DNA of 64,000 nucleotides from a virus (Duplodnaviria; Heunggongvirae; Uroviricota; Caudoviricetes). The position numbers and the translations under genes were made by a program. The stretch spans positions 108,581 through 172,580 of IMG/VR virus record IMGVR_UViG_3300022562_000051. One strand, written 5' to 3'. Below the pieces are notes generated by a model. That model was not told the DNA's origin and ran no database searches. It worked only from the letters and a program-made list of their open reading frames with translations. Below, one piece after another: positions 1 through 64,000 of this stretch; position 1 is the first letter of the stretch, and each line of letters starts with the position of its first letter.

Positions 1-144
1 TGATTCGGGAGTGACCGAATACCATGCTGATCTAAACAAGGTTCACATGAATTTTAGTTTAATTACTAAGAGGAATGAAGAGCCGCGTTGGACGATGACT
101 CTGACGAGCAAGACCCGCCCACCGCAGATTTTGGAGTGTGACTA

Positions 145-363
145 ATGTATATTTACCACAGGAAGTCTTATATGCCTGCTCCGCGTGTAGAGTTTGATCC
201 AAGCAATCGCGAACATTTGCTTGACTATGCAGAGTTTCTCAAGTATAATAATTGGAGAAGCGGATGCAAGTTCTTATTGGAAGAGCCGTATCAGGATATT
301 CCAACTATGGTGCGCCGCAAGGTGATTGAGCATTTCATGAGGTCTTATATTGATCAGGTTTAA
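145..363 (+). CDS. hypothetical small protein
   Basis: Intact ORF co-oriented with neighbours; no recognisable motifs. Confidence 0.35.
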   Translation: MYIYHRKSYMPAPRVEFDPSNREHLLDYAEFLKYNNWRSGCKFLLEEPYQDIPTMVRRKVIEHFMRSYIDQV

Positions 364-544
364 TATGACTGAACAATTCAAAACATATTCGGAAGAGCAG
401 CACCGGCAGGGACAGAGAGCCGATGGATTTCCACCGGACTGTCGCGTAGTGTCAGCCGACCTCTATAACTCTATTGTGGATAAGTACAACGAACTTCTGC
501 AAGAGTATGACGAGGTTGTGTGGATGTATGAGGACTTGTGCTGA
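350..544 (+). CDS. hypothetical small acidic protein
   Basis: ORF with overlapping stop/start junctions typical of phage operon. Confidence 0.35.
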   Translation: MIRFNMTEQFKTYSEEQHRQGQRADGFPPDCRVVSADLYNSIVDKYNELLQEYDEVVWMYEDLC

Positions 545-1032
545 TGCATCGTCCAACCGAAGAAGAATGGGAAATTAACGAGGCTGCTACAACGCAAGCC
601 AATCGAATTACCATTGGAGCTATCAGCAAAGCCGAAGCTGAACAACGGCTAGGAAAGGCTGCGCACAAGATCGCAAATGGTGATATGGATTTGTCTGCCA
701 AGTTGTTCCTGTATGGAATGGGTAGACTTGAATATCATCTGAATAGTTTCAATGATAGTCCATATCTGCGCCGTCCGCATGGCGACTGGATGGGAACCGA
801 ATTAGAAGACGCACTTGGGCGCGAAATCAAGGTAGGGGATACTGTGGTTCGCGCTTGCACTAGCGGCAGGGCTGTTAACCTTGAATTTGGTAAGGTAAGA
901 CAGATTAAGAACAATAAGGTATATCTGGACACCAGCAAGGTGCCGATTGCCTATCCCGGTAGATTACTTGTCATAAATAAACTACTGGAAAGGGGCGAAG
1001 GGAAATGCGAGGCTCAGTCACAGCAGGCATAA
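538..1032 (+). CDS. hypothetical protein
   Basis: 164-aa ORF, ATGA-type junction with upstream ORF. Confidence 0.4.
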   Translation: MLMHRPTEEEWEINEAATTQANRITIGAISKAEAEQRLGKAAHKIANGDMDLSAKLFLYGMGRLEYHLNSFNDSPYLRRPHGDWMGTELEDALGREIKVGDTVVRACTSGRAVNLEFGKVRQIKNNKVYLDTSKVPIAYPGRLLVINKLLERGEGKCEAQSQQA

Positions 1033-1313
1033 TTCTCATAATTCTGAATCTTCTGGACGCATTCTTTACGTCTGAGGGGATTGCAAAATACGGCATTGAG
1101 TTGGAAATGAATCCACTCATGCGATATTTGATTGCTAATTATGGAACGTGGTGTATGTTTGCATTCAAGGGATTCTTCGTAACCGCTTTGCTCTATCTGA
1201 TTTGGAAGACGCCAGAAGCGCCATTGCGAAGAATGATTACTCCTTCTTTATGGGTGCTGGTTGGTGCATATGGTGTGGTGGTACTTTACGGTGCGATGAT
1301 CTATATGGCTTAA
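1005..1313 (+). CDS. small integral membrane protein (3-4 TM)
   Basis: Hydrophobic segments IILIILNLL, FFVTALLYLIW, LWVLVGAYGVVVLYGAMIY. Confidence 0.4.
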   Translation: MRGSVTAGIILIILNLLDAFFTSEGIAKYGIELEMNPLMRYLIANYGTWCMFAFKGFFVTALLYLIWKTPEAPLRRMITPSLWVLVGAYGVVVLYGAMIYMA

Positions 1314-1321
1314 GGGACAAG

Positions 1322-1519
1322 ATGCGTCAGTATGGTAGTTTAGGAACAGGCACTCCCTGCATTAGAGTTTGCAAGTTGGACAGCCAAAGCGGTTTATGCT
1401 CTGGCTGTTTTCGCACACCTGATGAAATCGAAATGTGGATCAAGTACACCGATGAACAGAAAGCCTACATAACTAAAATGCTGGAAATCAGGAAGGAACT
1501 CCTATGTTCAAACGTATAG
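1322..1519 (+). CDS. DUF1289-like Cys-rich protein (predicted Fe-S/zinc binding)
   Basis: Motif C-x3-C-x-LD-x5-C-x-GC-x-RT-x2-EI-x-W. Start moved to internal ATG with AAGGGA RBS to avoid an out-of-frame overlap. Confidence 0.45.
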   Translation: MRQYGSLGTGTPCIRVCKLDSQSGLCSGCFRTPDEIEMWIKYTDEQKAYITKMLEIRKELLCSNV

Positions 1520-2064
1520 CAGCATTCGTAATTCTAAGTCTATTGTCTTTTACAGCTTTTGCTGGCGAGGCAACTCTTACGTGGGTGCCACCAACTAAGA
1601 ACACGGACGGCACCGATTACACCAACTATGGTGGATTCAAAATCTACTATCAACTACGGGACGCCACAACTGGCTTTGAGGTAGTTGATCTTCCCGACAC
1701 CACTAACTCCATGACCACTTACATCGTCACTGGACTGATTGTAGGCACATGGGATTTCCAGATGACCGCATACAACAATGCTGGCATGGAATCGGCTAAG
1801 ACCAATACAGTCTCCAAGGTAATCCTAGCTGACACCGATCCGTTGCCACCGGGAATGTCGTTCGTTTCCATTGAGACTTACGTATACAATCTGGTCAAGA
1901 AAGATAATGGGTTTGTTTTGGTTCCAGTGGGTACGATCCCGCTAAATACTCCATGTGACATAAGCCAGTCGGTCAATAACAAGTTTGTTGTTCCGGTTTC
2001 GGCAGTCACATGGCTTGGAACTGTCAAACCTATCGTGGTAGTAACCTCATGCTCCGTAAAGTAA
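1504..2064 (+). CDS. secreted protein with fibronectin type III-like domain
   Basis: N-terminal signal peptide (ILSLLSFTAFAG). TLTWVPPTKNTDGT...GFKIYY Fn3-like pattern. Confidence 0.45.
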   Translation: MFKRIAAFVILSLLSFTAFAGEATLTWVPPTKNTDGTDYTNYGGFKIYYQLRDATTGFEVVDLPDTTNSMTTYIVTGLIVGTWDFQMTAYNNAGMESAKTNTVSKVILADTDPLPPGMSFVSIETYVYNLVKKDNGFVLVPVGTIPLNTPCDISQSVNNKFVVPVSAVTWLGTVKPIVVVTSCSVK

Positions 2065-2146
2065 TAGACTGGTTTTTGAACCTCTTTAGGAAAAAGCCTA
2101 AGCCGCCTAAGAATGATCCACCATCACCGTTAAAGGAATTAAACAC

Positions 2147-2458
2147 ATGGCTAGAAACGTAGACGTTAATTGGGTATATCCCACCACCCGCGAAAGCACC
2201 AAGCCGCTTGATCCAGCGGATATCGCTGCTGTTGAACTGGAACTGTCGGTAGACGGAACCCTTTGGACTCCGTACAACAGTTTTCCAAATCCTGTTCTAA
2301 GCACTACGATTCCTGAGTTGGATATTGGTAAGTGGTATTTCCGTGGCTTTGTTGTGGACACGGCTGGCAGGAAGTCTAAGCCTCTTACCGCTACCGTCAC
2401 CGTTCCAGATGAAACCGCACCGGGACCACTGGCTAACCTGACTGTAACACTCGTATAA
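2147..2458 (+). CDS. Fn3-like domain protein
   Basis: Pattern VNWVYPTT...DGTLWTP...GKWYFRGFVVD resembles the upstream Fn3-like protein. Confidence 0.4.
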   Translation: MARNVDVNWVYPTTRESTKPLDPADIAAVELELSVDGTLWTPYNSFPNPVLSTTIPELDIGKWYFRGFVVDTAGRKSKPLTATVTVPDETAPGPLANLTVTLV

Positions 2459-2481
2459 TATCGGGGGAGCTTGTCTCCCCT

Positions 2482-3255
2482 TTGGAGTTCGCTATGAAAG
2501 TGACTGTAATTACCGCAACGACGGGCAATCCCATCCTGCGGCGTAATATCGAATCCGTTGCCAATCAAGACTATCCTGACGTTCAGCATCTTATCTTCGT
2601 AGATGGGCAGCGTCCCGAGGCGAGTGCTATCATTGCTGATATGTGGGACTATGACTGGATTGCAGACGAGCGCCAGCCCAACGTTATTCAGCTTCCCTAT
2701 TCCGTAGGCAAGGATCGCTGGAACGGACACCGCATGTACGCGGCTGGTCCGTTTCTTGCCGAAGGGCAGTACGTCATGTGGCTGGACGATGATAACACCA
2801 TCGAAAAGGATCATATCTCTTCCCTGATGAAAACCATTCAGGATGAAAAGGTGGATTGGGCGTACTCATTCCGCAACATTGTGGACAAGGATGGAAAATT
2901 TCTATGCAAGGATGACTGTGAATCGCTCGGTAAGTGGGCGTCGGTCATGCACGAAAAGGACTTTTTCGTTGACGTAAACTGCTATCTGGTTCCTACCAAG
3001 CTGGCTGTATTCCTTGGACCGGCGTGGTATCGCAAGTTCCGCGAACCGGGACAGCCGGAAGTGGATCGCGTCCTGTCAGCCACCCTCATGTCAAACGGGC
3101 TAAAGTTCGCGACTACATATAAGTATACCGTGAACTATACGGTGGGTAATACATCGAATTCCGTGCAGAAGGAATTCTTTGATCGCGGCAACGCAGAAAT
3201 GCGCCGCAGATACCCCGATGGTTTGCCTTGGAAAGTGCAGGAGTTGCCTCTGTGA
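2482..3255 (+). CDS. family 2 glycosyltransferase (GT-A fold)
   Basis: VTVITATTGNP...NQDYPDVQHLIFVDGQ and DxD (WLDDDN) motifs. Confidence 0.6.
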   Translation: MEFAMKVTVITATTGNPILRRNIESVANQDYPDVQHLIFVDGQRPEASAIIADMWDYDWIADERQPNVIQLPYSVGKDRWNGHRMYAAGPFLAEGQYVMWLDDDNTIEKDHISSLMKTIQDEKVDWAYSFRNIVDKDGKFLCKDDCESLGKWASVMHEKDFFVDVNCYLVPTKLAVFLGPAWYRKFREPGQPEVDRVLSATLMSNGLKFATTYKYTVNYTVGNTSNSVQKEFFDRGNAEMRRRYPDGLPWKVQELPL

Positions 3256-3261
3256 ACATTA

Positions 3262-3962
3262 TCATGCCGTTAGCTGGACGCGGATCGCGTTTTGCTTCCT
3301 CGTCCTTAGTACCAAAGCCGATGATCCCGATTAATGGAAAACCCATGATCTATTGGGCGATTACTTCTTTGGGACTGAACGGCAATTGGTTTTTCCTGCT
3401 GCGCAAGGATGGCTTTGAGGAATTCATCAAGGCTGAAATCAAGAAGGTCGTTCCGCAAGCCAAGTTCCGAGTAATTGATTACGTAACCGAGGGACCAGCC
3501 TGTTCCGCGCTGCTCTTTGAGGAAGATATCACTTCCGATGAACTGGTGATTGCTAACTGTGATCAGATCATGGAATGGAATGCTGAATTGTTCCTCTACA
3601 ATGCTCGCTATCCCACGCTGGACGGCATGATAGTCACGTATCATTCGGACACAGAAAAGAACAGCTATGCAGCTATGGACAGGAACGGCTACGTGACAAA
3701 GCTAAGAGAAAAGGAAGTCATTAGTAACATTTCTTTGAACGGCATTCATTACTGGCGCAACGGCGAGGATTTCGTCACCAGTGCCAAGGAAATGATTGAA
3801 GCTGACGATAGAGCCTACAACGGCGAGTTTTATATTAGCCAGTCTTATAACTACCTTATTGACAAGGGTAAGAAGATTGGCATCTATCACATTCCGAACC
3901 AGATGCACCACCCCGTAGGTGTTCCGGCTGATTTGGAGAGGTATCTACATGATCATAGATAA
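3262..3962 (+). CDS. sugar/alcohol-phosphate nucleotidyltransferase (LicC/IspD-like)
   Basis: N-terminal IMPLAGRGSRF...PKPMIPINGKPMI NTP-transferase motif. C-terminal GEFYISQSY resembles LicC. Start uncertain (possible GTG at 3252). Confidence 0.5.
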
Positions 3963-4275
3963 AATGGATCGAATGATTCGTGGGTGGTTTGTTGGTGATT
4001 TCGAACCCTCTGTATTCAGGACAAAAGATTTTGAAGTGGGCTACCTGAGATTCCAGAAAGGAAGATTGGACACACCACACTATCATGCAGAAGTGACCGA
4101 ATACAACTACGTGATTCGTGGAGCCATGATCATTCAGGGAAAGACTCTCACACAAGGTGATATCTTTGTACTGGAAAAGGGAGATATTTCTGATGCGGTT
4201 TTTCTTGATGATACTGAGTTGATCGTTGTTAAGGTGCCGTCAGTACCGAATGATAAACATTTCGTGGAGTTGTAA
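3949..4275 (+). CDS. cupin-fold protein (sugar isomerase/epimerase-like)
   Basis: HYH...E metal-binding beta-barrel pattern; GAGG RBS before internal ATG. Confidence 0.4.
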   Translation: MIIDKMDRMIRGWFVGDFEPSVFRTKDFEVGYLRFQKGRLDTPHYHAEVTEYNYVIRGAMIIQGKTLTQGDIFVLEKGDISDAVFLDDTELIVVKVPSVPNDKHFVEL

Positions 4276-4276
4276 A

Positions 4277-5467
4277 ATGAATTTGTTTAAGAATGAAGAA
4301 GAACTAAGACCAGAAGACTACGTGATCGCTACTTACTGGATGCAGAGTAGCACAACCCTACGCGATGCAGCATGGGCGCTAGCCATTGGTCAGAGCGTCG
4401 GCAATCCCAATGTGCGCAATCAGTGGGAAACAGAAGAGTTGTTTGCGAATCATTCCTGCATGATCATTGGAAATGAAATCCAATTAAAGGCAAATCATTC
4501 GGGAGTGGTTCGAATTGCGTTTCCTGTAGTCAACACCGATTGGAAGGGCGACGGCATCAATCACCTGATGTGCCAGCTAATGGGTGGGCAGATGGACATT
4601 GACATTGTTCGCGTCTGCCGACTGATAGACGTTCAAATTCCAGACTCCGTGCGCCAGTATTTCCCAAAGCCAACTTACGGCATTAGCGGATTCCGCAAGT
4701 TCACTGGCAATTACAACAAGCCATTCTTGGGTGGCATCGTCAAGCCGAAGACCGGTATCTCGCCAGCCGTCCTGTTGGAAATGACCAAGCAGCTAGTGGA
4801 CGGTGGCGTGGACTTCATCAAGGAAGACGAGATTCTCTCTAATCCTGCATTCTGCTCTCTGGAAGAGCGGGTGCCAATTATCACAAACTACCTTGCAAAT
4901 CAGAGTCGAAAGGTGATATACTGTTTCTGTATCAATGGCGAACCGCATGTCATTCGTGACCGTGCGCAGTTTCTCATTGACAACGGAGCCAACGGAGTAC
5001 ACATTAACTTCTGGTCGAGCTTCGGGGTTTATCGCACACTGGCTGAAATGGGCAAGTTGTTCATTCACTACCAGAAGAGCGGAGACAAGGTAATCACGGA
5101 TGGTCGCAATCCGTATGGCATCGAATGGAACGTCCTGTGCAAGCTGGCTGGTCTAGCAGGCGTGGACAGCATTCACTCCGGTATGTGGGGTGGATACATG
5201 AGTGATGACGAAAAGGAATTGAGGAAAACTTTAAGCATTCTACGAAAAGATAACGTGGTGCCAGCCCTGAGTTGCGGTATGCATCCCGGTCTGGTACAGG
5301 TTATCAACAAGAAATTTGGCTTCGATTACATGGCAAACGTCGGCGGCGCGATTCATGGGCATCCCGGTGGAACCGTCGCAGGCGCAAGAGCCATGCGACA
5401 AGCCATCGAAGGTAGCCACGGCACGGAATATAACGAAGCAATCGAAAAGTGGGGATTAGTACAATGA
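4277..5467 (+). CDS. RuBisCO large-subunit-like protein (RLP, form IV-like)
   Basis: IVKPKTGISP (K175-like), GGVDFIKEDE (KDDE carbamyl-Lys/metal motif), VGGAIHGHPGGTVAGARAMR (GGGxxGHPxG C-terminal motif). Length ~400 aa, GGAG RBS. Confidence 0.7.
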   Translation: MNLFKNEEELRPEDYVIATYWMQSSTTLRDAAWALAIGQSVGNPNVRNQWETEELFANHSCMIIGNEIQLKANHSGVVRIAFPVVNTDWKGDGINHLMCQLMGGQMDIDIVRVCRLIDVQIPDSVRQYFPKPTYGISGFRKFTGNYNKPFLGGIVKPKTGISPAVLLEMTKQLVDGGVDFIKEDEILSNPAFCSLEERVPIITNYLANQSRKVIYCFCINGEPHVIRDRAQFLIDNGANGVHINFWSSFGVYRTLAEMGKLFIHYQKSGDKVITDGRNPYGIEWNVLCKLAGLAGVDSIHSGMWGGYMSDDEKELRKTLSILRKDNVVPALSCGMHPGLVQVINKKFGFDYMANVGGAIHGHPGGTVAGARAMRQAIEGSHGTEYNEAIEKWGLVQ

Positions 5468-6066
5468 AATGGACAGAAGACTTAAGATACGATATTAGAC
5501 ATGATAACAAAATGATCGAACAAGATTCTGTTCCTCATGAGTGTATGCCGTTTGCGTGGAACACCAAGGAAACGTCGGCTGAAAATCTAGCCGCGCTTAG
5601 AACCAAGTTTCTATCAAAGACGGGCAGTTGCAATGCCATTCTTGAGATTGGAGTAAACCGCAACGCCGAGGAATCATTCACTCAGGTCTTTATCAAGAAT
5701 AAGAGAGAGGATGCTGTCTACGTTGGTATTGACATTGATGACAAGTCCTATCTGGATGACAAGTCTAAGAACATCTACACCATCAAGAATAGTTCGTCAG
5801 ATGTTGATAACAACATGGAATTGATTCGCAAGATGGGTGTCGAGCAATTTGATTTCATTTTCATTGACGGCTGGCACAGTGTCGGTCAGGTTCTACGTGA
5901 TTGGGAATACACTCGCTGGCTCTCGCCGCAGGGTGTGGTTGGTTTCCATGACGTAACAGCCCATCCCGGTCCATTCAACTTTGTACGAGCATTGAATCGT
6001 GATAAGTGGAATGTAGAGATTCTCTGTCCATTCGACTTCGGTATTGGATTCGCTTGGAGAAAATAA
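5464..6066 (+). CDS. class I SAM-dependent methyltransferase (CmcI/TylF-like)
   Basis: ILEIGVNRNAEES...FIFIDGWHS...VVGFHDV. ATGA overlap with the RLP stop. Confidence 0.5.
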   Translation: MKWTEDLRYDIRHDNKMIEQDSVPHECMPFAWNTKETSAENLAALRTKFLSKTGSCNAILEIGVNRNAEESFTQVFIKNKREDAVYVGIDIDDKSYLDDKSKNIYTIKNSSSDVDNNMELIRKMGVEQFDFIFIDGWHSVGQVLRDWEYTRWLSPQGVVGFHDVTAHPGPFNFVRALNRDKWNVEILCPFDFGIGFAWRK

Positions 6067-6692
6067 TGTCTGCGCATAATGGAGTACACTATCCACCATG
6101 GAGAGTCACCAGACTCAAGAAGTTAGAGTCTCTTTTCGGTGCTGAGTTTTTCGCTGGCAAGAAAATTCTTGAGATAGGAGCAGGCTTGGGCATAATCGGC
6201 GCACACATCAGAGACAATTGGGGTGGTGACGTTTACTTTACGGAAGGTCGAAGTGAATTGGTCGAGAAGATCAATAGCTCCAAAGCCTTTCTGGTTGATC
6301 ACGATGATTTCTGGTCACTGCCGTATAAGTTCGATTTCATTATTCATTGGGGTACTCTGTATCATCTGGATGAATGGAAAGCCGATCTGGAAATAACAGT
6401 AAGTCATTTGACACCGGATGGAATTCTTGCCTATGAGGGAGAGATTCTGGACAGTGCCGAAGACGAGGAAGTGAAGGTGAATGAGCCTAATGGGGACGAT
6501 CAGGCTTTGTGGGGTATTGGCACTCGTCCGTCTGCACTGGCAGTGGAAAATGAATTGAAGAGGTTGGGTCTTTCGTTTGAAAGGTACGATGATGAAGACC
6601 TGAACACAGAACATCAAAATTATACTTGGAAACTAACAGACTCCAAGGTGTGGAAGAATGGTCAAAGGCGATTTTGGATAGCAAGAAAATGA
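6066..6692 (+). CDS. class I SAM-dependent methyltransferase
   Basis: Motif I ILEIGAGLGIIG; start set at MSAHNG. Confidence 0.5.
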   Translation: MSAHNGVHYPPWRVTRLKKLESLFGAEFFAGKKILEIGAGLGIIGAHIRDNWGGDVYFTEGRSELVEKINSSKAFLVDHDDFWSLPYKFDFIIHWGTLYHLDEWKADLEITVSHLTPDGILAYEGEILDSAEDEEVKVNEPNGDDQALWGIGTRPSALAVENELKRLGLSFERYDDEDLNTEHQNYTWKLTDSKVWKNGQRRFWIARK

Positions 6693-7135
6693 TTTACATA
6701 GCACATCGTGGATTATTGAACGGACCTTCCGAATGGGAGAATGCGCCGTGGGTACTTGAGGAAGCCATTCATGAGTGTGGCAACGCTGAGTGTGACCTGT
6801 GGCTGACCGAGGATTTCAAGTTTGCCTTGGGACATGACGCGCCCAAGCACATCGTTAATGAGAATTGGTTGTGGGATAATCAGACCGGTCTATGGATTCA
6901 CTGCAAGAACATTGCGGTGTTAGAATATTTCAACCGCGAGGGAATTTTCTACCATTACTTCTGGCATGAGAATGACACGGTTACTCTCACCAGCAAGAAT
7001 TACATTTGGGCATATCCCGGCAAGCAGCCGATTGCAGGCAGCATTGCGGTGATGCCTGAGTGGAACAACGATGACATTTCGGTGTGCGATGGCGTCTGTA
7101 CAGACTACGTTCTGAGATACAGAGGCGACCTATGA
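6689..7135 (+). CDS. glycerophosphodiester phosphodiesterase (GDPD)-family protein
   Basis: IAHRG...E...ECDLWLTEDFKFALGHD matches the GDPD catalytic HR(G)/E/D/HD pattern. Confidence 0.55.
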   Translation: MIYIAHRGLLNGPSEWENAPWVLEEAIHECGNAECDLWLTEDFKFALGHDAPKHIVNENWLWDNQTGLWIHCKNIAVLEYFNREGIFYHYFWHENDTVTLTSKNYIWAYPGKQPIAGSIAVMPEWNNDDISVCDGVCTDYVLRYRGDL

Positions 7136-7986
7136 AGACTGCCGTTCTAATATCTGGTAGAATAGAACCAGAAGACATTCAACGTATTCCTAATTTGATG
7201 GAACAGATCATTGAGCCGTATAAGGCTGATGTATTCATTGATACTTGGATTCCATATAAGGGTACGTCACACAAGCTAGGACTTCATAGAGTCTACGAGG
7301 AATTTGAAGGGAACCATTCGCCTGAGTTTCCGGCAGTAGATATCAATGCCTTTGCCGAAGCATATAAACCAAAGATGATGACGCTTGACAGCTTCGATGA
7401 TATTCCTCTGACGTACCAAATTCGATCCATAGCCAATACCTTTCCACTTCATTCCGATACTCTTACGGGGGCGCGAGTAGCCAACAGGAAGGAAAACATA
7501 TTCTTCATGTGGTATAAGCTATACAAGGCTAACAGGCTAAGAAAGCTATACGAGGAAGTCAATCGAATCCGATATGATAGAATTATCAGGACACGATTTG
7601 ACTCTTCATTCAGCTATTTCCCTGCGGACATAATTCCCGCGCCGAAGACTCTGTATATTCCAGTTGTCGGTGACTATGATGGTGGTATAAACGATCAGTT
7701 TGCACTAGGCGATTCGCAGGCAATGGACTTGTATTGTGATTTGTATCTTGAGATATTCAGGTATTGGATAGCTGGTGTCTCACAGCATCCAGAATCACTA
7801 TTGAAGGTTCACCTTGAAGTCAACAGACTGAACGTGAAGAGATTTCACTGTAAGCAGTTTCTAAGGGGAATAGAAATCCCATCCGATCCACTTCTTCTGA
7901 ATCAAGCTTCCATAGAATTCAATCAGGAATTGAAGAGAATGAAGAAGATACGGGACGTTGAGAACGACGTAATTTACAAAGGGTAA
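7132..7986 (+). CDS. hypothetical protein (glycan-locus member)
   Basis: ORF in operon with sugar genes. Confidence 0.35.
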   Translation: MKTAVLISGRIEPEDIQRIPNLMEQIIEPYKADVFIDTWIPYKGTSHKLGLHRVYEEFEGNHSPEFPAVDINAFAEAYKPKMMTLDSFDDIPLTYQIRSIANTFPLHSDTLTGARVANRKENIFFMWYKLYKANRLRKLYEEVNRIRYDRIIRTRFDSSFSYFPADIIPAPKTLYIPVVGDYDGGINDQFALGDSQAMDLYCDLYLEIFRYWIAGVSQHPESLLKVHLEVNRLNVKRFHCKQFLRGIEIPSDPLLLNQASIEFNQELKRMKKIRDVENDVIYKG

Positions 7987-7990
7987 TAAA

Positions 7991-8719
7991 ATGAATCCAT
8001 GTATTGTTTCAATTTTTCAGGACAACGTTGACATGAAGACTGTCGGGCTGCAAAAGTCCGTGGTCGAGAAGTACAACCCCAAGAAGTATCGCCATTATCA
8101 GTTCAAGTTGAACATGCCACATGGTGTAGCCATTGATTACTTTTGGGCAACCAATGGATGTGTCAACGCCGCATTCAAAGCTGCGATTGGTGAGAATGAA
8201 GTACCCCATTCGTTTGACCATGATGTAGTCCTGATTCTGGACATTGACTGTATTCCAGTTAGCGAGCGAGCCATTGAAAAGTATATCAGTGCAGCCGCAG
8301 CGGGAAGACTAATCGGCAATGCCCAACGCTCAAATCACTTAGATAATGGGCAGCATCTTTTCGCAGCCTCGTCCTGCGCTGCTATTTCTAAGGAGACTTA
8401 TATCAAGATTGGAATGCCTAGTGCATTCGAAAATCGTCCTCGCTCGGATGTATTAGAGGAATACACTTGGGCAGCAGAAGAAAATGGAGTTCCGGTTGAC
8501 TTAGTGATGCCTTTGCGGTATAATGAACCACCAGTGAGATTTGCATGGGAAGTTAATCAGCCGCCATATTGGGCATTAAAAGATGGTATGCCAGTGTATG
8601 GAGTCGGAACAACGTTTGGTGATGATGAAGGTGATCTTTTCTACCATCAATTTCAGATATTTCACTCGGATCACCAGCAGAAGTTCTGGCAGAAGTGTGA
8701 GTCTATTCTAACGGAGTAA
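7991..8719 (+). CDS. hypothetical protein (possible GT-A-like, DID motif)
   Basis: VLILDIDCIP; weak. Confidence 0.3.
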   Translation: MNPCIVSIFQDNVDMKTVGLQKSVVEKYNPKKYRHYQFKLNMPHGVAIDYFWATNGCVNAAFKAAIGENEVPHSFDHDVVLILDIDCIPVSERAIEKYISAAAAGRLIGNAQRSNHLDNGQHLFAASSCAAISKETYIKIGMPSAFENRPRSDVLEEYTWAAEENGVPVDLVMPLRYNEPPVRFAWEVNQPPYWALKDGMPVYGVGTTFGDDEGDLFYHQFQIFHSDHQQKFWQKCESILTE

Positions 8720-8721
8720 CA

Positions 8722-9453
8722 ATGAAAGAAGGTTATACGCACATTGCAGTTGTTTTGGATAGTTCCGGTTCGATGGGTACGATCATTGATGATACCATCG
8801 GCGGGTTCAATACTTTTCTAAAGGCACAGAAGGAAGCAGAAGGCGAAGCGACGATGACGTTGGTCGAATTCGCATATCCAAGTTTCCTCAAGAGACAGGA
8901 AATTCATCATGGTTGGGATTACAGTGGTCCCAAGGAAGCGTCAATCAACGTCAACGTGAAGTTCGATTTCCAGCCGATCAAGGCGGTCCCTGAACTTAGC
9001 TATGAAAACTATCGTCCGAATGGCGGCACTCCGCTGCTCGACACCATTGGTGAAGTCATGTCGCAGACTGGCAAGCGTCTGGCTGGTATGCCAGAATCGC
9101 TGCGTCCGTCGAAGGTTCTGTTCGTGATTATCACGGACGGCGAAGAGAACGCATCCCACGTTTACAACTTCCAGAAGATCAACGAAATGATTTCGCATCA
9201 GAAGATGATCTACAAGTGGGAGTTCGTATTCCTTGGTGCAAATCAGGACGCTATCAGGGAAGCTTCGAAGATGGGAATCTCCATGCATACTTCCATGTCT
9301 TATGGAACGAGCAAGGGAGAAATGACTGCCACATATGGTGTGTTGGCATCCAAGACGCAGGCATTCCGCGCAGTGAATGCGACGGCTGACGCACTAGCCT
9401 TTACAGACGAAGAACGTGCAGCAGCCAAGCAAAGTGGAGATATCAGTGGCTAA
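8722..9453 (+). CDS. von Willebrand factor A domain protein
   Basis: MIDAS DxSxS (VLDSSGSMGT) and downstream GGTPL/ITDGEE motifs. Confidence 0.6.
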   Translation: MKEGYTHIAVVLDSSGSMGTIIDDTIGGFNTFLKAQKEAEGEATMTLVEFAYPSFLKRQEIHHGWDYSGPKEASINVNVKFDFQPIKAVPELSYENYRPNGGTPLLDTIGEVMSQTGKRLAGMPESLRPSKVLFVIITDGEENASHVYNFQKINEMISHQKMIYKWEFVFLGANQDAIREASKMGISMHTSMSYGTSKGEMTATYGVLASKTQAFRAVNATADALAFTDEERAAAKQSGDISG

Positions 9454-9643
9454 TAGAAGTGACTTTTTCAAGGCGAAGATTCCGCGTCACATCAAGAAGA
9501 TGTTGTCGTTGAATTACACAGATGATCATGAACGGGCTGTGATGCGCAAGCTTTTTCAGTCCGCACACGCCAGCCATGTTGCGTACCGATTGAAGGTCCG
9601 TAGCGGCAAGGTCGGCGCGAATGATGATGGTGGAGAAGAGTAA
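9416..9643 (+). CDS. hypothetical small basic protein
   Basis: ORF only; overlaps vWA gene end. Confidence 0.25.
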   Translation: MQQPSKVEISVANRSDFFKAKIPRHIKKMLSLNYTDDHERAVMRKLFQSAHASHVAYRLKVRSGKVGANDDGGEE

Positions 9644-9873
9644 TGGAAGAGAAAGCACCAGAGGTTGAAGTCCAAGAAAACCCAAAGTTGCGTGGACACG
9701 ATTTCTCGGGTTGGTTTCGCGGCGTGGCTCCGGTCTTTCGTCGTACCAAGGAAAGGGATCACTCAGCCAATCAATTGAAGCTATATAGTCCATGCTCTTG
9801 CGGCAGTGGAAAGAAGTATAAGTGGTGCTGCAAGGGCAAGGATAAGTTTGTCCTGAATACGGATGCGGGGTAG
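9643..9873 (+). CDS. SEC-C motif small protein
   Basis: C-terminal CSCGSGKKYKWCC = SecA-type SEC-C zinc motif. Confidence 0.5.
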   Translation: MEEKAPEVEVQENPKLRGHDFSGWFRGVAPVFRRTKERDHSANQLKLYSPCSCGSGKKYKWCCKGKDKFVLNTDAG

Positions 9874-9938
9874 TTCAGAAGTAGAACGCTGGATTCATAA
9901 TCCAGAGGTCGGTGGTGCGAATCCATCCCCCGCTACCA
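9864..9938 (+). tRNA. tRNA-Met/Ile2-like (anticodon CAT)
   Basis: Cloverleaf by eye: anticodon arm CTGGA-TTCATAA-TCCAG, T-arm GGTGG-TGCGAAT-CCATC, 3' CCA encoded. Apparent U1-U72 mismatch. Confidence 0.6.
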
Positions 9939-9948
9939 TGGAGTAGCC

Positions 9949-10146
9949 ATGTATATCGAAAACGAGCGCAAGACTACCAAGATGCTTAATACGAGAGTAG
10001 ATTCAGAAATGTTCTACTCTCTAAAAGCATTGTCTGACAGAACCGGCATGGGAATCAGCCCTATCATGCGGCTGGCAATCGCGCAGCTTTTAGAAAAGGC
10101 GCGTGAGAAGAAACCCTCAAGTTGGGAAGAACTAAAGAATCTATAA
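9949..10146 (+). CDS. hypothetical small protein
   Basis: ORF. Confidence 0.3.
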   Translation: MYIENERKTTKMLNTRVDSEMFYSLKALSDRTGMGISPIMRLAIAQLLEKAREKKPSSWEELKNL

Positions 10147-10147
10147 G

Positions 10148-10459
10148 GTGAATAAAATGCAACTGAAAGTCGTAAAGCTAATGAGTGGTGAGGAAATCTT
10201 CGGTGAAGTTGTCGAAGAGTCCGATACCGATATCACAATCAGGAATCCGCTGGCTATCATGCTAGGACGCTCCCCAAATGGTGACGTTCAGGTTGGATTC
10301 GTTCCTTTCGCAATGTATCTCGGCAGGGAACCAAGGGTTACATTTAAGATCAATAACCTCGTCATGATCAACGAAGTAGTTGACGAGCGGATGGTAAACC
10401 AGTATAATAGTGCCTTCGGTGGCATTGTGACCCCGCCCAAACAGCTAATTGTTGGATAA
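10148..10459 (+). CDS. hypothetical protein
   Basis: ORF with AGGTG RBS. Confidence 0.35.
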   Translation: MNKMQLKVVKLMSGEEIFGEVVEESDTDITIRNPLAIMLGRSPNGDVQVGFVPFAMYLGREPRVTFKINNLVMINEVVDERMVNQYNSAFGGIVTPPKQLIVG

Positions 10460-11040
10460 TGTTCATTAAAGACATATACAGTCACAAAGATGGCGAAAAG
10501 TTCATCCGCGATAATCATCCGAAAGAACTAGACGATATTTTTGAGGCTGTCGCTTCTCTGGATGTTAGAGAGGTTTTTTCTAAGTCTTCCTTAGAAGTTA
10601 ACAAACCCTCTATCGTGTTTTCTCCTATTGCGATTAATAAGGGATTGAAAAATTTCTTGTGTGATCGTGGCTGGACTCGCCGCACTGACGTTGGGCGAAA
10701 GGGATTTGTGGAACCCCGTCTAAAACTAAGTCATAAAGAATTTCGCGAACTGGATGGGTTGAAAAATAAGGTTGGGCTGGAAGTCCAGTTTGGCAAGTAT
10801 TCCTTTATGGCATATGACATTTTTACCAAAATGCCAATCTTTGCTAACAGGGGTTTGATTGATTGTGGAATCGAAATTGTGGCTTCCGCAAAGATGATCA
10901 AGTATATGAGTACCGGAGTGGGATCGTATACACAAATTGTGACCGACATGAGAGAACGCGGCGTAGCTGATATTGATATACCCACTATTGTAATCGGATT
11001 AGATTGCACCAATAAAGAATATCAGACAGTTGGAATATAA
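10459..11040 (+). CDS. hypothetical protein
   Basis: ORF, TAATG junctions on both sides. Confidence 0.35.
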   Translation: MFIKDIYSHKDGEKFIRDNHPKELDDIFEAVASLDVREVFSKSSLEVNKPSIVFSPIAINKGLKNFLCDRGWTRRTDVGRKGFVEPRLKLSHKEFRELDGLKNKVGLEVQFGKYSFMAYDIFTKMPIFANRGLIDCGIEIVASAKMIKYMSTGVGSYTQIVTDMRERGVADIDIPTIVIGLDCTNKEYQTVGI

Positions 11041-13598
11041 TGGATTTTTACACAAACGTCAGGGTCTACGGCAAGTTTATCCTGTATCGCGGCGTCGAAG
11101 GCGGGAAACATGTTTCCCGTCGCGTAGCCTATCGTCCGACGTTCTTTGTTCCGACTAAGAACAAATCGAAGTACAAGACTCTCGCTGGCAACTATGTCGA
11201 ACCGATTGAACCGGGAGACATTAACGATGCGCGGGAGTTTCTTGATCGCTATCGGGACGTAGACACGTTTCCGATCTACGGAAACAACCGCTACGAGTAT
11301 ACTTACGTTTCTGACCAGTTTCCCGAAGACGTACTTTGGGATCGTAAGTATATCAACGTTGCGTATCTGGATATCGAAGTGGGTTCCGAGAATGGATTCC
11401 CCGAACCAGAACGTGCTGCCGAAGAAGTGCTAGCCATCACGGTCAAGATCAATGACCGATTCTTCACTTTCGGTACTGGCGAATACAAGCCGCATCGTGA
11501 TGATGTAGATTACACACGCTGCAAGGACGAGGTTGAGCTACTCAAGGCGTTCCTCGCATTCTGGTCGGTGCGGTATCCTGATATCATCACTGGCTGGAAC
11601 GTTAAGTTCTTCGACATTCCGTACCTGATCAATCGCATGATTCGCGTCTTGGGTGAGAAGGAAGCTAATGTCTTTTCACCATGGAAGAAGGTCAAGGCTC
11701 GCGAAACCTATATCATGAATCGTAAGCACCTGTCTTACGAGGTCTTCGGTATTGCCACGCTGGATTATCAAGACCTGTATCGCAAGTATTCCCCGAAGTC
11801 CTCGCAAGAGTCTTATCGGCTGGATCACATTGCGTTCGTGGAGCTTGGTGAGAAGAAGTTGGATTACTCCGAATACGAGACTCTGCACCAACTCTATAAG
11901 TTCGATTTCCAGAAGTACATCGAATACAACATTCATGACGTATATCTGGTCGAGCAGATCGAAGAGCGCGGACTGTACTCGTCCAAACTAATTGAACTAG
12001 CCTTGACGCTAGCCTATGACAACAAGTGTAATTACGAGGATGTATTCATGCAGACTCGTATGTGGGATGCCATCATCTTCAATCATCTTAAGAAGAAGGG
12101 CATTGTCATTCCGCAGCAAAAGTTGGGTGACAAGGATAGTGCGTATTCAGGAGCATACGTCAAGGAACCGATTCCCGGCATGTATCATTGGGTGGTGTCG
12201 TTCGACCTGAACTCACTGTATCCGCATCTGATCATGCAGTACAACATTTCGCCAGAGACTTTGATCGAACCGGATCAGTACACGCCAGAAATGCGTGAGA
12301 TTCATCCGACTGTCAGTGTGGATTCGATTCTGAATGGCGAGTTAGACCTGTCTTGTCTAAAGGCTCTTAACGTTACGGTAACACCTAACAAGCAGTTCTA
12401 CACCACTGCCAAGCGCGGCTTCCTTGGCGAAATCATGGACACCATGTATAAGGATCGCAGCCGCTACAAGAAATTAGCCATTGAGTCTAAGAAAAAGTTG
12501 CAGGAAGTCAAGGACGATCCGAATCAGGTTGCGTACATGCAGCGTGAGATTGCGCGATATAATAACCTACAGATGGCGAAGAAGGTATCCCTGAACTCCG
12601 CATACGGTGCTATCGGTAATCAGTATTTCCGGTTCTTCGATATTCGAAACGCGGAAGGAATTACGCTAGGTGGACAGTTGTCTGCTAGGTGGATAGAAAA
12701 CCACATGAATGCTTATTTGAATAAGCTTCTCGGCACCACCAACGAGGATTACGTGATCGCTTGCGATACCGATTCCATGTATCTGAATCTGGATAGTCTG
12801 GTCAAGAAGGTCTATGGTGCGGATGGCAAGGTAAGCGCACCAAAGTCCAAGATCATCGAATTTCTGGATAAGGTCTGTGAGCAGAAGATGCAGCCGTTCA
12901 TTGACAAGTCGTTCAAGGAATTGGCTGACTACGTTAATGCGTATGAGCAGAAGATGTTCATGAAGCGCGAGTCCCTGTGTGATCGTGCTATCTGGACTGC
13001 TAAGAAACGTTACATTCTCAACATCTGGAACGAGGAAGGTGTTGAGTACAAGGAACCAAAGATTAAGATCACCGGTCTGGAAGCTATTAAGTCTTCCACG
13101 CCAGCCGCATGTCGCTCCAAGATTCGTGAAGGCATCAAGCTGATTCTGGACAAGGATGAAGGCACGGTCATTAATTTCATTGAGGCGTTCCGTACTGAAT
13201 TCCGCAAGCTGCCGGTTGAGGATATCTCGTTTCCTCGCGGCGTCAACTCGCTGGACGATTACAAGAGCGAGGATCACCTGTATCGGAAGGGAACTCCGAT
13301 TCACGTAAAGGGCGCAATGCTCTACAATCAGATGCTTCTCAAGAAGAAGCTCGGTAACAAGTTTGAGAAGATCAAGGGTGGCGAAAAGATCAAGTTCTGC
13401 TATCTAAAGCAGCCTAATCCATTTTACAACAACACTATAGCGTTCATAAATACTCTACCGAAAGAACTTGGAGTTCACGATTACATAGACTACGATACGC
13501 AATTCGATAAGTCGTTCGTAGAACCAATGAAGACAATCCTCAATGCCATCGGCTGGAAGGCAGAAAGGGTGTCTACGTTGGACGCTTTCTTTTCGTAA
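11040..13598 (+). CDS. DNA polymerase, family B (T4 gp43-like)
   Basis: 852 aa. Exo I YLDIEV, pol motifs DLNSLYPH, K...YGA, YCDTDS. Confidence 0.85.
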   Translation: MDFYTNVRVYGKFILYRGVEGGKHVSRRVAYRPTFFVPTKNKSKYKTLAGNYVEPIEPGDINDAREFLDRYRDVDTFPIYGNNRYEYTYVSDQFPEDVLWDRKYINVAYLDIEVGSENGFPEPERAAEEVLAITVKINDRFFTFGTGEYKPHRDDVDYTRCKDEVELLKAFLAFWSVRYPDIITGWNVKFFDIPYLINRMIRVLGEKEANVFSPWKKVKARETYIMNRKHLSYEVFGIATLDYQDLYRKYSPKSSQESYRLDHIAFVELGEKKLDYSEYETLHQLYKFDFQKYIEYNIHDVYLVEQIEERGLYSSKLIELALTLAYDNKCNYEDVFMQTRMWDAIIFNHLKKKGIVIPQQKLGDKDSAYSGAYVKEPIPGMYHWVVSFDLNSLYPHLIMQYNISPETLIEPDQYTPEMREIHPTVSVDSILNGELDLSCLKALNVTVTPNKQFYTTAKRGFLGEIMDTMYKDRSRYKKLAIESKKKLQEVKDDPNQVAYMQREIARYNNLQMAKKVSLNSAYGAIGNQYFRFFDIRNAEGITLGGQLSARWIENHMNAYLNKLLGTTNEDYVIACDTDSMYLNLDSLVKKVYGADGKVSAPKSKIIEFLDKVCEQKMQPFIDKSFKELADYVNAYEQKMFMKRESLCDRAIWTAKKRYILNIWNEEGVEYKEPKIKITGLEAIKSSTPAACRSKIREGIKLILDKDEGTVINFIEAFRTEFRKLPVEDISFPRGVNSLDDYKSEDHLYRKGTPIHVKGAMLYNQMLLKKKLGNKFEKIKGGEKIKFCYLKQPNPFYNNTIAFINTLPKELGVHDYIDYDTQFDKSFVEPMKTILNAIGWKAERVSTLDAFFS

Positions 13599-13613
13599 CA
13601 AAGGTAGATAAAA

Positions 13614-14537
13614 ATGTTGATGGCACTATTGGCATTCCTCGCGGGGTTTGCCCTCTCTGGAACAGCAGCCTACTATTCCATTATTGGACTGGTGGCTATC
13701 TTTCCCGGTGCGAAGATTCCAATTATTGTCATGGGCGTTGCGCTGGAATTCGCGAAGCTGGTTGCAGCATCGTGGATTTATCGTAACTGGCGAACTTCAC
13801 CGAAGTTGATCAAGGGATATATGACACTCGCTGTCATCGTCCTCATGTTCATTACTTCGATGGGAATCTTCGGTTTCCTTTCCAAATCACACTTAGACCA
13901 TTCTCTGACTGTTGGCGTTGAAACCACAGCCCAAATCCAGACCCTAGACGGGCGGATAGCAGCCGGGGAAAGCCGGGTTGACTTCATTTCGCGTCAAATA
14001 AAGTCAATTGACGATTCAATGACGAAATATATTGACATGGGGTATGTGACCAAAGGGCTAGAGCAGATGAAGAGGTTCGAAGCGGATCGCAAGGCTCTTG
14101 AAGAGCAGCGAGTCGCGGCTGAGTCCGAGGTTCTGGAACTTAAGGCTAAGAGGAATGAGCTTGAAGTTAGCGTCAAGAAACAGCAAGCCGAAGTCGGTCC
14201 TCTGCGCTACATAGCTGAATTAGTTTATGGTGAAGCAGACGCAGCATCCCACTTTGATGAAACTGTAAGATGGGTTATTATTCTGTTGGTGGCGGTCTTT
14301 GATCCTCTTGCTATTGCCTTGTTGCTGGCTGGTAACATATCGCTAATGCAAAGAGTGGTGCAAAACAACATACCATATTCGGTTGAAGTTCCATTAAAAT
14401 CCACCGAAAAGGTTGACGAAGAGGCTGAAATCGTGTATACTGCGAATAGTGAGCCAGTTCAACCGATGGTCGTAGAAAATCCACAGGTTGAGGAAGATGA
14501 TTGGCACAAGAACCGCGAAGGTTGGTATCAGAGGTAA
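13614..14537 (+). CDS. membrane protein with coiled-coil region
   Basis: Three N-terminal TM helices, central heptad-rich region, C-terminal TM. Confidence 0.4.
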
Positions 14538-14538
14538 T

Positions 14539-15586
14539 TATGGCTAAAGCTAAGAATAGTTTGTTTGATGATCTGTTGGGAACCATTGAGAATGATTACG
14601 CGGGTGTAGTCAGTGATGGTACGGCAGCAGACGTTTCAGGATGGACAGATACGGGCAGCATGTCATTGAATGCGCTCCTGTCCGGTTCAATCTACGGTGG
14701 TTTCCCCGATAATAAGGTGACAGCCCTCGCGGGTGAACCATCCACTGGTAAGACATGGTATGCGCTACAAGCGGTCAAGTCGTTCCTTGAGAACAACCCC
14801 GATGGTGGTGCATTCGTTTTCGAATCCGAGTCAGCAATCAGTCGGAAGATGATGGAAGAGCGCGGCATTGATGTGTCCCGCACGTACCTTATTCCAGTCA
14901 CTACGATTCAGGAATTTCGCACACAGGCTGTTCGAATTCTTGACAAGTATCTGGAAATGGACGAGTCTGATCGTCAGCCGATGATGATGGTGCTTGACTC
15001 CCTTGGCATGTTGTCCACCGAGAAGGAAGTCTCGGATATCGCGGACGGTAAGGACACACGCGACATGACCCGCGCACAGTTGATTCGCGGCGCGTTCCGT
15101 GTTCTGACCTTGAAGCTAGGTCGTGCCAAGGTTCCTATGATTATCACCAACCACGTATACGATGTTGTCGGATCATACATTCCGATGAAGAAGATGGGTG
15201 GTGGTGCTGGTCTTGAATACGCAGCTTCGACTATCATCTTCCTTTCGAAGAAGAAGGAAAAGCAGGGTGATGAACAGGTTGGTAATGTCATCACTGCGAA
15301 GTTGCAGAAGTCCCGCCAGACTATCGAACAGAAGAAGGTATCCACGCTTCTGTATTTCGAAAAGGGACTGGATCGTTACTATGGATTGTTGGATATCGCG
15401 GAAGCAGCGGGGTTAGTGAAGAAAGTAGCAAATAAGTTTGAGTTTGCCGATGGAACAAAGGCATTCGAATCTGTGATCGTGAAGAACCCCGAGAAGTATT
15501 TCACTGACGATCTGCTGGCACAGATTGATGAAGCCTGCAAGAAGGAGTTCCTATATGGGCAGACTAATAACATCACTACAGAGTAA
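14539..15586 (+). CDS. uvsX: UvsX-like RecA-family recombinase
   Basis: Walker A GEPSTGKT, RecA-fold core, T4 UvsX-like N-terminus; AGAGG RBS. Confidence 0.8.
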
Positions 15587-16100
15587 GTGGGCAACATTTC
15601 GATTCTGGTTAGCTTGCAAACTCTTTAAAAGAGGACGCGATTACGTAGTCAGTAAAGACGAAAATGACGTTGCACTGATTGAGATTACTCGCGGCAAGTA
15701 CAAGGGCATCAAGTTTGCATTTGGTGGAATCCACCTAGAAGAAGAGAATGGTACAGGAACACTTGAATTTCGTACCTATGTCCTGTATAATCCAAACAAT
15801 GCCGATATAACCAGTAAGAGATTCGTTGGAATTACATCTAATATCCTGCGTGTCCTGCTGCAAGAAGTTGCTAGAGAGAGTGTAAATGAAGCTAGAGAGA
15901 ATGATTCTGCTGAATCTGATGAAGAACGAGGAGTACGCGAGGAAAGCACTCCCGTTCTTGAAAGACGAGTATCTCGCGGAGAGTCCAGAAAGGAAAGTAT
16001 TTCAGGAGATACGGAACTACACCCTGAAATACAACAAGCTTCCAAGCGCAAGCGCGGTGGGACTCGCACTGCAAGAAAGATCAGACCTAACAGAAAGTGA
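15555..16100 (+). CDS. hypothetical protein. Its 3' end overlaps the helicase gene out of frame
   Basis: AAGGAG RBS; C-terminal 70 aa is charged and low-complexity. Confidence 0.35.
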
Positions 16101-17250
16101 ATATAAGACTTGCGGTGCCATCCTCAAGGAGCTATCAACAGCTTCGGTAGAGGGTGACACTCCATGGTTGATAGATACTACAGAGAAGTTCTGTCAGGAA
16201 AAGGCAATCTACAATGCAATCATGGATTCAATTCAAATCCTTGATGGAAAGGACACTAACCGGGATAAGGGGAGTATTCCTCTTCTGCTTTCTGACGCTT
16301 TGGGTGTATCTTTTGATCCTCATGTGGGTCATGACTATATTGACAAGTGGGCTGATAGATATGATTTTTACCACAAAGTCGAAAACCGAATCCCGTTCGA
16401 CCTCGCGTACTTCAACAAAATCACAAGCGGGGGAATCCCAAGAAAGACCCTGAGTATTGTGATGGCAGGAACCGGTGTCGGTAAGTCCCTAGCCATGTGT
16501 CATTTTGCAGCCGCTAATCTCTTGCAGGGATACAACGTCCTGTATATCACTCTGGAAATGGCAGAGGAACGTATCGCGGAACGTATTGACGCTAATCTCA
16601 TGAACGTGACCATGGACGATCTTAAGCTATTGTCCAAGGATATGTACGAAAAGAGAATGAGAAGCATCATGGGTAAGACCACTGGCAAGCTGATCATCAA
16701 GGAATATCCAACGGCGTCAGCCCACACTGGTCATTTCCGTGCGCTTCTGAATGACCTCAAGATCAAGCGTAATTTCGAACCTGACGTAATCTTTGTGGAC
16801 TACCTGAACATCTGCGCATCTGCACGTATCAAGGCTGGCGCTAATGTCAACTCTTACACCTATGTCAAAGCCATTGCGGAAGAACTGCGTGGGCTGGCGG
16901 TGGAGTTCGACGTTGCTATCTTCTCAGCTACGCAGACAACCCGTTCTGGATACACGAATTCTGACCCCGGTCTGGAAGATACCTCAGAGTCTTTCGGTCT
17001 GCCGAATACGGCTGACCTGATGTTTGCCCTGATCAGCACTGAGGAATTGGAAGCCTTGAACCAGATTATGGTCAAGCAGTTGAAAAATAGGTATAACGAT
17101 CCGACGCTAAATAAGAGATTCACCGTGGGTATTGACAGGGCGAGGATGAAGTTGTATGATCTGCATCAGAGTGCGCAGACAGCAATTACGGACTCCGGTC
17201 AACCAACCACAGATTCGGGTAAGTCTAAATTTAGCGGGTTGAAGGTCTAA
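15886..17250 (+). CDS. replicative DNA helicase, DnaB family (T4 gp41-like)
   Basis: N-terminus alignable to the T4 gp41 start; Walker A GTGVGKS, Walker B VIFVDYL. Confidence 0.8.
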   Translation: MKLERMILLNLMKNEEYARKALPFLKDEYLAESPERKVFQEIRNYTLKYNKLPSASAVGLALQERSDLTESEYKTCGAILKELSTASVEGDTPWLIDTTEKFCQEKAIYNAIMDSIQILDGKDTNRDKGSIPLLLSDALGVSFDPHVGHDYIDKWADRYDFYHKVENRIPFDLAYFNKITSGGIPRKTLSIVMAGTGVGKSLAMCHFAAANLLQGYNVLYITLEMAEERIAERIDANLMNVTMDDLKLLSKDMYEKRMRSIMGKTTGKLIIKEYPTASAHTGHFRALLNDLKIKRNFEPDVIFVDYLNICASARIKAGANVNSYTYVKAIAEELRGLAVEFDVAIFSATQTTRSGYTNSDPGLEDTSESFGLPNTADLMFALISTEELEALNQIMVKQLKNRYNDPTLNKRFTVGIDRARMKLYDLHQSAQTAITDSGQPTTDSGKSKFSGLKV

Positions 17251-18074
17251 TGGCAGCACAGCAGGGTAATCAATACGAAAAGAATGTAGCCAAGTTCTTG
17301 CAAAGCAAGGGTTTGGTTGACAGAAATTTTCAGCCTGCCGGTTCTATGAGTGACCGCGCCGACCTTGAAATGGTGTGGACACCACCCACCAAAAAGAAGC
17401 CTGTGGATATTAATGTCGAACTCAAGATTGAAGCTGCATCTGGCGGCTCTCTGGTTTTGAAATGGGACAAGGGTGTATGGGGGTTTGAGGATAAAAGGAT
17501 TCTGCGCGACAACCCCGAAAAGTTATTCTTAGCGGAACTAGCCGAGAAAGCTGGCGCACTGAAAGAACTCAACAAGGAATGGAAAGGTATTCCTTCCAAG
17601 TATGCTAATATCAACAGTCGCGATTTGGCAGAGAAGCGGGTTGCCGCAGCGTGGAAAGATGCCAAGGATAGAAAGTCTAAGGATATCATTTACAATAAAG
17701 AGTTGAAGATATTCTCAGAGGCAAACGATTCCCTGCGTAGTGATGTTATTGCTAGATACTATGCGCAAAAGGATACCTATTACATCAATGTGGGAACTAA
17801 TGGTTTCTATACATTAGGGAATGCCGATCCAGCCGACATTAATAGTAATTGTCGAAAGAACGGTCTTGCCCCACTACCTAATTTTGGTAAGCTTGCTAAT
17901 CTAAAGTGGAGAGCAAGAGTTCAACCCAAGGGTGGCGGTAATTTCCAATACACATTTGAGTTGTCGTTCACTATTAACAAGTCTGCCAACTCACCATACA
18001 ATATTGGTCCCTGCAAGGGCGGTGGTGACGTTAGAATTTTGAAGGACAAGGCAAACCTGAATTGTTTCTTATAA
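17250..18074 (+). CDS. hypothetical protein
   Basis: ORF, TAATG junction. Confidence 0.35.
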   Translation: MAAQQGNQYEKNVAKFLQSKGLVDRNFQPAGSMSDRADLEMVWTPPTKKKPVDINVELKIEAASGGSLVLKWDKGVWGFEDKRILRDNPEKLFLAELAEKAGALKELNKEWKGIPSKYANINSRDLAEKRVAAAWKDAKDRKSKDIIYNKELKIFSEANDSLRSDVIARYYAQKDTYYINVGTNGFYTLGNADPADINSNCRKNGLAPLPNFGKLANLKWRARVQPKGGGNFQYTFELSFTINKSANSPYNIGPCKGGGDVRILKDKANLNCFL

Positions 18075-18083
18075 GGTGATATC

Positions 18084-19070
18084 ATGGCTATTTTGGTTAC
18101 TGGTGGATGTGGGTTTATAGGTAGCAACTTCATTCGGCGTTGGTTATCCATGAATGATGAGGAAATCATCAATCTGGATAAGATGACTTATGCGGCTGAC
18201 CCCACGATTAACGAAACGTTCAAGAAAGATTCCCGCTATCACTTCTACAAGGGTGACATTGCTGATCTGAATGACGTTGCGACGGTCATGATGGGCTGGC
18301 GTCCTCGCGCAGTCATCAACTTTGCTGCTGAGTCCCACGTTGACAACTCCATTGCAAACGCATATCCGTTCGTTAACACAAACGTCTTCGGTACGTTCAA
18401 TCTGCTGGAATGCGTTCGCCAGACCGATCCAACCATTCGATTCATTCATGTGTCTACGGATGAAGTCTATGGATCGTTGGGTAGGTATGACAGTCCGTTC
18501 ACCGAAAAGACTCCATACGATCCGCGTAGTCCGTACAGCGCAAGCAAGGCAGCGTCCGATCACTTAGTGTCAGCTTATCACCACACCCACAAGCTACAGA
18601 CAATTATCACTAATTGCTCTAATAACTATGGTCCGTGGCAGAACCCCGAAAAGCTAATTCCTGTCATTATACGCAATGCCTTGGTAGATGCCCCGATTCC
18701 CATTTATGGCAACGGATTAAATATTAGAGATTGGATTTTCGTTACGGATCATGTAGATGCGTTGATAGAAATTCTTGAAAGAGGCGTTATTGGCGAATCC
18801 TACAATATTGGTGGGAACGCAGAATTTGAAAACCTACAGATCGCCAAGATGATTCTAACTATCCTTAATAAGCCCCATGAGCTTATTAAGTTTGTTGAGG
18901 ATCGCAAGGGACACGATTTCAGGTACGCCATAAATAATGATAAGGTCTTCTTGGACATTGGTTGGCGTCCAAGGACTAAGTTCATAGATGGTCTGGAAAA
19001 GACCGTGCTGTGGTATCAAAATCATACACAATGGATACAATCATGTCTGAATCGCTCCAAGAATGGGTAG
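18084..19070 (+). CDS. rmlB: dTDP-glucose 4,6-dehydratase
   Basis: GGCGFIGSNF Rossmann; catalytic YSASKA; NYGP. Confidence 0.8.
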   Translation: MAILVTGGCGFIGSNFIRRWLSMNDEEIINLDKMTYAADPTINETFKKDSRYHFYKGDIADLNDVATVMMGWRPRAVINFAAESHVDNSIANAYPFVNTNVFGTFNLLECVRQTDPTIRFIHVSTDEVYGSLGRYDSPFTEKTPYDPRSPYSASKAASDHLVSAYHHTHKLQTIITNCSNNYGPWQNPEKLIPVIIRNALVDAPIPIYGNGLNIRDWIFVTDHVDALIEILERGVIGESYNIGGNAEFENLQIAKMILTILNKPHELIKFVEDRKGHDFRYAINNDKVFLDIGWRPRTKFIDGLEKTVLWYQNHTQWIQSCLNRSKNG

Positions 19071-19999
19071 ATAACGTACCCACAATTCCAAAGACTCTCG
19101 GTATAATCCTAGCGGGTGGTAAGTCCACAAGGCTATATCCGGCTACGCTTGTCTCTACAAAGCAAGTCCTGCCGATCTACGATAAGCCTCTGATCTACTA
19201 TCCACTCACTACCCTGATGCTAGCTGGCATCAAGGATTTTATCGTTATCTCCACACCGAAAGAAAAGCCGGTCTTCGAAGAGTTGTTCTATGACTCTAAG
19301 AATACGCTCGGCATCAACATTCGGTTTCTGACGCAGGACTATCCTCGCGGCATTGCCGACGCATTTAATGTAATCAATGATGCGTTCCTTGAGGACATTG
19401 AACAGTATGAAGCCTTTGCTCTTGTGCTAGGAGACAATATCTTCCACGGTGCTGCGCTGTCAGCTATGATGGAGAGTGCCATGTATCGCGTGTGGGAAGA
19501 TGGTTACTGCGTGATCTTTCCGACACTGGTTACAAATCCAAAGCGATTTGGTGTGGTAGAATTTGGTGATGAGGGCAAGGTTGTTTCTCTGGAAGAAAAG
19601 CCAGAGCATCCGAAGAGCAACTATGCCATCACCGGTTTGTACTTCTTCCCCAAGGATGTACTGGAACGCATTCGTTATTTGAAGCCATCCGTTCGCGGAG
19701 AATTGGAAGTTACTCATTTGGTGGAGACATATCTTCACAGCGGAAACCTGATTGGTCAGAAACTCCTGCGTGGTATGGTGTGGTTCGATACTGGAACACC
19801 CGATTCCATGATGGAAGCTTCGACCATGATACAACTAATTCAGCGGCATCAGGGATTGATGGTTGGATGCCCACATGAAGTTGCCTACGAAAAGGAATGG
19901 ATTGATAAGGAAGACTTGCTAGCAACAGCGGGATTGTGTGAAAAATCAACTTACGGTGAATACCTAATGAAACTCTTGGAGAAAGATAATGCTGAGTAA
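19031..19999 (+). CDS. rmlA: glucose-1-phosphate thymidylyltransferase
   Basis: GIILAGGKSTRLYP...; start ambiguous (19031 or 19043). Confidence 0.75.
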   Translation: MDTIMSESLQEWVDNVPTIPKTLGIILAGGKSTRLYPATLVSTKQVLPIYDKPLIYYPLTTLMLAGIKDFIVISTPKEKPVFEELFYDSKNTLGINIRFLTQDYPRGIADAFNVINDAFLEDIEQYEAFALVLGDNIFHGAALSAMMESAMYRVWEDGYCVIFPTLVTNPKRFGVVEFGDEGKVVSLEEKPEHPKSNYAITGLYFFPKDVLERIRYLKPSVRGELEVTHLVETYLHSGNLIGQKLLRGMVWFDTGTPDSMMEASTMIQLIQRHQGLMVGCPHEVAYEKEWIDKEDLLATAGLCEKSTYGEYLMKLLEKDNAE

Positions 20000-21308
20000 A
20001 GAACAGAAGGAACAATACATCAAGGAACTGGCGGCTGATCTGCCACCTTGGGCGTACAACGCTGCGGCTACCTTCGAACCGGGAAAGACGCCAGTCTACT
20101 ACTCCGGTCCCTACTTCGATGAAAAGGAAATTGAAGCTGCGCTCAAGACGTTCCTGACCGGCAAGTGGCTGGTGACAGGAACCGAGGTAGCTAAGTTCCA
20201 GTGGAAGTTCGCTCGCAAGTTTGGAGTGAAACACGCACACATGGTCAACTCAGGTTCCTCTGCGAATCTGGTCATGCTGGCTGCGCTTAAGAAATATTAC
20301 GGTTGGACTGAGTACACCGAGATTCTAGTATCGCCGGTTGGATTCCCAACTACGATTGCACCAATTGTGCAGAATGGCATGAAGCCGGTCTTCGTTGACA
20401 TTGAAATGGAATCGCTCAACTTTGACCTTTCGAAGCTTGAAGCAGCTATCACGGCTGATACCAAAGCTATCTTCGTGTCGCCAGTGCTTGGCAATCCACC
20501 AAATATGGATTGGCTGGAATCCATAGCCAGCACCTATGGACTGGTTTTGATTGGTGACAATTGTGATTCTCTTGGTTCCATTTGGGATGATAAGGAAATC
20601 ACCGATTACTACGATGCATGGTCATGCTCGTTCTATCCGGCGCACCACATTACCACTGGCGAAGGTGGTATGATTTGTTCCAATAACGAGGAAGTTGTCA
20701 ATCTGGCTCGTTCTATTTCGTGGTGGGGCAGGGATTGCGTCTGTATCGGGCAGGCTAACCTCAAGCCGGATGGATCGTGCGGCAAGCGTTTCTGCAATTG
20801 GCTGCGCAACTATGACGGCATCGTAGATCACAAGTACGTCTTCGCTAACATGGGTTATAACCTCAAGCCGCTGGATATGCAGGGTGCGATGGGTTCCGTG
20901 CAGCTAGACAAGTTCGATGAGATTCACGCTCGCCGCCGCGAAAGCTATAGGCGAATCAGCGCACTAATCGAAAGATACGTAGCTGACTTTGAAGGAATGC
21001 GGCAGGCTCGCGTAGTCAAGGAACACGAATTGGCTGAGACTTCGTGGTTTGGTGTGCCGATTGTGTGCGAGACTCCCGAAGTCAAGGCTAAGTTGCAGGC
21101 TCATTTCGAAGCACACAAGATTCAGACTCGTAACTACTTTGCTGGAAACATTCTACTGCATCCCGGTTATGAGCATCTGGACGATTATCGGGACTATCCA
21201 TTTGCCAACCTTGCACTGAGCCATGTGTTCTTTGTGGGCGCAGCACCACACTATGACGATGCTATCTTTGATTATTTCGAAGAGGTATTAAAGAAGTGGA
21301 ACCAGTAA
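19989..21308 (+). CDS. DegT/DnrJ/EryC1-family PLP-dependent sugar aminotransferase
   Basis: Fold-type I aminotransferase of nucleotide sugars, 439 aa. Confidence 0.65.
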   Translation: MLSKEQKEQYIKELAADLPPWAYNAAATFEPGKTPVYYSGPYFDEKEIEAALKTFLTGKWLVTGTEVAKFQWKFARKFGVKHAHMVNSGSSANLVMLAALKKYYGWTEYTEILVSPVGFPTTIAPIVQNGMKPVFVDIEMESLNFDLSKLEAAITADTKAIFVSPVLGNPPNMDWLESIASTYGLVLIGDNCDSLGSIWDDKEITDYYDAWSCSFYPAHHITTGEGGMICSNNEEVVNLARSISWWGRDCVCIGQANLKPDGSCGKRFCNWLRNYDGIVDHKYVFANMGYNLKPLDMQGAMGSVQLDKFDEIHARRRESYRRISALIERYVADFEGMRQARVVKEHELAETSWFGVPIVCETPEVKAKLQAHFEAHKIQTRNYFAGNILLHPGYEHLDDYRDYPFANLALSHVFFVGAAPHYDDAIFDYFEEVLKKWNQ

Positions 21309-21808
21309 TCTTTAAACCACAGGTCTTTGAAGACAATCGCGGGGCTTTCCGCGAACTGTTGAATATGAGCAAGGCACCATGGGATGGTATGCACTTTGTT
21401 CAGAGCAATCTTGTGACCAATAAGAAAAATGTATGGAGAGGACTGCATTACCAGTATGAGTGTCCGCAGGGAAAGCTGGTAACTGTTCTGCGTGGTGCAG
21501 TCTTCGACTATATAGTAGACTTGAGATTAAGATCGTCTAATTTCGGCAGAGTCCAAAAGTTTCATCTTACATCTGATTCGGGAGATATGCTTTGGGTTCC
21601 ACCGTGCTTCGCTCATGGTTATCTGACACTGGAAAACAATACGCAGTTCATGTATAGCATATTCGGTGAGCCTTACAACAAGGAAGATGAACACAGCATT
21701 ACACCAACTGATTTTCCACAGATAAAGTTTGATCTGAATGGTAAAGTTATCATGTCGGAAAAGGATCAGAAGGGACTGTTTCTAAAGGACGCGCCAATCT
21801 ATGAGTAA
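21296..21808 (+). CDS. rmlC: dTDP-4-dehydrorhamnose 3,5-epimerase-like cupin
   Basis: FEDNRGAF...VLRGLHYQ...KLVTVLRGAVFDYIVDLR...VPPCFAHGY. Confidence 0.7.
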   Translation: MEPVIFKPQVFEDNRGAFRELLNMSKAPWDGMHFVQSNLVTNKKNVWRGLHYQYECPQGKLVTVLRGAVFDYIVDLRLRSSNFGRVQKFHLTSDSGDMLWVPPCFAHGYLTLENNTQFMYSIFGEPYNKEDEHSITPTDFPQIKFDLNGKVIMSEKDQKGLFLKDAPIYE

Positions 21809-22628
21809 TATCCTTATTCTCGGTGGTGGACATGTAAGCCAAGGCTTGCAGCGAGCGTTGCATGACACGGATCATTCCGTGCATGTGGTAACGTCCGACA
21901 CTATTGATTATTCGGATAGCATGGCACTGCACGATTACATGAACAAAGTCCTGCCGGATGTTGTGATCAATGCGGTAGCTTTTACGGATGTGGCTGGCGC
22001 AGAGAAGACAAGCAATCAATTGAAGTGTACTGCTCTAAACACTCTTCTGCCTCTTATTCTTCAAGGATTGTGCAGACAGCACAAGTGCGAGTTCATTCAC
22101 TTCTCGACATACTTCGTTTTCGATGGTAAGTCTAAGACTCCTTACAAGGAAGACTCACCGACTAATCCATTGCAGTTCTATGGCAAGACCAAGGATGGCG
22201 CAGACATTCTCTTGGGCAAGAAGCGCAGGACAAAGATATTCAGATTAGGTGCGGTATATTCCAATCACGGCAAGAGTTTTGTGGCTCAAATTGAAGACCG
22301 AATGATGGATCAGTATTCTATTGATGTGGTTAGTGACCAGATCATGACTCCGACACACGCCGATTGGATTGGTGAGATTGTGGTTCAGTGCTTGGAAAAG
22401 CCAGCCTATGGACTCTATAACCTTTGCCCTGATGGATACTGTTCTTATGCCGACTTCGCTCGCAAGATCGTGGATGGGCGGTGCGAGATTAATCCAATTA
22501 GTTCTTTCCATTATGCAGCAACCGTCCAGCGCCCTCTCTATGGCGTAATGGATAATACCAAGATCAAACAGACCTTTGAATTGGAATTCCCAACTTGGGA
22601 ACAGGTGTATGACCGTTACAAGTTCTAA
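21801..22628 (+). CDS. rmlD: dTDP-4-dehydrorhamnose reductase-like SDR
   Basis: ILILGGGHVSQGL, VINAVAFTDV, STYFVFDG...PY.E.D..NP...YG.TK. Confidence 0.65.
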   Translation: MSNILILGGGHVSQGLQRALHDTDHSVHVVTSDTIDYSDSMALHDYMNKVLPDVVINAVAFTDVAGAEKTSNQLKCTALNTLLPLILQGLCRQHKCEFIHFSTYFVFDGKSKTPYKEDSPTNPLQFYGKTKDGADILLGKKRRTKIFRLGAVYSNHGKSFVAQIEDRMMDQYSIDVVSDQIMTPTHADWIGEIVVQCLEKPAYGLYNLCPDGYCSYADFARKIVDGRCEINPISSFHYAATVQRPLYGVMDNTKIKQTFELEFPTWEQVYDRYKF

Positions 22629-23064
22629 GCGCGAATGTGGTGAATGTACAGCCTGTTGTGAGGGTTGGCTGGCTGGCAACATCTACGGACACGAAATGAA
22701 GGCTGGCAAGAAATGCCACTTCTTGGGTTGTAACCGGTGCGCTATTTATTCTCAAAGACCACAGTCACCTTGCATAGATTTCAATTGCGTCTGGATCAAG
22801 GACAATAAGAACGTACTGCCAGAATGGTTGAAGCCGTCGCTTTCCAAGGTGATCATAGTCGAAGAGAAGTGGGGTAACGATCAGGTATATTGGAAAGCGG
22901 TGGAATGTGGGCAGAAGATGGATTCAGCCGTTCTAAGCTGGCTGGTTCAACACGCCTTGGGTACGGAAATACCCCTACTCTACCAGATCGAAAAGGCTCG
23001 GTATATCATCGGTCCACCCGAGTTTCATGATGAAATGGTTAAGAAATATCAGTTTCTATATTGA
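22609..23064 (+). CDS. YkgJ/UPF0153-like CxxCxxCC Fe-S or zinc cluster protein
   Basis: ECGECTACCEGW plus a second Cys cluster. Confidence 0.45.
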   Translation: MTVTSSKRECGECTACCEGWLAGNIYGHEMKAGKKCHFLGCNRCAIYSQRPQSPCIDFNCVWIKDNKNVLPEWLKPSLSKVIIVEEKWGNDQVYWKAVECGQKMDSAVLSWLVQHALGTEIPLLYQIEKARYIIGPPEFHDEMVKKYQFLY

Positions 23065-23103
23065 CTAAATAGATCATCAAGTAATCCCACAGAGTGGAGC
23101 TAG

Positions 23104-24297
23104 ATGATCAGATTCACCGAATATCTTGTTGAGAACGTTCCTGACGTAGAGCGACTCAGCCACCTAGAACACGCAGAAGATCACGCCATTAACGCGGGAC
23201 ATGCTGGTGTGCATCATGCCGTCCGTACCATGGTTGGCGTCCACCATGCTCTTCTAGGGCATAACACGCCTGTCAAATTGACCACCAAGTATGACGGCGC
23301 ACCCTCTATCATCTTCGGACACCATCCCGAAACCAAGAAGTTTTTCGTCGCTTCCAAGTCTGCCTTTAACAAAACTCCTAAGATCAATTACAGTCATGAG
23401 GACATTGACCGGCATCACGGACATGCGCCGGGACTGGCTAACAAGCTCAAGGCTGCGTTGGATCATCTACCAAAAGTCACTCCCCACGGCAAGGTGTATC
23501 AGGGCGACCTCATGCACACGGCTGACATGCGCCACGAAAAGGGCGGCAGCATTCACTTCAAGCCTAACACCATTCAATATTCGGTCAAGAAGAATACGCC
23601 GGAAGGCAAGAAGATCGCCAGTTCCCACGTTGGCGTAGCTGTCCACACCGAGTACAAGGGTGACAGGCTCGGTAACATGAAGGCTCACTTCGGACCAGAT
23701 ACCTCTAATTTCAAAGAGCATCCAGACGTTCATGTGATTCATACTCATACGGATGTTAAGAAAGCCAACTATACGCCGGAACAGCGCGTCAAGTTCTTCT
23801 CTCATATCAAGAAGGCTAAGGAAGCTGCGGCTGGTCACGATTTCTCCCATCTGGACAATCCTGAACACCAGATGCATGTCAAGACCTATATCAATCAGAC
23901 GGTTAGGCAGGGAACTACACCTACCGTCAAGGGATTACAGAAGCACATTAGGGCGAAACATGAAGTCCTGAAATCACAGGTCAAGATGGCTAAGACCAAA
24001 GAAAAGATCGAAAGCAAGGCACAGGCACATCTAAGTCACGTTGCGCAGCATAAGGATGCTGTGGGCAGAACGCTACAGATTCACAAGCATTTACAGAATG
24101 CCAAGCACACGCTGGTCAAAGCCCTGTCATCGGCTGACGATTACGAGCATCACATTAATGGTAAAAAGACTGGTCCCGAAGGACACGTTGCATTCTTGGG
24201 CGGCAAACCAACCAAGCTTGTAGATCGCTCTTCGGGTGGATTCTCTTCGGCTAACCTCACCGCAGGCGGCATAGCGAAGCAGAAAAAGACTAAATAA
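23104..24297 (+). CDS. His-rich hypothetical protein; weak ligase-like motifs
   Basis: KYDG (KxDG) near the N-terminus and EGHV...KPTK near the C-terminus; spacing atypical. Confidence 0.3.
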   Translation: MIRFTEYLVENVPDVERLSHLEHAEDHAINAGHAGVHHAVRTMVGVHHALLGHNTPVKLTTKYDGAPSIIFGHHPETKKFFVASKSAFNKTPKINYSHEDIDRHHGHAPGLANKLKAALDHLPKVTPHGKVYQGDLMHTADMRHEKGGSIHFKPNTIQYSVKKNTPEGKKIASSHVGVAVHTEYKGDRLGNMKAHFGPDTSNFKEHPDVHVIHTHTDVKKANYTPEQRVKFFSHIKKAKEAAAGHDFSHLDNPEHQMHVKTYINQTVRQGTTPTVKGLQKHIRAKHEVLKSQVKMAKTKEKIESKAQAHLSHVAQHKDAVGRTLQIHKHLQNAKHTLVKALSSADDYEHHINGKKTGPEGHVAFLGGKPTKLVDRSSGGFSSANLTAGGIAKQKKTK

Positions 24298-24326
24298 TCA
24301 AAACGATATACCCACAGAGTGGTAAC

Positions 24327-25733
24327 ATGAGTCACGCAGTTTTTACATTCGGAAGATTCAATCCCCCTACGGAAGCTGGACACGGCAAGCTGGTTTCTGC
24401 TGTCAAGTCACACGCTGAAAAAGTGGGTGCGCAGCATTACATCTTCCCATCCCATTCTGTGGATAAAAAGAAGAATCCTCTGTCTCATGGCGACAAAGTT
24501 GGCGCTATGAAGAAGATGTTCCCTAATACCAACATCGTTTCCAACGAGGGTATTCGGAATACGATTAACGTAATGAAGCATCTTCAAAGCAAGGGACATA
24601 CTCATGCTACCATGGTAGTCGGTGATGATCGTGTGGGAGAGTTCCATAATCTCCTGCATAAGTATAATGGCAAAGAATACAATTTCAAGAAAATCGAAGT
24701 CAAGTCAGCCGGTCATCGTGACCCTGACGCAGAAGGCTCCGAGGGCATGTCAGCATCCAAGTTGAGAGGTCTGGTGGCGCAGGGCAAGCGCGACGAGTTC
24801 ATTAGCCACTACTCAGACAAGAAGCTAGGTGCGCATATTCACGATAAGGTAAAGCAAGCGATGAGCGAATCAAAGAAGGCAATGTTTGTACTAGGCGGTC
24901 CCGGCAGCGGCAAGGATTACGTTATCACTAACATCCTGAGTCGTTTCTCTCTCATTGAGGTTCAGATTGACCAGATTCTTAATGGCTCGGTCAAGAACCT
25001 TGTTGAGTCGGGGGCTAATCTTCTTATCAACGGCAATGCTGACACTGACAAGATTCAGTTGGTCAAGAGCATTCTTGAGGGATACGAGTTCTCCCATACG
25101 GTAGTCTCTGTCACCAACAAGGTCAGCCGCCAGCGTAATCTAGGACGCGGCAAGCCGATGAATGAACAGGTGCGTATTCGCAAGTGGCTGGATGCAGAGC
25201 AGCTAGCTACGCAGCTTGAGAACACCTTCATCTTCAAGAATTCCATTAATCTGAATGAAGCCAAGGAAGACGAGCTTGGTGGATTCCAGAATCAGATCGA
25301 AGAATATCTCAAGTTCCTTTTCAATAACGATTTCATGTTCGAAGAGAAAGTGATCATTCATGCTCCCGAACATAAGCACGTTCATGGTAAGGAAGGTCGC
25401 GTTTTCTACCGTCATCCAGACGGACGTATCAACGTTCAGGTTCGCAGGGGTTTCCGTGATGTAGACAACTATACACTCAAGCCGGGACAGTGGAAGGAAA
25501 AGACCAATGAAGTTCTTGAGTGGGGAACCGACGAAACGGTAAAGACATTCAAGGCAGCAACGCCGGGAGAAACCGCAAACGTTCAGCCTAAGCTGACTGT
25601 GCGCAAACTCAAGGACAAGCTTAAGGTTCCACCTAGCGCATACGATTCTCGCGTTGGTGGCGTTGATCCGGCTGGCGGCTTGCAGAGTGGCGGCAGCTTC
25701 AATAGCGGACCATTTGGCGGGACGTTGTACTAA
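24327..25733 (+). CDS. two-domain protein: HxGH-type nucleotidyltransferase-like N-terminus plus P-loop kinase-like domain
   Basis: FGRFNPPTEAGHGK (NadD/CoaD-like) and LGGPGSGKDY (adenylate-kinase-like P-loop). Confidence 0.4.
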   Translation: MSHAVFTFGRFNPPTEAGHGKLVSAVKSHAEKVGAQHYIFPSHSVDKKKNPLSHGDKVGAMKKMFPNTNIVSNEGIRNTINVMKHLQSKGHTHATMVVGDDRVGEFHNLLHKYNGKEYNFKKIEVKSAGHRDPDAEGSEGMSASKLRGLVAQGKRDEFISHYSDKKLGAHIHDKVKQAMSESKKAMFVLGGPGSGKDYVITNILSRFSLIEVQIDQILNGSVKNLVESGANLLINGNADTDKIQLVKSILEGYEFSHTVVSVTNKVSRQRNLGRGKPMNEQVRIRKWLDAEQLATQLENTFIFKNSINLNEAKEDELGGFQNQIEEYLKFLFNNDFMFEEKVIIHAPEHKHVHGKEGRVFYRHPDGRINVQVRRGFRDVDNYTLKPGQWKEKTNEVLEWGTDETVKTFKAATPGETANVQPKLTVRKLKDKLKVPPSAYDSRVGGVDPAGGLQSGGSFNSGPFGGTLY

Positions 25734-27427
25734 TGGCTAACAAACAATCCGCATGGCTTTCAGCCTTTCAGAAAGGTTCCAAGCAACTGCAAAGCAGACT
25801 TATGCAGATGCACAAGAATAATCCTGAATTTCAGGAGTTTGTCAGGAAGCACGGTTTCGGTGGCAATCTGTCTGCCAAGCAGTCCGAGAAGCAGAAGAAG
25901 TCTTCCGTAGTTACAGTTCCACCAGCAGATCAAGCCAAGCCTGAAATGAAGAAGGGACCGGCAGATCGTGAAGCAATGATTAAGCAAGCCGCAGAGAAGC
26001 TACGTCAGCGTCGGCAGGCTGCGGCTAATCGTGTCGCGTTTGGTGGCGAACTCGGCGGCGGGTTTGTCATGCCGCATTCCTCGTTCCGCACTTATCGTGA
26101 GCATCTTGAAGAGCAAAAGAAAAAGCTGGACAAGATGGGATTTCCAATTATGCCAAAGGTGCAACAGCTTCCACCACCAAAGGGTGGGCATCCTGTACCG
26201 AAGGGATATGAACGAGTTAAAGACCCATGGGGTTTTAATGTTCTTCGCAAGATTCGCACCGAAGACGTAGCGTATCTGGATGGATACGTTGCGACTCATA
26301 GGGGCGGTTGGGTTGCAAGACGTAATGGCAAACAAATTGGTCCGGTAGTTTCCACGAAGGAAATTGCACAGAAGTACATCAAGCAAACGAAGAAGGGTAT
26401 TGCCGCTAAAGTGTTGGATAAACTAACTGCACTTAAGCCAAGGCTAGCCGCAGAGTCTCGCGAAAATCGTGAGCGCATTCGTTCCTATGATTCAGCAATC
26501 GTTGTTTCCAAGACGGGTAGAATGCCCAAGATGACGATTGATCCAAAGAGCAAGTTAAATAAGTTGCGTCAGATGGCGCGTATGGGTTTGAGAAAGGTAT
26601 TAGCAACGGAGTATACCGAAATGTCAAGTAAAGAAGCACTCAATGAGTTGAAGAAAGCGACTCTAGCATCCTATCTACAGAAGGCACCTAGCCGCATTCG
26701 TTCCGGCACAAGTCTTGCTGGCAAGTTTGCAGATGACAAGTATTACCATATGGGTAAGGCTAATAAGCATCATCCAAACATGGTAACGCCGGGATTTGAG
26801 AAAGACCCCGAGAAGCTTGCTCATCACGAAAAGCACATGCAGGCTGCTTCCGATCTTGAGGACACTTTCAAGCGTCAAGCTGCGAATCGCATCAAAGGCA
26901 TTCAACGTGCTGGTCGCCTGATGGCTAAGGAAGAAGTTGAACCAATCAACGAGAAAAACACCGAGTCACATCCTGATCTTTGGAACACTCATGAACTCCG
27001 TCATGAGTCCGGTAAGGTTCTCAAGAAGGGTGATGTTGTCAAGGGTTTCCGTGATGATGAGCATTTCAAGGTTCATGGTTTCGAACTGCCACATCACAGC
27101 GGAAGCACTGGTCGCGTATACGTTCATGCAGTCACTCCAAAGGGTCGCAAGATTCCCGGCAGTGGCTACGGCATGGATGGCAAAGACCCACAGAGTTTCT
27201 TCCCCGGCGTAATCAATGCCAAGATTGTTGCGAAGAAGGGCGTTAAGGAAGAGACTTCTCCAATCGTAGAGAAAGCCCTTGCAATCTACAAGTCCAAGCG
27301 TCAGCCCGTTGTCGAGCAGAAGCAGGAAGCGGCGGCTGAACCAGTAGTGGAAGAAAAGGTAACGGAAGAAAAGCCTAAGATTGACTATCGTCAAGTCCGT
27401 GAGGCAATCATTCGCAGGAAGAAGTAA
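25733..27427 (+). CDS. large Lys-rich hypothetical protein
   Basis: 564-aa basic ORF. Confidence 0.35.
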   Translation: MANKQSAWLSAFQKGSKQLQSRLMQMHKNNPEFQEFVRKHGFGGNLSAKQSEKQKKSSVVTVPPADQAKPEMKKGPADREAMIKQAAEKLRQRRQAAANRVAFGGELGGGFVMPHSSFRTYREHLEEQKKKLDKMGFPIMPKVQQLPPPKGGHPVPKGYERVKDPWGFNVLRKIRTEDVAYLDGYVATHRGGWVARRNGKQIGPVVSTKEIAQKYIKQTKKGIAAKVLDKLTALKPRLAAESRENRERIRSYDSAIVVSKTGRMPKMTIDPKSKLNKLRQMARMGLRKVLATEYTEMSSKEALNELKKATLASYLQKAPSRIRSGTSLAGKFADDKYYHMGKANKHHPNMVTPGFEKDPEKLAHHEKHMQAASDLEDTFKRQAANRIKGIQRAGRLMAKEEVEPINEKNTESHPDLWNTHELRHESGKVLKKGDVVKGFRDDEHFKVHGFELPHHSGSTGRVYVHAVTPKGRKIPGSGYGMDGKDPQSFFPGVINAKIVAKKGVKEETSPIVEKALAIYKSKRQPVVEQKQEAAAEPVVEEKVTEEKPKIDYRQVREAIIRRKK

Positions 27428-27428
27428 A

Positions 27429-28709
27429 ATGGAAATCAAAGAAGACCTGTTCGATAACGTCAAGCCGGGATCGCGTGTTCACTACCTGACTGCACAGGGA
27501 CAGACTCGTTCTGGCACCGTAGTCATGAATCGCGGAACTCACCTTGTGCTGAATCGCGGCGGTGGACAGCCACAGGTTGTCACGCCGAAGAACTACGTCA
27601 AGCATTCGGAAGGCGGCAAGGTCAAGGGTGCGTTGCTTTCTAATCTGGCTAAGTCCATGAAGAAGGAATCGGTTGATGAGGGTGCAATCAAGAAGCTCGT
27701 TGCCAAGGTCACTAATTCTGACAAGTGGCATGATTCCATGAGAGCAAAGCATGGTTCTGAGAAGTGGAACAACTACTGGAAGGGCGTTCAGTCTAAGAAG
27801 ATGGATGTACGAGACAAGGTTTTGAACACCGGATTCAAGACGGAAGCAAAACTCCCTCGCACCGGCACGGACGAGATTGCCGACATGGAGCCAAAGGTCA
27901 ATGCTGTCTATGACATGGACCCACGCCTCAAGTCAGTTCTGACCAAGAAGCTTTTGAAAAAGAAAAAGCAGATCGTCAAAGAAGATGCGCAATTGGATGC
28001 ACAGAAGTCTGCACTAGCCTATACTACGAAGATGCAGAAGAAAAAGAAGAAGCGCACTCTCAAGACCATGAAGGAAGAGATTCTCAATGAGCTTGGTGGT
28101 GAGACTCTGAGCCGCTACGTTACCAAGGCACTCAGTGATCGCAAGAAGCAGGCTGGTATGGCAGATATGGCACATCGTATTCACACACCAGAACGGGCTA
28201 AGTATTTCGCAGACAAGGCAGCAGCCCGAATCGCAAAGCGTGGCGCTGGCATCAAGACTGCGGTGGCTAAGATCGCATCTAATCTTCCTGCCGAACCACT
28301 TGCTGCACACACAGCAGGCGAGAAGTCTAAGCATGGTGGATGGTCTGGAATGGAAGCTCGCGAGTCCGAGTATCGTGCTAATCAGCAGCTAGCCGGAAGC
28401 ACTCCGCGCCGCCAGCCGGGACATTACCTGACCCGCGACGGACGTACTCTATCCGGTCCACACAAGCCAGATGAAGCTGTCCGTGCGTACAAGGATATGA
28501 GCGACAACAAGAATGTGAAGATCGTTCATGTCAAGGAAGCGGTTGACAACAAGGAAAAGGCAAGCAAAGTCGCAAAGCGAGCAATCGCACTAGCCAAGTC
28601 CAAGAAGAAGACCAATGTTAATGTTGAACCAGAATTGGAGACTCCATCCTCACAGATGAGCCAGCCACTTCTGCAAGGCGCAGAGGGACCAACTAATGTT
28701 AGGGTTTAA
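27429..28709 (+). CDS. Lys-rich hypothetical protein
   Basis: ORF; start at MEIKEDL with TAAAATGG context. Confidence 0.35.
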   Translation: MEIKEDLFDNVKPGSRVHYLTAQGQTRSGTVVMNRGTHLVLNRGGGQPQVVTPKNYVKHSEGGKVKGALLSNLAKSMKKESVDEGAIKKLVAKVTNSDKWHDSMRAKHGSEKWNNYWKGVQSKKMDVRDKVLNTGFKTEAKLPRTGTDEIADMEPKVNAVYDMDPRLKSVLTKKLLKKKKQIVKEDAQLDAQKSALAYTTKMQKKKKKRTLKTMKEEILNELGGETLSRYVTKALSDRKKQAGMADMAHRIHTPERAKYFADKAAARIAKRGAGIKTAVAKIASNLPAEPLAAHTAGEKSKHGGWSGMEARESEYRANQQLAGSTPRRQPGHYLTRDGRTLSGPHKPDEAVRAYKDMSDNKNVKIVHVKEAVDNKEKASKVAKRAIALAKSKKKTNVNVEPELETPSSQMSQPLLQGAEGPTNVRV

Positions 28710-29178
28710 AGAATATTTGAATGAACGGACGCACGTTGAAATTGACGTTGCTCCTGATGCATGGTTGCCGCAGCTTGACAAGTTGAATCAGGACTTGGAA
28801 CAAGTTACGCTTAAGTCATTTGTGAACAGCGCGTTGTTCGTCAATGCTGTTCGCGGAACGCTGGAACGTTACGGTATTCTTCTGCCGCCATTCAGCAATA
28901 TGCAGCAACTCTCCATGGAGTCGGAAGTGGTTTACGCACTAGGCGAGTCTAATCATTTTGTCTACATGGTACATAACCTTGATCCAGACGGATACGTTGA
29001 GGGTTATGCACAGGTTATAGAGCAGGCTGATTTGGATGCACTCGGCACCATGGATCGTTTGGGTGATGAAGAAGAACTAGAAGCCCATCATCACGATCCG
29101 CTGGATGACGTAAATAGAATGCGCAGGCAAGTAAGACACAGTAACGACGATAGCGGGAACGACGCAGAATACGCATAA
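28696..29178 (+). CDS. acidic hypothetical protein
   Basis: ORF. Confidence 0.35.
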   Translation: MLGFKEYLNERTHVEIDVAPDAWLPQLDKLNQDLEQVTLKSFVNSALFVNAVRGTLERYGILLPPFSNMQQLSMESEVVYALGESNHFVYMVHNLDPDGYVEGYAQVIEQADLDALGTMDRLGDEEELEAHHHDPLDDVNRMRRQVRHSNDDSGNDAEYA

Positions 29179-29180
29179 TC

Positions 29181-29564
29181 ATGATTAACTTAGACGATGA
29201 CAATGTGCTGCTTTACGCGATTAAGGCTTACGACAAGCTTAATTACATAAAGTCTGAATTTGAAGAGGACTACAAAACTTTTCGATATGTAAAGCGATTG
29301 CTTCAACGATATCGCTTAGGTGGGGAACTTCGCGAGAACCTGATTGTGAATCATCTAAACCTGATTTACAATTTGTTTGGAGTAGAGGCGGGAACCCGTT
29401 TGCTGTTTTGTAAGATGGATGTAGAGGATTACAGCAGTCTCAAGACATTCTTGTTATTTTTGAATACGATGCCCGAGACTGTAAAAGGAATACGAGGAAG
29501 AGACATTCACTCAGGAGACATTCCAGTAGACATGAATATAGCTAATATATTAAGAAAGAAGTGA
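29181..29564 (+). CDS. hypothetical protein
   Basis: ORF. Confidence 0.35.
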   Translation: MINLDDDNVLLYAIKAYDKLNYIKSEFEEDYKTFRYVKRLLQRYRLGGELRENLIVNHLNLIYNLFGVEAGTRLLFCKMDVEDYSSLKTFLLFLNTMPETVKGIRGRDIHSGDIPVDMNIANILRKK

Positions 29565-29622
29565 TATCTTTTATCGCTACACGCTCATTATACTGGTCGA
29601 AACCGAGGTTGTCAAGATTAAA

Positions 29623-30807
29623 ATGAAGAAATACAAGTCAGCATATCCCGCATTGAAGCGCAAGCTCAAAGACCCATTCTCAGCCGTTCATCTGCGTTGG
29701 GTCAAGAAGGCTAAGGACTTCCATCATGGGGATGCTAAGTCGAAGCTTCATGCCAGCATCGTGAACGCGCATATGGGTGAGTCGGTTGAATCCAAAGCTA
29801 ATTCCGAATGGATTGAGAAGCAGCATATCAAGGAACCAGTCAAGAAGCAGGAAAAGAAAATGGCAGAGCAAAAGGATCGTATTGGAACACCAACTCCATC
29901 AGCAGCCGAGATTGCCAAGAAGCATAATGTTCCGCTCAAGGCAATTCACGTACAGATTGCCAAGGGAATCAAGGTCGAGCGCGAGCATACCGATTCGGAT
30001 GCCGAGGCTCATGAAATTGCTCGCGACCATCTGGACGAGTTTCCTGACTACTATGACCGTCTGCACAAGATGGAGAAGGAAGCCAAGAAGGACATGAAGG
30101 AAGGTAAGGTTCTGAGATTCGTTGACAAGATGCTCAACAAGGTTCAAGATCGTGCCGATGCTCGCTTCCAAAAGAAGCATCCAGAATTCAAGGGACACGC
30201 AACTCGTAAGGTTGACTACGCTTCTCCACAACCTAACGCACCAAAAGATCACGTACCAGAGTACAAGATGCTTGAGGCTATGTTGGAAGCCACCTACCAC
30301 GCAAGGGTGGTGTCGCATCCAGCCGTTGCTGATGTGGATCATGGTGGTCCCGGTGATTACTTTGTCAATCTCAAGAAGGGCTGGCATCTTGGGGATGGCT
30401 CCCGTTCATTCGGTAATGAGAGTCCAAGACACGCATGGAAGATGCTGAAACATGCCACACAGAAAGATTACAAGAAGTGGGTATCCGAGGATGTAGCCAA
30501 CTCAGTAGGCGGTGGTAACATTGCTGGTATGCCTACGGCTGATACGCCAGACACTTCCGTACCAAGAGGCGTTGGTATGGTTCGTCGCAAGAAGTTTGCT
30601 GGCAAGCAAGTGTTCGTTGTTGATCCCGATACATTCCACAAGGCTTATCTCGGTAAGCGCAAGTATGAGCATTACGAGAAGTATCTGGAAGGTTGTGACA
30701 TTGCCGAAGAGATTCGCGAATTTGGTCGCACCAATTGGGCAGAGCCAATCATCATCGAAAACGAACAGACAGGAGCGATGGTATATCTTAAATATGGAAG
30801 CAAGTAA
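29623..30807 (+). CDS. hypothetical protein
   Basis: 394-aa ORF. Confidence 0.35.
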   Translation: MKKYKSAYPALKRKLKDPFSAVHLRWVKKAKDFHHGDAKSKLHASIVNAHMGESVESKANSEWIEKQHIKEPVKKQEKKMAEQKDRIGTPTPSAAEIAKKHNVPLKAIHVQIAKGIKVEREHTDSDAEAHEIARDHLDEFPDYYDRLHKMEKEAKKDMKEGKVLRFVDKMLNKVQDRADARFQKKHPEFKGHATRKVDYASPQPNAPKDHVPEYKMLEAMLEATYHARVVSHPAVADVDHGGPGDYFVNLKKGWHLGDGSRSFGNESPRHAWKMLKHATQKDYKKWVSEDVANSVGGGNIAGMPTADTPDTSVPRGVGMVRRKKFAGKQVFVVDPDTFHKAYLGKRKYEHYEKYLEGCDIAEEIREFGRTNWAEPIIIENEQTGAMVYLKYGSK

Positions 30808-32186
30808 TGAAATCATTGAAAGAAAAGAAGATGCTCGCTCGGTTGGCGAGAAACGCTGGAACACCTGATCTTGCTCTTGAAGAATCCATTCGCCGCGAAG
30901 AAGCCCTAGAACAAAAACTATTCACCAAGCCTGCGGTCATTCAGGAAGAGAAAGTCTTTGTGCAGGAGTTGGTGGACGATCCTCGTTCATCCTCTGGCAA
31001 GAGTCTGGTGCAGCAAGCCGTAGATGCGGTACACACTCTACCTAATCACAAACCACCGATGCTGCAAGAGAAGCTGCGGGATGCTGAGATAGGTGCGATT
31101 CGTCAATCCATTGCTGACCTTGTGGCTAAAGTAGGAACTCTGTCATGGGGTGGCGGCGGTACTGGTGCGGTTCGATTCGATGCGCTGGACGATCATCAGC
31201 ATCCAACCGACATTCGTGTTCTGGAATTCAATCCAGCCGGTCCCGGTATGGACCCCGTTCCATTTCCTTCGCTGGCATGGAATCCAGACGAAGAATGTCT
31301 GGATATCTATCAGCCCGATAACACTGTCTGTCAGGTGGGATTGGAACAATACATTCGCGCTCGCAATGATACGGGCAGCACTGTGCCATCAGGCAAGTTT
31401 GTGCGCTTTGCTGGTGTCACCGACTCAGCCAACCCGACATTTGAATTGTATATTGCGGATGGTACAATACCACCACTCTACACCATCGGCGTAACCACCG
31501 AAGATATTCTGGATGGAGACACCGGCAGAATTACTACATTCGGCAAGGTTCGCGGTATTGACACAGGCATGTGGAACGAGGGTGACTTGCTGTGGGCATC
31601 CGCAACTACTCCCGGCGAACTGACGAATGTTCAACCAACAGCACCAAATCTGGCAGTCTCGGTGGCAGCGGTCACGCATTCATCGAATACTACCGGTGTG
31701 CTTCTGGTCAGACCAACCATCTTTCCGAAATTACACTTAGCAACATTCCATGACGATACCACACAAACTGCGGCACAAGCCAATACTCCGTATGCTGTGG
31801 CATTCAACACTACAGAACTAACCTGTGGGCATATCACACTGGATGGTGGTAATGCTGCCAATGTGGTGTTCAATGAGCAGGGATTGTATGACTTCTCCAT
31901 GCGACTACACTTCTCGTCCACGAACTCCTCTCGTTCGTTCATCTGGATTTGGTATCGCGTCAATGGTGTAGATGTTCCTGATTCAACCACCAAGTTCTCC
32001 ATTGAAAGCAACGGTGGTCTGCGTAACGCTGCGTGGTCGTTTACTCTGTCTCTTGATGCCGGTGACACGGTTCAAATCATGTGGGCAGTGGATGCAACTT
32101 CGGTTGTGCTGAGTTCACCAGAAGACACCGCATTCTGTCCATCCACTCCATCCGCAAAACTTCTAGTCAAACAGGTAAACCTCTAA
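30807..32186 (+). CDS. hypothetical protein, possible virion/receptor-binding protein
   Basis: Gly-rich stretch; sits immediately upstream of the lysis cassette. Confidence 0.3.
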   Translation: MKSLKEKKMLARLARNAGTPDLALEESIRREEALEQKLFTKPAVIQEEKVFVQELVDDPRSSSGKSLVQQAVDAVHTLPNHKPPMLQEKLRDAEIGAIRQSIADLVAKVGTLSWGGGGTGAVRFDALDDHQHPTDIRVLEFNPAGPGMDPVPFPSLAWNPDEECLDIYQPDNTVCQVGLEQYIRARNDTGSTVPSGKFVRFAGVTDSANPTFELYIADGTIPPLYTIGVTTEDILDGDTGRITTFGKVRGIDTGMWNEGDLLWASATTPGELTNVQPTAPNLAVSVAAVTHSSNTTGVLLVRPTIFPKLHLATFHDDTTQTAAQANTPYAVAFNTTELTCGHITLDGGNAANVVFNEQGLYDFSMRLHFSSTNSSRSFIWIWYRVNGVDVPDSTTKFSIESNGGLRNAAWSFTLSLDAGDTVQIMWAVDATSVVLSSPEDTAFCPSTPSAKLLVKQVNL

Positions 32187-32833
32187 TGCAACTACTAACC
32201 AAAGAAAAGTTTCTTGAGATATTTCCACAGGGAGCAAACACACCGCTAGGACTGGATGAATTGGTCTGGCAGCTACAGGTTGCTCTCAATTCGCTCGTAG
32301 ATGATTTTGGACATAATACGACTTATCGGCAGGCAGCATTTCTCGCACAGACGGGACATGAGTCAGCCAACTTCACAGCAGTTAAGGAAAACCTAAACTA
32401 CTCACAGCAAGCTTTGCGTAGAGTATTCGGCAAATATTTCCCAACTGACGAATTGGCTGCGCAATACGCTCGCCAGCCCGAGAAGATCGCGAATCGTGTC
32501 TATGCAAATCGCATGGGGAATGGCAACGAAGCATCCGGCGATGGTTGGAAATTCCGTGGGCGTGGGTTAATTCAACTTACAGGTAAGAACAATTACGTTG
32601 CTTGTGGGGCAGACCTCAATCGTGATCTGGTGTCCGATCCAACGTGGCTAGAAACGGCTGCGGGTGCTGTGGATTCTGCACTTTGGTACTGGAATAAGAA
32701 TTCCCTAAATACATACGCGGATGCGGAAGATATTCGCGGCATGACTAAGCGTATTAACGGTGGATATCATGGACTTGATGACAGAATTGCAAAGTATGAA
32801 AAGGCAAAACAGGTTCTATCCACAGGTGTCTAA
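32186..32833 (+). CDS. endolysin, GH19 chitinase/lysozyme-like
   Basis: NGNEASGDGWKFRGRGLIQLTGKNNY signature of GH19-type phage lysins. Confidence 0.65.
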   Translation: MQLLTKEKFLEIFPQGANTPLGLDELVWQLQVALNSLVDDFGHNTTYRQAAFLAQTGHESANFTAVKENLNYSQQALRRVFGKYFPTDELAAQYARQPEKIANRVYANRMGNGNEASGDGWKFRGRGLIQLTGKNNYVACGADLNRDLVSDPTWLETAAGAVDSALWYWNKNSLNTYADAEDIRGMTKRINGGYHGLDDRIAKYEKAKQVLSTGV

Positions 32834-33096
32834 TGTCAATCGGAGAACGCTGGATCAAAGGAAAATGGCGACCAATGATGGGTTGGATGTACATGATTGT
32901 GTGCATCTTCGACTTCATCATCTTTCCCGCAGCGTGGTCGTGGCATCTTGGTAGTCTAGGTCAGCCAGTAACACAGTGGAGTCCACTTACGCTACAGCAG
33001 GGTGGATTCTTTCATATCACCATGGGCGTCATTCTTGGTGTGTACGCATGGCGGCGCACTGATGAAAAACTTAAAGACGTAGATGTGGTAAAGTGA
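32833..33096 (+). CDS. holin candidate (2 TM)
   Basis: Two hydrophobic helices with charged C-terminus; adjacent to endolysin. Confidence 0.4.
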   Translation: MSIGERWIKGKWRPMMGWMYMIVCIFDFIIFPAAWSWHLGSLGQPVTQWSPLTLQQGGFFHITMGVILGVYAWRRTDEKLKDVDVVK

Positions 33097-33103
33097 GGGC
33101 ATC

Positions 33104-33640
33104 ATGTTAGCATTTAATTTAATTCCGCTGCCATATAAAATTCTTGGTGGGCTAGCAATTCTTGCAACGCTCGTCGGTGGATCAATGTGGTATGGATATA
33201 ACAAGGCAGAAAATAAGTACATTGCCAAGATCGCTACATACAAGACAGAAGCAGAATTGCTACAGACGAAACTTGATGCTGCTCTGGCTGATGTAAAGGT
33301 TGAGGTTGTGACTGAATACGTTGATCGTGTTCAGACTATCAAGGAGAAAGAATATGTCTACCGCGACAAAATTGTTACCGTTCCTTCTAAGTGTGAGCTT
33401 TCTGATGGTTGGGTGTACTTGCACGACTCTAGTGCCACAGGCAACGATGCCGACCCCGCCCGAGTCGCTGATGAAGCCGCCTCTGGAATTAAAGACACTC
33501 AAGCCCTCGACACCGTTATCGGAAACTACTCCGTCTGCCAGCAGAACGCCGAGCAGCTAAAGTCGTTACAGAAATGGTTGCTTGAAGCACAAAAAGAAGT
33601 AGAGCGTCAAAACGCCGAGGCAAAGAAGAGAGCTAAGTGA
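33104..33640 (+). CDS. i-spanin candidate (Rz-like)
   Basis: N-terminal TM, then periplasmic coiled-coil. Confidence 0.5.
   Translation: MLAFNLIPLPYKILGGLAILATLVGGSMWYGYNKAENKYIAKIATYKTEAELLQTKLDAALADVKVEVVTEYVDRVQTIKEKEYVYRDKIVTVPSKCELSDGWVYLHDSSATGNDADPARVADEAASGIKDTQALDTVIGNYSVCQQNAEQLKSLQKWLLEAQKEVERQNAEAKKRAK
33354..33560 (+). CDS. o-spanin candidate (Rz1-like lipoprotein) embedded in +1 frame of the i-spanin
   Basis: Signal plus lipobox LMVG-C, Pro-rich mature part, entirely inside the i-spanin gene. Confidence 0.5.
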   Translation: MSTATKLLPFLLSVSFLMVGCTCTTLVPQATMPTPPESLMKPPLELKTLKPSTPLSETTPSASRTPSS

Positions 33641-34008
33641 TGGACTTCGAAGACAAGCTGAACAAAATGGAGATTGAGTTGAGTGCGCTTAAGGAGAAGG
33701 TCAACTTCTTCAATGTGATTTACGGTAAATTCGACGTAACTCTAGGAAAGATACAAGAAATGATCGAAAATCGCAGATACGAAAACGCAGAAGAAATCAA
33801 GGATGTATATGATCGCATAGCATCCACCGAGAAAGCCGTACTTGATGAAATGAAATCTCTTCGGGCTGAAATGAAAGAAATGAACACCAATCAGGAACGC
33901 AAGATTGCTGATCTTGATAAGTGGCGTTGGATCGTCGTGGGCGGCGCGGTTGTTGTCGGCTGGCTTCTATCCAGAATTGCGGAAAATGCAGACAAATTTA
34001 TTCAATGA
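33637..34008 (+). CDS. coiled-coil protein with C-terminal TM anchor
   Basis: Heptad-rich, C-terminal WIVVGGAVVVGWLL. Confidence 0.35.
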   Translation: MMDFEDKLNKMEIELSALKEKVNFFNVIYGKFDVTLGKIQEMIENRRYENAEEIKDVYDRIASTEKAVLDEMKSLRAEMKEMNTNQERKIADLDKWRWIVVGGAVVVGWLLSRIAENADKFIQ

Positions 34009-34253
34009 TCACCTTCAAGCAATTCAGGGCTGCATCTAAATCTTACGGCAGGGGAATGGATAACACCCGCACTCCTGCGGTTCACCATGTCCACAAAGAC
34101 GGCGAACATGTAGCTACAATTAGAGCGAACGCCACTCGCCCATACGAGACTCCCACCTATAAAGTTCATGATGCTAAGACGCATAAGGAACTAAAATATA
34201 TCTACAAGGGTGGACTCAAAGCAGCTAAAGATTGGGCTGAAAAGAACTTGTAA
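34005..34253 (+). CDS. hypothetical small protein
   Basis: ATGA junction. Confidence 0.3.
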   Translation: MITFKQFRAASKSYGRGMDNTRTPAVHHVHKDGEHVATIRANATRPYETPTYKVHDAKTHKELKYIYKGGLKAAKDWAEKNL

Positions 34254-34282
34254 AACCCCAAAACTCATGCTATACTATCCGC

Positions 34283-35302
34283 ATGAGTGTCTTTATTGAT
34301 CGCAAATTTCTAGGTCAGGTACAATTCAGGCTTGAGCGTTTCTCTCAAAAGAAACCCGACCTGTATAATTTCCGCTGCCCGTACTGCTTTGACTCTAAGA
34401 AGAGTAAGTCAAAGGCGCGTGGTTACGTCTATCGCAAGGGCAACGATTACTTTTATCGGTGTCACAACTGCGGCGAGGGAACCACCTTCAATAATTTCTT
34501 GAAGTTCCTTGATCCTTACGCTCACAAGCAATACGTATTAGAGAAATACTCCGAGGGGAACAACAAACACTCCCCGGTGGAGAAACCGGACTTTGAGGAA
34601 TTAAAGGGAAATGCCTTTGATCACTTCGCATCGAAGCCGAAAACTCTAAGCCTGACAAGGGTTTCCGATTTACCCGATTCGCACTTTGCCAAAGACTATA
34701 TACTAAACCGTCGTATACCTGAGAAGTTCTGGAACGAGATTTACTTCACCGAAAATTTCAAGAACTTCATGGATACGGACTTCCCCGACCATGGCAAGAA
34801 CGAGCTTCCAGCAGATGCTCGTATCGTGTTGTTGTTTACGGATGACAAGGGTAATCCAACAGTCGTAGCAGGCAGAGCATTAGAGAACTCAAAGATGCGT
34901 TATATCTCAGTTAAGGTAGCCGAGCATGATCGAAAATTATTTGGAACACAACGGTTGGATACCACCAAGCCAGCGTTCGCAGTTGAAGGACAGTTTGATT
35001 CTATGTTTGTTGATAATTGCGTTGCTACCGGGGATTCCCATCTTGTGGGTGCAGCGGAAGTATTTCCAGACGTTGACTGGACTCTCGTCTACGACAACGA
35101 ACCAAGGAACCGAGAACTGACGCGGCAGATTGAAGTCGCCATAGATAAAGGATACAAGGTCTGTATCTTTCCAGCCGACCTACCGTACAAAGATATCAAT
35201 GATATGGTACTAGGCGGGGTTGATGTGATGAAGTTGATTACCGAGAATACCGTACAGGGTATTCCGGCTACGTTAAAGTTTATGCAATGGAAGAGGTCAT
35301 GA
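34283..35302 (+). CDS. DNA primase (T4 gp61-like, zinc ribbon plus TOPRIM)
   Basis: CPYC...CHNC zinc ribbon; EGQFDSMFV TOPRIM acidic motif. Confidence 0.65.
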   Translation: MSVFIDRKFLGQVQFRLERFSQKKPDLYNFRCPYCFDSKKSKSKARGYVYRKGNDYFYRCHNCGEGTTFNNFLKFLDPYAHKQYVLEKYSEGNNKHSPVEKPDFEELKGNAFDHFASKPKTLSLTRVSDLPDSHFAKDYILNRRIPEKFWNEIYFTENFKNFMDTDFPDHGKNELPADARIVLLFTDDKGNPTVVAGRALENSKMRYISVKVAEHDRKLFGTQRLDTTKPAFAVEGQFDSMFVDNCVATGDSHLVGAAEVFPDVDWTLVYDNEPRNRELTRQIEVAIDKGYKVCIFPADLPYKDINDMVLGGVDVMKLITENTVQGIPATLKFMQWKRS

Positions 35303-36015
35303 TTATGGACGAGTGGGAACAGCATTGTGAAGAGAATAATCCATATAAGGTGGATGTACTAGACAACGGTTTCGTGCGTCTGGTAGATGCGATGGGAAAT
35401 GATCTTTCCATTGTGAGGTCTGCCAGAGTATCCTATGACGCAGATTGGCGCGAAGGCGACGAGAAGAAAGACGAGAAGTTGATTGCTTATCTGATGAAGA
35501 ATAAGCACACTTCTCCCTTCGAATCGGTGGTCTTTACATTCGAAGTCAAAGCTCCCATCTTTGTGTTTCGGCAGTGGCATCGTCACCGCACATGGAGCTA
35601 CAACGAAATCTCCGCACGATACACAGAACTGGATGAAGGATTCTATGTCCCTGAGTTGAAGAATATTACTCAGCAGCATTCCAGCAATAAGCAGATGCGC
35701 ACTACGGAGCAGCATCCAAACGCAGAAGGAATTCGTGACATTATTGAGAGTCACAATGAACAAGCGTTTGCAATGTATCGTGTTCTGGTAAAAGAGGGTT
35801 GCCCTCGCGAGTTAGCCAGATCAGTCCTGCCTGTCGGGGCATACAGCAGAATGTTCGCAACGGTTGATCTACACAACCTGTTCCATTTCCTGCGGCTCCG
35901 ACTTCACGAACATTCACAGTATGAAATCCGCGTCTATGCGGAAGCCATGCTACAGTTGATTGAACCTGTTGTGCCTGTAGCTACCAGAGAGTTCAAGAAA
36001 TCACTAGAAGGATAA
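35287..36015 (+). CDS. thyX: flavin-dependent thymidylate synthase ThyX
   Basis: ThyX signature RHRTWSYNEISARY (RHRx7S). Confidence 0.75.
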   Translation: MEEVMIMDEWEQHCEENNPYKVDVLDNGFVRLVDAMGNDLSIVRSARVSYDADWREGDEKKDEKLIAYLMKNKHTSPFESVVFTFEVKAPIFVFRQWHRHRTWSYNEISARYTELDEGFYVPELKNITQQHSSNKQMRTTEQHPNAEGIRDIIESHNEQAFAMYRVLVKEGCPRELARSVLPVGAYSRMFATVDLHNLFHFLRLRLHEHSQYEIRVYAEAMLQLIEPVVPVATREFKKSLEG

Positions 36016-36019
36016 TAAA

Positions 36020-37927
36020 ATGTCAAGCCGTCTACCTACCATTTATCAGGATTTCATCCACATTAGTCGCTACGCACGTTACAGTGATGAACTGAAACGC
36101 CGTGAGACTTGGGACGAAACTGTTGATCGTTATCTTAACTATTTCAAGAAGTATACGAACAACAACAAAAAAGTTCCGTGGGATGAATTGCGCACGGCAA
36201 TTCTGAATCTGGAAGTCATGCCTTCGATGAGAGCCTTGATGACGGCTGGCACTGCATTGGAGAAAGATCAGGTCGCAGGATACAACTGCTCGTATCTGGT
36301 CATTGACAATCCAAAAGCATTCGATGAAATCATGTACATTCTCATGTGCGGCACCGGAGTTGGATTCTCGGTTGAGTCGCGCTACGTAAACAAGCTACCG
36401 GAGATTCCAGATGAATTCTACGAAACTGATACCACGGTTGTATTTCGCGACTCTAAGCTTGGGTGGGCTACTGGTTATCGCGAGTTTATTAGCCTACTCT
36501 ACAGCGGCAAGATCGCTAAGTACGATGTGTCGAAAATCCGACCCGCAGGAGAAAGGCTCAAGACCTTCGGCGGCAGAGCGTCGGGACCGGAACCGCTAGT
36601 AGATTTGCTTGAGTTCAGCAAGCGCACGTTCATGAAAGCGCGTGGACGCAAGCTGACCACGCTGGAATGCCACGATATCGTCTGTAAGATCGCAGACATT
36701 GTGGTGTGTGGTGGCGTTCGACGCTCCGCACTAATCAGTCTTTCTGACCTGAACGATGACCATCTGCGTAACGCGAAGGCTGGTCAGTGGTGGCTGGCTG
36801 ATGGGCAACGCTCGCTAGCCAACAATTCTGCGGTCTATGAACAGAAGCCAGACATGGATACTTTCATGAAAGAGTGGTTCTCTCTGTATCGTTCGAAGTC
36901 TGGCGAGCGCGGATTCTTCTCGCGTCAGGCTTCGCAAGCTGTCGCAGCCAAGTACGGCAGGCGTGATGATAACGTGGACTATGGTACTAACCCATGTTCT
37001 GAAATTATTCTGCGCCCGTATCAGTTCTGTAATCTTTCCGAGGTCGTAGTCAGGGAATCGGACACTCAAGACACTCTGCTACGTAAGGTTCGTCTGGCTA
37101 CGATTCTCGGAACGTTACAGGCTACACAAACTAACTTCCGCTATATTAACAAGCGTTGGAAGAACAACACGGAAGAGGAAGCACTGCTAGGGGTATCTCT
37201 CACTGGTATTATGGATAACATCTACACCAGTGGGCAGTATTGGGAAACCGGCATGGAAGGTAATGTACTACAATTCCTATTGCCTGCATTGCGTGAGGAA
37301 GCGGTCAAGACCAACAAGGAATTTGCCAAGGCACTCGGTATCAATCCAGCCGCAGCTATCACTTGCGTCAAGCCATCCGGCACCGTGTCACAGCTTGTAG
37401 ACTCAGCCAGCGGCATTCACCCGCGCTATGCTCACCACTACATTCGCCGTGTTCGTGCTGACAAGAAAGACCCGCTAGCCAATTTCATGATCAGCAAGGG
37501 TTACGTAGCCGAAGAGGATACGTATGGCAAGTCTAATTGGGTTTTCTCATTCCCGATGAAGACGCCAAAGGATTCCATCACCGTTAAGGATGTAAGTGCA
37601 ATTAAGCAGTTGGAACTGTGGAAGTTGTATCAGGAACATTGGTGTGAACACAAGCCATCCATCACCGTCTATGTGGACGAGCATGAGTGGATGGAAGTTG
37701 GCGCATGGGTATACAAGAACATTGAAACCCTGTCGGGAGTTTCTTTCTTGCCGCGTGATAATGGAACATATCGTCAGGCTCCATACGAAACGATCACCGA
37801 AGAGAAGTATCAGGAATTGCTTGCTACTCAGAACCTAGATATAGATTGGACGGAGTTCCATGAGGAAACCGACAACACTGAAAATGTGAAGACGTTAGCC
37901 TGTTCAGCAGGAGTATGTGAGTTATGA
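36020..37927 (+). CDS. nrdJ: ribonucleotide reductase, class II (NrdJ-like, monomeric B12-dependent type)
   Basis: 635 aa. N-terminal IHISRYARY motif, active-site Cys region NPCSEI; no adjacent small subunit. Confidence 0.65.
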   Translation: MSSRLPTIYQDFIHISRYARYSDELKRRETWDETVDRYLNYFKKYTNNNKKVPWDELRTAILNLEVMPSMRALMTAGTALEKDQVAGYNCSYLVIDNPKAFDEIMYILMCGTGVGFSVESRYVNKLPEIPDEFYETDTTVVFRDSKLGWATGYREFISLLYSGKIAKYDVSKIRPAGERLKTFGGRASGPEPLVDLLEFSKRTFMKARGRKLTTLECHDIVCKIADIVVCGGVRRSALISLSDLNDDHLRNAKAGQWWLADGQRSLANNSAVYEQKPDMDTFMKEWFSLYRSKSGERGFFSRQASQAVAAKYGRRDDNVDYGTNPCSEIILRPYQFCNLSEVVVRESDTQDTLLRKVRLATILGTLQATQTNFRYINKRWKNNTEEEALLGVSLTGIMDNIYTSGQYWETGMEGNVLQFLLPALREEAVKTNKEFAKALGINPAAAITCVKPSGTVSQLVDSASGIHPRYAHHYIRRVRADKKDPLANFMISKGYVAEEDTYGKSNWVFSFPMKTPKDSITVKDVSAIKQLELWKLYQEHWCEHKPSITVYVDEHEWMEVGAWVYKNIETLSGVSFLPRDNGTYRQAPYETITEEKYQELLATQNLDIDWTEFHEETDNTENVKTLACSAGVCEL

Positions 37928-38913
37928 ACTTTGTTGCAAAAACACTGAGGGCAGGGGGTAGTATTACTCCCCTGCTAATTTCGCCAAGTGAGTTCCCTAC
38001 CAAGGGAACTGGTCTATTCAATCCTAGCATTTACAAGGATGGCGACAACATTCTCTGTAATGTTCGTCACTGCCAGTATACCATTCTACATTCGGAGTGG
38101 GGAAGGTTTGAACACCAGTGGGGTCCGCTCGTCTATCTCTGTCCAGAGGACGATCTGACTCTAACTACAACCAACTACATGATGACCTTTGATGGGCATC
38201 TGAATCTCAAGTCAACCCATAGAGTTGATACATCAAAGCTTGACGTAAAGCCAATTTGGGATTTCGTTGGTCTGGAAGATGCGCGAGTTGTGCGTTGGGA
38301 TGGTAAGTTGTATATGACTGGCGTTCGTCGCGATACCACAACCAACGGACAGGGACGCATGGAACTATCTGAGATTCAGATGGGCGACGATAATGTTCTG
38401 CGGGAAGTCTCCCGTTGGCGCATTCCAGCACCGGGGAAGGATGACACCTATTGCGAAAAGAACTGGATGCCGGTTGTGGATATGCCATTCCATTATATCA
38501 AGTGGACTAATCCAACTGAACTGGTCAAGGTTGATCCAGAGGCGAAGACTTGCACCAGTGTCTTTGTGGGCGAACACAAGACGTATCCGATCAATGTAGA
38601 TTTCCGTGGCGGCAGTCAGGTCATTCCTTTCGGTAAGTATCGAATTGCTATTACGCATCTTCTCACCAAGTTCCACAAGAGCGAAGCAGGAAGAAAGAAT
38701 GCGCAGTATCGTCATGCGTTCGTTGTGTGGGACGAGAACTGGAAGTGTATCAAGCTAGGTGAAATCTTTGATTTCATGGGTGGTGAGATTGAGTTCTGTT
38801 GCGGTATGACTGAACACAATGGCAACTTCTTAGTTACCTTTGGATTTCAGGACAACGCAGCTTACATGCTGAATGTGCCGCGAGTTGTTATTGAGGAATA
38901 CGTTCATGGATAA
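37924..38913 (+). CDS. hypothetical protein
   Basis: ORF. Confidence 0.35.
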   Translation: MNFVAKTLRAGGSITPLLISPSEFPTKGTGLFNPSIYKDGDNILCNVRHCQYTILHSEWGRFEHQWGPLVYLCPEDDLTLTTTNYMMTFDGHLNLKSTHRVDTSKLDVKPIWDFVGLEDARVVRWDGKLYMTGVRRDTTTNGQGRMELSEIQMGDDNVLREVSRWRIPAPGKDDTYCEKNWMPVVDMPFHYIKWTNPTELVKVDPEAKTCTSVFVGEHKTYPINVDFRGGSQVIPFGKYRIAITHLLTKFHKSEAGRKNAQYRHAFVVWDENWKCIKLGEIFDFMGGEIEFCCGMTEHNGNFLVTFGFQDNAAYMLNVPRVVIEEYVHG

Positions 38914-41080
38914 GATGCAAGTTGTTCCCGTATCATATGATCGTCTGGTCAGGCTAATTCAAGAATTAGCCAATGATCCAGATAACTATGAGTTGAATTA
39001 TTTCGTCGCTCTTGAATACGAGGGCATGGGACAGACTGCGGCAGCAGCATCCTATTTCCTGCGTTGCGCGGATAGGACACACAATCCGCAGCTAGCCTAC
39101 GAGTGCTTGTTGAAGATTGGTCTGTGTCTGGATCGTCAGGGAAAACGTGCCAATTCGGTTCGCGGCTATTTCCAACATGCTATCTGTCTGATGCCGAAGC
39201 GTCCAGAAGCTTACTTCCTGCTAGCGCGTCACTACGAGCGTATTCAGGATCATCCAACTGGCTATATGTACGCCGATCTAGGATTGAAGGTGTCTGACAC
39301 CACAGCCGCAGGACCGCTACTCTCTTGGGTCGAGTATCCCGGCAAGTACGGACTGATCTTTGAAAAGGCAGTCTGCGCATGGTGGTGGGGCAAGCCAAAC
39401 GAGTCGCGTTCCCTGTTCGCAGAACTCTGGAATACCTACGATATGGACGATGTTCACACCGTGGCAGTCGAGAACAATCTGAAATCACTGAACGTGCCGT
39501 ATGTTCCAAAGCCAACTGTTGTTGTTTACCACAAGGCAGACAGTGTAGAGGATGTGCCAGAAGAAAACAAGATGGATATCGTTTTGCAGGGACCGTATAC
39601 GGAAGAAACCGATGAGGTCATTGTAAACTATCTTAAGCTGCCGTTCGTAAACAAGATCATCGTTTCCTGTTGGGAAGACGATGTTGTTCCTAACTGGACT
39701 AATCCAAGAGTCGTTGTTACGAAGAACAAGAAGCCAATGTTCTTCGGTACGGACAATCGCAATCTACAGATCGTCACTTCTCGCGCAGGCGTAGCCCTGT
39801 CCAAGACCAGATACGTCGGCAAGATGCGCACGGATCAGGTCTATGACGAAAAGAGCATGTGGCGCATGTACGAATTCTTCATGAACGATCCTGACAGGGA
39901 CAAGAAGATTTTCGTGGCTGGATACTTTCCAAAGCTACAGTATCATCCAAGGGATCATATCTTTTGGGGACTGCGTACTTCGGTGGCTAGCCTCTTCGAT
40001 TGCCCATTGGAAATCGGACTGGCTGACAGAGTACACATTCCGAAGGATAAACTCTGGAAGTATTACAACCATTTCACTCGCTCAGAGACATACCTCTGTG
40101 CCAACTACATTGCCAAGTTCAATCCTGATGTGTACATGCATCTGATCTATCCTGAGAAGTATCTCTTCGACAATGCTCCACAGTGGGCAGAGGCGCACGA
40201 TGTTTCCACCATCTGGACATATCGGCTGTTCAAGTCATTCCCGCGTGAGGGAGTTGACCTCAAGTGGCGGCGCAAGGGATGGGAGCATTATCCATACGAT
40301 CTACAGTATGGTGAGGGCGAGCGTTGGTGCGAATACGATCCACCAACCGATAAGATTGACTTCGGTGACAACGACGAAATATTCAGGCGGTTTGCTCATG
40401 AGGAAATCGTACTGAATAAGCAATACGAGAAGTTTACCACAGTCAAGGATAATTCTGTGGTTGTGGATATCGGAGCTAATGTCGGATTGTTCCCATACTC
40501 AATTCGCGACAGGAAGATCAAGCACTATTATGGAGTGGAACCATCACCTTCGATGGTACGGGCGTTGAGGGGTAATCTGGAACGATACAACATTCCATCA
40601 ACAATCTGTGAGTACGCTATCGGCAAGACTTCAACAGAGATTCCATTCGGAACTGACGAAGCCGCGTTCCGCTATATCTACGCAACCAAGCCTAACGTTC
40701 TAAAGGTCAAGACGTTCAATGAATTCATTGCCGAGAACAAGCTTGCATACATTGACTTCCTCAAGGTGGACGGTGAGGGATGCGAGTATGATATTTTCAC
40801 ACCAGCAAACAAGAACTTCCTCACCAATAACGTAGGATACATTGCTGGTGAGTGGCATCTGAGCCAGATCAATCATAGCGACGAGTTCGTATACAAGTTC
40901 ATCGAATTCAAGAATCAATATCTGGTCGGCAGAAAGAAGCCATACCTCGTCTTCGAAGCGCATAGCTGGAAGGACGTATCGGAACAAATTCTGGATGACA
41001 CTTACGTTTGGGGATTCTACAACTGGTGGCATCCAAGAGCAATGGGAGCGCAGTTGATCATCTACATGGACAACAGATAA
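38906..41080 (+). CDS. multidomain protein: TPR-like N-terminus plus C-terminal FkbM-family methyltransferase
   Basis: C-terminal VVVDIGANVGLF (FkbM motif); N-terminal helical repeats. Confidence 0.5.
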   Translation: MDKMQVVPVSYDRLVRLIQELANDPDNYELNYFVALEYEGMGQTAAAASYFLRCADRTHNPQLAYECLLKIGLCLDRQGKRANSVRGYFQHAICLMPKRPEAYFLLARHYERIQDHPTGYMYADLGLKVSDTTAAGPLLSWVEYPGKYGLIFEKAVCAWWWGKPNESRSLFAELWNTYDMDDVHTVAVENNLKSLNVPYVPKPTVVVYHKADSVEDVPEENKMDIVLQGPYTEETDEVIVNYLKLPFVNKIIVSCWEDDVVPNWTNPRVVVTKNKKPMFFGTDNRNLQIVTSRAGVALSKTRYVGKMRTDQVYDEKSMWRMYEFFMNDPDRDKKIFVAGYFPKLQYHPRDHIFWGLRTSVASLFDCPLEIGLADRVHIPKDKLWKYYNHFTRSETYLCANYIAKFNPDVYMHLIYPEKYLFDNAPQWAEAHDVSTIWTYRLFKSFPREGVDLKWRRKGWEHYPYDLQYGEGERWCEYDPPTDKIDFGDNDEIFRRFAHEEIVLNKQYEKFTTVKDNSVVVDIGANVGLFPYSIRDRKIKHYYGVEPSPSMVRALRGNLERYNIPSTICEYAIGKTSTEIPFGTDEAAFRYIYATKPNVLKVKTFNEFIAENKLAYIDFLKVDGEGCEYDIFTPANKNFLTNNVGYIAGEWHLSQINHSDEFVYKFIEFKNQYLVGRKKPYLVFEAHSWKDVSEQILDDTYVWGFYNWWHPRAMGAQLIIYMDNR

Positions 41081-41706
41081 TGGAATACGAATTCACCACA
41101 GATTGGTTTAGTCGCCATGCGGTGTTGTGGGAGACACTTCTCACCAGACTGAACCCAATGAAGATTCTTGAAATTGGATCGTTCGAAGGTCGAGCTACCA
41201 CTTTCATGATTGAGACTATTGGTAAATCTGTTCCGGTGGAAATCTATTGCGTGGATACTTGGAAGGGTGGTGTAGAACACGAAGGAATAGACTTCGACAA
41301 GGTGCAGAAGCGTTTTGACATTAATTGTGAACTAGCTACGCGAAAGGTACCACACACTGCAAGAGTCCTCAAGCTGGTTGGAACTTCCCTTGAATGTCTT
41401 TCCAAGCTGGCAGTAGATGGAATTCGCGATTTCGATTTAGTTTACGTGGACGGATCGCACGTTGCATCGGATGTATTCTTTGATGCGGCTATGGCGTTCC
41501 AGTTGGCTCGCGTCGGCGGTGCAATTATCTTTGATGACTATAATGGAAATTCAACTGATGTGTACAATCACCCGAAGATAGCCATTGATGCCTTTGTCAT
41601 GGCACACGGCAACAAATTGAAGTCCATGGATTTTAAGTTTAATGATGGTAAGATCATTACCGAAGACATGCTCTATCAACGCTATTACTGGAAGATCGCA
41701 CCATGA
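41080..41706 (+). CDS. class I SAM-dependent O-methyltransferase (TylF/MycF-like)
   Basis: MKILEIGSFEGRATTFM...VYVDGSHV. Confidence 0.5.
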   Translation: MEYEFTTDWFSRHAVLWETLLTRLNPMKILEIGSFEGRATTFMIETIGKSVPVEIYCVDTWKGGVEHEGIDFDKVQKRFDINCELATRKVPHTARVLKLVGTSLECLSKLAVDGIRDFDLVYVDGSHVASDVFFDAAMAFQLARVGGAIIFDDYNGNSTDVYNHPKIAIDAFVMAHGNKLKSMDFKFNDGKIITEDMLYQRYYWKIAP

Positions 41707-41972
41707 ACAAGAAAGCTATGGAACTGGACGATACCAATGACTTCGGATTCTCGTTTGCCGACACGGACGAGGTTTCAGCCCCCGTAGTCCAGACTGCTAC
41801 CGCCACTGCGGAAGAAACCTATAAACAAAAGTTGCAAGAGGTTGAAAGGCTTATCCTTCCGCTCCTATATAATCTGATGAAGAATCCCGAGAAGCCATTC
41901 ATCAAATGGGAGAATCGGGTTCCTGTCATTCAGAAACAGATTGACAGAATTACCGCTATCACAAGGAGTTGA
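41703..41972 (+). CDS. hypothetical acidic protein
   Basis: ORF. Confidence 0.3.
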   Translation: MNKKAMELDDTNDFGFSFADTDEVSAPVVQTATATAEETYKQKLQEVERLILPLLYNLMKNPEKPFIKWENRVPVIQKQIDRITAITRS

Positions 41973-42169
41973 TTATGGAACTAGAAAAAGAAATCGAATG
42001 TGAGAACTGTAGCGCGAGTTACAGGGTTCTCTATGAGGATGACAAAACCGATTACCTAAGTCCTGATACTTGCCCGTTCTGTGGTGAGTCTGTGAACTCT
42101 TATGATGAAGAAGATGAAGATGATTTTTGGAATGATGATGAGGACGATGATGACGATCTGCTGGACTAA
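41969..42169 (+). CDS. zinc-ribbon protein with poly-acidic tail
   Basis: CENC...CPFC; DEEDEDD tail. Confidence 0.4.
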   Translation: MIMELEKEIECENCSASYRVLYEDDKTDYLSPDTCPFCGESVNSYDEEDEDDFWNDDEDDDDDLLD

Positions 42170-42171
42170 GA

Positions 42172-42783
42172 ATGACTATCATAGGAATAGATTATTCTCT
42201 GACCTGTCCCTGCGTCTGCGTAAGCAACAACAAGGTCTTCGCGGATAACTACTTCTATTTTCTACACGATAACAAGAAGTATACTGGACAAGTCCTAAAC
42301 ATCCTTGGCGACCAGCACGATGAATATCTGGTAGATCAGCAACGATACGAAAACATTGCATCATGGGTTTTGAGCATTGTAGCTCCTTTTGATAGAGAGA
42401 AAACTCAAATTCTAATTGAAGATTACTCATTCGGCAGTAAAGGAAGAGTCTTTCATCTTGCAGAGAATTGTGGTATAATGAAATATCTGTTGTATAAGAA
42501 CGGTTATCGTTTTGCAACAGTCGCCCCTACGGTAGTAAAGAAGTATGCTACCGGAAAGGGTAATGCCAATAAGCAGGGAATGTATGATGCATTCTATGAG
42601 TTAACTGAAATAGACCTTATAGATATCTTTGGCGGGAAGAGCAAGCGATTGGATTCCCCCGTAACGGATATTGTGGACTCGTTCTTTCTTGCGTGTTACA
42701 TGCGCGACAGTCTAGCAACCCGAGATACGGAGAAACTCAATCGTGGAACAAATAGAGGAAGAAAAGTTGATCCAAAATTGTGA
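42172..42783 (+). CDS. RuvC-like Holliday junction resolvase
   Basis: IIGIDYS (Asp1), ILIEDYSF (Glu), RNase H-fold pattern. Confidence 0.5.
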   Translation: MTIIGIDYSLTCPCVCVSNNKVFADNYFYFLHDNKKYTGQVLNILGDQHDEYLVDQQRYENIASWVLSIVAPFDREKTQILIEDYSFGSKGRVFHLAENCGIMKYLLYKNGYRFATVAPTVVKKYATGKGNANKQGMYDAFYELTEIDLIDIFGGKSKRLDSPVTDIVDSFFLACYMRDSLATRDTEKLNRGTNRGRKVDPKL

Positions 42784-43123
42784 TGCGGTTCTGTGGGTTT
42801 CAAAGCAGACGGATGAAGAAGTCATTACCGTCATGCAATTCTTTAAGTCCAAGGAAAAGGAAAGTGTAATTCCCTCGGATATGGGCTTTAAGTATAACAT
42901 CATGATGTTCAGGACTCCTGATGAAGTGGAAACGCTCACAGCTATTATTGGTGATCCATTCGGTTATGTCGAGCGAATCGGCAAGCTTGGATATCATGGA
43001 TTGATGTACAAGAAGAATTCGAAGAACACCAAAGAGTTCAAGGATCACATATCCTTGATCATGGACAAATGGGGTTTCCATCCAAAGGAAGCCAAGAGGT
43101 TAATGAAACTTACGGTGAACTGA
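42743..43123 (+). CDS. hypothetical protein
   Basis: ORF. Confidence 0.3.
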
Positions 43124-43124
43124 T

Positions 43125-44081
43125 ATGAAATATTTGGTAACTGGTGGTGCGGGATTTCTCGGTAGCCATCTGTGTGAACGACTTCTCAAGAGTGATCATG
43201 AAGTGATAGCAGTAGATAACTTCTCGTCTAGCGACGGGAGTAATCTGCGTTACCTTGCACACTATGATAACTTCACGATGGCAAGTCTGGATATCACACT
43301 GATCAATCTGTGTGAGTATTTTGCGGATGACGAATTCGACGGCATCTTCAATCTAGCCTGTCCAGCCTCGCCGCCCTTCTACCAGAACATGCCAATCGAA
43401 ACCACATTGACTTGTGTGGTGGGAGCAACCAATGTCCTTGAACTGGCTACACAAAAGAACTGTAAGGTTCTTCAAGCGTCTACTTCGGAAGTCTACGGTG
43501 ATCCAGAGGTATCGCCGCAGCCAGAGACATATCGCGGCAGAGTCAATTCGTTTGGACCGCGAGCTTGTTATGATGAAGGCAAGAGAGCAGCCGAAGCTTT
43601 ATTCTATGACTACCAAAAGCAAAAGGGGACTGACATTCGCATCGTGCGTATATTCAATACTTACGGTCCTCGTATGCTTGCTAATGATGGTCGTGTGGTA
43701 AGCAACTTCATCGTGCAGGCACTCAAGGGACAACCTATCACGATCTACGGCAGCGGCAATCAGACTCGCTCTTTCTGTTATGTTGACGATCTTATGGATG
43801 CCATTAGTAAAATCTGGCACAGCGAATGTCGCGAGCCGGTGAACATCGGCAACCCCGGTGAGTTCTCCATGCTGGAACTGGCTGAAAGAGTAATTGCTCT
43901 TACAGGTAGTGATTCTGAAATTACATTTATGCCACTGCCAGCGGACGATCCAAAGCAGCGTAAACCTAATATTGCTAAGGCAATTACGCTAGGATGGCAG
44001 GGTCCACAGGTTCCCCTTGACAAAGGACTGCAATCTACGGTACAATACTTCATGTCGAAACTTGAATCGGGTGAGATTTAA
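43125..44081 (+). CDS. UDP-glucuronate decarboxylase-like SDR (UXS/ArnA-C family)
   Basis: [51 protein letters not shown]. Confidence 0.7.
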
Positions 44082-44082
44082 T

Positions 44083-44328
44083 ATGAAGTACGATTATAAT
44101 TCGCTGGTGGAAATGTTGCAGAAGTCTGTTGTGACGGTGACGTTTACGAAGGTTGACGGTACGGAGCGCGTGATGAACTGCACTCTGTTGCCGCAGTATC
44201 TTCCAGAGCAGTATCGGAACAAGGCACCTATGTTGCTTGAACAGTCGCCACTGACAGTTTCCGCGTGGGATGTAGATGCGAGCGGCTGGCGCAGTTTCCG
44301 GCTGGACAATATCAAGAGCGTCCATTAA
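44083..44328 (+). CDS. small conserved-domain protein (paralog of the C-terminus of the 57049 gene)
   Basis: VTVTFTKVDGTERVMNCTLLP...WDV...WRSFR. Confidence 0.4.
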   Translation: MKYDYNSLVEMLQKSVVTVTFTKVDGTERVMNCTLLPQYLPEQYRNKAPMLLEQSPLTVSAWDVDASGWRSFRLDNIKSVH

Positions 44329-45382
44329 AATGCCTAAGCGCAGATATATCGCAGTCAGCACAAAGGCTGGCGGCGAACCAGTGTGGGAATCGAAAAAGGT
44401 TCCTACTCAGGGTGATCTTGCAAAAGCCTTGAACTGGTATAATGCCAACAAGGACGAGAAGGACGCTGCGAAGTATCTCGGCGTTCCGGTTTCTATTGCT
44501 CGCGATTTTCAGTCAACAGCATGGGTTACTCGACTCCTAACGCGAGGATATAAGCTGCCGAAGGTTTCCAAGCAATCATATGAAACTCGTATGAAGGAAC
44601 TGGAACTAATCAAGCAGCAGCGCAAGGGTGAGACTGGTACTGATCCCGGTGATGTTGTTTCTATTCAGGAACGAGTCCGTAATAAGACCGAAGAAATCAT
44701 CGGTGAAATGGAAGGGCTGGTAGACGATTTCGGTATTCGTGGCGATGCCAGCAAGATGAATGCTTACCAGTGGATGATTGATAATGACGTAAAGGCAATT
44801 CATGCGCCACGTATTATCAATCACTTTCGGCAGCAAATGCTGGAACCATTCGAAGCTGCGCAGGGCAAGGACAAGTCCCTTTCCGAAGGTTATGCAGCTT
44901 ACGGCAAGAAGGGGCTGATGAACCTGTTGCAGTGCTACGCCAACATCATCAAGGATGCGGAGCGTCTGGCACAGAACGTCAGCAAGGCACGTAAGCCGCG
45001 CAAGAAAAAGCCAATGTCTTTTGACAAGATGGTGGCTAAGTTAAATTACAAGGTCAGGGACGATTCGCTCAAACTAGCCTCTGTTGATCCGATTAAGATC
45101 ATCGGCGCAGAACAGTTGTGGATTTACAACACCAAGACTCGCAAGTTGGGCGTATACAACGCGCTCGACGCAGCAGGGCTACTGGTGAAGGGCAGCACAA
45201 TTAAGAATTTCGGTGCAGATAGCAGCATTTCGAAGACGTTGCGTAAGCCGGAAAAGGTGCTGCCGACTGTGACTACGGGCGGCAAGGTATCGCTGCGCCG
45301 CGTCATGGATGGAATCAAGGCGAAACCGACCAAGATGAACGGCAGGATCAATAAGGACACCTTACTCCTGCGTGTTTCCTAA
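44329..45382 (+). CDS. hypothetical protein
   Basis: 350-aa ORF. Confidence 0.35.
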
Positions 45383-45427
45383 ATAGAACGGGTATTATTA
45401 TCAACCTCTTACATACGGGGGACGGAT

Positions 45428-45958
45428 ATGATCAGGGTTACGAGTCCTTATCTGAAAAAGGATGATCGTGAATTGCTGAAACACTATTCGAAGTTTGTAT
45501 TAAACAAATTTGTTCGTAATGCAATCATTCGTAAATCAGACTTTAACATCAAGGTCTTGAGGAAAGAAGACCTAACGGAAAAGGAAGACTATCACGATAT
45601 GAAGAAGTATGGAGCATGGATTATCCATACTGGTCTTGACAACGGCAGAAGGAAGTTTACACTCATTCTGTCAGCTACTCACATCAACAAGGGTGCGAAG
45701 AAGAACTACAAGCGACTCAAGAAGGTTATGCTCGACTTGGGTCACGAATTGGTTCACGCAAAGCAATACCTGAATAACGAGTTGTTCGATTACGTATCGG
45801 GTGACGTTCGTTACAAGGGTGATGTGTATAACTATGATATGAGCAATGATGAAGACTACTACAATTCACCATGGGAAATCGAAGCCTACGGCAGAGAGTG
45901 GGGATTGTATTCGATGTTTGTAAACAATATGAAGGAAGAGGCGAAAGCCAAGAAGTAA
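45428..45958 (+). CDS. putative zinc metallopeptidase (HExxH)
   Basis: LGHELVHAKQ. Confidence 0.35.
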   Translation: MIRVTSPYLKKDDRELLKHYSKFVLNKFVRNAIIRKSDFNIKVLRKEDLTEKEDYHDMKKYGAWIIHTGLDNGRRKFTLILSATHINKGAKKNYKRLKKVMLDLGHELVHAKQYLNNELFDYVSGDVRYKGDVYNYDMSNDEDYYNSPWEIEAYGREWGLYSMFVNNMKEEAKAKK

Positions 45959-45959
45959 C

Positions 45960-46136
45960 ATGTCCAAGAAGAAGCGGTATGAGTATCGCAGTAATACTCA
46001 GTTTAGTCATGAAGAGATTAAAGAAAGACGAGTGAAAAGACGCGCAATGCGTGATGATCACAAAGATAATTGGAAGTTCGATCCAAAGGACTATGACGAT
46101 GCGGACCTTGACCAAGAATGGGACGATTACAGATGA
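45960..46136 (+). CDS. small basic/acidic protein
   Basis: 58-aa ORF below the track cutoff. Confidence 0.25.
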   Translation: MSKKKRYEYRSNTQFSHEEIKERRVKRRAMRDDHKDNWKFDPKDYDDADLDQEWDDYR

Positions 46137-46470
46137 TCTTATCAAGTATAGAAATAAGATCAATGGAATCGTTTACTATGCGCACCGAAAGGCAAAGACT
46201 GTCCTGCGGGAAGGTACCGAGTACCTTCCCGTAGTCGAACATCCGCACCGACCAAGGACCGTATTTGTGGCTCGTAGCGCACTGGAAAGGCTTTAAAACG
46301 GCTCAAAAGGCACCCCCGCTACCCTAGCACCCCGAAAATTTGCGCCTCTCTACGGGCTTCTCAGGGGCTTACAGGGCATATCGTAAGTTGTTGATTTCTA
46401 ACCGGTTTCCCCTATTGTGTTTCTTTACAAAACCCCGTAGAATTGTAAGTATAGGGTGATTTGATAAGGA

Positions 46471-46821
46471 TTGATGATGCTTCGCGTGTGGCAGATTTCG
46501 CTGGAACGGTACCATGATCAGGTCAATGCACTTGGATGGGATGCCGCTTGCAAGGCGTATCCGGCAGTGAAAGCGTATCTTGACTCTTCGGTTTACGGAT
46601 CGGAGCGTTGGGATCGTTCGTATTTCGAACACTACGTGCCGGTTGCGAAGCTGGCGACTGATGATCTTGACGATGCGTTCCGCATTGGCAACATTGGTCC
46701 GCAGGAAGATATTCGCGAGGGTTTCCTTGACCATTCTGTGTCGGTTGGCGACATTCTGGAAACCGAGCGCGGCGAGTTGTTCATGGTGAACAGCATCGGT
46801 TTTGAAAGGGTTTACGCCTAA
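46471..46821 (+). CDS. hypothetical protein
   Basis: ORF after a 170-bp intergenic region. Confidence 0.35.
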   Translation: MMMLRVWQISLERYHDQVNALGWDAACKAYPAVKAYLDSSVYGSERWDRSYFEHYVPVAKLATDDLDDAFRIGNIGPQEDIREGFLDHSVSVGDILETERGELFMVNSIGFERVYA

Positions 46822-47030
46822 TGTTTATTCTCACGGTTTTCCGCGACGAGCGCAACATCCGTATGCAGTTTGGCGAATGCATGTCGCCAGACGCAATCTG
46901 GAAGATTCTCACCTACGCATTTGATCGCGACGAGTTCGTTTCGTTCGTGCGCGTGGATGAGCCGATTGAGCGTCCCGAAGACGAGGAAAATGCGGCGCTC
47001 GACTACGTAGACGAGGCAATGCAGTCATGA
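46821..47030 (+). CDS. hypothetical protein
   Basis: ORF. Confidence 0.3.
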   Translation: MFILTVFRDERNIRMQFGECMSPDAIWKILTYAFDRDEFVSFVRVDEPIERPEDEENAALDYVDEAMQS

Positions 47031-47166
47031 CCAATCGCGTCAAGCTTTACCGTGGCAATCCCGTAGCAAAGCGGGTGCGCACTCCTGAGTTCCGTATGCG
47101 CGTGGTTCCGGCTGCGAAGCAATACAATCGGGCTAAGGACAAGCGAGGCTGGCTGAGAGATTTCGC

Positions 47167-47559
47167 GTGAACATTCCCCAAGTCGGTAATGTGGTGCGCG
47201 TCACTACGCGGCACCGCAATTACTACATCTACACGTACAAAGAGCAACCTTTCGTAGAATACACCTACGAGGGTACCGTGCTGCCGTCCATGAAAGGCGA
47301 CAAGCCGGATACGTTCAACATGACAGGCGACGAGCGGATGCGCTCGCGCAACATTGCCATGGGAAACGTGGTCAAGCTGGAATACATCAAAGGCAAGGGA
47401 CTCGCGTCAAAGGTTCGCGCATTCCGCGTCAAGTCAAGCGACAAGAAAAAGGAATACCTTGTCACGGTTATTGGAAACAAGGCAGAGTGTAACTGCACCG
47501 GATATCAGTTCCGGCACAAGTGTAAGCATTCTGCTGCGGTACTAGCAAAGCTAAAATGA
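47167..47559 (+). CDS. SWIM zinc-finger protein
   Basis: C-terminal CNCTGYQFRHKCKHSAA (CxCxnCxH). Confidence 0.45.
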   Translation: MNIPQVGNVVRVTTRHRNYYIYTYKEQPFVEYTYEGTVLPSMKGDKPDTFNMTGDERMRSRNIAMGNVVKLEYIKGKGLASKVRAFRVKSSDKKKEYLVTVIGNKAECNCTGYQFRHKCKHSAAVLAKLK

Positions 47560-48398
47560 AAATTCAAGTCCTAAGTGATCTACACCTAGAGTTCGGGCAG
47601 TTCACCCTGCACGGCGGCGAAACGCTATTGCTTGCGGGTGACATTACCGTGGCTGCACTCATGCGCCCGAATCGCACGGACAAGGATGCGCGGAAGTTCG
47701 CGAATCGGTGGAAGCAGTTTTTCTTTACCGAATGCGCGAAGTATGATCGCGTCTATTACATCATGGGCAATCATGAGCATTATCGGGGAATGTTCGACAA
47801 TACTGCGGACATTCTGCGCGAGGCTCTTGAGGGTACCAACGTCACATTGCTGGATAAGCAATTCGTTGACCTGAATGATAACTGGCGTCTTTTCGGCGGC
47901 ACTCTGTGGACTGATTACAATGATGGTGATTGGTTCGCGGTTCATGCTGCTAAGGATAAGATGAACGATCACACGATCATCAAGAAACTCAAGGAAGGTA
48001 ACGAGCCGGTTATCGGGCATGTGAAGACTCCGTATGTGGGTAACTTTACTCCATACGATGCTATGGAAGAGCATAAGAAAACTCTGGAAGAGTTGATCGC
48101 TGGCATGTACGAGTGGAAAGACATTGACAAGAATTACATTGTCATGACTCACCATGCACCATGCGGCAAGAGCGTTCATAGCCGGTTTACTGGTGACATT
48201 CTCAATTACGCATACTTCACGGAGTTGGGTGATTGGATCGCTGATCATCCGAATCTAAAGTATTGGTTCCATGGACATACGCATTATAGCTTCGATTATG
48301 AAGTTGGCAACTGTCGCGTGGTTTGTAATCCGCGTGGCTATCATGGCTACGAGGTCAACGGCGCGTTCAACGCCAAGTTTGAAGTGGAGATAGACTAA
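47556..48398 (+). CDS. calcineurin-like metallophosphoesterase
   Basis: SDLHLE, LLAGDIT, GNHEHY, GHTHY. Confidence 0.65.
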   Translation: MKIQVLSDLHLEFGQFTLHGGETLLLAGDITVAALMRPNRTDKDARKFANRWKQFFFTECAKYDRVYYIMGNHEHYRGMFDNTADILREALEGTNVTLLDKQFVDLNDNWRLFGGTLWTDYNDGDWFAVHAAKDKMNDHTIIKKLKEGNEPVIGHVKTPYVGNFTPYDAMEEHKKTLEELIAGMYEWKDIDKNYIVMTHHAPCGKSVHSRFTGDILNYAYFTELGDWIADHPNLKYWFHGHTHYSFDYEVGNCRVVCNPRGYHGYEVNGAFNAKFEVEID

Positions 48399-48595
48399 TG
48401 CCTATTCTTGTTTTGGTTGTTATTATCGTTCTGTTGATGCTGGTGTCGCCAGCACTAGCAATTTGGGCAGTGAATGAATTGCTGGAACAGGCTGGTGTGT
48501 CGAATCAGATTCCGTGGAACTTCTGGTCATGGCTTGCCATGTGGGTTCTTCTCGGAACACTGCACGGCGCTCGCGGTACATATAAGAGCAAGTAA
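48398..48595 (+). CDS. small membrane protein
   Basis: Two hydrophobic helices. Confidence 0.3.
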   Translation: MPILVLVVIIVLLMLVSPALAIWAVNELLEQAGVSNQIPWNFWSWLAMWVLLGTLHGARGTYKSK

Positions 48596-48596
48596 C

Positions 48597-48926
48597 ATGC
48601 CGAAAAAGTCAAAAGCCGATTTGCGTACACCGGGATCGTGCCTTTACTCCGTGCTGGTGCCGGGAGAGGGTTACATGAAGATTATTTACGGGCAACCGGA
48701 ATTCTATGATAACCTTCCCCGCGCCAGCGCAACTTTTCCGACTCGCGAGGAAGCCGAAAACTTTCTTGCAAACGGAAAGGAAATGATGTATAATAATCTG
48801 GCTCGCGATGAAGAGCGTTACAAGGATAGCTACTTTCCCACCGATTTCCATCGGGAACGAGTGAAAAAGAAAGAGCAGATTCTTAAGAATGCAATTGTGG
48901 TTAGAATTACCGTGGAGAAACTGTAA
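48597..48926 (+). CDS. hypothetical protein
   Basis: ORF. Confidence 0.3.
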   Translation: MPKKSKADLRTPGSCLYSVLVPGEGYMKIIYGQPEFYDNLPRASATFPTREEAENFLANGKEMMYNNLARDEERYKDSYFPTDFHRERVKKKEQILKNAIVVRITVEKL

Positions 48927-49144
48927 TGACGATTAAGCGTAAAACTGGAATGGAACGTCCGGTCATTGATCTGACAGGACCGGAAGGTAACGCTTTCTGT
49001 CTGCTAGCCTATGCGCGGCGTTGGGGTAAGGAACTTGGCAAGAATACTGCCAAGATTCATAAGGAAATGACGAGCGGAGATTACGAGCATCTTGTCGAAG
49101 TCTTTGATCGTGAGTTTGGCGACTACTGCGATTTATTGAGGTAA
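48926..49144 (+). CDS. hypothetical protein
   Basis: ORF. Confidence 0.3.
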   Translation: MTIKRKTGMERPVIDLTGPEGNAFCLLAYARRWGKELGKNTAKIHKEMTSGDYEHLVEVFDREFGDYCDLLR

Positions 49145-49148
49145 CGAT

Positions 49149-49316
49149 ATGAAGTGGCAGGATTGGACGCTGGTGACAGCGTGGCTTGGGTATCTTGCGT
49201 TGCTAGGACCGTTCCTAGTTTCGGAAGATGATTGGATGCTGTTAGGTGCGGGATTGGTTATTCCTGTTATCCTGATGGTTCTTACTGTGAAGAGGTTTAA
49301 GTTTCACTATGAATAA
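49149..49316 (+). CDS. small membrane protein
   Basis: 55-aa, 2 TM. Confidence 0.3.
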   Translation: MKWQDWTLVTAWLGYLALLGPFLVSEDDWMLLGAGLVIPVILMVLTVKRFKFHYE

Positions 49317-50205
49317 GTTTGGTCGTATTGCGGTTGCACTAATGATGGTCGCCGCATTGGGTGCATGTAGCAAGGTTCCGGCTGGTAATGTCGGTGTGAA
49401 GGTCTACCTGTTGGGTGGCGCGAAAGGCGTTGACACACAGGAGTTGGGACCGGGACGTTACTGGATCGGCGTCAACGAAGAGTTGTATCTGTTCCCGACG
49501 TTCACTCAGAACTATACGTGGACTGAGGACTGGATTGACGAGAATGGCAACGGCAAGAAGGAACTTCCCGAAGTCGAAGACGAGTCAATTTCATTCCAGA
49601 CAAAGGAAGGTCTGGTAGTCTCGGCAGACGTTGGTATCTCGTATCACGTTGATCCGAATATGGTGTCCATCCTGTTCCAGAAGTATCGCAAGGGTATTGA
49701 TGAAATCACCGATATCTATCTGCGCAACATGGTGCGTGATGCACTGGCTAAGGCAGCTTCCAGCCGTCCGATTGAATCGGTCTATGGTGTCGGCAAGTCT
49801 GAATTGCTTGCAGAAGTTGAAACCCGCGTGAAGGAACAGACTGCGCCTTTCGGCATCGTGCTGGAAAAGCTATATTGGGCGGGTGAGTTCCGTCTGCCAC
49901 CTTCGGTTGTCGCAGCCATCAATGCAAAGATTGAAGCTACGCAGAAGGCACAGCAGCGCGAGAATGAAGTCGCACAAGCCAAAGCCGAAGCTGACAAGCA
50001 GATTGAAGCTGCGCGAGGCGAGGCTGAGTCTCGGCTGATCAATGCGAAGTCGGAAGCTGAGTCTATCCGTATTCGTGGTGATGCTCTGCGCGAGAATCCC
50101 AAGCTGGTTGAGCTAAACGCAATTGACAAGTGGAATGGTGTCCTGCCGCAGTTCGTTGGTAGCGGTGCGATTCCGTTCGTCAGCGTCCCGCAGGGAAGCA
50201 AGTAA
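49309..50205 (+). CDS. SPFH/band-7 (prohibitin-like) lipoprotein
   Basis: Lipobox LGAC; SPFH core plus C-terminal Ala/Glu/Gln-rich coiled-coil. Confidence 0.55.
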   Translation: MNKFGRIAVALMMVAALGACSKVPAGNVGVKVYLLGGAKGVDTQELGPGRYWIGVNEELYLFPTFTQNYTWTEDWIDENGNGKKELPEVEDESISFQTKEGLVVSADVGISYHVDPNMVSILFQKYRKGIDEITDIYLRNMVRDALAKAASSRPIESVYGVGKSELLAEVETRVKEQTAPFGIVLEKLYWAGEFRLPPSVVAAINAKIEATQKAQQRENEVAQAKAEADKQIEAARGEAESRLINAKSEAESIRIRGDALRENPKLVELNAIDKWNGVLPQFVGSGAIPFVSVPQGSK

Positions 50206-50206
50206 T

Positions 50207-50410
50207 ATGCGCTGCCCACCGGAAATGTGTATGGAACGTCCAAGCGTTACCAACCGTTTCCGGTGGGCGTGGGCAGTGTGTCAGCCCGACGCTCATTGGG
50301 CTGAGTTGCAAAGTGGATCGCATGAGAACAAGCTAATAGCCATTCGCCAATGTGAGAATGCCTATTATCTTGAGTTCAGACGATGGCAAGAGGAAACGGG
50401 TTATGACTGA
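50207..50410 (+). CDS. hypothetical small protein
   Basis: ORF. Confidence 0.25.
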   Translation: MRCPPEMCMERPSVTNRFRWAWAVCQPDAHWAELQSGSHENKLIAIRQCENAYYLEFRRWQEETGYD

Positions 50411-50573
50411 TTTTACTGTTCTTCATGGTGATGAACTAGATAAGGTAAGAAAGCTAGAAGGCTTTTACATGGCTGTTCAAGGGTTGGTAGAAACCACTGA
50501 GCTATTCTCGGAGAACGTATCTCTAAGTTATCTTAAGGTATTACTCAGAGATTACAACCCCGACTCAAATTAG
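50403..50573 (+). CDS. hypothetical small protein
   Basis: ORF. Confidence 0.25.
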   Translation: MTDFTVLHGDELDKVRKLEGFYMAVQGLVETTELFSENVSLSYLKVLLRDYNPDSN

Positions 50574-50574
50574 A

Positions 50575-50603
50575 CTTGACAAGGAATCAATTAGTCTATA
50601 TAA
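50575..50603 (+). promoter_or_regulatory. sigma70-like promoter (TTGACA, 17 nt spacer, TATAAT)
   Basis: ttgacaaggaatcaattagtctatataat. Confidence 0.55.
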
Positions 50604-51094
50604 TAGTACGTATCAAGCAAAAATTGGGATGTATTCAGCAACCCTACTATGAAGCAAAGGGTCGCAGGACAACAAACTCCTGCACCGGAAGTCAAACCGG
50701 AAAACAAATCAGACTGTTCCTAAAGATACATAGGATAAGGTATGAGAACTCCGTAAAGTCTCAACATCCCGCGCTTGATATTTTGTACAAAGGTCACTAA
50801 TCAGAGGCTATATACACATACGAATTTTCGATTTTAGGGGTTTGATTCAGCAATATACGCTATTGGAAAAGCAAACAAACCCGTCAGATTGAAAGTAGGT
50901 TAGATTCAGCAAACCAAAAAATCGAACCCTTCGGGGTACCACAGGCAGCTACGCCGTTCACCGTAGAGTGTAGGTTCAAAGGATAACCTGAAAATTCTGC
51001 TAACCTGAGTTTTAAATTTGGATCAAATTCAGCAAACCCAAGCCAATTCGACTCATACTCGGAAAAAGCTTGATCCAGTAAGTGAGGTAACGAT

Positions 51095-52504
51095 ATGAAC
51101 AAGTTCGTAGCAGCGGCGGTTTCCACGCCAACCCTTTCCCGTACTCAGAACAACATGAAGGCATTTGCGGATACCGCAAGTCCTGTCGTTGATCTGTTCT
51201 ACAATGTCGGTGCAAGCCGTGGTAAGGACATTACTCCAATGTTCCGTCGCGCATTTGCGACTGACGAAGACCTAGCACTGCGTATCGCTCTGTGGGCGCG
51301 TGACGTTCGCGGCGGTGCCGGTGAGCGTGAGGTTTTCCGTAGCGTTCTGCGCTGGCTGGAAATCCATGAGCCAGAGATTCTTCTGAACACTAAGTTTCTG
51401 GAAAAGGTTCCAGAGGTTGGTCGTTGGGACGATCTGCTGGTCTTCAACTTCAATCCAGAAGTCAAGTCCAAGGCGTTCGACCTGATTCACGCTGCGCTCA
51501 AGGCTGGCAACGGTCTTGCGGCAAAGTGGATGCCACGTAAGGGTACCCATGCGGTAGAACTGCGTGAGGCATTCGGGCTGACTCCAAAGCAGTACCGTAA
51601 GACTCTGGTCAACCTGTCTAACACGGTTGAGCAAGCAATGTGCGCAAAGGAATACGAGCGTATCAACTACGCACACGTTCCTTCGCTGGCAATGTCGCGC
51701 TACATGAAGGCGTTCTCCAAGAACGATGCGGAGCGTTTCGTGAAGTATCGCGAGTCGCTGGTCAAGGGTGAAACCAAGATCAATGCGTCTGCGGTCTACC
51801 CATACGATGTAATCAAGACGATTCGTTTCGGCGGCGACGACACGGTTGCTAACGAGCAGTGGAAGGCTCTGCCTGACTACATTGACGATCAGAACATTCT
51901 GCCTATGGTAGACGTTTCTGGTTCGATGTGTTGCCCTGCTGGTAACAACCCAAACGTCCAGTGCATTGACGTTTCGCTTTCCCTTGGTCTGTATTGCGCA
52001 AGCAAGAACAAGGGTGCGTTCAAGGACATGTTCCTGACGTTCTCTGCGCGTCCAGCGATTCAGAAGGTTTCCGGTACGCTCAAGCAGCGTATGAACCAGA
52101 TGAATCAGTCTGATTGGGGAATGAACACCGACCTGATCGCGGCATTCCGTCACATTCTCAAGCTGGCAACGGCTAACGATGTGCCACAGGCAGACATGCC
52201 TTCGGTTGTCCTGATTCTGTCGGACATGCAGTTCGACCAGTGCGCACGGTTTGACGATTCCGCAATGGAGTCCATCAAGCGTCAGTACGCAACGGCTGGA
52301 TACACTGTACCAGTTGTGGTCTTCTGGAACCTGAACGCATCATACGGCAATGCGCCTGTGACGTTCAACGAGAAGGGTGTAGCATTGGTTTCTGGCTTCT
52401 CGCCAGCAATCATGAAGGCAGTCCTCGCGGCTGACTTCGATACCCTGTCGCCAGAGAGCATCGTTCGCGATGCGGTCTGTATCCCAAGGTATGACTACAA
52501 GTAA
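51095..52504 (+). CDS. DUF2828-like N-terminal domain plus C-terminal vWA domain protein
   Basis: RIALWARDVRGGAGER motif; MIDAS DVSGSM. Confidence 0.5.
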   Translation: MNKFVAAAVSTPTLSRTQNNMKAFADTASPVVDLFYNVGASRGKDITPMFRRAFATDEDLALRIALWARDVRGGAGEREVFRSVLRWLEIHEPEILLNTKFLEKVPEVGRWDDLLVFNFNPEVKSKAFDLIHAALKAGNGLAAKWMPRKGTHAVELREAFGLTPKQYRKTLVNLSNTVEQAMCAKEYERINYAHVPSLAMSRYMKAFSKNDAERFVKYRESLVKGETKINASAVYPYDVIKTIRFGGDDTVANEQWKALPDYIDDQNILPMVDVSGSMCCPAGNNPNVQCIDVSLSLGLYCASKNKGAFKDMFLTFSARPAIQKVSGTLKQRMNQMNQSDWGMNTDLIAAFRHILKLATANDVPQADMPSVVLILSDMQFDQCARFDDSAMESIKRQYATAGYTVPVVVFWNLNASYGNAPVTFNEKGVALVSGFSPAIMKAVLAADFDTLSPESIVRDAVCIPRYDYK

Positions 52505-52520
52505 TCCTTGGAAAAGAGTT

Positions 52521-52556
52521 CAGAGGGGCTATCGCCCCTCTGAGCTTGTTTTATTT
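52521..52556 (+). terminator. rho-independent terminator
   Basis: cagaggggc-tatc-gcccctctg followed by a T-rich tract. Confidence 0.6.
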
Positions 52557-52625
52557 TGTTATGGAAAAAATGTGGGTAAGAGTCGTTACGCTAACGCACT
52601 CATAAAGGCTCACAGGGAGATTCCG

Positions 52626-52883
52626 ATGAAAAGGCAACTCCGCAGTAAGTTCACTGTAAACCATGTAACGGCTGATGCCGTGTACATTACGGATGATTGC
52701 GAACAGTATCAGTGCATGTCCGTAACGAATGATGCTGAACAGGTAGTGGAATATCTGTATGAGCAATTCGGTGATAAGCAGATTTTCTATAAGGATACCG
52801 AAGGATATTGGGACGAGCTAGTACACAAGAATGGTGTATTTGAAAACTTTCGCCCCGGTGTTAAACTAAATAAGAACGTCTAA
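52626..52883 (+). CDS. hypothetical protein
   Basis: GGGAG RBS; start chosen downstream of the terminator. Confidence 0.35.
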   Translation: MKRQLRSKFTVNHVTADAVYITDDCEQYQCMSVTNDAEQVVEYLYEQFGDKQIFYKDTEGYWDELVHKNGVFENFRPGVKLNKNV

Positions 52884-52900
52884 GCCACATTCTTATTCCA

Positions 52901-53455
52901 ATGGTACAGCCATATTCGATGATCGTCAATGCATTCTCGACTGATGAATGCCAGAGAATTATTGGACTTGGTTTATCCAAGCCATTAAAGGTTGCATATG
53001 CACCGGGAATGCGCATTGATCCAGAGTTCCGTACATCCATGGTTCGCTTCATTTACAATGAAGATAATCGTGAATGGATTTTCGATAAGTTGTGGAATCT
53101 GGCTCGCAGCGTAGATCATGGATTCGACATTACCACATTAAACTTTGTCCAGTTCACGGAATACGATGCGGCTTACGCGGGACATTTCGGTAAACACGCA
53201 GATACACAATTCTATTATCACGCTACGAATCGTAGTAAGATGATCAGAAGACTAACCATAGTTATACAACTAACTGATCCTATAACTTATGAGGGTGGTG
53301 ATCTAGTCCTGTATCCGAAAGACAGCCCACCAATTACTGGACAAAGGGACCGTGGTTGTGCTATAATATTCCCATCTAATATGATTCACGAAGCACAGAA
53401 AGTAACCCAAGGTACCCGCTACTCTTTGGTGGCGTGGTTTGAGGGTCCGAAGTAG
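52901..53455 (+). CDS. 2OG-Fe(II) oxygenase (prolyl-4-hydroxylase-like)
   Basis: HxD...H facial-triad-like pattern (HFGKHADTQ ... H), double-stranded beta-helix fold. Confidence 0.5.
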   Translation: MVQPYSMIVNAFSTDECQRIIGLGLSKPLKVAYAPGMRIDPEFRTSMVRFIYNEDNREWIFDKLWNLARSVDHGFDITTLNFVQFTEYDAAYAGHFGKHADTQFYYHATNRSKMIRRLTIVIQLTDPITYEGGDLVLYPKDSPPITGQRDRGCAIIFPSNMIHEAQKVTQGTRYSLVAWFEGPK

Positions 53456-53738
53456 GAAGTCCATGGACAAGTCAAGACGCCAAAAGCGATTTGAACAGAA
53501 ACATCGGAATAAGGTAAAGTGGAGAAAGAGAGTAGAGAATCATGCAAAGGTGCTTGGTGAAGACCCAAGCATGGTTCAAAACCGCGAGTGGGTGGAACAC
53601 CAGATTCATTTATTGACTAATCATGGTAAGCTTTGTTCTTGCTATGGTTGTGGAAACGCACGTAGACATACGGGCGAACGCACCATGCAGGAAAAGCGTA
53701 TTGAAGAGAAGTATGGTGACTACTACGGTAAGATTTGA
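53439..53738 (+). CDS. basic small protein with CxxC pair
   Basis: ORF; CSCYGC. Confidence 0.3.
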   Translation: MRVRSRKSMDKSRRQKRFEQKHRNKVKWRKRVENHAKVLGEDPSMVQNREWVEHQIHLLTNHGKLCSCYGCGNARRHTGERTMQEKRIEEKYGDYYGKI

Positions 53739-53997
53739 CTTTCCCTATATACTTTCGTATAATGTTGCAGTGCAATATTAACGAGGTACAGGAGAAAATC
53801 ATGGAATGCCTTAGAAGTAAGATTAGAGAATTAGAACCAGAGACAGTAGCAACTTGGGCAATGGGACTAACCTTAGTGTTAGCCGTCGCAACAGTCGCAT
53901 ACTCACTTTGGCAGGCTTTTGCAAAAGCAGGGGTCACTTGGTGAAGGATGCTAAAGGACAGTGCATTGAATCTGTCAGGTTGATAAAGGTAATTGAT

Positions 53998-54861
53998 ATG
54001 AAGAAGTTGTTTGTTTTGATGGCATTGTTTGCGTTTACTGCGCCAGCATTTGCCGGTGCATGTTGGGTAAATGGCGAAAAGGTAGGTAGCTGTCAAGGTA
54101 GCGACTGCTGCGGCGACGGTGAATGGGTACCTGATGGTGGTGATGGCAACCAGTGGCAGGGTCAGGCACAGGGTCAGTTCCAGTTTCAGGGACAGGCGCA
54201 GGGTCAGGCACAGTCACAGGAAGCCAATGCTAACGCGACTGCGGTAGCTGGCGCGGTTGCGGTGAATGAAAACACCAATCTGAATGCTAACATGACGAAT
54301 GTTAATGTGCAGAATGATGTTAACAACACCAATACCAATACGGCTAGCGTCGGTGACGTTACTGCCAACGGTGGTGAAGGTGGCGATGCTTCGGCAACCG
54401 CTACTATTGCCGAAGGTGCAGTAGTTGTGAATAACAACACTGAGCGTGGTGCTTATGCGACTAGCTATAGCTCAAACTACGCTTACACTGAGGCGCGTCA
54501 GGCTCCGTCCGTAGCACAGGGTTCGTTTGCGATTAGTGGATGTTCTGTCGGCGGCAACGCTGGTGGATCAAACATTCACGGTAGCGCGTTCCTTGGATTC
54601 GGTTGGACTCCGCAGGAGTGCTATAAGTTCATGCTTGCGCAGGCTTATCAGTCAATCGGTGAGAAGAAGGCTGTCTGTGATATCCTTAAGAACACCAAGG
54701 TTGGTAGGCGTCTTGAGCGTGATGGTGTAGAACTGCCTGAGTGTGTCGAACAGGTCGTTGTGATTGCGACTCCGGTTGCGCCGGATATGTCGAAGTTCGC
54801 GACCAAGGAAGAGGTCAACGAAAAGGTTGATCGTGCATTCCGCGCTTCGCAGACAAAGTAA
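53998..54861 (+). CDS. secreted low-complexity Gln/Asn/Ala-rich repeat protein
   Basis: Signal peptide MKKLFVLMALFAFTAPAFA; QGQAQGQ repeats; N/T-rich. Confidence 0.45.
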   Translation: MKKLFVLMALFAFTAPAFAGACWVNGEKVGSCQGSDCCGDGEWVPDGGDGNQWQGQAQGQFQFQGQAQGQAQSQEANANATAVAGAVAVNENTNLNANMTNVNVQNDVNNTNTNTASVGDVTANGGEGGDASATATIAEGAVVVNNNTERGAYATSYSSNYAYTEARQAPSVAQGSFAISGCSVGGNAGGSNIHGSAFLGFGWTPQECYKFMLAQAYQSIGEKKAVCDILKNTKVGRRLERDGVELPECVEQVVVIATPVAPDMSKFATKEEVNEKVDRAFRASQTK

Positions 54862-54877
54862 AAGAAAAGTCTAGCGG

Positions 54878-55198
54878 TTGAGTTTTGTCATGAACAGGCT
54901 GAATGAATTACTGACGATCTTGCAGGAAGAGTGTGCCGAGGTTTCTCAGTGTGCTTCGAAATGCATTCGTTTTGGAATTGATGCAGTCTATGAAGGCAAG
55001 ACCAACCGCGAAAGACTTGAACATGAATTAGGCGACTTGCTTGCAATGGTAAAACTAATTGATGAAGAGTCGCCAATCAATTCCGACCATGTTCTAGCTT
55101 GCGCCGAAGCAAAGCTAATCAAGGTCGAAGGGTTCATGAAAAACTCTAAAAATAAGCCGAAAAAGGCACCTAATCGTAAGTCATTGAAATCCAAGTGA
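54878..55198 (+). CDS. MazG-like nucleotide pyrophosphohydrolase
   Basis: EE.AE....E..DLL helical MazG signature. Confidence 0.55.
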   Translation: MSFVMNRLNELLTILQEECAEVSQCASKCIRFGIDAVYEGKTNRERLEHELGDLLAMVKLIDEESPINSDHVLACAEAKLIKVEGFMKNSKNKPKKAPNRKSLKSK

Positions 55199-55272
55199 TT
55201 TCTGTTGTTGTGTTATTATTGGTTTTTCGATAGACTAATAATATAGGTTGGTTATTGGATATAGGTGACTGA

Positions 55273-56160
55273 ATGCCGCGTGGCGTCCCCAAGGCTGGTT
55301 TTCGTATGACTCGCAAGCGCAAAGCTGCGGGTCTGTCTCGCAAGCAAATTCTGTCCGGTGTCAATCCGGCGCAGGCGATACCGGAAGAGCCGGAAATCGT
55401 AGAAACCGAAGATCAGATTCGAAACAAGCTGGACGAGCGTTTCGCAGCGTTGACCATGATGGCTAAGTCGGCTGTCGCGGGTGACGTTCGCGCAGTTGTC
55501 GTTTCCGGTCCCGCTGGCGTGGGCAAGTCCTACGAAATTGAGCAGTTGCTTACCAGCATGAACCCGTATCATACCATCGTGCGCGGCTATGTTCGCCCGA
55601 CTGGTCTATATCGCACCCTGTACGAGTTCCGCAATCCCGGTTCCGTTGTGGTGTTCGATGATGCGGATAGCATCTTCAACGATGACGTTTCCCTTAACTT
55701 GCTCAAGGCTGCGTGTGATACTACGCGCCAGCGCAAGCTGTCTTGGCTGTCCGAGATTCGGATGGAAGACGAGGGTGGCGACAAGATGCCGCGTGAGTTC
55801 GAATTCGACGGCACGATCATCTTCATTACTAACTACGATTTCGATCTGCTGATTGCGCGTGGCAACAAGCTTGCTCCGCACTTCGCGGCTCTTGTGTCGC
55901 GCTCCATGTATCTCGACATGGCAATGAAGAATAAGCGCGACTATCTGGTGCGCATCAAGCAAGTGCTGGAAAAGGGTATGCTGCGTGGCATGAACATGAC
56001 GCGCAACGATGAACAGGAAATCGTCAAGTTCATCGAAGACCATCAGGACAAGATGCGCGAGTTGTCGCTGCGTATGGTGGTCAAGGTTGCGACTCTGAAA
56101 AAGGCGCATCCGACCAAGTGGCAGTCGCTCGCTCGCGTTGTCTGCTGCCATACGAGGTAA
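55273..56160 (+). CDS. AAA+/P-loop ATPase
   Basis: Walker A GPAGVGKS, Walker B VVFDDAD. Confidence 0.5.
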   Translation: MPRGVPKAGFRMTRKRKAAGLSRKQILSGVNPAQAIPEEPEIVETEDQIRNKLDERFAALTMMAKSAVAGDVRAVVVSGPAGVGKSYEIEQLLTSMNPYHTIVRGYVRPTGLYRTLYEFRNPGSVVVFDDADSIFNDDVSLNLLKAACDTTRQRKLSWLSEIRMEDEGGDKMPREFEFDGTIIFITNYDFDLLIARGNKLAPHFAALVSRSMYLDMAMKNKRDYLVRIKQVLEKGMLRGMNMTRNDEQEIVKFIEDHQDKMRELSLRMVVKVATLKKAHPTKWQSLARVVCCHTR

Positions 56161-56162
56161 TC

Positions 56163-57035
56163 ATGAGTAAGAATTTCAAGCCGATGCTGGCAGGCAAGGT
56201 TGGTTCCACAATCAACTTCCCGGTCATGGCAAGTCCGAAGCTTGACGGTGTGCGCTGCATCATCATAGACGGTGTTGCAATGTCGCGCAGTCTCAAGCCG
56301 ATTCCGAATGCCTACGTGCAGAAGCAAATCGGCAAAGCCAAGTATAACGGACTCGACGGCGAACTGATGCTAGGCGCAGTCGGCGCGGCTGACGTTTATC
56401 GCAAGACCGTTTCTGCGGTCATGAGCGAAGACGGCGAGCCGAATTTCACATTCTGGATTTTCGATAACTTCCTCAAGACCGGTGGTTTCAATGACCGCTA
56501 CAAGAGTCTTGAAAAGCATGTGAGCGCACATGTTACCGTCGTGAAGCATACGATGATTCGCAACATGGAAGACCTCGACGCCTACGAAGCGAAACAGCTT
56601 GACGGTGGGCTGGAAGGCGTCATGATCCGCGATCCGCAGGGTCCGTACAAGTTTGGTCGCAGCACTACGAATGAAGGAACGCTACTCAAGTTGAAGCGGT
56701 TCGAAGATTCGGAAGCGCACATTCTTGACGTTCAGGAACTTCTGCACAACGACAACGAAGCGAAGAAGAACGCACTCGGACATACTGAGCGTTCCTCGCA
56801 CAAGGACAACATGGTGCCGATGGGAACACTCGGCGCATTGCTGGTTCGCGATATGAAGACCAAGGTCGAATTCGCAATTGGCACAGGATACGATGCCGCG
56901 ACTCGTAAAGAGTTGTGGGACAATCGGAAGAACCTCAAAGGCAAGATCGTGAAGTACAAGTATTTTGCCGGTGGTTCGAAAGACAAGCCGCGCTTCCCGG
57001 TGTTTATCGGGTTCCGCGACAAGCGTGATATGTAA
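56163..57035 (+). CDS. ATP-dependent DNA ligase
   Basis: Motif I KLDGVR; OB-fold C-terminal region. Confidence 0.7.
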   Translation: MSKNFKPMLAGKVGSTINFPVMASPKLDGVRCIIIDGVAMSRSLKPIPNAYVQKQIGKAKYNGLDGELMLGAVGAADVYRKTVSAVMSEDGEPNFTFWIFDNFLKTGGFNDRYKSLEKHVSAHVTVVKHTMIRNMEDLDAYEAKQLDGGLEGVMIRDPQGPYKFGRSTTNEGTLLKLKRFEDSEAHILDVQELLHNDNEAKKNALGHTERSSHKDNMVPMGTLGALLVRDMKTKVEFAIGTGYDAATRKELWDNRKNLKGKIVKYKYFAGGSKDKPRFPVFIGFRDKRDM

Positions 57036-57048
57036 TAGGAGTTAGATC

Positions 57049-57789
57049 ATGGGTACACGTTCACTTACATTCTTCTATCACTACCAGAAAGAGCAGCCAT
57101 TCTGTTGTTTCTATCGGCAGTTCGATGGATATCCTACCGGTCATGGTCAGGAGTTAGCTAACCTGATTGCACCGATGCGTCTGGTCAATGGTTTCCAGAT
57201 GGACATGAAAGCTGGCGAAGTTGCAAACGGCATGGGCTGTCTGGCAGCACAGGTCATTACTGCACTCAAGAGCGAAATCGGTCTTGGTGGCATTTACATG
57301 ACTGACCCCGATCTGGATCAGGATTCCGGTCAGGAATACGAGTATCACGTTCATGCGTGGCAGGACGATTCAGGGAATTGGGCGAACAAGACGCCTTTCC
57401 ATACTCGCGTTGTGGTCAAGGATGTTTACGCAGACAAGCGCGTAATCTTCGACGGTACGTTTGAACAGTTCCGCGAGTGGGCGCAGAACCCGCCGCAGAC
57501 TAAGGATGGCTACATTCCTGTAATCGGCAACGTTGAGGCTGATGCCACGGTGCTGTCGCTGCGCGATTCATTGCGCAAGGGCGTGGTTGCAGTCACGTTC
57601 CGTAAGGCTGATGACACTATGCGCCGAATGCGCTGCACTTTGAATCCCGATTACATTCCCGAGGATCGTATTCCCGGTGCGTCAACGTCCCTGCGGCGTG
57701 ATCCGAAGTTGTTCAAGGTGTGGGATGTGCAGAAGAAGGATTGGCGTTCGTTCCGTGAAGAGCGCGTCCTGAATTGGAGTGCAGAATAA
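57049..57789 (+). CDS. hypothetical protein. Its C-terminal domain is paralogous to the 44083 gene
   Basis: VTFRKADDTMRRMRCTLNPDYIPE...WDVQKKDWRSFRE. Confidence 0.4.
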   Translation: MGTRSLTFFYHYQKEQPFCCFYRQFDGYPTGHGQELANLIAPMRLVNGFQMDMKAGEVANGMGCLAAQVITALKSEIGLGGIYMTDPDLDQDSGQEYEYHVHAWQDDSGNWANKTPFHTRVVVKDVYADKRVIFDGTFEQFREWAQNPPQTKDGYIPVIGNVEADATVLSLRDSLRKGVVAVTFRKADDTMRRMRCTLNPDYIPEDRIPGASTSLRRDPKLFKVWDVQKKDWRSFREERVLNWSAE

Positions 57790-57790
57790 C

Positions 57791-58090
57791 ATGAAGAACT
57801 TTATTAACAAGATCATTGCGTTCCTGTGGAGCATCAAGAAAGAGGAATGGATCACATTCGGTGGAATCCTTGTATTCTCTACTGGTTTCCTTTACATGGG
57901 AATCATTGACGAGCATCCTTTCTTCTATCTGTGGTGTATGTTCCTGTACACGTTTCAGGGCGTCTACTCGTATCGGCGCGGTCTGAATGAAGGTACGAAG
58001 TTGGCTAGCGACATTTGGGAATCTGCATTCATTAGAGAATTCTTCAAGTCGCGTGAAATCAGCGAAGCGCAGGATGGTGATCAGTCATGA
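57791..58090 (+). CDS. membrane protein
   Basis: Two TM helices. Confidence 0.3.
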   Translation: MKNFINKIIAFLWSIKKEEWITFGGILVFSTGFLYMGIIDEHPFFYLWCMFLYTFQGVYSYRRGLNEGTKLASDIWESAFIREFFKSREISEAQDGDQS

Positions 58091-58329
58091 AAGTCTTACA
58101 GCAGTCTTATAATAACTTCTTAGAGAGTATGAAGGGGCGCAAGTATCCAGCTTGCTTTGCATCCAAGATGCAATTCGAAGCATGGGGCGAAGTCGAAGCA
58201 ATCGCACATACCAAGCCGCGCCTCTTCCCATGCCGGGATTGTACAAATGAGTATCGTTCTCAAATGGGTTCCCGGTGCGCCAATGCCGACCTTCCCGGCG
58301 TGGTCCGCATCATGAATAAGGGTCCGTAG
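58087..58329 (+). CDS. hypothetical Cys-containing small protein
   Basis: CRDC. Confidence 0.3.
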   Translation: MKVLQQSYNNFLESMKGRKYPACFASKMQFEAWGEVEAIAHTKPRLFPCRDCTNEYRSQMGSRCANADLPGVVRIMNKGP

Positions 58330-58390
58330 AGGCGTTTTACGCGGCTTTTATAGGGCAGTCTAGGCACCCCTACCGGCTATCGGCAGAACG

Positions 58391-58425
58391 GCTCCTAGAG
58401 GCTCCTAGAGCGTCCTAGAGGGCAG
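58391..58425. repeat. 3x tandem direct repeat (G)CTCCTAGAG
   Basis: ggctcctagag gctcctagag cgtcctagag. Confidence 0.6.
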
Positions 58426-58552
58426 TCGTAAGTCCTTGATTTATAAGGGCTTATTATGCCCTCTCTAAGTGCCTGATTCTATTAGAGTTTTCAGCATTGT
58501 CATTTCTTGCTCGTCTTGCTAATATGAAAGCATAGGATAACGAGGAACGGTC

Positions 58553-59275
58553 ATGTTGAATCGCAAAGTCACCAAGTGGTCGAACGAAACGTGCAAGTAC
58601 GAAGACATGGGTCGCGTGACTGAGCATGTTGGTCGTTCGCTTTACGTGGCGAGCGAAGTCGTTCAGGTCATGTCGGACATATGGGAAGACCATATGTTCC
58701 TGTATTCCGTGCGCGACGATGGTTCGCTGGCGCGTGATTGCATCGGCTACTATGACCAGAAGCCGGAAGATCGTCCTGAGTGGACGATTGACGCGGACGC
58801 AACTGCGTTCGAACTGTACCGCGCCAAGATGGAAGCGGACCAGTACGAAAAGCTGGTGTACAACACCAATGCCGACTACGCGAATCCGGCGTTCAAGGGT
58901 CGCGTTGTCAAGGTTGTCCGTGGACGCAACACGCCCAAGGGTACTGTCGGCAAGGTTGTGGTCATCATCGAACGTCCGTATGGCATGGGCTATCGCTCGG
59001 TCATGCGTCCGAAGCTCGGTATCGCGACCTCTGCGAAGATGGTTGACAAGGTTATGCCGAATGGTAAGGTTTTCAAGAACCATGCCGACATGATTTGGGT
59101 TTGGGCGCATAACTGCGAAGTCGAAAATCCGCAGACTGCCGACCTCGCTGAGTGCCGCCGCATGGCGCAGTCATTCGCGAAGGGTGCGGTGGACGCGCTC
59201 CGCAAGCGTCAGGAAGAGGCTGCGAAGTGGCACAAGGGCATGATGCACGGTTATGAAAGCAAGGCGGCTGCGTAA
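58553..59275 (+). CDS. hypothetical protein
   Basis: ORF. Confidence 0.35.
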   Translation: MLNRKVTKWSNETCKYEDMGRVTEHVGRSLYVASEVVQVMSDIWEDHMFLYSVRDDGSLARDCIGYYDQKPEDRPEWTIDADATAFELYRAKMEADQYEKLVYNTNADYANPAFKGRVVKVVRGRNTPKGTVGKVVVIIERPYGMGYRSVMRPKLGIATSAKMVDKVMPNGKVFKNHADMIWVWAHNCEVENPQTADLAECRRMAQSFAKGAVDALRKRQEEAAKWHKGMMHGYESKAAA

Positions 59276-59433
59276 TGCAGTCCCTTGCTAGCAGGATGCC
59301 GAAACGGAAACGCTGCAAGGTTTGCGGCGACACCATGACGCTAGTATCAATTCATGGTGCGGTCTGTTGGCGACATTCTAATAAGAACCTCAAGAGGATA
59401 TGCGATAACCGCAAGGCGAAGTCAGGCAGTTGA
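59275..59433 (+). CDS. zinc-ribbon small protein
   Basis: CKVC...C..H...C. Confidence 0.3.
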   Translation: MQSLASRMPKRKRCKVCGDTMTLVSIHGAVCWRHSNKNLKRICDNRKAKSGS

Positions 59434-59693
59434 TTCTACAGAAATTTTTTAGCTTGACTCTTTCTACGGAAGGGAGTAGAATGGTAAACATGATGATGAA
59501 AATTTCGGAGTGGGGTTGGAAGCATCACGATTCGTTCGTGCTGATCATGACCGGCTTTGTAATTGGAATTTATTTTGCGAAGGTGATCTAAAAAAGTTGA
59601 AAAAAGTTCTTGCATTTAGGATTTTTTTCTGCTATGATTGCTAAATAGTTTTACGGGAGTGTGGACTGCTAGACTCCCCCAACGAGGGTAGGG

Positions 59694-59729
59694 TTGACAA
59701 AGACCCCAAGCCTGAGTTATAATGACTAA
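59694..59729 (+). promoter_or_regulatory. sigma70-like promoter (TTGACA, 17 nt spacer, TATAAT)
   Basis: ttgacaaagaccccaagcctgagttataat. Confidence 0.55.
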
Positions 59730-59766
59730 GGCGAAAACGCAGTTGTTTTTAATCTAAGGAACACAG

Positions 59767-59898
59767 ATGGAAAGAATATCGGGACAATGGCGATTGGAAG
59801 GAATGGATAAATCCGTCCAGTGCCGCATTGCGCCCGAAAGCTTTACCGGCACACTGGCAACCTCACACTATAATAGCGGGAGTGCGCCAATGGGTTGA
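59767..59898 (+). CDS. candidate 43-aa leader ORF upstream of the tRNA array
   Basis: AAGGA RBS; its stop abuts alternative hairpins. Confidence 0.25.
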   Translation: MERISGQWRLEGMDKSVQCRIAPESFTGTLATSHYNSGSAPMG

Positions 59899-59936
59899 AC
59901 CCTTTTGAAAATTCAAATTTCTTGAGTATCCAAAAG

Positions 59937-59966
59937 GGTTCTAAGCGAAAGTTTAGAACCTTTTTT
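59937..59966 (+). terminator. rho-independent terminator (attenuator-like)
   Basis: ggttctaa-gcgaaag-ttagaacc plus TTTTTT. Its 5' arm overlaps the 3' arm of an upstream hairpin. Confidence 0.55.
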
Positions 59967-60100
59967 AATACCCAAGTCATTCGCAAGATTGACTGCTCTT
60001 TAACAATTGATGGTTTATTCATTTCCTTTCCGAAAGGATGGGCGTCCCTTCATGGGTCTGTGCAACGACATGCACCCCGCATCTAGTAAGCGGGAACTAC

Positions 60101-60176
60101 TGGCACGTAGTTCAGCGGTAGTAACGTCTGGCTGTTAACCAGAATGTCGTAGGTTCGATCCCTACCGTGCCAGCCA
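60101..60176 (+). tRNA. tRNA-Asn (GTT)
   Basis: Cloverleaf by eye; loop CTGTTAA; CCA encoded. Confidence 0.65.
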
Positions 60177-60182
60177 AATTTC

Positions 60183-60256
60183 GGGGGCTTAGTATAATGG
60201 GATTATCTCTCGCTTGCACCGAGAAGACAGGGGTTCGACTCCCCTAGCCTCCACCA
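60183..60256 (+). tRNA. tRNA-Ala (TGC)
   Basis: G3-U70 pair present; loop CTTGCAC. Confidence 0.65.
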
Positions 60257-60261
60257 AATAT

Positions 60262-60341
60262 GGGACGGACTGTCGTATAACGGCAATTATATCTGGCTCT
60301 TAACCAGTTTGATCAGAGTTCGAATCTCTGCGGTCCCACCA
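60262..60341 (+). tRNA. tRNA-like (possibly Lys-CTT); 5' half non-canonical
   Basis: Good T-arm, acceptor 3' strand and CCA; D/anticodon region cannot be folded cleanly by eye. Confidence 0.35.
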
Positions 60342-60389
60342 AATCTTAACCAGTTTGATCAGAGTTCGAATCTCTGCGGTCCCACCAAA
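60298..60389 (+). repeat. perfect 46-bp tandem duplication covering a tRNA 3' half
   Basis: tcttaaccagtttgatcagagttcgaatctctgcggtcccaccaaa x2. Confidence 0.8.
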
Positions 60390-60436
60390 CATATAGCTGA
60401 GTCGCGGCGGCGAAGTGTCCGCGACAAGATTTAATG

Positions 60437-60513
60437 CGTAGGTAGCACAACTGGCTAGTGTCCTTCCCTGTCACGGAAGAGGGTGCGGGTTCGAATCCCG
60501 TCTTACGCGCCAA
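60437..60513 (+). tRNA. tRNA-Asp (GTC)
   Basis: Loop CTGTCAC. Confidence 0.65.
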
Positions 60514-60518
60514 ACAAT

Positions 60519-60603
60519 GGGTGTACGGTGAAGTTAGAGAGTCACGGCAGTCTGTAAAACTGTTGCTTCGGCTGAGTAGGTGCGAATCCTTCTACACCCA
60601 CCA
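60519..60603 (+). tRNA. tRNA-Tyr (GTA), long variable arm
   Basis: Loop CTGTAAA; type II extra arm. Confidence 0.55.
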
Positions 60604-60725
60604 TTTTGTGTTGTTGATAATATGCCTAGCGAACTGGCGGGTGGAATAAAGTGTGAGTCCATTGCAATAGATGGTGGCACTCCTAAGCAGAAATGTACCG
60701 GTCTTCAACAACACATTTTTTCGAT

Positions 60726-60801
60726 GGGACCATGGCGTAATGGCTAGCGCATCGGGCTTTTAACCCGTAAGGTCAGGGTTCGAATCCCTGTGGTTCTACC
60801 A
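60726..60801 (+). tRNA. tRNA-Lys (TTT)
   Basis: Loop CTTTTAA. Confidence 0.65.
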
Positions 60802-60803
60802 AT

Positions 60804-60896
60804 GCTCCCGTAGTGTAAAGGCAGCACCCGAGGCTTATATCCTCGTTTCCGGCAGATTACCGGGTAGTGTAGGTTCGAATCCTACCGGGAGTACCA
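60804..60896 (+). tRNA. atypical 93-nt tRNA, anticodon UAU (Ile-AUA type?) with ~23-nt extra region
   Basis: Perfect anticodon stem CGAGG/CCTCG, loop CTTATAT, perfect T-arm GTAGG-TTCGAAT-CCTAC. Confidence 0.45.
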
Positions 60897-60904
60897 AGTT
60901 CATT

Positions 60905-60978
60905 TCCCTCTTAGCTCAAAAGTAGAGCATACGGCTGATAACCGTAAGACAAAGGAGCGTTACCTTTAGAGGGAACCA
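60905..60978 (+). tRNA. tRNA-Ile (GAT), non-canonical T-loop AGCGTTA
   Basis: Loop CTGATAA. Confidence 0.55.
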
Positions 60979-60983
60979 AATAT

Positions 60984-61060
60984 CGGAGATTAGCTCAGTC
61001 TGGTAGAGCGCCTGATTTGGGGTCAGGATGTCAAGAGTTCGAATCCCTTATCTCCGACCA
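60984..61060 (+). tRNA. tRNA-Pro (TGG)
   Basis: Loop TTTGGGG. Confidence 0.55.
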
Positions 61061-61065
61061 CTTTC

Positions 61066-61142
61066 GCGAGCGTAGCGCAATAGGCAGAGGCAACAGATTT
61101 AAATCCTGTTAAGTGTGGGTTCGAATCCCACCGCTCGCACCA
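61066..61142 (+). tRNA. tRNA with ambiguous anticodon loop (UAA with A31-C39 mismatch, or 9-nt loop ATTTAAATC)
   Basis: Perfect acceptor GCGAGCG/CGCTCGC and T-arm; AACAG/CTGTT stem would enclose 9 nt. Confidence 0.45.
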
Positions 61143-61144
61143 AT

Positions 61145-61221
61145 GCCCTTGTGATGGAATTGGCATACATACTATCCTCAGAAGGTAGGTTATGTGGGTT
61201 CGAATCCCACCAAGGGTACCA
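61145..61221 (+). tRNA. tRNA, Leu anticodon CAG, short variable loop
   Basis: Loop CTCAGAA; GGAATTGGCATAC D-region. Confidence 0.5.
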
Positions 61222-61228
61222 GATTAAT

Positions 61229-61302
61229 GCGGGATTGGCATATTGGTTGTGTCCAAGTCTTCCAAACTTGTTAAACGAGTTCGATTCTCGTATCCCGCTC
61301 CA
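61229..61302 (+). tRNA. tRNA-Gly (TCC)
   Basis: Loop CTTCCAA. Confidence 0.65.
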
Positions 61303-61307
61303 ACATT

Positions 61308-61383
61308 GTCCTCGTAGCATAACGGAAAGTGCCACAGGCTTCTACCCTGTTTCGTGCGGGTTCGACTCCTGCCGAGGACGCCA
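61308..61383 (+). tRNA. tRNA-Arg (TCT)
   Basis: Loop CTTCTAC. Confidence 0.65.
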
Positions 61384-61388
61384 AATTT

Positions 61389-61463
61389 GTCTCGCTGGTG
61401 TAACTGGCAGCACAATAGTCTCCAAAACTATTAGTTGGGGTTCGAATCCCTAGCGGGACGCCA
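61389..61463 (+). tRNA. tRNA-Trp (CCA)
   Basis: Loop CTCCAAA. Confidence 0.65.
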
Positions 61464-61468
61464 AACAT

Positions 61469-61546
61469 GCGCATGTGACGGGAATTGGCATACCTACTTG
61501 CCTTAGAAGCAAGTGCTTAAGAGTTCGACTCTCTTCGTGCGCACCA
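61469..61546 (+). tRNA. tRNA, Leu anticodon TAG, short variable loop
   Basis: Loop CTTAGAA. Confidence 0.5.
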
Positions 61547-61553
61547 ATTCAAT

Positions 61554-61628
61554 GCCCTTGTGGTGAAACGGAAATCACGCCACGCTACGAACGTGGGATT
61601 GCGGGTTCGATTCCTGCCGAGGGTGCCA
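61554..61628 (+). tRNA. tRNA-Arg (ACG)
   Basis: Loop CTACGAA. Confidence 0.65.
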
Positions 61629-61633
61629 ACATT

Positions 61634-61708
61634 GTCCTTATAGTGTAACGGATAACACTCCACCGTCCGAAGGTGGGAATTCAGGCTCGACTCCTGATAA
61701 GGACGCCA
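61634..61708 (+). tRNA. tRNA-Arg (CCG)
   Basis: Loop GTCCGAA. Confidence 0.6.
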
Positions 61709-61709
61709 C

Positions 61710-61784
61710 GCCGCAATAGTATAATGGCGATTACGGTTGTCTTGTAAGCAACCTATCTCGGTTCGATTCCGAGTTGCGGCTCCA
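61710..61784 (+). tRNA. tRNA-Thr (TGT)
   Basis: Loop CTTGTAA. Confidence 0.65.
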
Positions 61785-61790
61785 ATTTAT

Positions 61791-61866
61791 GTGCCTGTGG
61801 CAGAATGGCTAATGCGTTCGGTTGCAACCCGAAATTCTGTAGGTTCGATTCCTATCAGGCACTCCA
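61791..61866 (+). tRNA. tRNA-Cys (GCA)
   Basis: Loop TTGCAAC. Confidence 0.65.
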
Positions 61867-61872
61867 AACAAT

Positions 61873-61947
61873 GGTCCCGTCGTCTAATGGTCAGGACACC
61901 ACCCTTTCAAGGTGAGAATGAGAGTTCGATTCTCTTCGGGACTACCA
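61873..61947 (+). tRNA. tRNA-Glu (TTC)
   Basis: Loop CTTTCAA. Confidence 0.65.
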
Positions 61948-61953
61948 ATCATT

Positions 61954-62027
61954 GCCCCGCTAGTTTAATGGCAAAACTCTGCTTTTACACGGCAGCTATG
62001 GCAGTTCGATTCTGTCGCGGGGTACCA
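61954..62027 (+). tRNA. tRNA-Val (TAC)
   Basis: Loop TTTACAC. Confidence 0.6.
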
Positions 62028-62033
62028 ATCAGT

Positions 62034-62108
62034 TGCGGGTTGGAGAAGTAGAATCTCATCTGCCTCATAAGCAGAAGATCATAGGTGCAAATCCTATACC
62101 CGCTACCA
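62034..62108 (+). tRNA. tRNA-Met/Ile2-like (CAT), apparent U1-U72 mismatch
   Basis: Loop CTCATAA. Confidence 0.55.
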
Positions 62109-62113
62109 AATAT

Positions 62114-62188
62114 GCCGCCATCGTATAATGGCTATTACGAGGCTTTGGTAAAGCTTAAATGAAAGTTCGATTCTTTCTGGTGGCACCA
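62114..62188 (+). tRNA. tRNA-Thr (GGT)
   Basis: Loop TTGGTAA. Confidence 0.65.
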
Positions 62189-62194
62189 CACAAT

Positions 62195-62269
62195 GCGGAT
62201 GTAGCTCAGTGGTAGAGCGTTTCGTTGCCAACGAAAATGTCGCGAGTTCGACCCTCGTCTTCCGCTCCA
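62195..62269 (+). tRNA. tRNA-Gly (GCC)
   Basis: Loop TTGCCAA. Confidence 0.65.
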
Positions 62270-62276
62270 AATTTTT

Positions 62277-62352
62277 GCCGATTAAGCTAATCTAGTGAAA
62301 GCGTCTGCCTGAAAAGCATAAGAGGTTGGAGCGTAACCAACAATCGGCACCA
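62277..62352 (+). tRNA. tRNA-Phe (GAA), T-loop AGCGTAA
   Basis: Loop CTGAAAA. Confidence 0.55.
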
Positions 62353-62563
62353 GTTAATGGGATGACTACAGCAACTCAACTAAACTCACCAAAACTAGAG
62401 TGGGCAGTCCAGTTGGGGACAGTGCATCGGGTTCGACTCCCGCCTTCAAGCACAAGCATCCCGTCTAATAAGCTATCAGGTCATACCCATTCGGTTATGC
62501 GAATGGGAGTAAAGCTTCCACCGGACGCGGTGGTGAGTAAGACTCAGCAAAAGCCTGACCAAT

Positions 62564-62638
62564 GCTCCTATCGTCTAACGGCTAGGATTTTGCCCTCTCA
62601 AGGCAACGATACGGGTTCGAATCCCGTTAGGAGTACCA
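62564..62638 (+). tRNA. tRNA-Glu (CTC)
   Basis: Loop CTCTCAA. Confidence 0.6.
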
Positions 62639-62647
62639 GATAAATAA

Positions 62648-62722
62648 CAGGATGTAAGTCAGCAGCAGACGCCCTCGCTTGGAACGAGGAAGCCGTGGGT
62701 GCGAGTCCCACCATCCTGACCA
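62648..62722 (+). tRNA. tRNA-Pro (TGG), second copy
   Basis: Loop CTTGGAA. Confidence 0.55.
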
Positions 62723-62727
62723 ACAAT

Positions 62728-62804
62728 GGTGTAGGTAGCATAGTGGCTAATGCCCTTGACTGTGAATCAAGAAGACGCGGGTTCGAATCCCGTCCTATAC
62801 CCCA
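62728..62804 (+). tRNA. tRNA-His (GTG) with G-1
   Basis: Loop CTGTGAA; extra 5' G opposite C73. Confidence 0.65.
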
Positions 62805-62823
62805 AACAACTCGGAGATAAACC

Positions 62824-62991
62824 ATGACTGCGAAAAATGATGTTACTGGCGATACAATAAGAAGTAAAAGCGGAAACCAAAAAGCATACGCAGAAGGATG
62901 GGATAGAATCTTTGGTAAAAAGTTTTCTCGCGAGGAAAAAACACGGTCAGTCTCTACGTGTAAAAATAAGAGGGATTCGAAGTGCGGCTGA
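62824..62991 (+). CDS. 55-aa small protein embedded in the tRNA array
   Basis: GGAGA RBS; motif AYAEGWDRIFGKK. Confidence 0.35.
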   Translation: MTAKNDVTGDTIRSKSGNQKAYAEGWDRIFGKKFSREEKTRSVSTCKNKRDSKCG

Positions 62992-63059
62992 AATAGAGTG
63001 TCTAACGTGGCACTCGCCCCCGGTAAGGTTGGGTTCGGAGTAAGCGCAGCGTAAGTAGT

Positions 63060-63130
63060 GATCCTATAGTATAATGGCAGTGCGCCCGTAAGGTAATCGG
63101 GAAGCGTGGGTTCGAATCCCGCTAGGTTTC
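63060..63130 (+). pseudogene. tRNA-like or degenerate tRNA (no CCA, aberrant anticodon arm)
   Basis: Good T-arm GTGGG-TTCGAAT-CCCGC and D-arm; anticodon loop lacks U33. Confidence 0.3.
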
Positions 63131-63167
63131 ATGGTGCCGCTTTCGGAATACAAATGGCACCTTCTAT

Positions 63168-63241
63168 TCAGGGATCGTCTAAAGGCAGGACGCGAGACTT
63201 TGAATCTCGCTATCTAGGTTCGAATCCTAGTCCCTGAACCA
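63168..63241 (+). tRNA. tRNA-Gln (TTG)
   Basis: Loop CTTTGAA. Confidence 0.65.
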
Positions 63242-63249
63242 AATTCTAT

Positions 63250-63323
63250 TCCCCACTCGTCTAAAGGCAGGACATGAGTCTCTGAAACTCAGAATCGTGG
63301 TTCGAATCCATGGTGGGGAGCCA
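63250..63323 (+). tRNA. tRNA-Gln (CTG)
   Basis: Loop CTCTGAA. Confidence 0.65.
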
Positions 63324-63328
63324 ACATT

Positions 63329-63419
63329 GGCGAGTCTACCGTATTGGCGCACGGCACTGCCTTGAAAGCAGTTTGATTCAGAAATGGGTTTGTAGGTTCG
63401 ACTCCTACACTCGCCGCCA
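63329..63419 (+). tRNA. tRNA-Ser (TGA), type II
   Basis: Loop CTTGAAA; long extra arm. Confidence 0.65.
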
Positions 63420-63423
63420 AATT

Positions 63424-63514
63424 GGAAGTGTGACAGAGAGGCTAATTGTCCCTGTTTGCTAAACAGTGTGGATCAGAAATGGTCACGTAGGTTCGAATCC
63501 TACCACTTCCGCCA
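63424..63514 (+). tRNA. tRNA-Ser (GCT), type II
   Basis: Loop TTGCTAA; long extra arm. Confidence 0.6.
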
Positions 63515-63520
63515 GAACAT

Positions 63521-63580
63521 GGGAAACGTCCAGCAAACCAAAATAACTTTACCTGTAATAAAGCTAAAACCGTTTCCCGA
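63521..63580 (+). ncRNA. T-arm-less tRNA-like element (paralog 1)
   Basis: 8-bp acceptor-like stem GGGAAACG/CGTTTCCC plus perfect 5-bp stem CTTTA/TAAAG with 7-nt loop CCTGTAA. Confidence 0.35.
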
Positions 63581-63586
63581 CTTTTC

Positions 63587-63660
63587 GATCCCTTCGTATA
63601 GAAGCATTACACTGCCTTGACATGGCAGAAAAGATGGAGCGTTACCATCAGGGATCACCA
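63587..63660 (+). tRNA. tRNA-Val (GAC), T-loop AGCGTTA
   Basis: Loop TTGACAT; perfect anticodon stem CTGCC/GGCAG. Confidence 0.55.
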
Positions 63661-63665
63661 ATTAT

Positions 63666-63753
63666 GGAAGACTAACCGTACAAGGTGCGGACTCGTTTCG
63701 AAAGCGATGGGAATCCGAAAGGGTTTGGGGAGCGTTACCTCAGTCTTCCGCCA
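63666..63753 (+). tRNA. tRNA-Ser (CGA), type II, T-loop AGCGTTA
   Basis: Loop TTCGAAA; extra arm with GAAA tetraloop. Confidence 0.5.
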
Positions 63754-63758
63754 ATTTC

Positions 63759-63830
63759 AGGAATGTTACAGCATACCACTTTGTTACCATAAAGTCTGCG
63801 GAAGAAAACAAGCTCCGCAACATTCCTGAC
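63759..63830 (+). ncRNA. T-arm-less tRNA-like element (paralog 2)
   Basis: 10-bp terminal stem CAGGAATGTT/AACATTCCTG; internal CTTTG-TTACCAT-AAAG hairpin similar to paralog 1. Confidence 0.35.
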
Positions 63831-63837
63831 CTACTAT

Positions 63838-63915
63838 GGACAACTGACGGGAATTGGCATACCTACTATCCTCAAAAGTTAGTGTTTCTCGGTTCGAATC
63901 CGAGGTTGTCTACCA
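63838..63915 (+). tRNA. tRNA, Leu anticodon CAA, short variable loop
   Basis: Loop CTCAAAA. Confidence 0.5.
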
Positions 63916-63919
63916 ATAC

Positions 63920-63997
63920 GCAAACGTGAAGGGAATTGGCATACCTACTTGGTCGAGAGCCAAGTGTTTGTGGGTTCGACTCCCACCGTTTGCACCA
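63920..63997 (+). tRNA. tRNA, Leu anticodon GAG, short variable loop
   Basis: Loop TCGAGAG; perfect acceptor GCAAACG/CGTTTGC. Confidence 0.5.
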
Positions 63998-64000
63998 ATT

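Follow-up and report, generated by a model that had tools for sequence, protein, structure and literature searches.

The nine genes at positions 2494–8719 of the 64,000-nucleotide stretch of T4-like phage DNA analysed here (the window) form two layers, an assembly scaffold and a swappable supply cassette, which are told apart by comparative genomics. We give slightly better than even chances to the island being a phage-borne kit that makes and uses an unusual nucleotide-activated sugar. Its most informative part is a RuBisCO-like protein (RLP), merely listed in the original prediction, and a nucleotidyltransferase (NTase) is the obligate partner of this RLP among the sampled loci. The genes are the following:

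2494..3255, + strand: GT2-family glycosyltransferase, 253 aa, soluble (Pfam Glycos_transf_2, 4.4e-10, 40.2 bits against a cut-off of 23.3)
3252..3962, + strand: NTase, stand-alone sugar-phosphate nucleotidyltransferase, 236 aa, 4EVW-like subfamily (phrog_3980, 1e-49)
3949..4275, + strand: small cupin, 108 aa, with a conserved HxH...E metal motif (phrog_24762, 4e-35)
4277..5467, + strand: RLP, 396 aa, form IV, phage/Beckwithbacteria "IV-like" clade (Pfam RuBisCO_large, 2e-37)
5464..6066, + strand: MT24, class I SAM methyltransferase of the Methyltransf_24 type, 200 aa (Pfam, 1.5e-6, 29.5 bits against 26.3)
6066..6692, + strand: MT23, class I SAM methyltransferase of the Methyltransf_23 type, 208 aa (Pfam, 8e-12, 45.6 bits against 27)
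6689..7135, + strand: mini-GDPD, minimal GDPD fold, 148 aa (motif and structure model)
7132..7986, + strand: ORF8, GT-A/nucleotide-diphospho-sugar-transferase fold, 284 aa (weak match to DUF7796)
7991..8719, + strand: ORF9, 242 aa, with a conserved LDIDC(I)PV motif (assigned to the scaffold by conservation)

As originally described, the nine genes are co-directional and abut or overlap (overlaps of 4, 14, 4, 1, 4 and 4 nt, gaps of 1 and 4 nt), in the list of open reading frames (ORFs) as well as in independent gene calls from three 100%-identical contigs, converted to window coordinates. The earlier coordinates were those of the longest ORFs, which open at upstream TTG or GTG codons; the true starts are probably the ATG or GTG codons that give the coordinates above. 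Co-directionality is unremarkable, because 68 of the 70 long ORFs of the window are on the + strand. The overlaps fit the operon that had been proposed and make it plausible, but promoter and terminator scans of the island gave results at chance level. The gene order is kept in a related phage (L157, polB 68% at the amino acid level), and the arrangement is therefore not due to chance. The two proteins encoded just upstream (1504–2064 and 2147–2458) are conserved beside the island in L157 too; of their description as Fn3-like and secreted, the Fn3 label had no Pfam support, whereas the N-terminus of the first protein does resemble a signal peptide.

Profile-HMM annotation of each ORF, together with motif and structure comparisons, upheld eight calls, including the glycosyltransferase, the RLP, the two methyltransferases and the cupin, the last despite a Pfam Cupin_2 score below cut-off; ORF9 has no assignment. 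The glycan-type nature of the island was borne out by the sugar-phosphate NTase, the GT2 and GT-A-fold enzymes, the two SAM methyltransferases and a second sugar island at 18084–22628 (RmlB, RmlA, a DegT-family gene, RmlC and RmlD). This Rml island lies 10 kb downstream of the nine genes.

The scaffold, which L157 has as well, consists of GT2, MT23, mini-GDPD, the GT-A-fold ORF8 and ORF9; the mini-GDPD, ORF8 and NTase part is also common to cultured cyanomyoviruses. The GT2 protein is 68% identical to its L157 counterpart, found at the same position, and has weak NCBIfam matches to PglI, NodC and TuaG and no predicted TM segment. MT23 is 44% identical to its L157 counterpart and had no informative relative in the PDB. 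ORF8 is a probable transferase. ORF9 (63% identical to its L157 counterpart and 42–46% to those of L094–L096) had no match in Pfam, NCBIfam, PHROG or the PDB and no similarity to ORF8 by hhalign; it is possibly a transferase as well.

The GDPD-like call proved correct at the level of fold and motif. Mini-GDPD has no Pfam match, and its profile matches the GDPD 7e0v (3e-5) over the first 52 residues only; it keeps the catalytic-type residues of the motif HRG..EN..ExD..GHD, and its AlphaFold model (pLDDT 96) matched PDB GDPDs in Foldseek at probability 1.0 with a TMq of about 0.6. It shares a TIM-barrel fold with GlpQ/UgpQ (3no3, 7e0v, 1o1z) and with the GDPD domain of phage K gp155, as well as the His/Arg, Glu/Asp and His-Asp motifs. 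Unlike these it has 148 instead of 220–280 aa, and it is genomically tied to the NTase and a GT-A-fold protein, not to glycerol-phosphate uptake or a virion enzyme. The predicted linkage of NTase and GDPD was recovered in 52 of the 62 loci sampled via mini-GDPD, and a GDPD-like gene was present in 65 of 80 sampled RLP loci; as loci were gathered by pattern-based scans (best 80 per scan), these and the following frequencies are not an unbiased census. The RLP was absent from 58 of the 62 mini-GDPD loci, hence the role of mini-GDPD is independent of the RLP.

The supply cassette (3252–6066) comprises the NTase, the cupin, the RLP and MT24. The NTase had been described as LicC-like or cytidylyl; it is a nucleotidyltransferase, but the LicC-like label found no support. 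It scored below the Pfam gathering score, and its NCBIfam matches to sugar-1-phosphate NTases (about 1e-8) were all below cut-off. The family profile matched 4EVW in the PDB at 1e-35, and the nearest relatives were 4EVW (an NDP-sugar pyrophosphorylase), then ManC, GlmU and RmlA types, LicC being absent from the best 60 PDB matches. This bears on the proposal that a LicC-like NTase makes a CDP-alcohol and the GDPD-like enzyme supplies or processes the phospho-alcohol, yielding a phosphodiester-linked glycan head group. In its favour, mini-GDPD does have the fold and the catalytic motif of a GDPD, genes for NTase and GDPD-like proteins are found together, a full-length Pfam GDPD adjoins a second NTase in DPANN-type RLP loci, and a LicD-family phosphotransferase gene stands beside the RLP–NTase pair in Legionella/Tatlockia. 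LicC/LicD and CDP-alditol (ribitol, arabinitol, glycerol) systems have an NTase of the same broad fold, whose substrate, a small phosphorylated molecule, is activated and then passed on to a surface glycan; unlike these systems, the phage island has neither LicD nor a reductase. Moreover, ORF8 and GT2 have a GT-A/nucleotide-diphospho-sugar-transferase fold, unlike that of LicD, and the RLP requires a carbonyl substrate, whereas choline-P and glycerol-P have no carbonyl. Since no LicD, TagF or CDP-alcohol-transferase homologue was found in the window or in non-Legionella loci, the phospho-alcohol head group is a weakly supported minority reading, which we consider rather unlikely.

In the cupin family, H44 and E51 are invariant and H46 is near-invariant; weak PDB relatives are small Cupin_2 proteins, a so-called mannose-6-phosphate isomerase and KdgF. 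MT24 was found in 27 of 125 sampled RLP loci, was not detected in 20 kb of L157, and is fused with mini-GDPD in L116 and with a GT1 in L132; it is an accessory of the cassette.

The RLP scored far below cut-off with all NCBIfam equivalogs, and its PDB relatives were form III and MtnW proteins (about 1e-38 to 1e-44), with the P. horikoshii form III at the top. In 110 distinct sequences of the clade, K175, K177, K201, D203, E204, S379, G381 and G403 are invariant and G404 is near-invariant, so that the Mg/carbamate site (the first five of these residues) is kept. The substitutions E60G, T65N, W66P, N123G, H294Q, R295K, H298D, K334Y and G380C are invariant or nearly so, and the invariant replacement of H294, R295, H298, K334, E60 and N123 indicates that the RLP is not a carboxylase. 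Judging from residue conservation, the clade is predicted to be an active, constrained enzyme, and the RLP a Mg-dependent enolising or isomerising one. The reading of the RLP as a genuine form III-like RuBisCO, which would raise host carbon metabolism through CO2 fixation or the AMP pathway, agrees with type III RuBisCO giving the highest NCBIfam score (8e-54) and with the P. horikoshii protein being the first PDB profile match; however, the type III score reaches 183 where 497 is required, K334, H294, H298, E60 and N123 are replaced throughout the clade, and neither AMP phosphorylase nor ribose-1,5-bisphosphate isomerase was noticed among frequent neighbour families. We give this interpretation virtually no credence.

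Like MtnW/YkrW (2oej, 4nas) and other form IV RLPs, the island protein has the RuBisCO large-subunit fold, KPK and the K-x-D-E Mg/carbamate site; as in characterised form IV RLPs the carboxylation residues are lost, and enolisation of a phosphorylated keto compound is to be expected. Unlike MtnW/YkrW, it falls below every curated cut-off, differs at positions N123, H294, R295, H298 and K334, and stands in an anabolic context (NTase, glycosyltransferases) rather than one of salvage or catabolism. It is very unlikely that RLP and cupin are a methionine/MTA-salvage auxiliary metabolic module located in a glycan island by chance, either an MtnW-type enolase with a cupin acireductone dioxygenase or a Rhodospirillum-type RLP isomerase with a cupin methylsulfurylase. 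RLP and cupin pairs do occur in the MTA-isoprenoid shunt of R. rubrum, the MtnW enolases 4nas and 2oej are among the closest solved RLPs, and the island encodes two SAM-using methyltransferases; but these yield SAH and not MTA, the NCBIfam score for MtnW (159) is below the cut-off (409), and position N123, which we take to be the site of the general-base Lys of MtnW, is an invariant Gly in the clade. Furthermore, the annotated frequent neighbour families included no salvage enzyme, such as MtnA, MtnB, MtnK or MtnX, and the constant neighbour is the NTase, in glycan-gene surroundings across very distant taxa.

Of 80 sampled RLP loci flanked by 4 kb or more, 79 contained the NTase, which was at most 500 bp from the RLP in 70 loci and shared its strand in 76 of the 79; RLP identity across the paired loci falls to 35%. 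The NTase was found in none of 24 sampled loci with distant (≤31%) form-III-like RuBisCOs. Cupin and RLP directly adjoin each other in 45 of 52 sampled loci, and the RLP was present in 55 of 61 loci sampled via the cupin. Hundreds of aquatic phage contigs, as well as several bacteria and archaea, share the RLP–NTase pairing: it is present in T4-like phage contigs, in complete Ca. Pelagibacter (SAR11) and in Verrucomicrobiae chromosomes (one each), in cultured species of Legionella, in Azospirillum and Turneriella, and in MAGs of CPR bacteria and DPANN archaea, although some "cellular" MAG or SAG contigs may be phage DNA. No RLP was found in GenBank phages. SDR epimerases or dehydratases occur in 38 sampled RLP loci, and other glycan genes include GT11, DegT, FkbM-type methyltransferases and WavE, with GT9 at the SAR11 locus.

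These surroundings also bear on whether the sugar serves hypermodification of phage DNA (glycosylated hmC/hmU type), as in T-even and RB69-like phages. The phage is T4-like, and T4-like phages glycosylate their DNA, some encoding NTase-type and isomerase-type donor-sugar genes. However, the same RLP–NTase cassette occurs in cellular LPS/capsule-type loci (GT9, LicD, SDR, DegT), no dCMP/dUMP hydroxymethylase was noticed in about 64 kb of this roughly 172-kb genome, where the lone ORF that resembles a thymidylate synthase by eye carries a ThyX-type motif, and two methyltransferases with three transferase-like proteins are more in keeping with an oligosaccharide than with a single base adduct. 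We therefore hold DNA hypermodification to be highly improbable.

In L157 the order at the same place is GT2-[HAD-NTase]-MT23-MT21-miniGDPD-ORF8-ORF9; the supply cassette thus occupies the place of a HAD-NTase fusion. In mini-GDPD loci without RLP, 55 of 57 NTases were long (>350 aa), those inspected being HAD fusions, and RLP and cupin loci have a short NTase, in most cases with an identity of 48% or more to that of the island. This position suggests that RLP and cupin take the role of the HAD domain, providing the right sugar phosphate for the NTase; they are no strict replacement of it, as nine RLP and cupin loci also carry a long NTase (>350 aa), the size of HAD-NTase fusions.

From gene neighbourhood and residue conservation, we infer a role for the RLP in a sugar-making kit. 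Keeping the Mg/carbamate enolisation site without carboxylation residues, the RLP, with the abutting cupin (of the metal-dependent isomerase/epimerase type), would convert a ketose phosphate from host central metabolism to a rare sugar phosphate, which the stand-alone NTase would join to NMP from NTP, MT24 optionally methylating the intermediate or product. The scaffold proteins would pass the activated sugar to an acceptor, methylate the glycan and so build a short glycan, probably drawing also on dTDP-sugar from the Rml island; mini-GDPD, ORF8 and the NTase may together act on an intermediate that contains a phosphodiester. The island contains no kinase, mutase or reductase, hence the path from central metabolite to NTase substrate is incomplete on paper, and the RLP could come after the NTase instead of before it, with an NDP-linked compound as its substrate. 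For the acceptor, a host envelope glycan is the leading candidate, though at less than even chances; virion proteins, and equally some other acceptor, are only somewhat less likely.

The proposed logic, a ketose-phosphate converter, a phosphate processor and an NTase followed by glycosyltransferases, resembles that of the nucleotide-heptose pathway (GmhA isomerase, kinase, GmhB HAD phosphatase, HddC/HldC NTase). The "LPS-like" islands of cyanomyoviruses (S-SM2, SynMITS9220M01) contain mini-GDPD, ORF8 and NTase homologues, and in two phages a homologue of the cupin, beside GmhA-like isomerases, a class II aldolase/epimerase-family protein, kinases and HAD phosphatases. Unlike these systems, the island fills the isomerase slot with RLP and cupin and has no kinase or HAD. 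The likeness to the glycosylation machineries that viruses encode (chlorovirus PBCV-1, mimivirus, mycobacteriophage virion glycosylation) goes no further than the fold level.

"Form IV-like" RLPs were described on Myoviridae-type phage contigs of about 200 kb from many environments, clustering with Beckwithbacteria sequences; their function was left open, and no glycosyl or nucleotidyl context was mentioned (Jaffe et al., 2018, Mol Biol Evol; PMC6389311). The RLP of a Beckwithbacteria MAG is 49% identical to that of the island and is accompanied by the full cassette, and the two clades are almost certainly the same. What is added to that study is the pairing with an obligate NTase and with the cupin, the location in glycan islands, the occurrence in cellular genomes (SAR11, Legionella, Verrucomicrobia and others) and an active-site signature specific to the clade. 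In conclusion, the RLP–NTase pairing offers the first testable clue to the function of phage RuBisCO-like proteins.

The DNA of the window is from a T4-like myovirus, whose family-B DNA polymerase (11040-13598) shares about 54% identity with gp43 of Synechococcus cyanomyoviruses; almost all long ORFs lie on the + strand. Among 50,697 GenBank phage records, blastn with the DNA of island 1, a nine-gene glycan-type block, and tblastn with its RuBisCO-like protein (RLP) gave no match, so that no annotated close relative exists; identical copies of the RLP and ORF8 proteins are present on a contig in public data. Gene coordinates were taken from the ORF list of the window and from genes called independently on three metagenome contigs of 100% identity. 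Both bore out the original prediction of nine co-directional, packed genes and its outer limits; several of its inner starts lie at upstream TTG or GTG codons of the longest ORFs and are probably not the real ones.

Genes of island 1
2494-3255, + strand: GT2, above the Pfam GT2 gathering score
3252-3962, + strand: NTase (sugar-phosphate nucleotidyltransferase), PHROG match and 4EVW profile match
3949-4275, + strand: cupin, PHROG match and HxH...E motif
4277-5467, + strand: RLP, Pfam RuBisCO_large
5464-6066, + strand: MT24 (Methyltransf_24-type SAM methyltransferase), above the Pfam threshold
6066-6692, + strand: MT23 (Methyltransf_23-type SAM methyltransferase), above the Pfam threshold
6689-7135, + strand: mini-GDPD (148-aa GDPD-fold protein), motif and predicted fold
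7132-7986, + strand: ORF8, nucleotide-diphospho-sugar-transferase fold
7991-8719, + strand: ORF9, phage homologues only

Neighbouring genes overlap by 1-14 nt or are separated by 1-4 nt, and translational coupling suggests that island 1 is an operon. Scans for sigma-70 promoters and terminators gave no more candidate sites than shuffled sequence does, and the window lacks the T4 late-promoter consensus TATAAATA.

Island 1 consists of a fixed assembly scaffold (GT2, MT23, mini-GDPD, ORF8 and ORF9) and an exchangeable cassette that would supply an activated sugar, here NTase-cupin-RLP-MT24. In a related phage contig (L157, DNA polymerase 68% identical), a HAD-NTase version of the island sits at the same place, in the order GT2, HAD-NTase, MT23, FkbM-type methyltransferase, mini-GDPD, ORF8, ORF9; GT2, mini-GDPD, ORF8 and ORF9 are 68%, 60%, 51% and 63% identical to those of the window, respectively. 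No cupin, RLP or MT24 was found within the 20 kb of L157 compared. HAD-NTase fusions recur in either domain order (L157 7390-8760, L081 3247-4620, L011 761-2131, L112 6577-7683), and across phage loci the fusion alternates with a stand-alone NTase plus cupin and RLP. Among the matches listed, 55 of the 57 NTases in mini-GDPD loci without RLP exceed 350 aa, the long ones examined being HAD_2-NTase fusions, and the NTase of RLP plus cupin loci is short and usually at least 48% identical to that of the window. Replacement of mini-GDPD by HAD was also considered and found no support: only three well-flanked RLP loci among the matches listed contain HAD, and all three contain mini-GDPD.

A phage 'LPS-like' gene cluster is familiar in cyano- and pelagimyoviruses. 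The islands of two cultured cyanomyoviruses differ from island 1 in having no RLP: that of SynMITS9220M01 holds NTase-HAD, cupin, ORF8-like, mini-GDPD and kinase genes, and that of S-SM2 a tandem NTase, a class II aldolase-family protein, GmhA-like isomerases, mini-GDPD and an ORF8-like gene.

The L157 island is preceded by the same two small proteins as island 1 (1504-2064 and 2147-2458, 31% and 57% identity), which indicates that both travel with the scaffold. Their description as Fn3-like (1504-2458) was not sustained, no Pfam family being matched at E ≤0.001; the 1504-2064 protein has a signal-peptide-like N-terminus. Directly after island 1 (8722-9453) lies a 243-aa protein that matches phrog_7371 (3e-54, unknown function) and no Pfam family, starts by eye with a DxSGS-type motif typical of vWA domains, and has no homologue in the 20 kb of L157 compared. 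Further downstream are a lone tRNA-Met (CAT; 9864-9938), with the island on one side and the BglII-like and DNA polymerase genes on the other; a restriction-endonuclease-like ORF immediately upstream of the polymerase (10459-11040, annotated with the Pfam domain Endonuc-BglII on an identical contig); and, directly after the polymerase, a 307-aa protein (13614-14537) that by eye has several hydrophobic N-terminal segments and a long coiled-coil-like region. Translations read by eye also show a ThyX-type thymidylate synthase motif (RHR...S; 35287-36015) followed by a ribonucleotide-reductase-like protein (36020-37927), and a dense + strand array of 34 tRNA genes covering most amino acids occupies 60101-63997.

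The NTase has the N-terminal G-x-G-x-R motif, with G9, G11, R13 and F14 invariant in the family. The best PDB match of the family profile, at 1e-35, is 4EVW, an NDP-sugar pyrophosphorylase from Vibrio; ManC, GlmU and RmlA come next (1e-13 to 1e-7). A PHROG is matched at 1e-49, and Pfam NTP_transf_3 scores 21.8 (cut-off 27). The protein is thus a sugar-phosphate nucleotidyltransferase of the GlmU/RmlA/ManC fold. The cupin call was confirmed: motif 1, G(X)5HXH(X)3-4E(X)6G, is present, H44-x-H46-x4-E51-x6-G58 is conserved, and the HxH...E metal motif is kept. This protein matches phrog_24762 at 4e-35 and scores 20.8 with Pfam Cupin_2 (cut-off 27.2); its PDB relatives are weak and limited to small Cupin_2 proteins.

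Loci were searched with the window proteins and family HMMs, and the best 80 per pattern-seeded scan were kept; the RLP set comprises 80 loci with at least 35% RLP identity and flanks of 4 kb or more on both sides. Among the matches listed, 79 of these 80 loci contain an NTase, which lies at most 500 bp from the RLP in 70 loci and shares its strand in 76. GDPD-like genes occur in 65 of the loci and the cupin in 52, 45 of which have it directly abutting the RLP. NTase, GDPD-like gene and cupin were all absent from 24 loci with more distant form-III-like RuBisCOs. Well-flanked IMG/VR loci found with the cupin, a set that shares contigs with the RLP-side set, contain an RLP in 55 of 61 cases and an NTase in all 61 (among the matches listed). 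Glycan genes also recur beside the RLP: SDR epimerases/dehydratases in 38 loci among the matches listed, further GT11, DegT, FkbM-type methyltransferases and WavE, with GT9 in SAR11. In Azospirillum (L042), a 652-aa ORF that looked like an RLP/cupin/NTase 'fusion' was discarded as a long-ORF artefact of ORF extension.

The original prediction combined a LicC-like NTase with a GDPD-like enzyme to propose a phospho-alcohol head group. No LicC model or structure was present among the NCBIfam matches or the best 60 PDB profile matches of the NTase, and LicD was rejected as a general partner, being confined to Legionella/Tatlockia loci among the matches listed. The GDPD-like call stood for the TIM-barrel fold and the catalytic and metal motifs and failed on the Pfam gathering score: the ORF (6626-7135) has no match to Pfam GDPD (PF03009); the motif HRG..EN..ExD..GHD is present, with H6, R7, E34, D36 and H49 (and D50) invariant or nearly so; the profile matches GDPD 7e0v across the first 52 residues; and the predicted compact barrel (pLDDT 96) matches GDPDs along their whole length in Foldseek (probability 1.0). 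In 62 loci found with mini-GDPD, among the matches listed, an RLP is present in 4, an NTase in 52 and an ORF8 homologue in 34, abutting mini-GDPD in 23. The partners of mini-GDPD are ORF8 and the NTase, not the RLP; the enzyme might provide a phosphate ester or else trim a phosphodiester. A phospho-alcohol head group, for which the GDPD fold would speak, is in our opinion rather improbable. In DPANN/Planctomycetales MAG loci (L019, L022, L032, L037, L038), a full-length Pfam GDPD (about 250 aa) accompanies the RLP-NTase pair in place of mini-GDPD and adjoins a second NTase paralogue.

Among the other scaffold and cassette proteins, the GT2 ORF (2482/2494-3255) passes the Pfam gathering score, as predicted (40.2 bits vs 23.3), and both methyltransferase domains pass the Pfam threshold, in agreement with the two methyltransferases proposed; no informative PDB relative of MT24 or MT23 was found. 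ORF8 has a nucleotide-diphospho-sugar-transferase fold. ORF9 has no PDB, HMM or profile-profile relative, and its homologues, all from phages, share a conserved LDIDC(I)PV motif. MT24 is fused to mini-GDPD in a 386-aa protein (L116 9265-10425) and to GT1 in an 802-aa protein (L132 278-2686), fusions that place MT24 in one pathway with mini-GDPD and the transferases.

The RLP matches Pfam PF00016 over residues 152-398 of the long ORF (2.1e-37, 129.5 bits vs a cut-off of 30.1), and its assignment as a RuBisCO large-chain catalytic domain of form IV was upheld. It scores far under every curated NCBIfam cut-off: it is not a bona fide form III enzyme (TIGR03326, 183 vs 497; catalytic residues replaced), nor does it reach the cut-off for OiaX, the 3-oxo-isoapionate-4-P decarboxylase (NF042437, 147 vs 700). 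To our knowledge, all RLPs characterised so far act in salvage or catabolism. A role in methionine salvage is unlikely here; the MtnW/YkrW cut-offs are not reached (NF007095, 159 vs 409; TIGR03332, 129 vs 514), the clade has an invariant Gly at the N123 position, where MtnW has a Lys that we take to be its general base, and no salvage enzyme is among the frequent annotated neighbour families of RLP loci.

The active-site register was obtained from profile alignments to 2cwx, 8dht and 3nwr, spinach numbers being assigned to well-known motifs by alignment to form III structures, not by structural superposition, and conservation was scored in 110 distinct family members (35-100% identity). K156, K158, K182, D184 and E185 (K175, K177, K201, D203 and E204 in spinach) are invariant in 110/110 members, as are the equivalents of S379, G381 and G403; G404 is near-invariant. 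Seven replacements are invariant (E60G, T65N, W66P, N123G, H294Q, K334Y and G380C), R295K and H298D are near-invariant, and the H327 position is His, occasionally Gln. A single-sequence alignment to 4nas placed H264 at H294; this was rejected, as the three profile alignments place Q266 there, and H264 is variable among members (H or F). The pattern is that expected of an active, strongly constrained Mg-dependent enolising enzyme. Residues essential for carboxylation are replaced (K334Y, H294Q, H298D, E60G, N123G); judged from these alignments, the clade cannot carboxylate and would belong to none of the characterised RLP types. Carbon fixation is therefore unlikely. The RuBisCO phosphate sites are partly kept on both sides (G381/G403/G404 on one; K at R295, H327 and S379 on the other), so that, speculatively, the substrate may carry two anionic groups.

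The RLP clade is abundant in aquatic T4-like phages and is also found in SAR11, Legionella, Verrucomicrobia, CPR bacteria and DPANN archaea. The best 120 database clusters are 59-100% identical to the RLP, with 331 matching stretches in IMG/VR and 69 loci in GTDB representative genomes. GTDB carriers include a complete Ca. Pelagibacter chromosome (59% RLP identity), a Verrucomicrobiae chromosome (58%), a Beckwithbacteria MAG (49%), DPANN MAGs (41-48%), Azospirillum oleiclasticum (42%), three cultured Legionella species (38%) and Turneriella (35%), although some MAG or SAG contigs labelled cellular may be viral. A Tatlockia MAG, Legionella nautarum, L. maceachernii and L. drozanskii (L046, L047, L049, L050) have a conserved RLP-NTase block with a LicD-family gene in divergent orientation, and neither cupin nor GDPD-like gene was detected in these four loci; an FAD monooxygenase is present in three of the four, and the three Legionella loci have in common a 148-aa protein, a 113-aa protein and two unassigned ones, each about 330 aa long. 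Phage RLPs have been known since 2018, when about 80 were described on Myoviridae-like contigs, clustering with Beckwithbacteria; their function was called unclear, and a glycosyl or nucleotidyl context appears nowhere in that text (Jaffe et al., 2018; PMC6389311). Our literature search found nothing relevant that ties RLPs to cytidylyltransferases, glycosyltransferases, SAR11 myophages, IV-GOS or post-2019 phage work.

In cellular carriers, the cassette is located in envelope-glycan loci. None of the nine island proteins has a TM-like segment, and island 1 contains no lipid-carrier, flippase or polymerase gene. With envelope-glycan loci in cells and soluble enzymes in the phage, both acceptor routes stand: the product may serve host-envelope remodelling or virion glycosylation. 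DNA hypermodification, another conceivable use of phage sugar enzymes, is unlikely. A second sugar island (18084-22628) encodes RmlB-like 4,6-dehydratase, RmlA-like NTase, RmlC-like 3,5-epimerase and RmlD-like reductase and a 439-aa DegT/DnrJ/EryC1-family enzyme; this dTDP-deoxyhexose pathway could feed the island 1 transferases. RmlB and RmlA are also present in L157.

All functional statements here draw on homology, predicted folds and gene neighbourhood. In the simplest reading, RLP and cupin would convert a phosphorylated host keto sugar into the substrate of the NTase, the RLP step coming before or after nucleotidyl transfer; elsewhere a HAD domain, or enzymes of the GmhA or aldolase type, would fill this role. 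We propose tentatively, and somewhat short of an even chance, that the RLP clade is anabolic, making with its dedicated cupin a sugar phosphate that a dedicated NTase activates for surface or virion glycans. Our guess is that the residue made is derived from a pentulose or another ketose.

The occurrence of the NTase-cupin-RLP cassette in glycan islands makes phage RLP function a question for a defined experiment: three small, soluble proteins and a few candidate substrates are involved. If the proposal is true, a RuBisCO-like protein would for the first time have a biosynthetic role connected with glycans; glycobiology would gain a new type of reaction and probably also a new nucleotide sugar, and a gene carried by hundreds of IMG/VR contigs would be explained. 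The RLP cassette would offer a modular substitute for the HAD-NTase route of sister phages, and T4-like phages would vary their glycans by exchanging sugar-supply cassettes on a fixed transferase scaffold, an exchange that would bear on phage-host recognition in SAR11-type and cyanobacteria-type systems.

Follow-up and report, generated by a model that had tools for sequence, protein, structure and literature searches.

Large multi-tRNA arrays are already a familiar feature of phage genomes. The tRNA complements of huge phages extend into the sixties, and KVP40-type T4-like phages, in which part of such an array is seen, already have about 30 tRNAs. XacN1 carries 56 tRNA genes (PMC5852040). 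The locus described here is a further member of this kind. It occupies positions 60101–63997 (+) of a 64,000-nucleotide stretch of viral DNA, hereafter the window, and holds 37 tRNA genes in a 3.9-kb block, as a first-pass annotation made from the letters alone had estimated. This number is far above the eight tRNAs of T4, as that annotation had pointed out, and exceeds the ∼30 of KVP40-type phages, whereas its statement that the array approaches the largest known phage complements holds only roughly.

Gene content of the array

With default settings, ARAGORN called 34 plus-strand tRNAs within 60101–63997 and, elsewhere in the window, the tRNA-Met(CAU) that had been reported before at 9864. 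Lowering the threshold added Phe(GAA), Val(GAC) and Ser(CGA), giving a total of 37; further minus-strand calls at this setting were rejected as antisense artefacts. Scored with the Rfam tRNA covariance model (gathering score 29 bits), 34 array genes reach 31.8–66.8 bits and Leu(CAA) 31.5 bits. Thus, 35 of the 37 lie at or above the threshold, and the array is not a collection of mostly sub-threshold candidates, the outcome named beforehand as speaking against it. Only Val(GAC) and Ser(CGA) fall below the Rfam reporting level, both with the unusual T-loop AGCGUUA. In the following list, genes were called by default ARAGORN and Rfam unless stated otherwise.

60101–60176, +, tRNA-Asn(GUU), CCA encoded (62.8 bits)
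60183–60256, +, tRNA-Ala(UGC), G3-U70, CCA encoded (59.8 bits)
60266–60341, +, tRNA-Lys(CUU), C1xC72 mismatch, CCA encoded (47.5 bits)
60344–60389, +, gene fragment, exact 46-nt tandem copy of the tRNA-Lys(CUU) 3′ half (source 60298–60343; family D3, 100% identity)
60436–60512, +, tRNA-Asp(GUC) (60.8 bits)
60519–60603, +, tRNA-Tyr(GUA), class II, 12-nt variable arm, T-loop UGCGAAU, D-loop without GG (39.3 bits)
60726–60801, +, tRNA-Lys(UUU) (66.5 bits)
60804–60896, +, tRNA-Ile(UAU), 93 nt, five arms, CCA encoded (55.7 bits)
60905–60978, +, tRNA-Ile(GAU), T-loop AGCGUUA, D-loop AAAAGUA (no GG) (57.8 bits)
60984–61060, +, tRNA-Pro(UGG) (62.1 bits)
61066–61142, +, tRNA-Leu(UAA), class I (5-nt variable loop), A73 (54 bits)
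61145–61221, +, tRNA-Leu(CAG), class I, A73 (54.1 bits)
61229–61302, +, tRNA-Gly(UCC)
61308–61383, +, tRNA-Arg(UCU)
61389–61463, +, tRNA-Trp(CCA)
61469–61546, +, tRNA-Leu(UAG), class I, D-arm GGGAAUUGGCAUAC, A73 (46.6 bits)
61554–61628, +, tRNA-Arg(ACG)
61634–61708, +, tRNA-Arg(CCG), T-loop CUCGACU
61710–61784, +, tRNA-Thr(UGU)
61791–61866, +, tRNA-Cys(GCA)
61873–61947, +, tRNA-Glu(UUC)
61954–62027, +, tRNA-Val(UAC)
62034–62108, +, tRNA(CAU) (Met, initiator or Ile2 type), U1xU72 mismatch, T-loop UGCAAAU, D-loop without GG (57.9 bits)
62114–62188, +, tRNA-Thr(GGU)
62195–62269, +, tRNA-Gly(GCC) (66.8 bits)
62277–62352, +, tRNA-Phe(GAA), T-loop AGCGUAA, D-loop without GG (lowered-threshold ARAGORN; 46.2 bits)
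62564–62638, +, tRNA-Glu(CUC)
62648–62722, +, second tRNA-Pro(UGG), T-loop UGCGAGU, D-loop without GG (54.5 bits)
62728–62804, +, tRNA-His(GUG), encoded G-1 (66.6 bits)
63060–63130, +, degenerate Thr(GGU)-like tRNA without CCA, mismatched acceptor and anticodon stems, odd loop AAGGUAA (41.5 bits)
63168–63241, +, tRNA-Gln(UUG)
63250–63323, +, tRNA-Gln(CUG)
63329–63419, +, tRNA-Ser(UGA), class II, G73 (36 bits)
63424–63514, +, tRNA-Ser(GCU), class II, G73 (46.5 bits)
63587–63660, +, tRNA-Val(GAC), T-loop AGCGUUA, D-loop without GG (lowered-threshold ARAGORN only; L001 orthologue)
63666–63753, +, tRNA-Ser(CGA), class II, G73, T-loop AGCGUUA (lowered-threshold ARAGORN only)
63838–63915, +, tRNA-Leu(CAA), class I, A73 (31.5 bits)
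63920–63997, +, tRNA-Leu(GAG), class I, A73, final gene before the window end (31.8 bits)
9864–9938, +, isolated tRNA(CAU), paralogue of 62034, U1xU72, T-loop UGCGAAU, D-loop without GG (64.2 bits)

The array genes lie head to tail in a single orientation, with spacers of 1–9 nt in 27 of 36 cases, close to the 2–8 nt given earlier for most of them. All four stems and an encoded CCA are kept in 36 of the 37. The exception, the degenerate Thr(GGU)-like copy at 63060–63130, is probably a pseudogene; the other 36 genes look intact. The 35 distinct anticodons cover all 20 amino acids (most had been claimed) and, under bacterial wobble rules, are predicted to make essentially every sense codon readable. 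The final tRNA stops 3 nt short of the window edge, which probably truncates the array.

The hand-folded identities of the first-pass annotation proved almost all right, including the three genes missed by default ARAGORN, the queried UAU anticodon of the 93-nt tRNA and the G-1 of tRNA-His (62728), which lies opposite C73. Some of its counts need correction: there are two lysine tRNAs (CUU and UUU) instead of one, five leucine tRNAs instead of four, one CAU tRNA within the array instead of two, and a third, degenerate threonine gene besides the two listed. It was silent on the class I Leu tRNAs, the altered T- and D-loops and the structure behind its Ile(UAU) query.

Phage origin and conservation

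The window encodes a gp43-type DNA polymerase (PHROG 262; 54% identity to cyanomyophages), a ribonucleotide reductase, a DnaB-type helicase and a DNA ligase, all with best matches in myophages. One strand carries all of its long ORFs, and its nearest relatives are IMG/VR viral contigs. Judged by this gene content, the array belongs to an uncultured T4-like phage.

Syntenic arrays with the same odd members occur in the uncultured relatives L001/L002, L022 and L025 and run on beyond the point where the window stops. The acceptor stem changes of the Val(GAC) orthologue in L001 are fully compensated, and the L001 tRNA-Ser(UGA) has an acceptor stem identical to that of the window's Ser(CGA). Even where the flanking protein of a relative has diverged to 72% identity, the array orthologues, the oddest included, keep their pairing by compensatory changes, which shows that the non-canonical tRNA genes are under selection.

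The long variable arm is absent from all five tRNA-Leu genes of the array. Seven array tRNAs combine G55 T-loops with D-loops lacking GG, and by sequence these have replaced the G18G19/T54-Psi55 elbow signature. The class I Leu tRNAs, the tRNAs with altered T- and D-loops and the Ile(UAU) bearing a GAU arm appear to have been remodelled and not simply taken over from a host.

The fifth arm of tRNA-Ile(UAU)

The tRNA-Ile(UAU) has 7/5 acceptor/T stems, A73, C4-G69 and the anticodon loop CUUAUAU at 60834–60840. Its minimum-energy fold is a five-arm cloverleaf, and the Rfam alignment accommodates the extra arm as 20 nt inserted into the variable region.

60848–60864, +, variable-arm (V-arm) hairpin of tRNA-Ile(UAU), stem UCCGG/CCGGG, loop CAGAUUA (60853–60859)

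GAU (60855–60857) occupies the anticodon position of this 7-nt loop, and the fifth arm looks like a copy of a normal isoleucine anticodon arm. A scan in which only the UAU loop and the T-loop were fixed, leaving the extra arm unspecified, yielded 68 distinct long tRNA(UAU) genes. In 65 of these, a stem of 3 bp or more carries a 7-nt loop of the form NNGAUNN. Pairing in the V-arm stem reaches 98%, and 42 changes are double-sided; sliding the partners lowers the pairing to 31–47%. In 57 of the 68 V-arms, C-G stands at the pair equivalent to 29-41; at the same loci, 29-41 is C-G in 16% of all tRNAs and in 72% of tRNA-Ile(GAU). All 51 scorable genes carry A73. In a reverse scan that fixed only CAGAUUA and the T-loop, a UAU anticodon adjoined essentially every true hairpin. 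Hosts of phages with the GAU V-arm include cyanobacteria, Vibrio, Sinorhizobium and Lactobacillus.

For E. coli IleRS, kcat/Km with UAU is 360-fold lower than with the lysidine form LAU (PMC3575796), and the bacterial Ile identity set comprises A73, C4-G69, C29-G41, G/L34, A35, U36, A37 and A38 (PMC9976931). A pseudo-anticodon engineered into the V-arm is able to recruit a synthetase anticodon-binding domain (PMC7590224). Based on the conserved GAU loop on a covarying stem, A73 and the poor charging of UAU by IleRS, we propose that the fifth arm is a pseudo-anticodon that recruits IleRS. A typical bacterial IleRS would reject the UAU anticodon, and the V-arm would supply the elements that it normally reads (G34, A35, U36, A38 and C29-G41), so that the phage could decode AUA without lysidine or TilS. 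Weak points are two letters of the V-arm loop, A instead of U at the U33 position and U instead of A at the t6A37 position. For E. coli IleRS, t6A37 counts as a positive determinant. A further difficulty is geometry: the variable arm of a class II tRNA with the standard L shape lies away from the site of the IleRS anticodon-binding domains, so that alternative docking or stacking would be needed. Also speaking against the proposal are the extra fused domain that Mukai's engineered case needed and the lack of the arm in about a quarter of the sampled viral tRNA(UAU) genes.

The UAU anticodon can misread AUG on E. coli ribosomes (PMC3575796), which makes an added control on tRNA(UAU) plausible, and the arm might instead be a site for a U34 modification enzyme, a shield against anticodon nucleases or a folding aid. 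These arrays do hold other sporadic non-canonical V-arm tRNAs, but with GNRA-like or variable loops devoid of an anticodon-like triplet, and the exact agreement of the conserved letters with those of Ile identity would then be a coincidence; we consider such another purpose unlikely. Charging with Leu or Ser via the long arm, by which AUA would be recoded or miscoded, is more improbable still. A class II architecture can by itself be enough to direct LeuRS or SerRS, the nematode nev-tRNA-Ile(UAU) is leucylated in vitro (PMC3333845, PMC4300185), and allo-tRNAs with UAU anticodons, read as having Ser identity, are common (PMC5389517). However, the stems of the window's tRNA-Ile(UAU) are 7/5 and not 8/4, its D-arm differs from the GGAAUUGG-type Leu D-arm retained by the phage's own Leu tRNAs, and arm length alone does not explain the invariant GAU and the C-G at the 29-41-equivalent pair. 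Bacterial SerRS requires G73, and the consistent A73 speaks against Ser charging.

Possible function of the array

By analogy to T4, the array genes would be transcribed as long precursors, host RNase P would cut each tRNA at its 5′ end, and exonucleases would trim the 1–9-nt trailers to the encoded CCA, making a CCA-adding step unnecessary. The set could free phage translation largely from the host tRNA pool, covering supply as well as losses when host tRNAs are degraded or attacked by anticodon-nuclease defences. Against tRNA-cleaving defences, tRNAs encoded by phages are known to rescue infection (PMC10264068, PMC11464382, PMC11555353). Taken whole, a co-oriented array of an uncultured T4-like phage that would make translation largely independent of host tRNAs, with remodelled members and the proposed GAU arm, is very probably the best explanation.

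Codon compensation is the classical explanation of phage tRNAs, and in the window's genes the strongly preferred codons AAG, CAG and UUC are matched by cognate tRNAs. Overall, codon usage is unremarkable, and every codon box has a cognate or wobble reader in the array, even for the rarely used UUA (5% of Leu), CGG (7% of Arg) and AUA (10% of Ile codons). This breadth argues against a mere topping-up of a few rare codons, and many members have altered loops of a kind linked to nuclease evasion (PMC10264068); an array solely for codons used more by the phage than by its host is possible but doubtful. A reading of the array as a relic, with many of the 37 genes decaying into pseudogenes, would agree with the degenerate copy, the duplicated half-gene and the two genes under the Rfam reporting level, but is very unlikely given the retained stems and CCA and the compensated pairing in orthologues. 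Arrays of this sort, V-arm tRNA(UAU) and short Leu tRNAs included, are also found on large bacterial contigs; nevertheless, the single-strand ORFs with their myophage matches and the viral relatives make a bacterial chromosomal array or island the least probable reading, and an extremely improbable one.

Non-tRNA elements in and near the array

59694–59723, +, promoter-like site, sigma-70-type, TTGACA-18-TATAAT (12/12), 380 nt 5′ of the first tRNA
59937–59968, +, terminator-like hairpin GGTTCTAA...TTAGAACC followed by a T-run
60604–60725, +, 122-nt non-tRNA spacer closed by an 11-bp stem (folding z = –1.4, not significant)
62353–62563, +, 211-nt non-tRNA spacer (folding z = –1.4 and –2.8)
62824–62991, +, predicted 55-aa ORF within the array, MTAKNDVTGD...AYAEGWDRIFGKK...
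63754–63837, +, 84-nt structured spacer, 10-bp closing stem and two hairpins (folding z = –5.3)

The sigma-70-type site is the single consensus promoter upstream of the array. Since the terminator-like hairpin intervenes, this site does not define the promoter or transcription unit of the array, and a short upstream transcript may end at the hairpin. The 55-aa ORF had no match in Pfam or PHROG searches. The 211-nt spacer has a 5′ part made of a closing stem and a T-arm-like GGGUUCGACUCCC and a multi-hairpin 3′ part. For the 84-nt spacer, none of 200 shuffles folded equally well.

A tRNA array covering all 20 amino acids

A very large tRNA array had been proposed in the first-pass annotation on the basis of hand-folded cloverleaves. 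ARAGORN, the Rfam tRNA covariance model and a parsing of each gene into stems and loops bear out this proposal, with 37 genes that cover all 20 amino acids by 35 distinct anticodons. Under default settings, ARAGORN called 34 tRNA genes on the plus strand at 60101-63997 and a further tRNA(CAU) at 9864. The covariance model likewise placed 34 array genes at or above its gathering threshold, including a tRNA-Phe(GAA) at 62277 that is absent from the default ARAGORN calls, and a more permissive Rfam run scored tRNA-Leu(CAA) at 63838-63915 with 31.5 bits. Lowering the ARAGORN threshold added three genes and brought the total to 37:

62277-62352, plus strand, tRNA-Phe(GAA)
63587-63660, plus strand, tRNA-Val(GAC)
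63666-63753, plus strand, tRNA-Ser(CGA)

Extra minus-strand calls at this lowered threshold overlap plus-strand tRNAs and were rejected as antisense artefacts. Covariance scoring upholds the array as well: 35 of the 37 genes reach the RF00005 gathering score, and the remaining two are backed by ARAGORN at the lowered threshold and by related genes in L001, one of the related contigs we collected. The hand-folded list of amino acids proved nearly right, except that Lys and Leu had been undercounted (they have two and five genes, respectively) and Met overcounted, with one gene in the array. The G-1 assigned to tRNA-His is present: a G at 62728 faces C73. Intact stems and an encoded CCA were found in 36 array genes. 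The remaining one, at 63060-63130, is a probable pseudogene with a mismatched acceptor stem, an aberrant anticodon loop and no encoded CCA. Most spacers (27 of 36) measure 1-9 nt, and the whole array spans 3.9 kb.

The array lies in a phage genome, as seen from T4-type replication genes in the window and from relatives that are IMG/VR viral contigs. All long ORFs of the window are located on the plus strand. They include genes for a T4 gp43-type DNA polymerase, with at most 54% identity to cyanomyophage polymerases, a ribonucleotide reductase, a DnaB-type helicase and an ATP-dependent DNA ligase. A megablast search with the array revealed no nucleotide-level similarity to cultured phages beyond an 80-nt tRNA match. 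A 67-mer taken from the window's end had no exact match in IMG/VR. We assign the genome on these grounds to an uncultured, distant T4-like phage. Among ten proteins scanned with Pfam, seven of them encoded beside the array, no tRNA-processing or tRNA-modification enzyme was detected. A gene 8 kb upstream of the array, at 51095-52504, specifies a 469-aa DUF2828/DUF7788 protein (PHROG 850, labelled "RNA-binding protein").

The protein encoded directly upstream of the array has relatives with 70-82% identity in IMG/VR and JGI contigs (82% being the JGI metagenome maximum), and in related contigs (L001/L002, L022 and L025) a syntenic tRNA array follows immediately downstream of it. In L001, this array comprises ∼39 plausible tRNAs and goes on past tRNA-Leu(GAG), the last gene of the window, with Arg(CCU), Thr(CGU) and Ser(UGA). 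Because of this continuation, and because the last array tRNA stops 3 nt short of the window edge, the array is very probably cut off by that edge; we infer its further course from the relatives only.

Large phage tRNA arrays are well known, and the array itself is of this type. It resembles the clusters of T4-like phages (8 tRNAs and two stable RNAs in T4, ∼30 tRNAs in KVP40-type Schizotequatrovirus) in its co-oriented, tightly spaced tRNA genes with interspersed small ORFs and non-tRNA structured segments, but it is larger, nearly code-complete and encodes CCA in every intact gene, whereas several T4 tRNAs are without an encoded CCA. With Xanthomonas phage XacN1, which has 56 tRNA genes, it shares a set covering all 20 amino acids. 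However, XacN1 is a 385-kb jumbo phage with tRNAs in terminal repeats (PMC5852040), whereas the present array forms a single block of at least 3.9 kb, with fewer genes, in a T4-like genome. It adds another near-complete tRNA set to T4-like phages and supports the idea that certain phages come with a decoding system that is almost their own.

Under standard bacterial wobble rules, the array anticodons reach every codon box. Codon usage of the window genes is unremarkable, and the rare codons UUA, CGG and AUA still have dedicated tRNAs. This pattern would suit a general independence from the host tRNA pool better than selective codon compensation. Recent work has shown that infection of hosts that cleave their own tRNAs is rescued by phage tRNAs (PMC10264068, PMC11464382, PMC11555353). 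By analogy to T4, the array would be transcribed into polycistronic precursors, RNase P would cut each 5′ end, and exonucleases would trim the short trailers back to the encoded CCA. The following elements lie upstream of the array:

59694-59723, plus strand, perfect σ70 consensus promoter-like site
59767-59898, 43-aa ORF without a match in Pfam or PHROG
59937-59968, plus strand, terminator-like hairpin

Since the hairpin separates the promoter-like site from the array, the site is no more than a candidate promoter for it. The site and the hairpin, which follows ∼215 nt later, enclose the 43-aa ORF, and a short transcription unit of its own may lie at 59694-59968, directly upstream of the array.

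The AUA tRNA carries a fifth arm with a GAU loop

The tRNA for AUA contains a hairpin in its variable region (V-arm) in addition to the usual arms:

60804-60896, plus strand, tRNA-Ile(UAU), 93 nt
60848-60864, plus strand, V-arm hairpin with loop CAGAUUA

ARAGORN, Rfam and minimum-energy folding alike give a five-arm cloverleaf with a 7-bp acceptor stem, a 4-bp D stem, a 5-bp T stem and the anticodon loop CUUAUAU. The second arm consists of 5 bp and a 7-nt loop and is followed by a 4-nt linker of normal length. The 7-nt GAU loop is kept in the orthologues of L001 and L022 (both CAGAUUA) and in distant copies in the related loci L009 and L012, and the V-arm stems of these genes are compensatory (CCGG/CCGG, UCGC/GCGA, GCAC/GUGC and CCGC/GCGG).

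Two other explanations of the structure were rejected. Pairing of the V-arm loop with the T-loop (GAUU with AAUC) would call for matching changes, which are not seen in the variants with other T-loops (L009, L012). The second arm could also have been the true anticodon arm and the first an insertion, but ARAGORN and Rfam both place the anticodon in the first arm, whose loop is of the canonical Y32-U33...A37 form.

GAU arms are widespread and coupled to the UAU anticodon

We scanned IMG/VR with a pattern in which the UAU anticodon loop and a common T-loop, separated by a gap of 28-42 nt, were the only fixed elements. This forward scan yielded at least 120 loci, in which ARAGORN called at least 68 distinct long tRNA(UAU) genes of 88-99 nt. 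Among the matches listed, 65 of 68 carry a variable-region hairpin of at least 3 bp with GAU at positions 3-5 of a 7-nt loop; the loop is CAGAUUA in 40 of those hairpins, and variants include UAGAUUU, UAGAUGA and CCGAUUA. The last of these loops also occurs as the sole anticodon loop of a 75-nt tRNA in L001 (13530-13604).

In 38 distinct hairpins, the 4-bp V-arm stem is 98% paired and shows 42 double-sided changes, compared to 31-47% pairing for slid partners; the hairpins were picked for pairing, which inflates the paired percentage and leaves the covariation unaffected. Two pairs are conserved while their neighbours are free to vary: the pair that closes the loop and the third pair, with C-G at the latter in 57 of 68 genes among the matches listed. 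This third pair equates to 29-41 of an anticodon stem, and C29-G41 is found in 72% of the tRNA-Ile(GAU) genes of these loci, as against 16% of their 2,615 tRNAs overall. At the acceptor end, the family shows A73 in all 51 scorable genes and C4-G69 in 67%, against a background of 32%.

A reverse scan fixed only CAGAUUA and the T-loop. Its 111 distinct contexts included 81 called as long tRNA(UAU), ∼21 more with a UAU loop in a body uncalled by ARAGORN and ∼8 chance matches without a hairpin. This outcome indicates that the arm is specifically coupled to the UAU anticodon. No anticodon-like V-loop was found in 21 other long tRNAs of the collected loci (Leu, Ser and Tyr excluded), the one exception, in locus L119, being a mis-registered member of the UAU family. 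Long and short tRNA(UAU) genes occurred at ∼3:1 in a scan admitting both forms.

The GAU arm is present in cultured phages of cyanobacteria (S-SRM01, S-SKS1), Lactobacillus (LpeD), Sinorhizobium (Phosso) and Vibrio cholerae (12VC501), as well as on many bacterial contigs, often within tRNA arrays, including those of Acidobacteriota, Rhodobacteraceae, Hyphomicrobiales and Sphingopyxis. In the GenBank records of three of these phages, no feature is annotated at the gene:

L232 (S-SRM01), 1500-1589, V-arm tRNA(UAU)
L236 (S-SKS1), 1496-1586, V-arm tRNA(UAU)
L235 (LpeD), 1498-1589, V-arm tRNA(UAU)

Standard annotation can therefore miss these tRNAs. We found no description of a GAU-bearing variable arm in the literature searched, which took in few subscription journals.

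A possible pseudo-anticodon for IleRS

The bacterial isoleucine identity set comprises A73, C4-G69, U12-A23, D-loop bases, C29-G41, G34 or lysidine-34, A35, U36, t6A37 and A38 (PMC9976931). E. coli IleRS charges a tRNA with a UAU anticodon 360-fold less well than the lysidine form, and Mycoplasma mobile has solved the problem of UAU charging by a mutated IleRS (Arg865) (PMC3575796). The tRNA-Ile(UAU) of the window has A73 and C4-G69, as the identity set requires, and G12-C23 in place of U12-A23. Its decoding arm has A35, U36 and A37, but U38 and A29-U41, and it lacks G34 or lysidine-34 (U34 instead); a G is found only at the equivalent position of the V-arm loop. The V-arm also contains the equivalents of A35, U36, A38 and C29-G41, with U replacing A37. 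Since the arm thus supplies G, A, U and A at 34, 35, 36 and 38 and a C-G pair at 29-41, including what the UAU arm lacks, we propose that it is an IleRS-recruiting pseudo-anticodon. The fifth arm would give IleRS its identity signal, and the UAU arm would decode AUA on the ribosome, with no need for TilS. We give somewhat less than an even chance to the full proposal, in which a widespread, apparently undescribed tRNA family of phages and mobile tRNA arrays uses its variable arm as a natural pseudo-anticodon that copies the anticodon stem-loop of tRNA-Ile(GAU).

Several observations speak against this reading. The V-arm loop has an A at the position of U33 besides the U at that of A37, and some viral tRNA(UAU) genes are without the arm. 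Moreover, normal class II geometry puts the variable arm away from where IleRS reads the anticodon, so that the two arms, which are of equal size, would have to stack in an alternative way. Alternatively, the V-arm tRNAs could be charged with Leu or Ser, as proposed for the nematode nev-tRNA-Ile(UAU) and the bacterial allo-tRNA(UAU), which are likewise class II-like with a UAU anticodon (PMC3333845, PMC5389517). The allo-tRNA paper notes that UAU is a predominant anticodon of this group and discusses Ser identity alone (PMC5389517), and some of the Acidobacteriota V-arm genes found here may overlap this group. The long arm would suit a tRNA-Ser, but all 51 scorable genes have A as the discriminator, whereas the Ser tRNAs of the array itself have G73; the non-Leu D-arm and the 7/5 stems also argue against Leu or Ser charging. 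Allo-tRNAs mostly have G73 or U73 and 8/4 or 9/3 stems, in contrast to the 7-bp acceptor stem, 5-bp T stem and A73 of the window gene, and the papers on nev- and allo-tRNAs do not mention a conserved GAU loop (PMC3333845, PMC5389517). As a further alternative, the fifth arm could serve modification of U34 or protection from nucleases.

The proposed pseudo-anticodon would address the same problem as lysidine-CAU/TilS and the tRNA-Ile(UAU) of M. mobile: AUA is read as Ile, yet IleRS must recognise the tRNA (PMC3575796). Lysidine alters an anticodon base and M. mobile altered the enzyme, whereas the window tRNA appears to add a GAU-bearing arm, so that neither the host enzyme nor the UAU anticodon would have to change. 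A comparable arrangement has been engineered, with a hairpin at the tip of the variable arm that copies an anticodon arm and recruits the anticodon-binding domain of a synthetase (Mukai 2020, PMC7590224). This design differs in being artificial, in using HisRS and in requiring an extra fused binding domain, and the paper does not mention Ile, IleRS or UAU (PMC7590224). If IleRS does read the arm, phages would decode AUA without TilS and with an unchanged host enzyme, and the anticodon read by the synthetase would be separated from that read by the ribosome. Such a tRNA would represent a third natural AUA solution, after lysidine/agmatidine and IleRS adaptation, and a natural precedent for the pseudo-anticodon designs of genetic-code engineering. 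Conservation of the GAU-bearing extra arm in most viral tRNA(UAU) genes sampled thus offers a testable idea on tRNA identity.

All leucine tRNAs of the array are class I

Five tRNA-Leu genes are present in the array:

61066-61142, plus strand, tRNA-Leu
61145-61221, plus strand, tRNA-Leu
61469-61546, plus strand, tRNA-Leu
63838-63915, plus strand, tRNA-Leu(CAA)
63920-63997, plus strand, tRNA-Leu(GAG)

Each of them has a 5-nt variable loop, a length of 77-78 nt and A73, and the long variable arm of the canonical bacterial type II tRNA-Leu is absent from all five. Four have a Leu-type D-arm, GGAAUUGGCAUAC, which is close to GGAAUUGGUAGAC of E. coli. Such class I tRNA-Leu genes are common to the relatives of this phage, to KVP40-like Vibrio phages (annotated 77-nt tRNA-Leu, as in V09), to phages of Streptomyces, Acinetobacter and Aeromonas and to bacterial tRNA arrays. 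Within the collected loci, which are a biased sample, 55% of the viral and 86% of the bacterial-array Leu tRNAs measure at most 80 nt, compared to 0-2% of the Ser and Tyr tRNAs, which retain their long arms. The type I tRNA-Leu(CAA) of Streptomyces coelicolor, also a bacterial-type tRNA-Leu without a long variable arm, has been called nearly unique among bacteria and cannot be charged by E. coli LeuRS (PMC6614811). In the present array, by contrast, all five isoacceptors are type I, and phage and island arrays often contain similar genes. Their abundance is at odds with published accounts in which bacterial-type tRNA-Leu is nearly always type II.

Altered elbows and unusual loops

Seven array tRNAs combine G55 in the T-loop with a D-loop that lacks the GG doublet, and so does the isolated tRNA(CAU) at 9864:

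60519-60603, plus strand, array tRNA
60905-60978, plus strand, tRNA-Ile(GAU)
62034-62108, plus strand, tRNA(CAU)
62277-62352, plus strand, tRNA-Phe(GAA)
62648-62722, plus strand, array tRNA
63587-63660, plus strand, tRNA-Val(GAC)
63666-63753, plus strand, tRNA-Ser(CGA)
9864-9938, plus strand, tRNA(CAU) outside the array

Their T-loops are AGCGUUA, AGCGUAA, UGCGAAU, UGCAAAU and UGCGAGU. The first two are found in the Ile(GAU), Phe, Val(GAC) and Ser(CGA) tRNAs, where the usual T54/A58 appear swapped to A54/U58. This pattern suggests a re-engineered D/T elbow, with A18-G55 replacing G18-Ψ55 and A54-U58 replacing T54-A58. Because the L001 orthologues keep the same odd loops while their stems have changed in a compensatory way, the altered elbows are selected features and not decay. 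Both CAU tRNAs (9864-9938 and 62034-62108), which are paralogues, have a U1×U72 mismatch at the top of the acceptor stem, and neither has the three G-C pairs that characterise the anticodon stem of initiators.

Among array-type tRNAs of L001, L012, L021 and L237-L356, C33 replaces the near-universal U33 in 27 of 86 tRNA(GAU), 24 of 79 tRNA(UAC) and 15 of 67 tRNA(UGC) genes. The KVP40-like phage V09 also carries a tRNA-Ile(GAU) with C33.

Spacers, a small ORF and a duplication

Four non-tRNA spacers of 72-211 nt interrupt the array, and the following elements were noted along it:

60298-60389, plus strand, exact 46-nt tandem duplication of the tRNA-Lys(CUU) 3′ half
60401-60425, G+C-rich hairpin
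62353-62563, plus strand, 211-nt spacer
62824-62991, plus strand, 55-aa ORF
63754-63837, plus strand, 84-nt spacer

Rfam detected no known non-tRNA RNA family in the spacers, only sub-threshold tRNA-like noise (for example YrlA with 27.6 bits at a cutoff of 69). For the 84-nt spacer, the fold consists of a 10-bp closing stem around two hairpins (z = -5.3 versus shuffles), and its transcript could be a small stable RNA comparable to T4 species 1 and 2. In the 211-nt spacer, a 6-bp stem closes the 5′ half, which also includes a T-arm-like GGGUUCGACUCCC, and this spacer may contain a degenerate or highly aberrant tRNA-like RNA. The 55-aa ORF (…KAYAEGWDRIFGKK…) is preceded by a GGAG Shine-Dalgarno-like motif and has no match in Pfam or PHROG. 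Together with the Lys duplication, the spacers and this ORF are reminiscent of the T4 tRNA region with its stable RNAs and small ORFs. The duplication itself, which is followed by the G+C-rich hairpin, looks like a scar of replication slippage or recombination.
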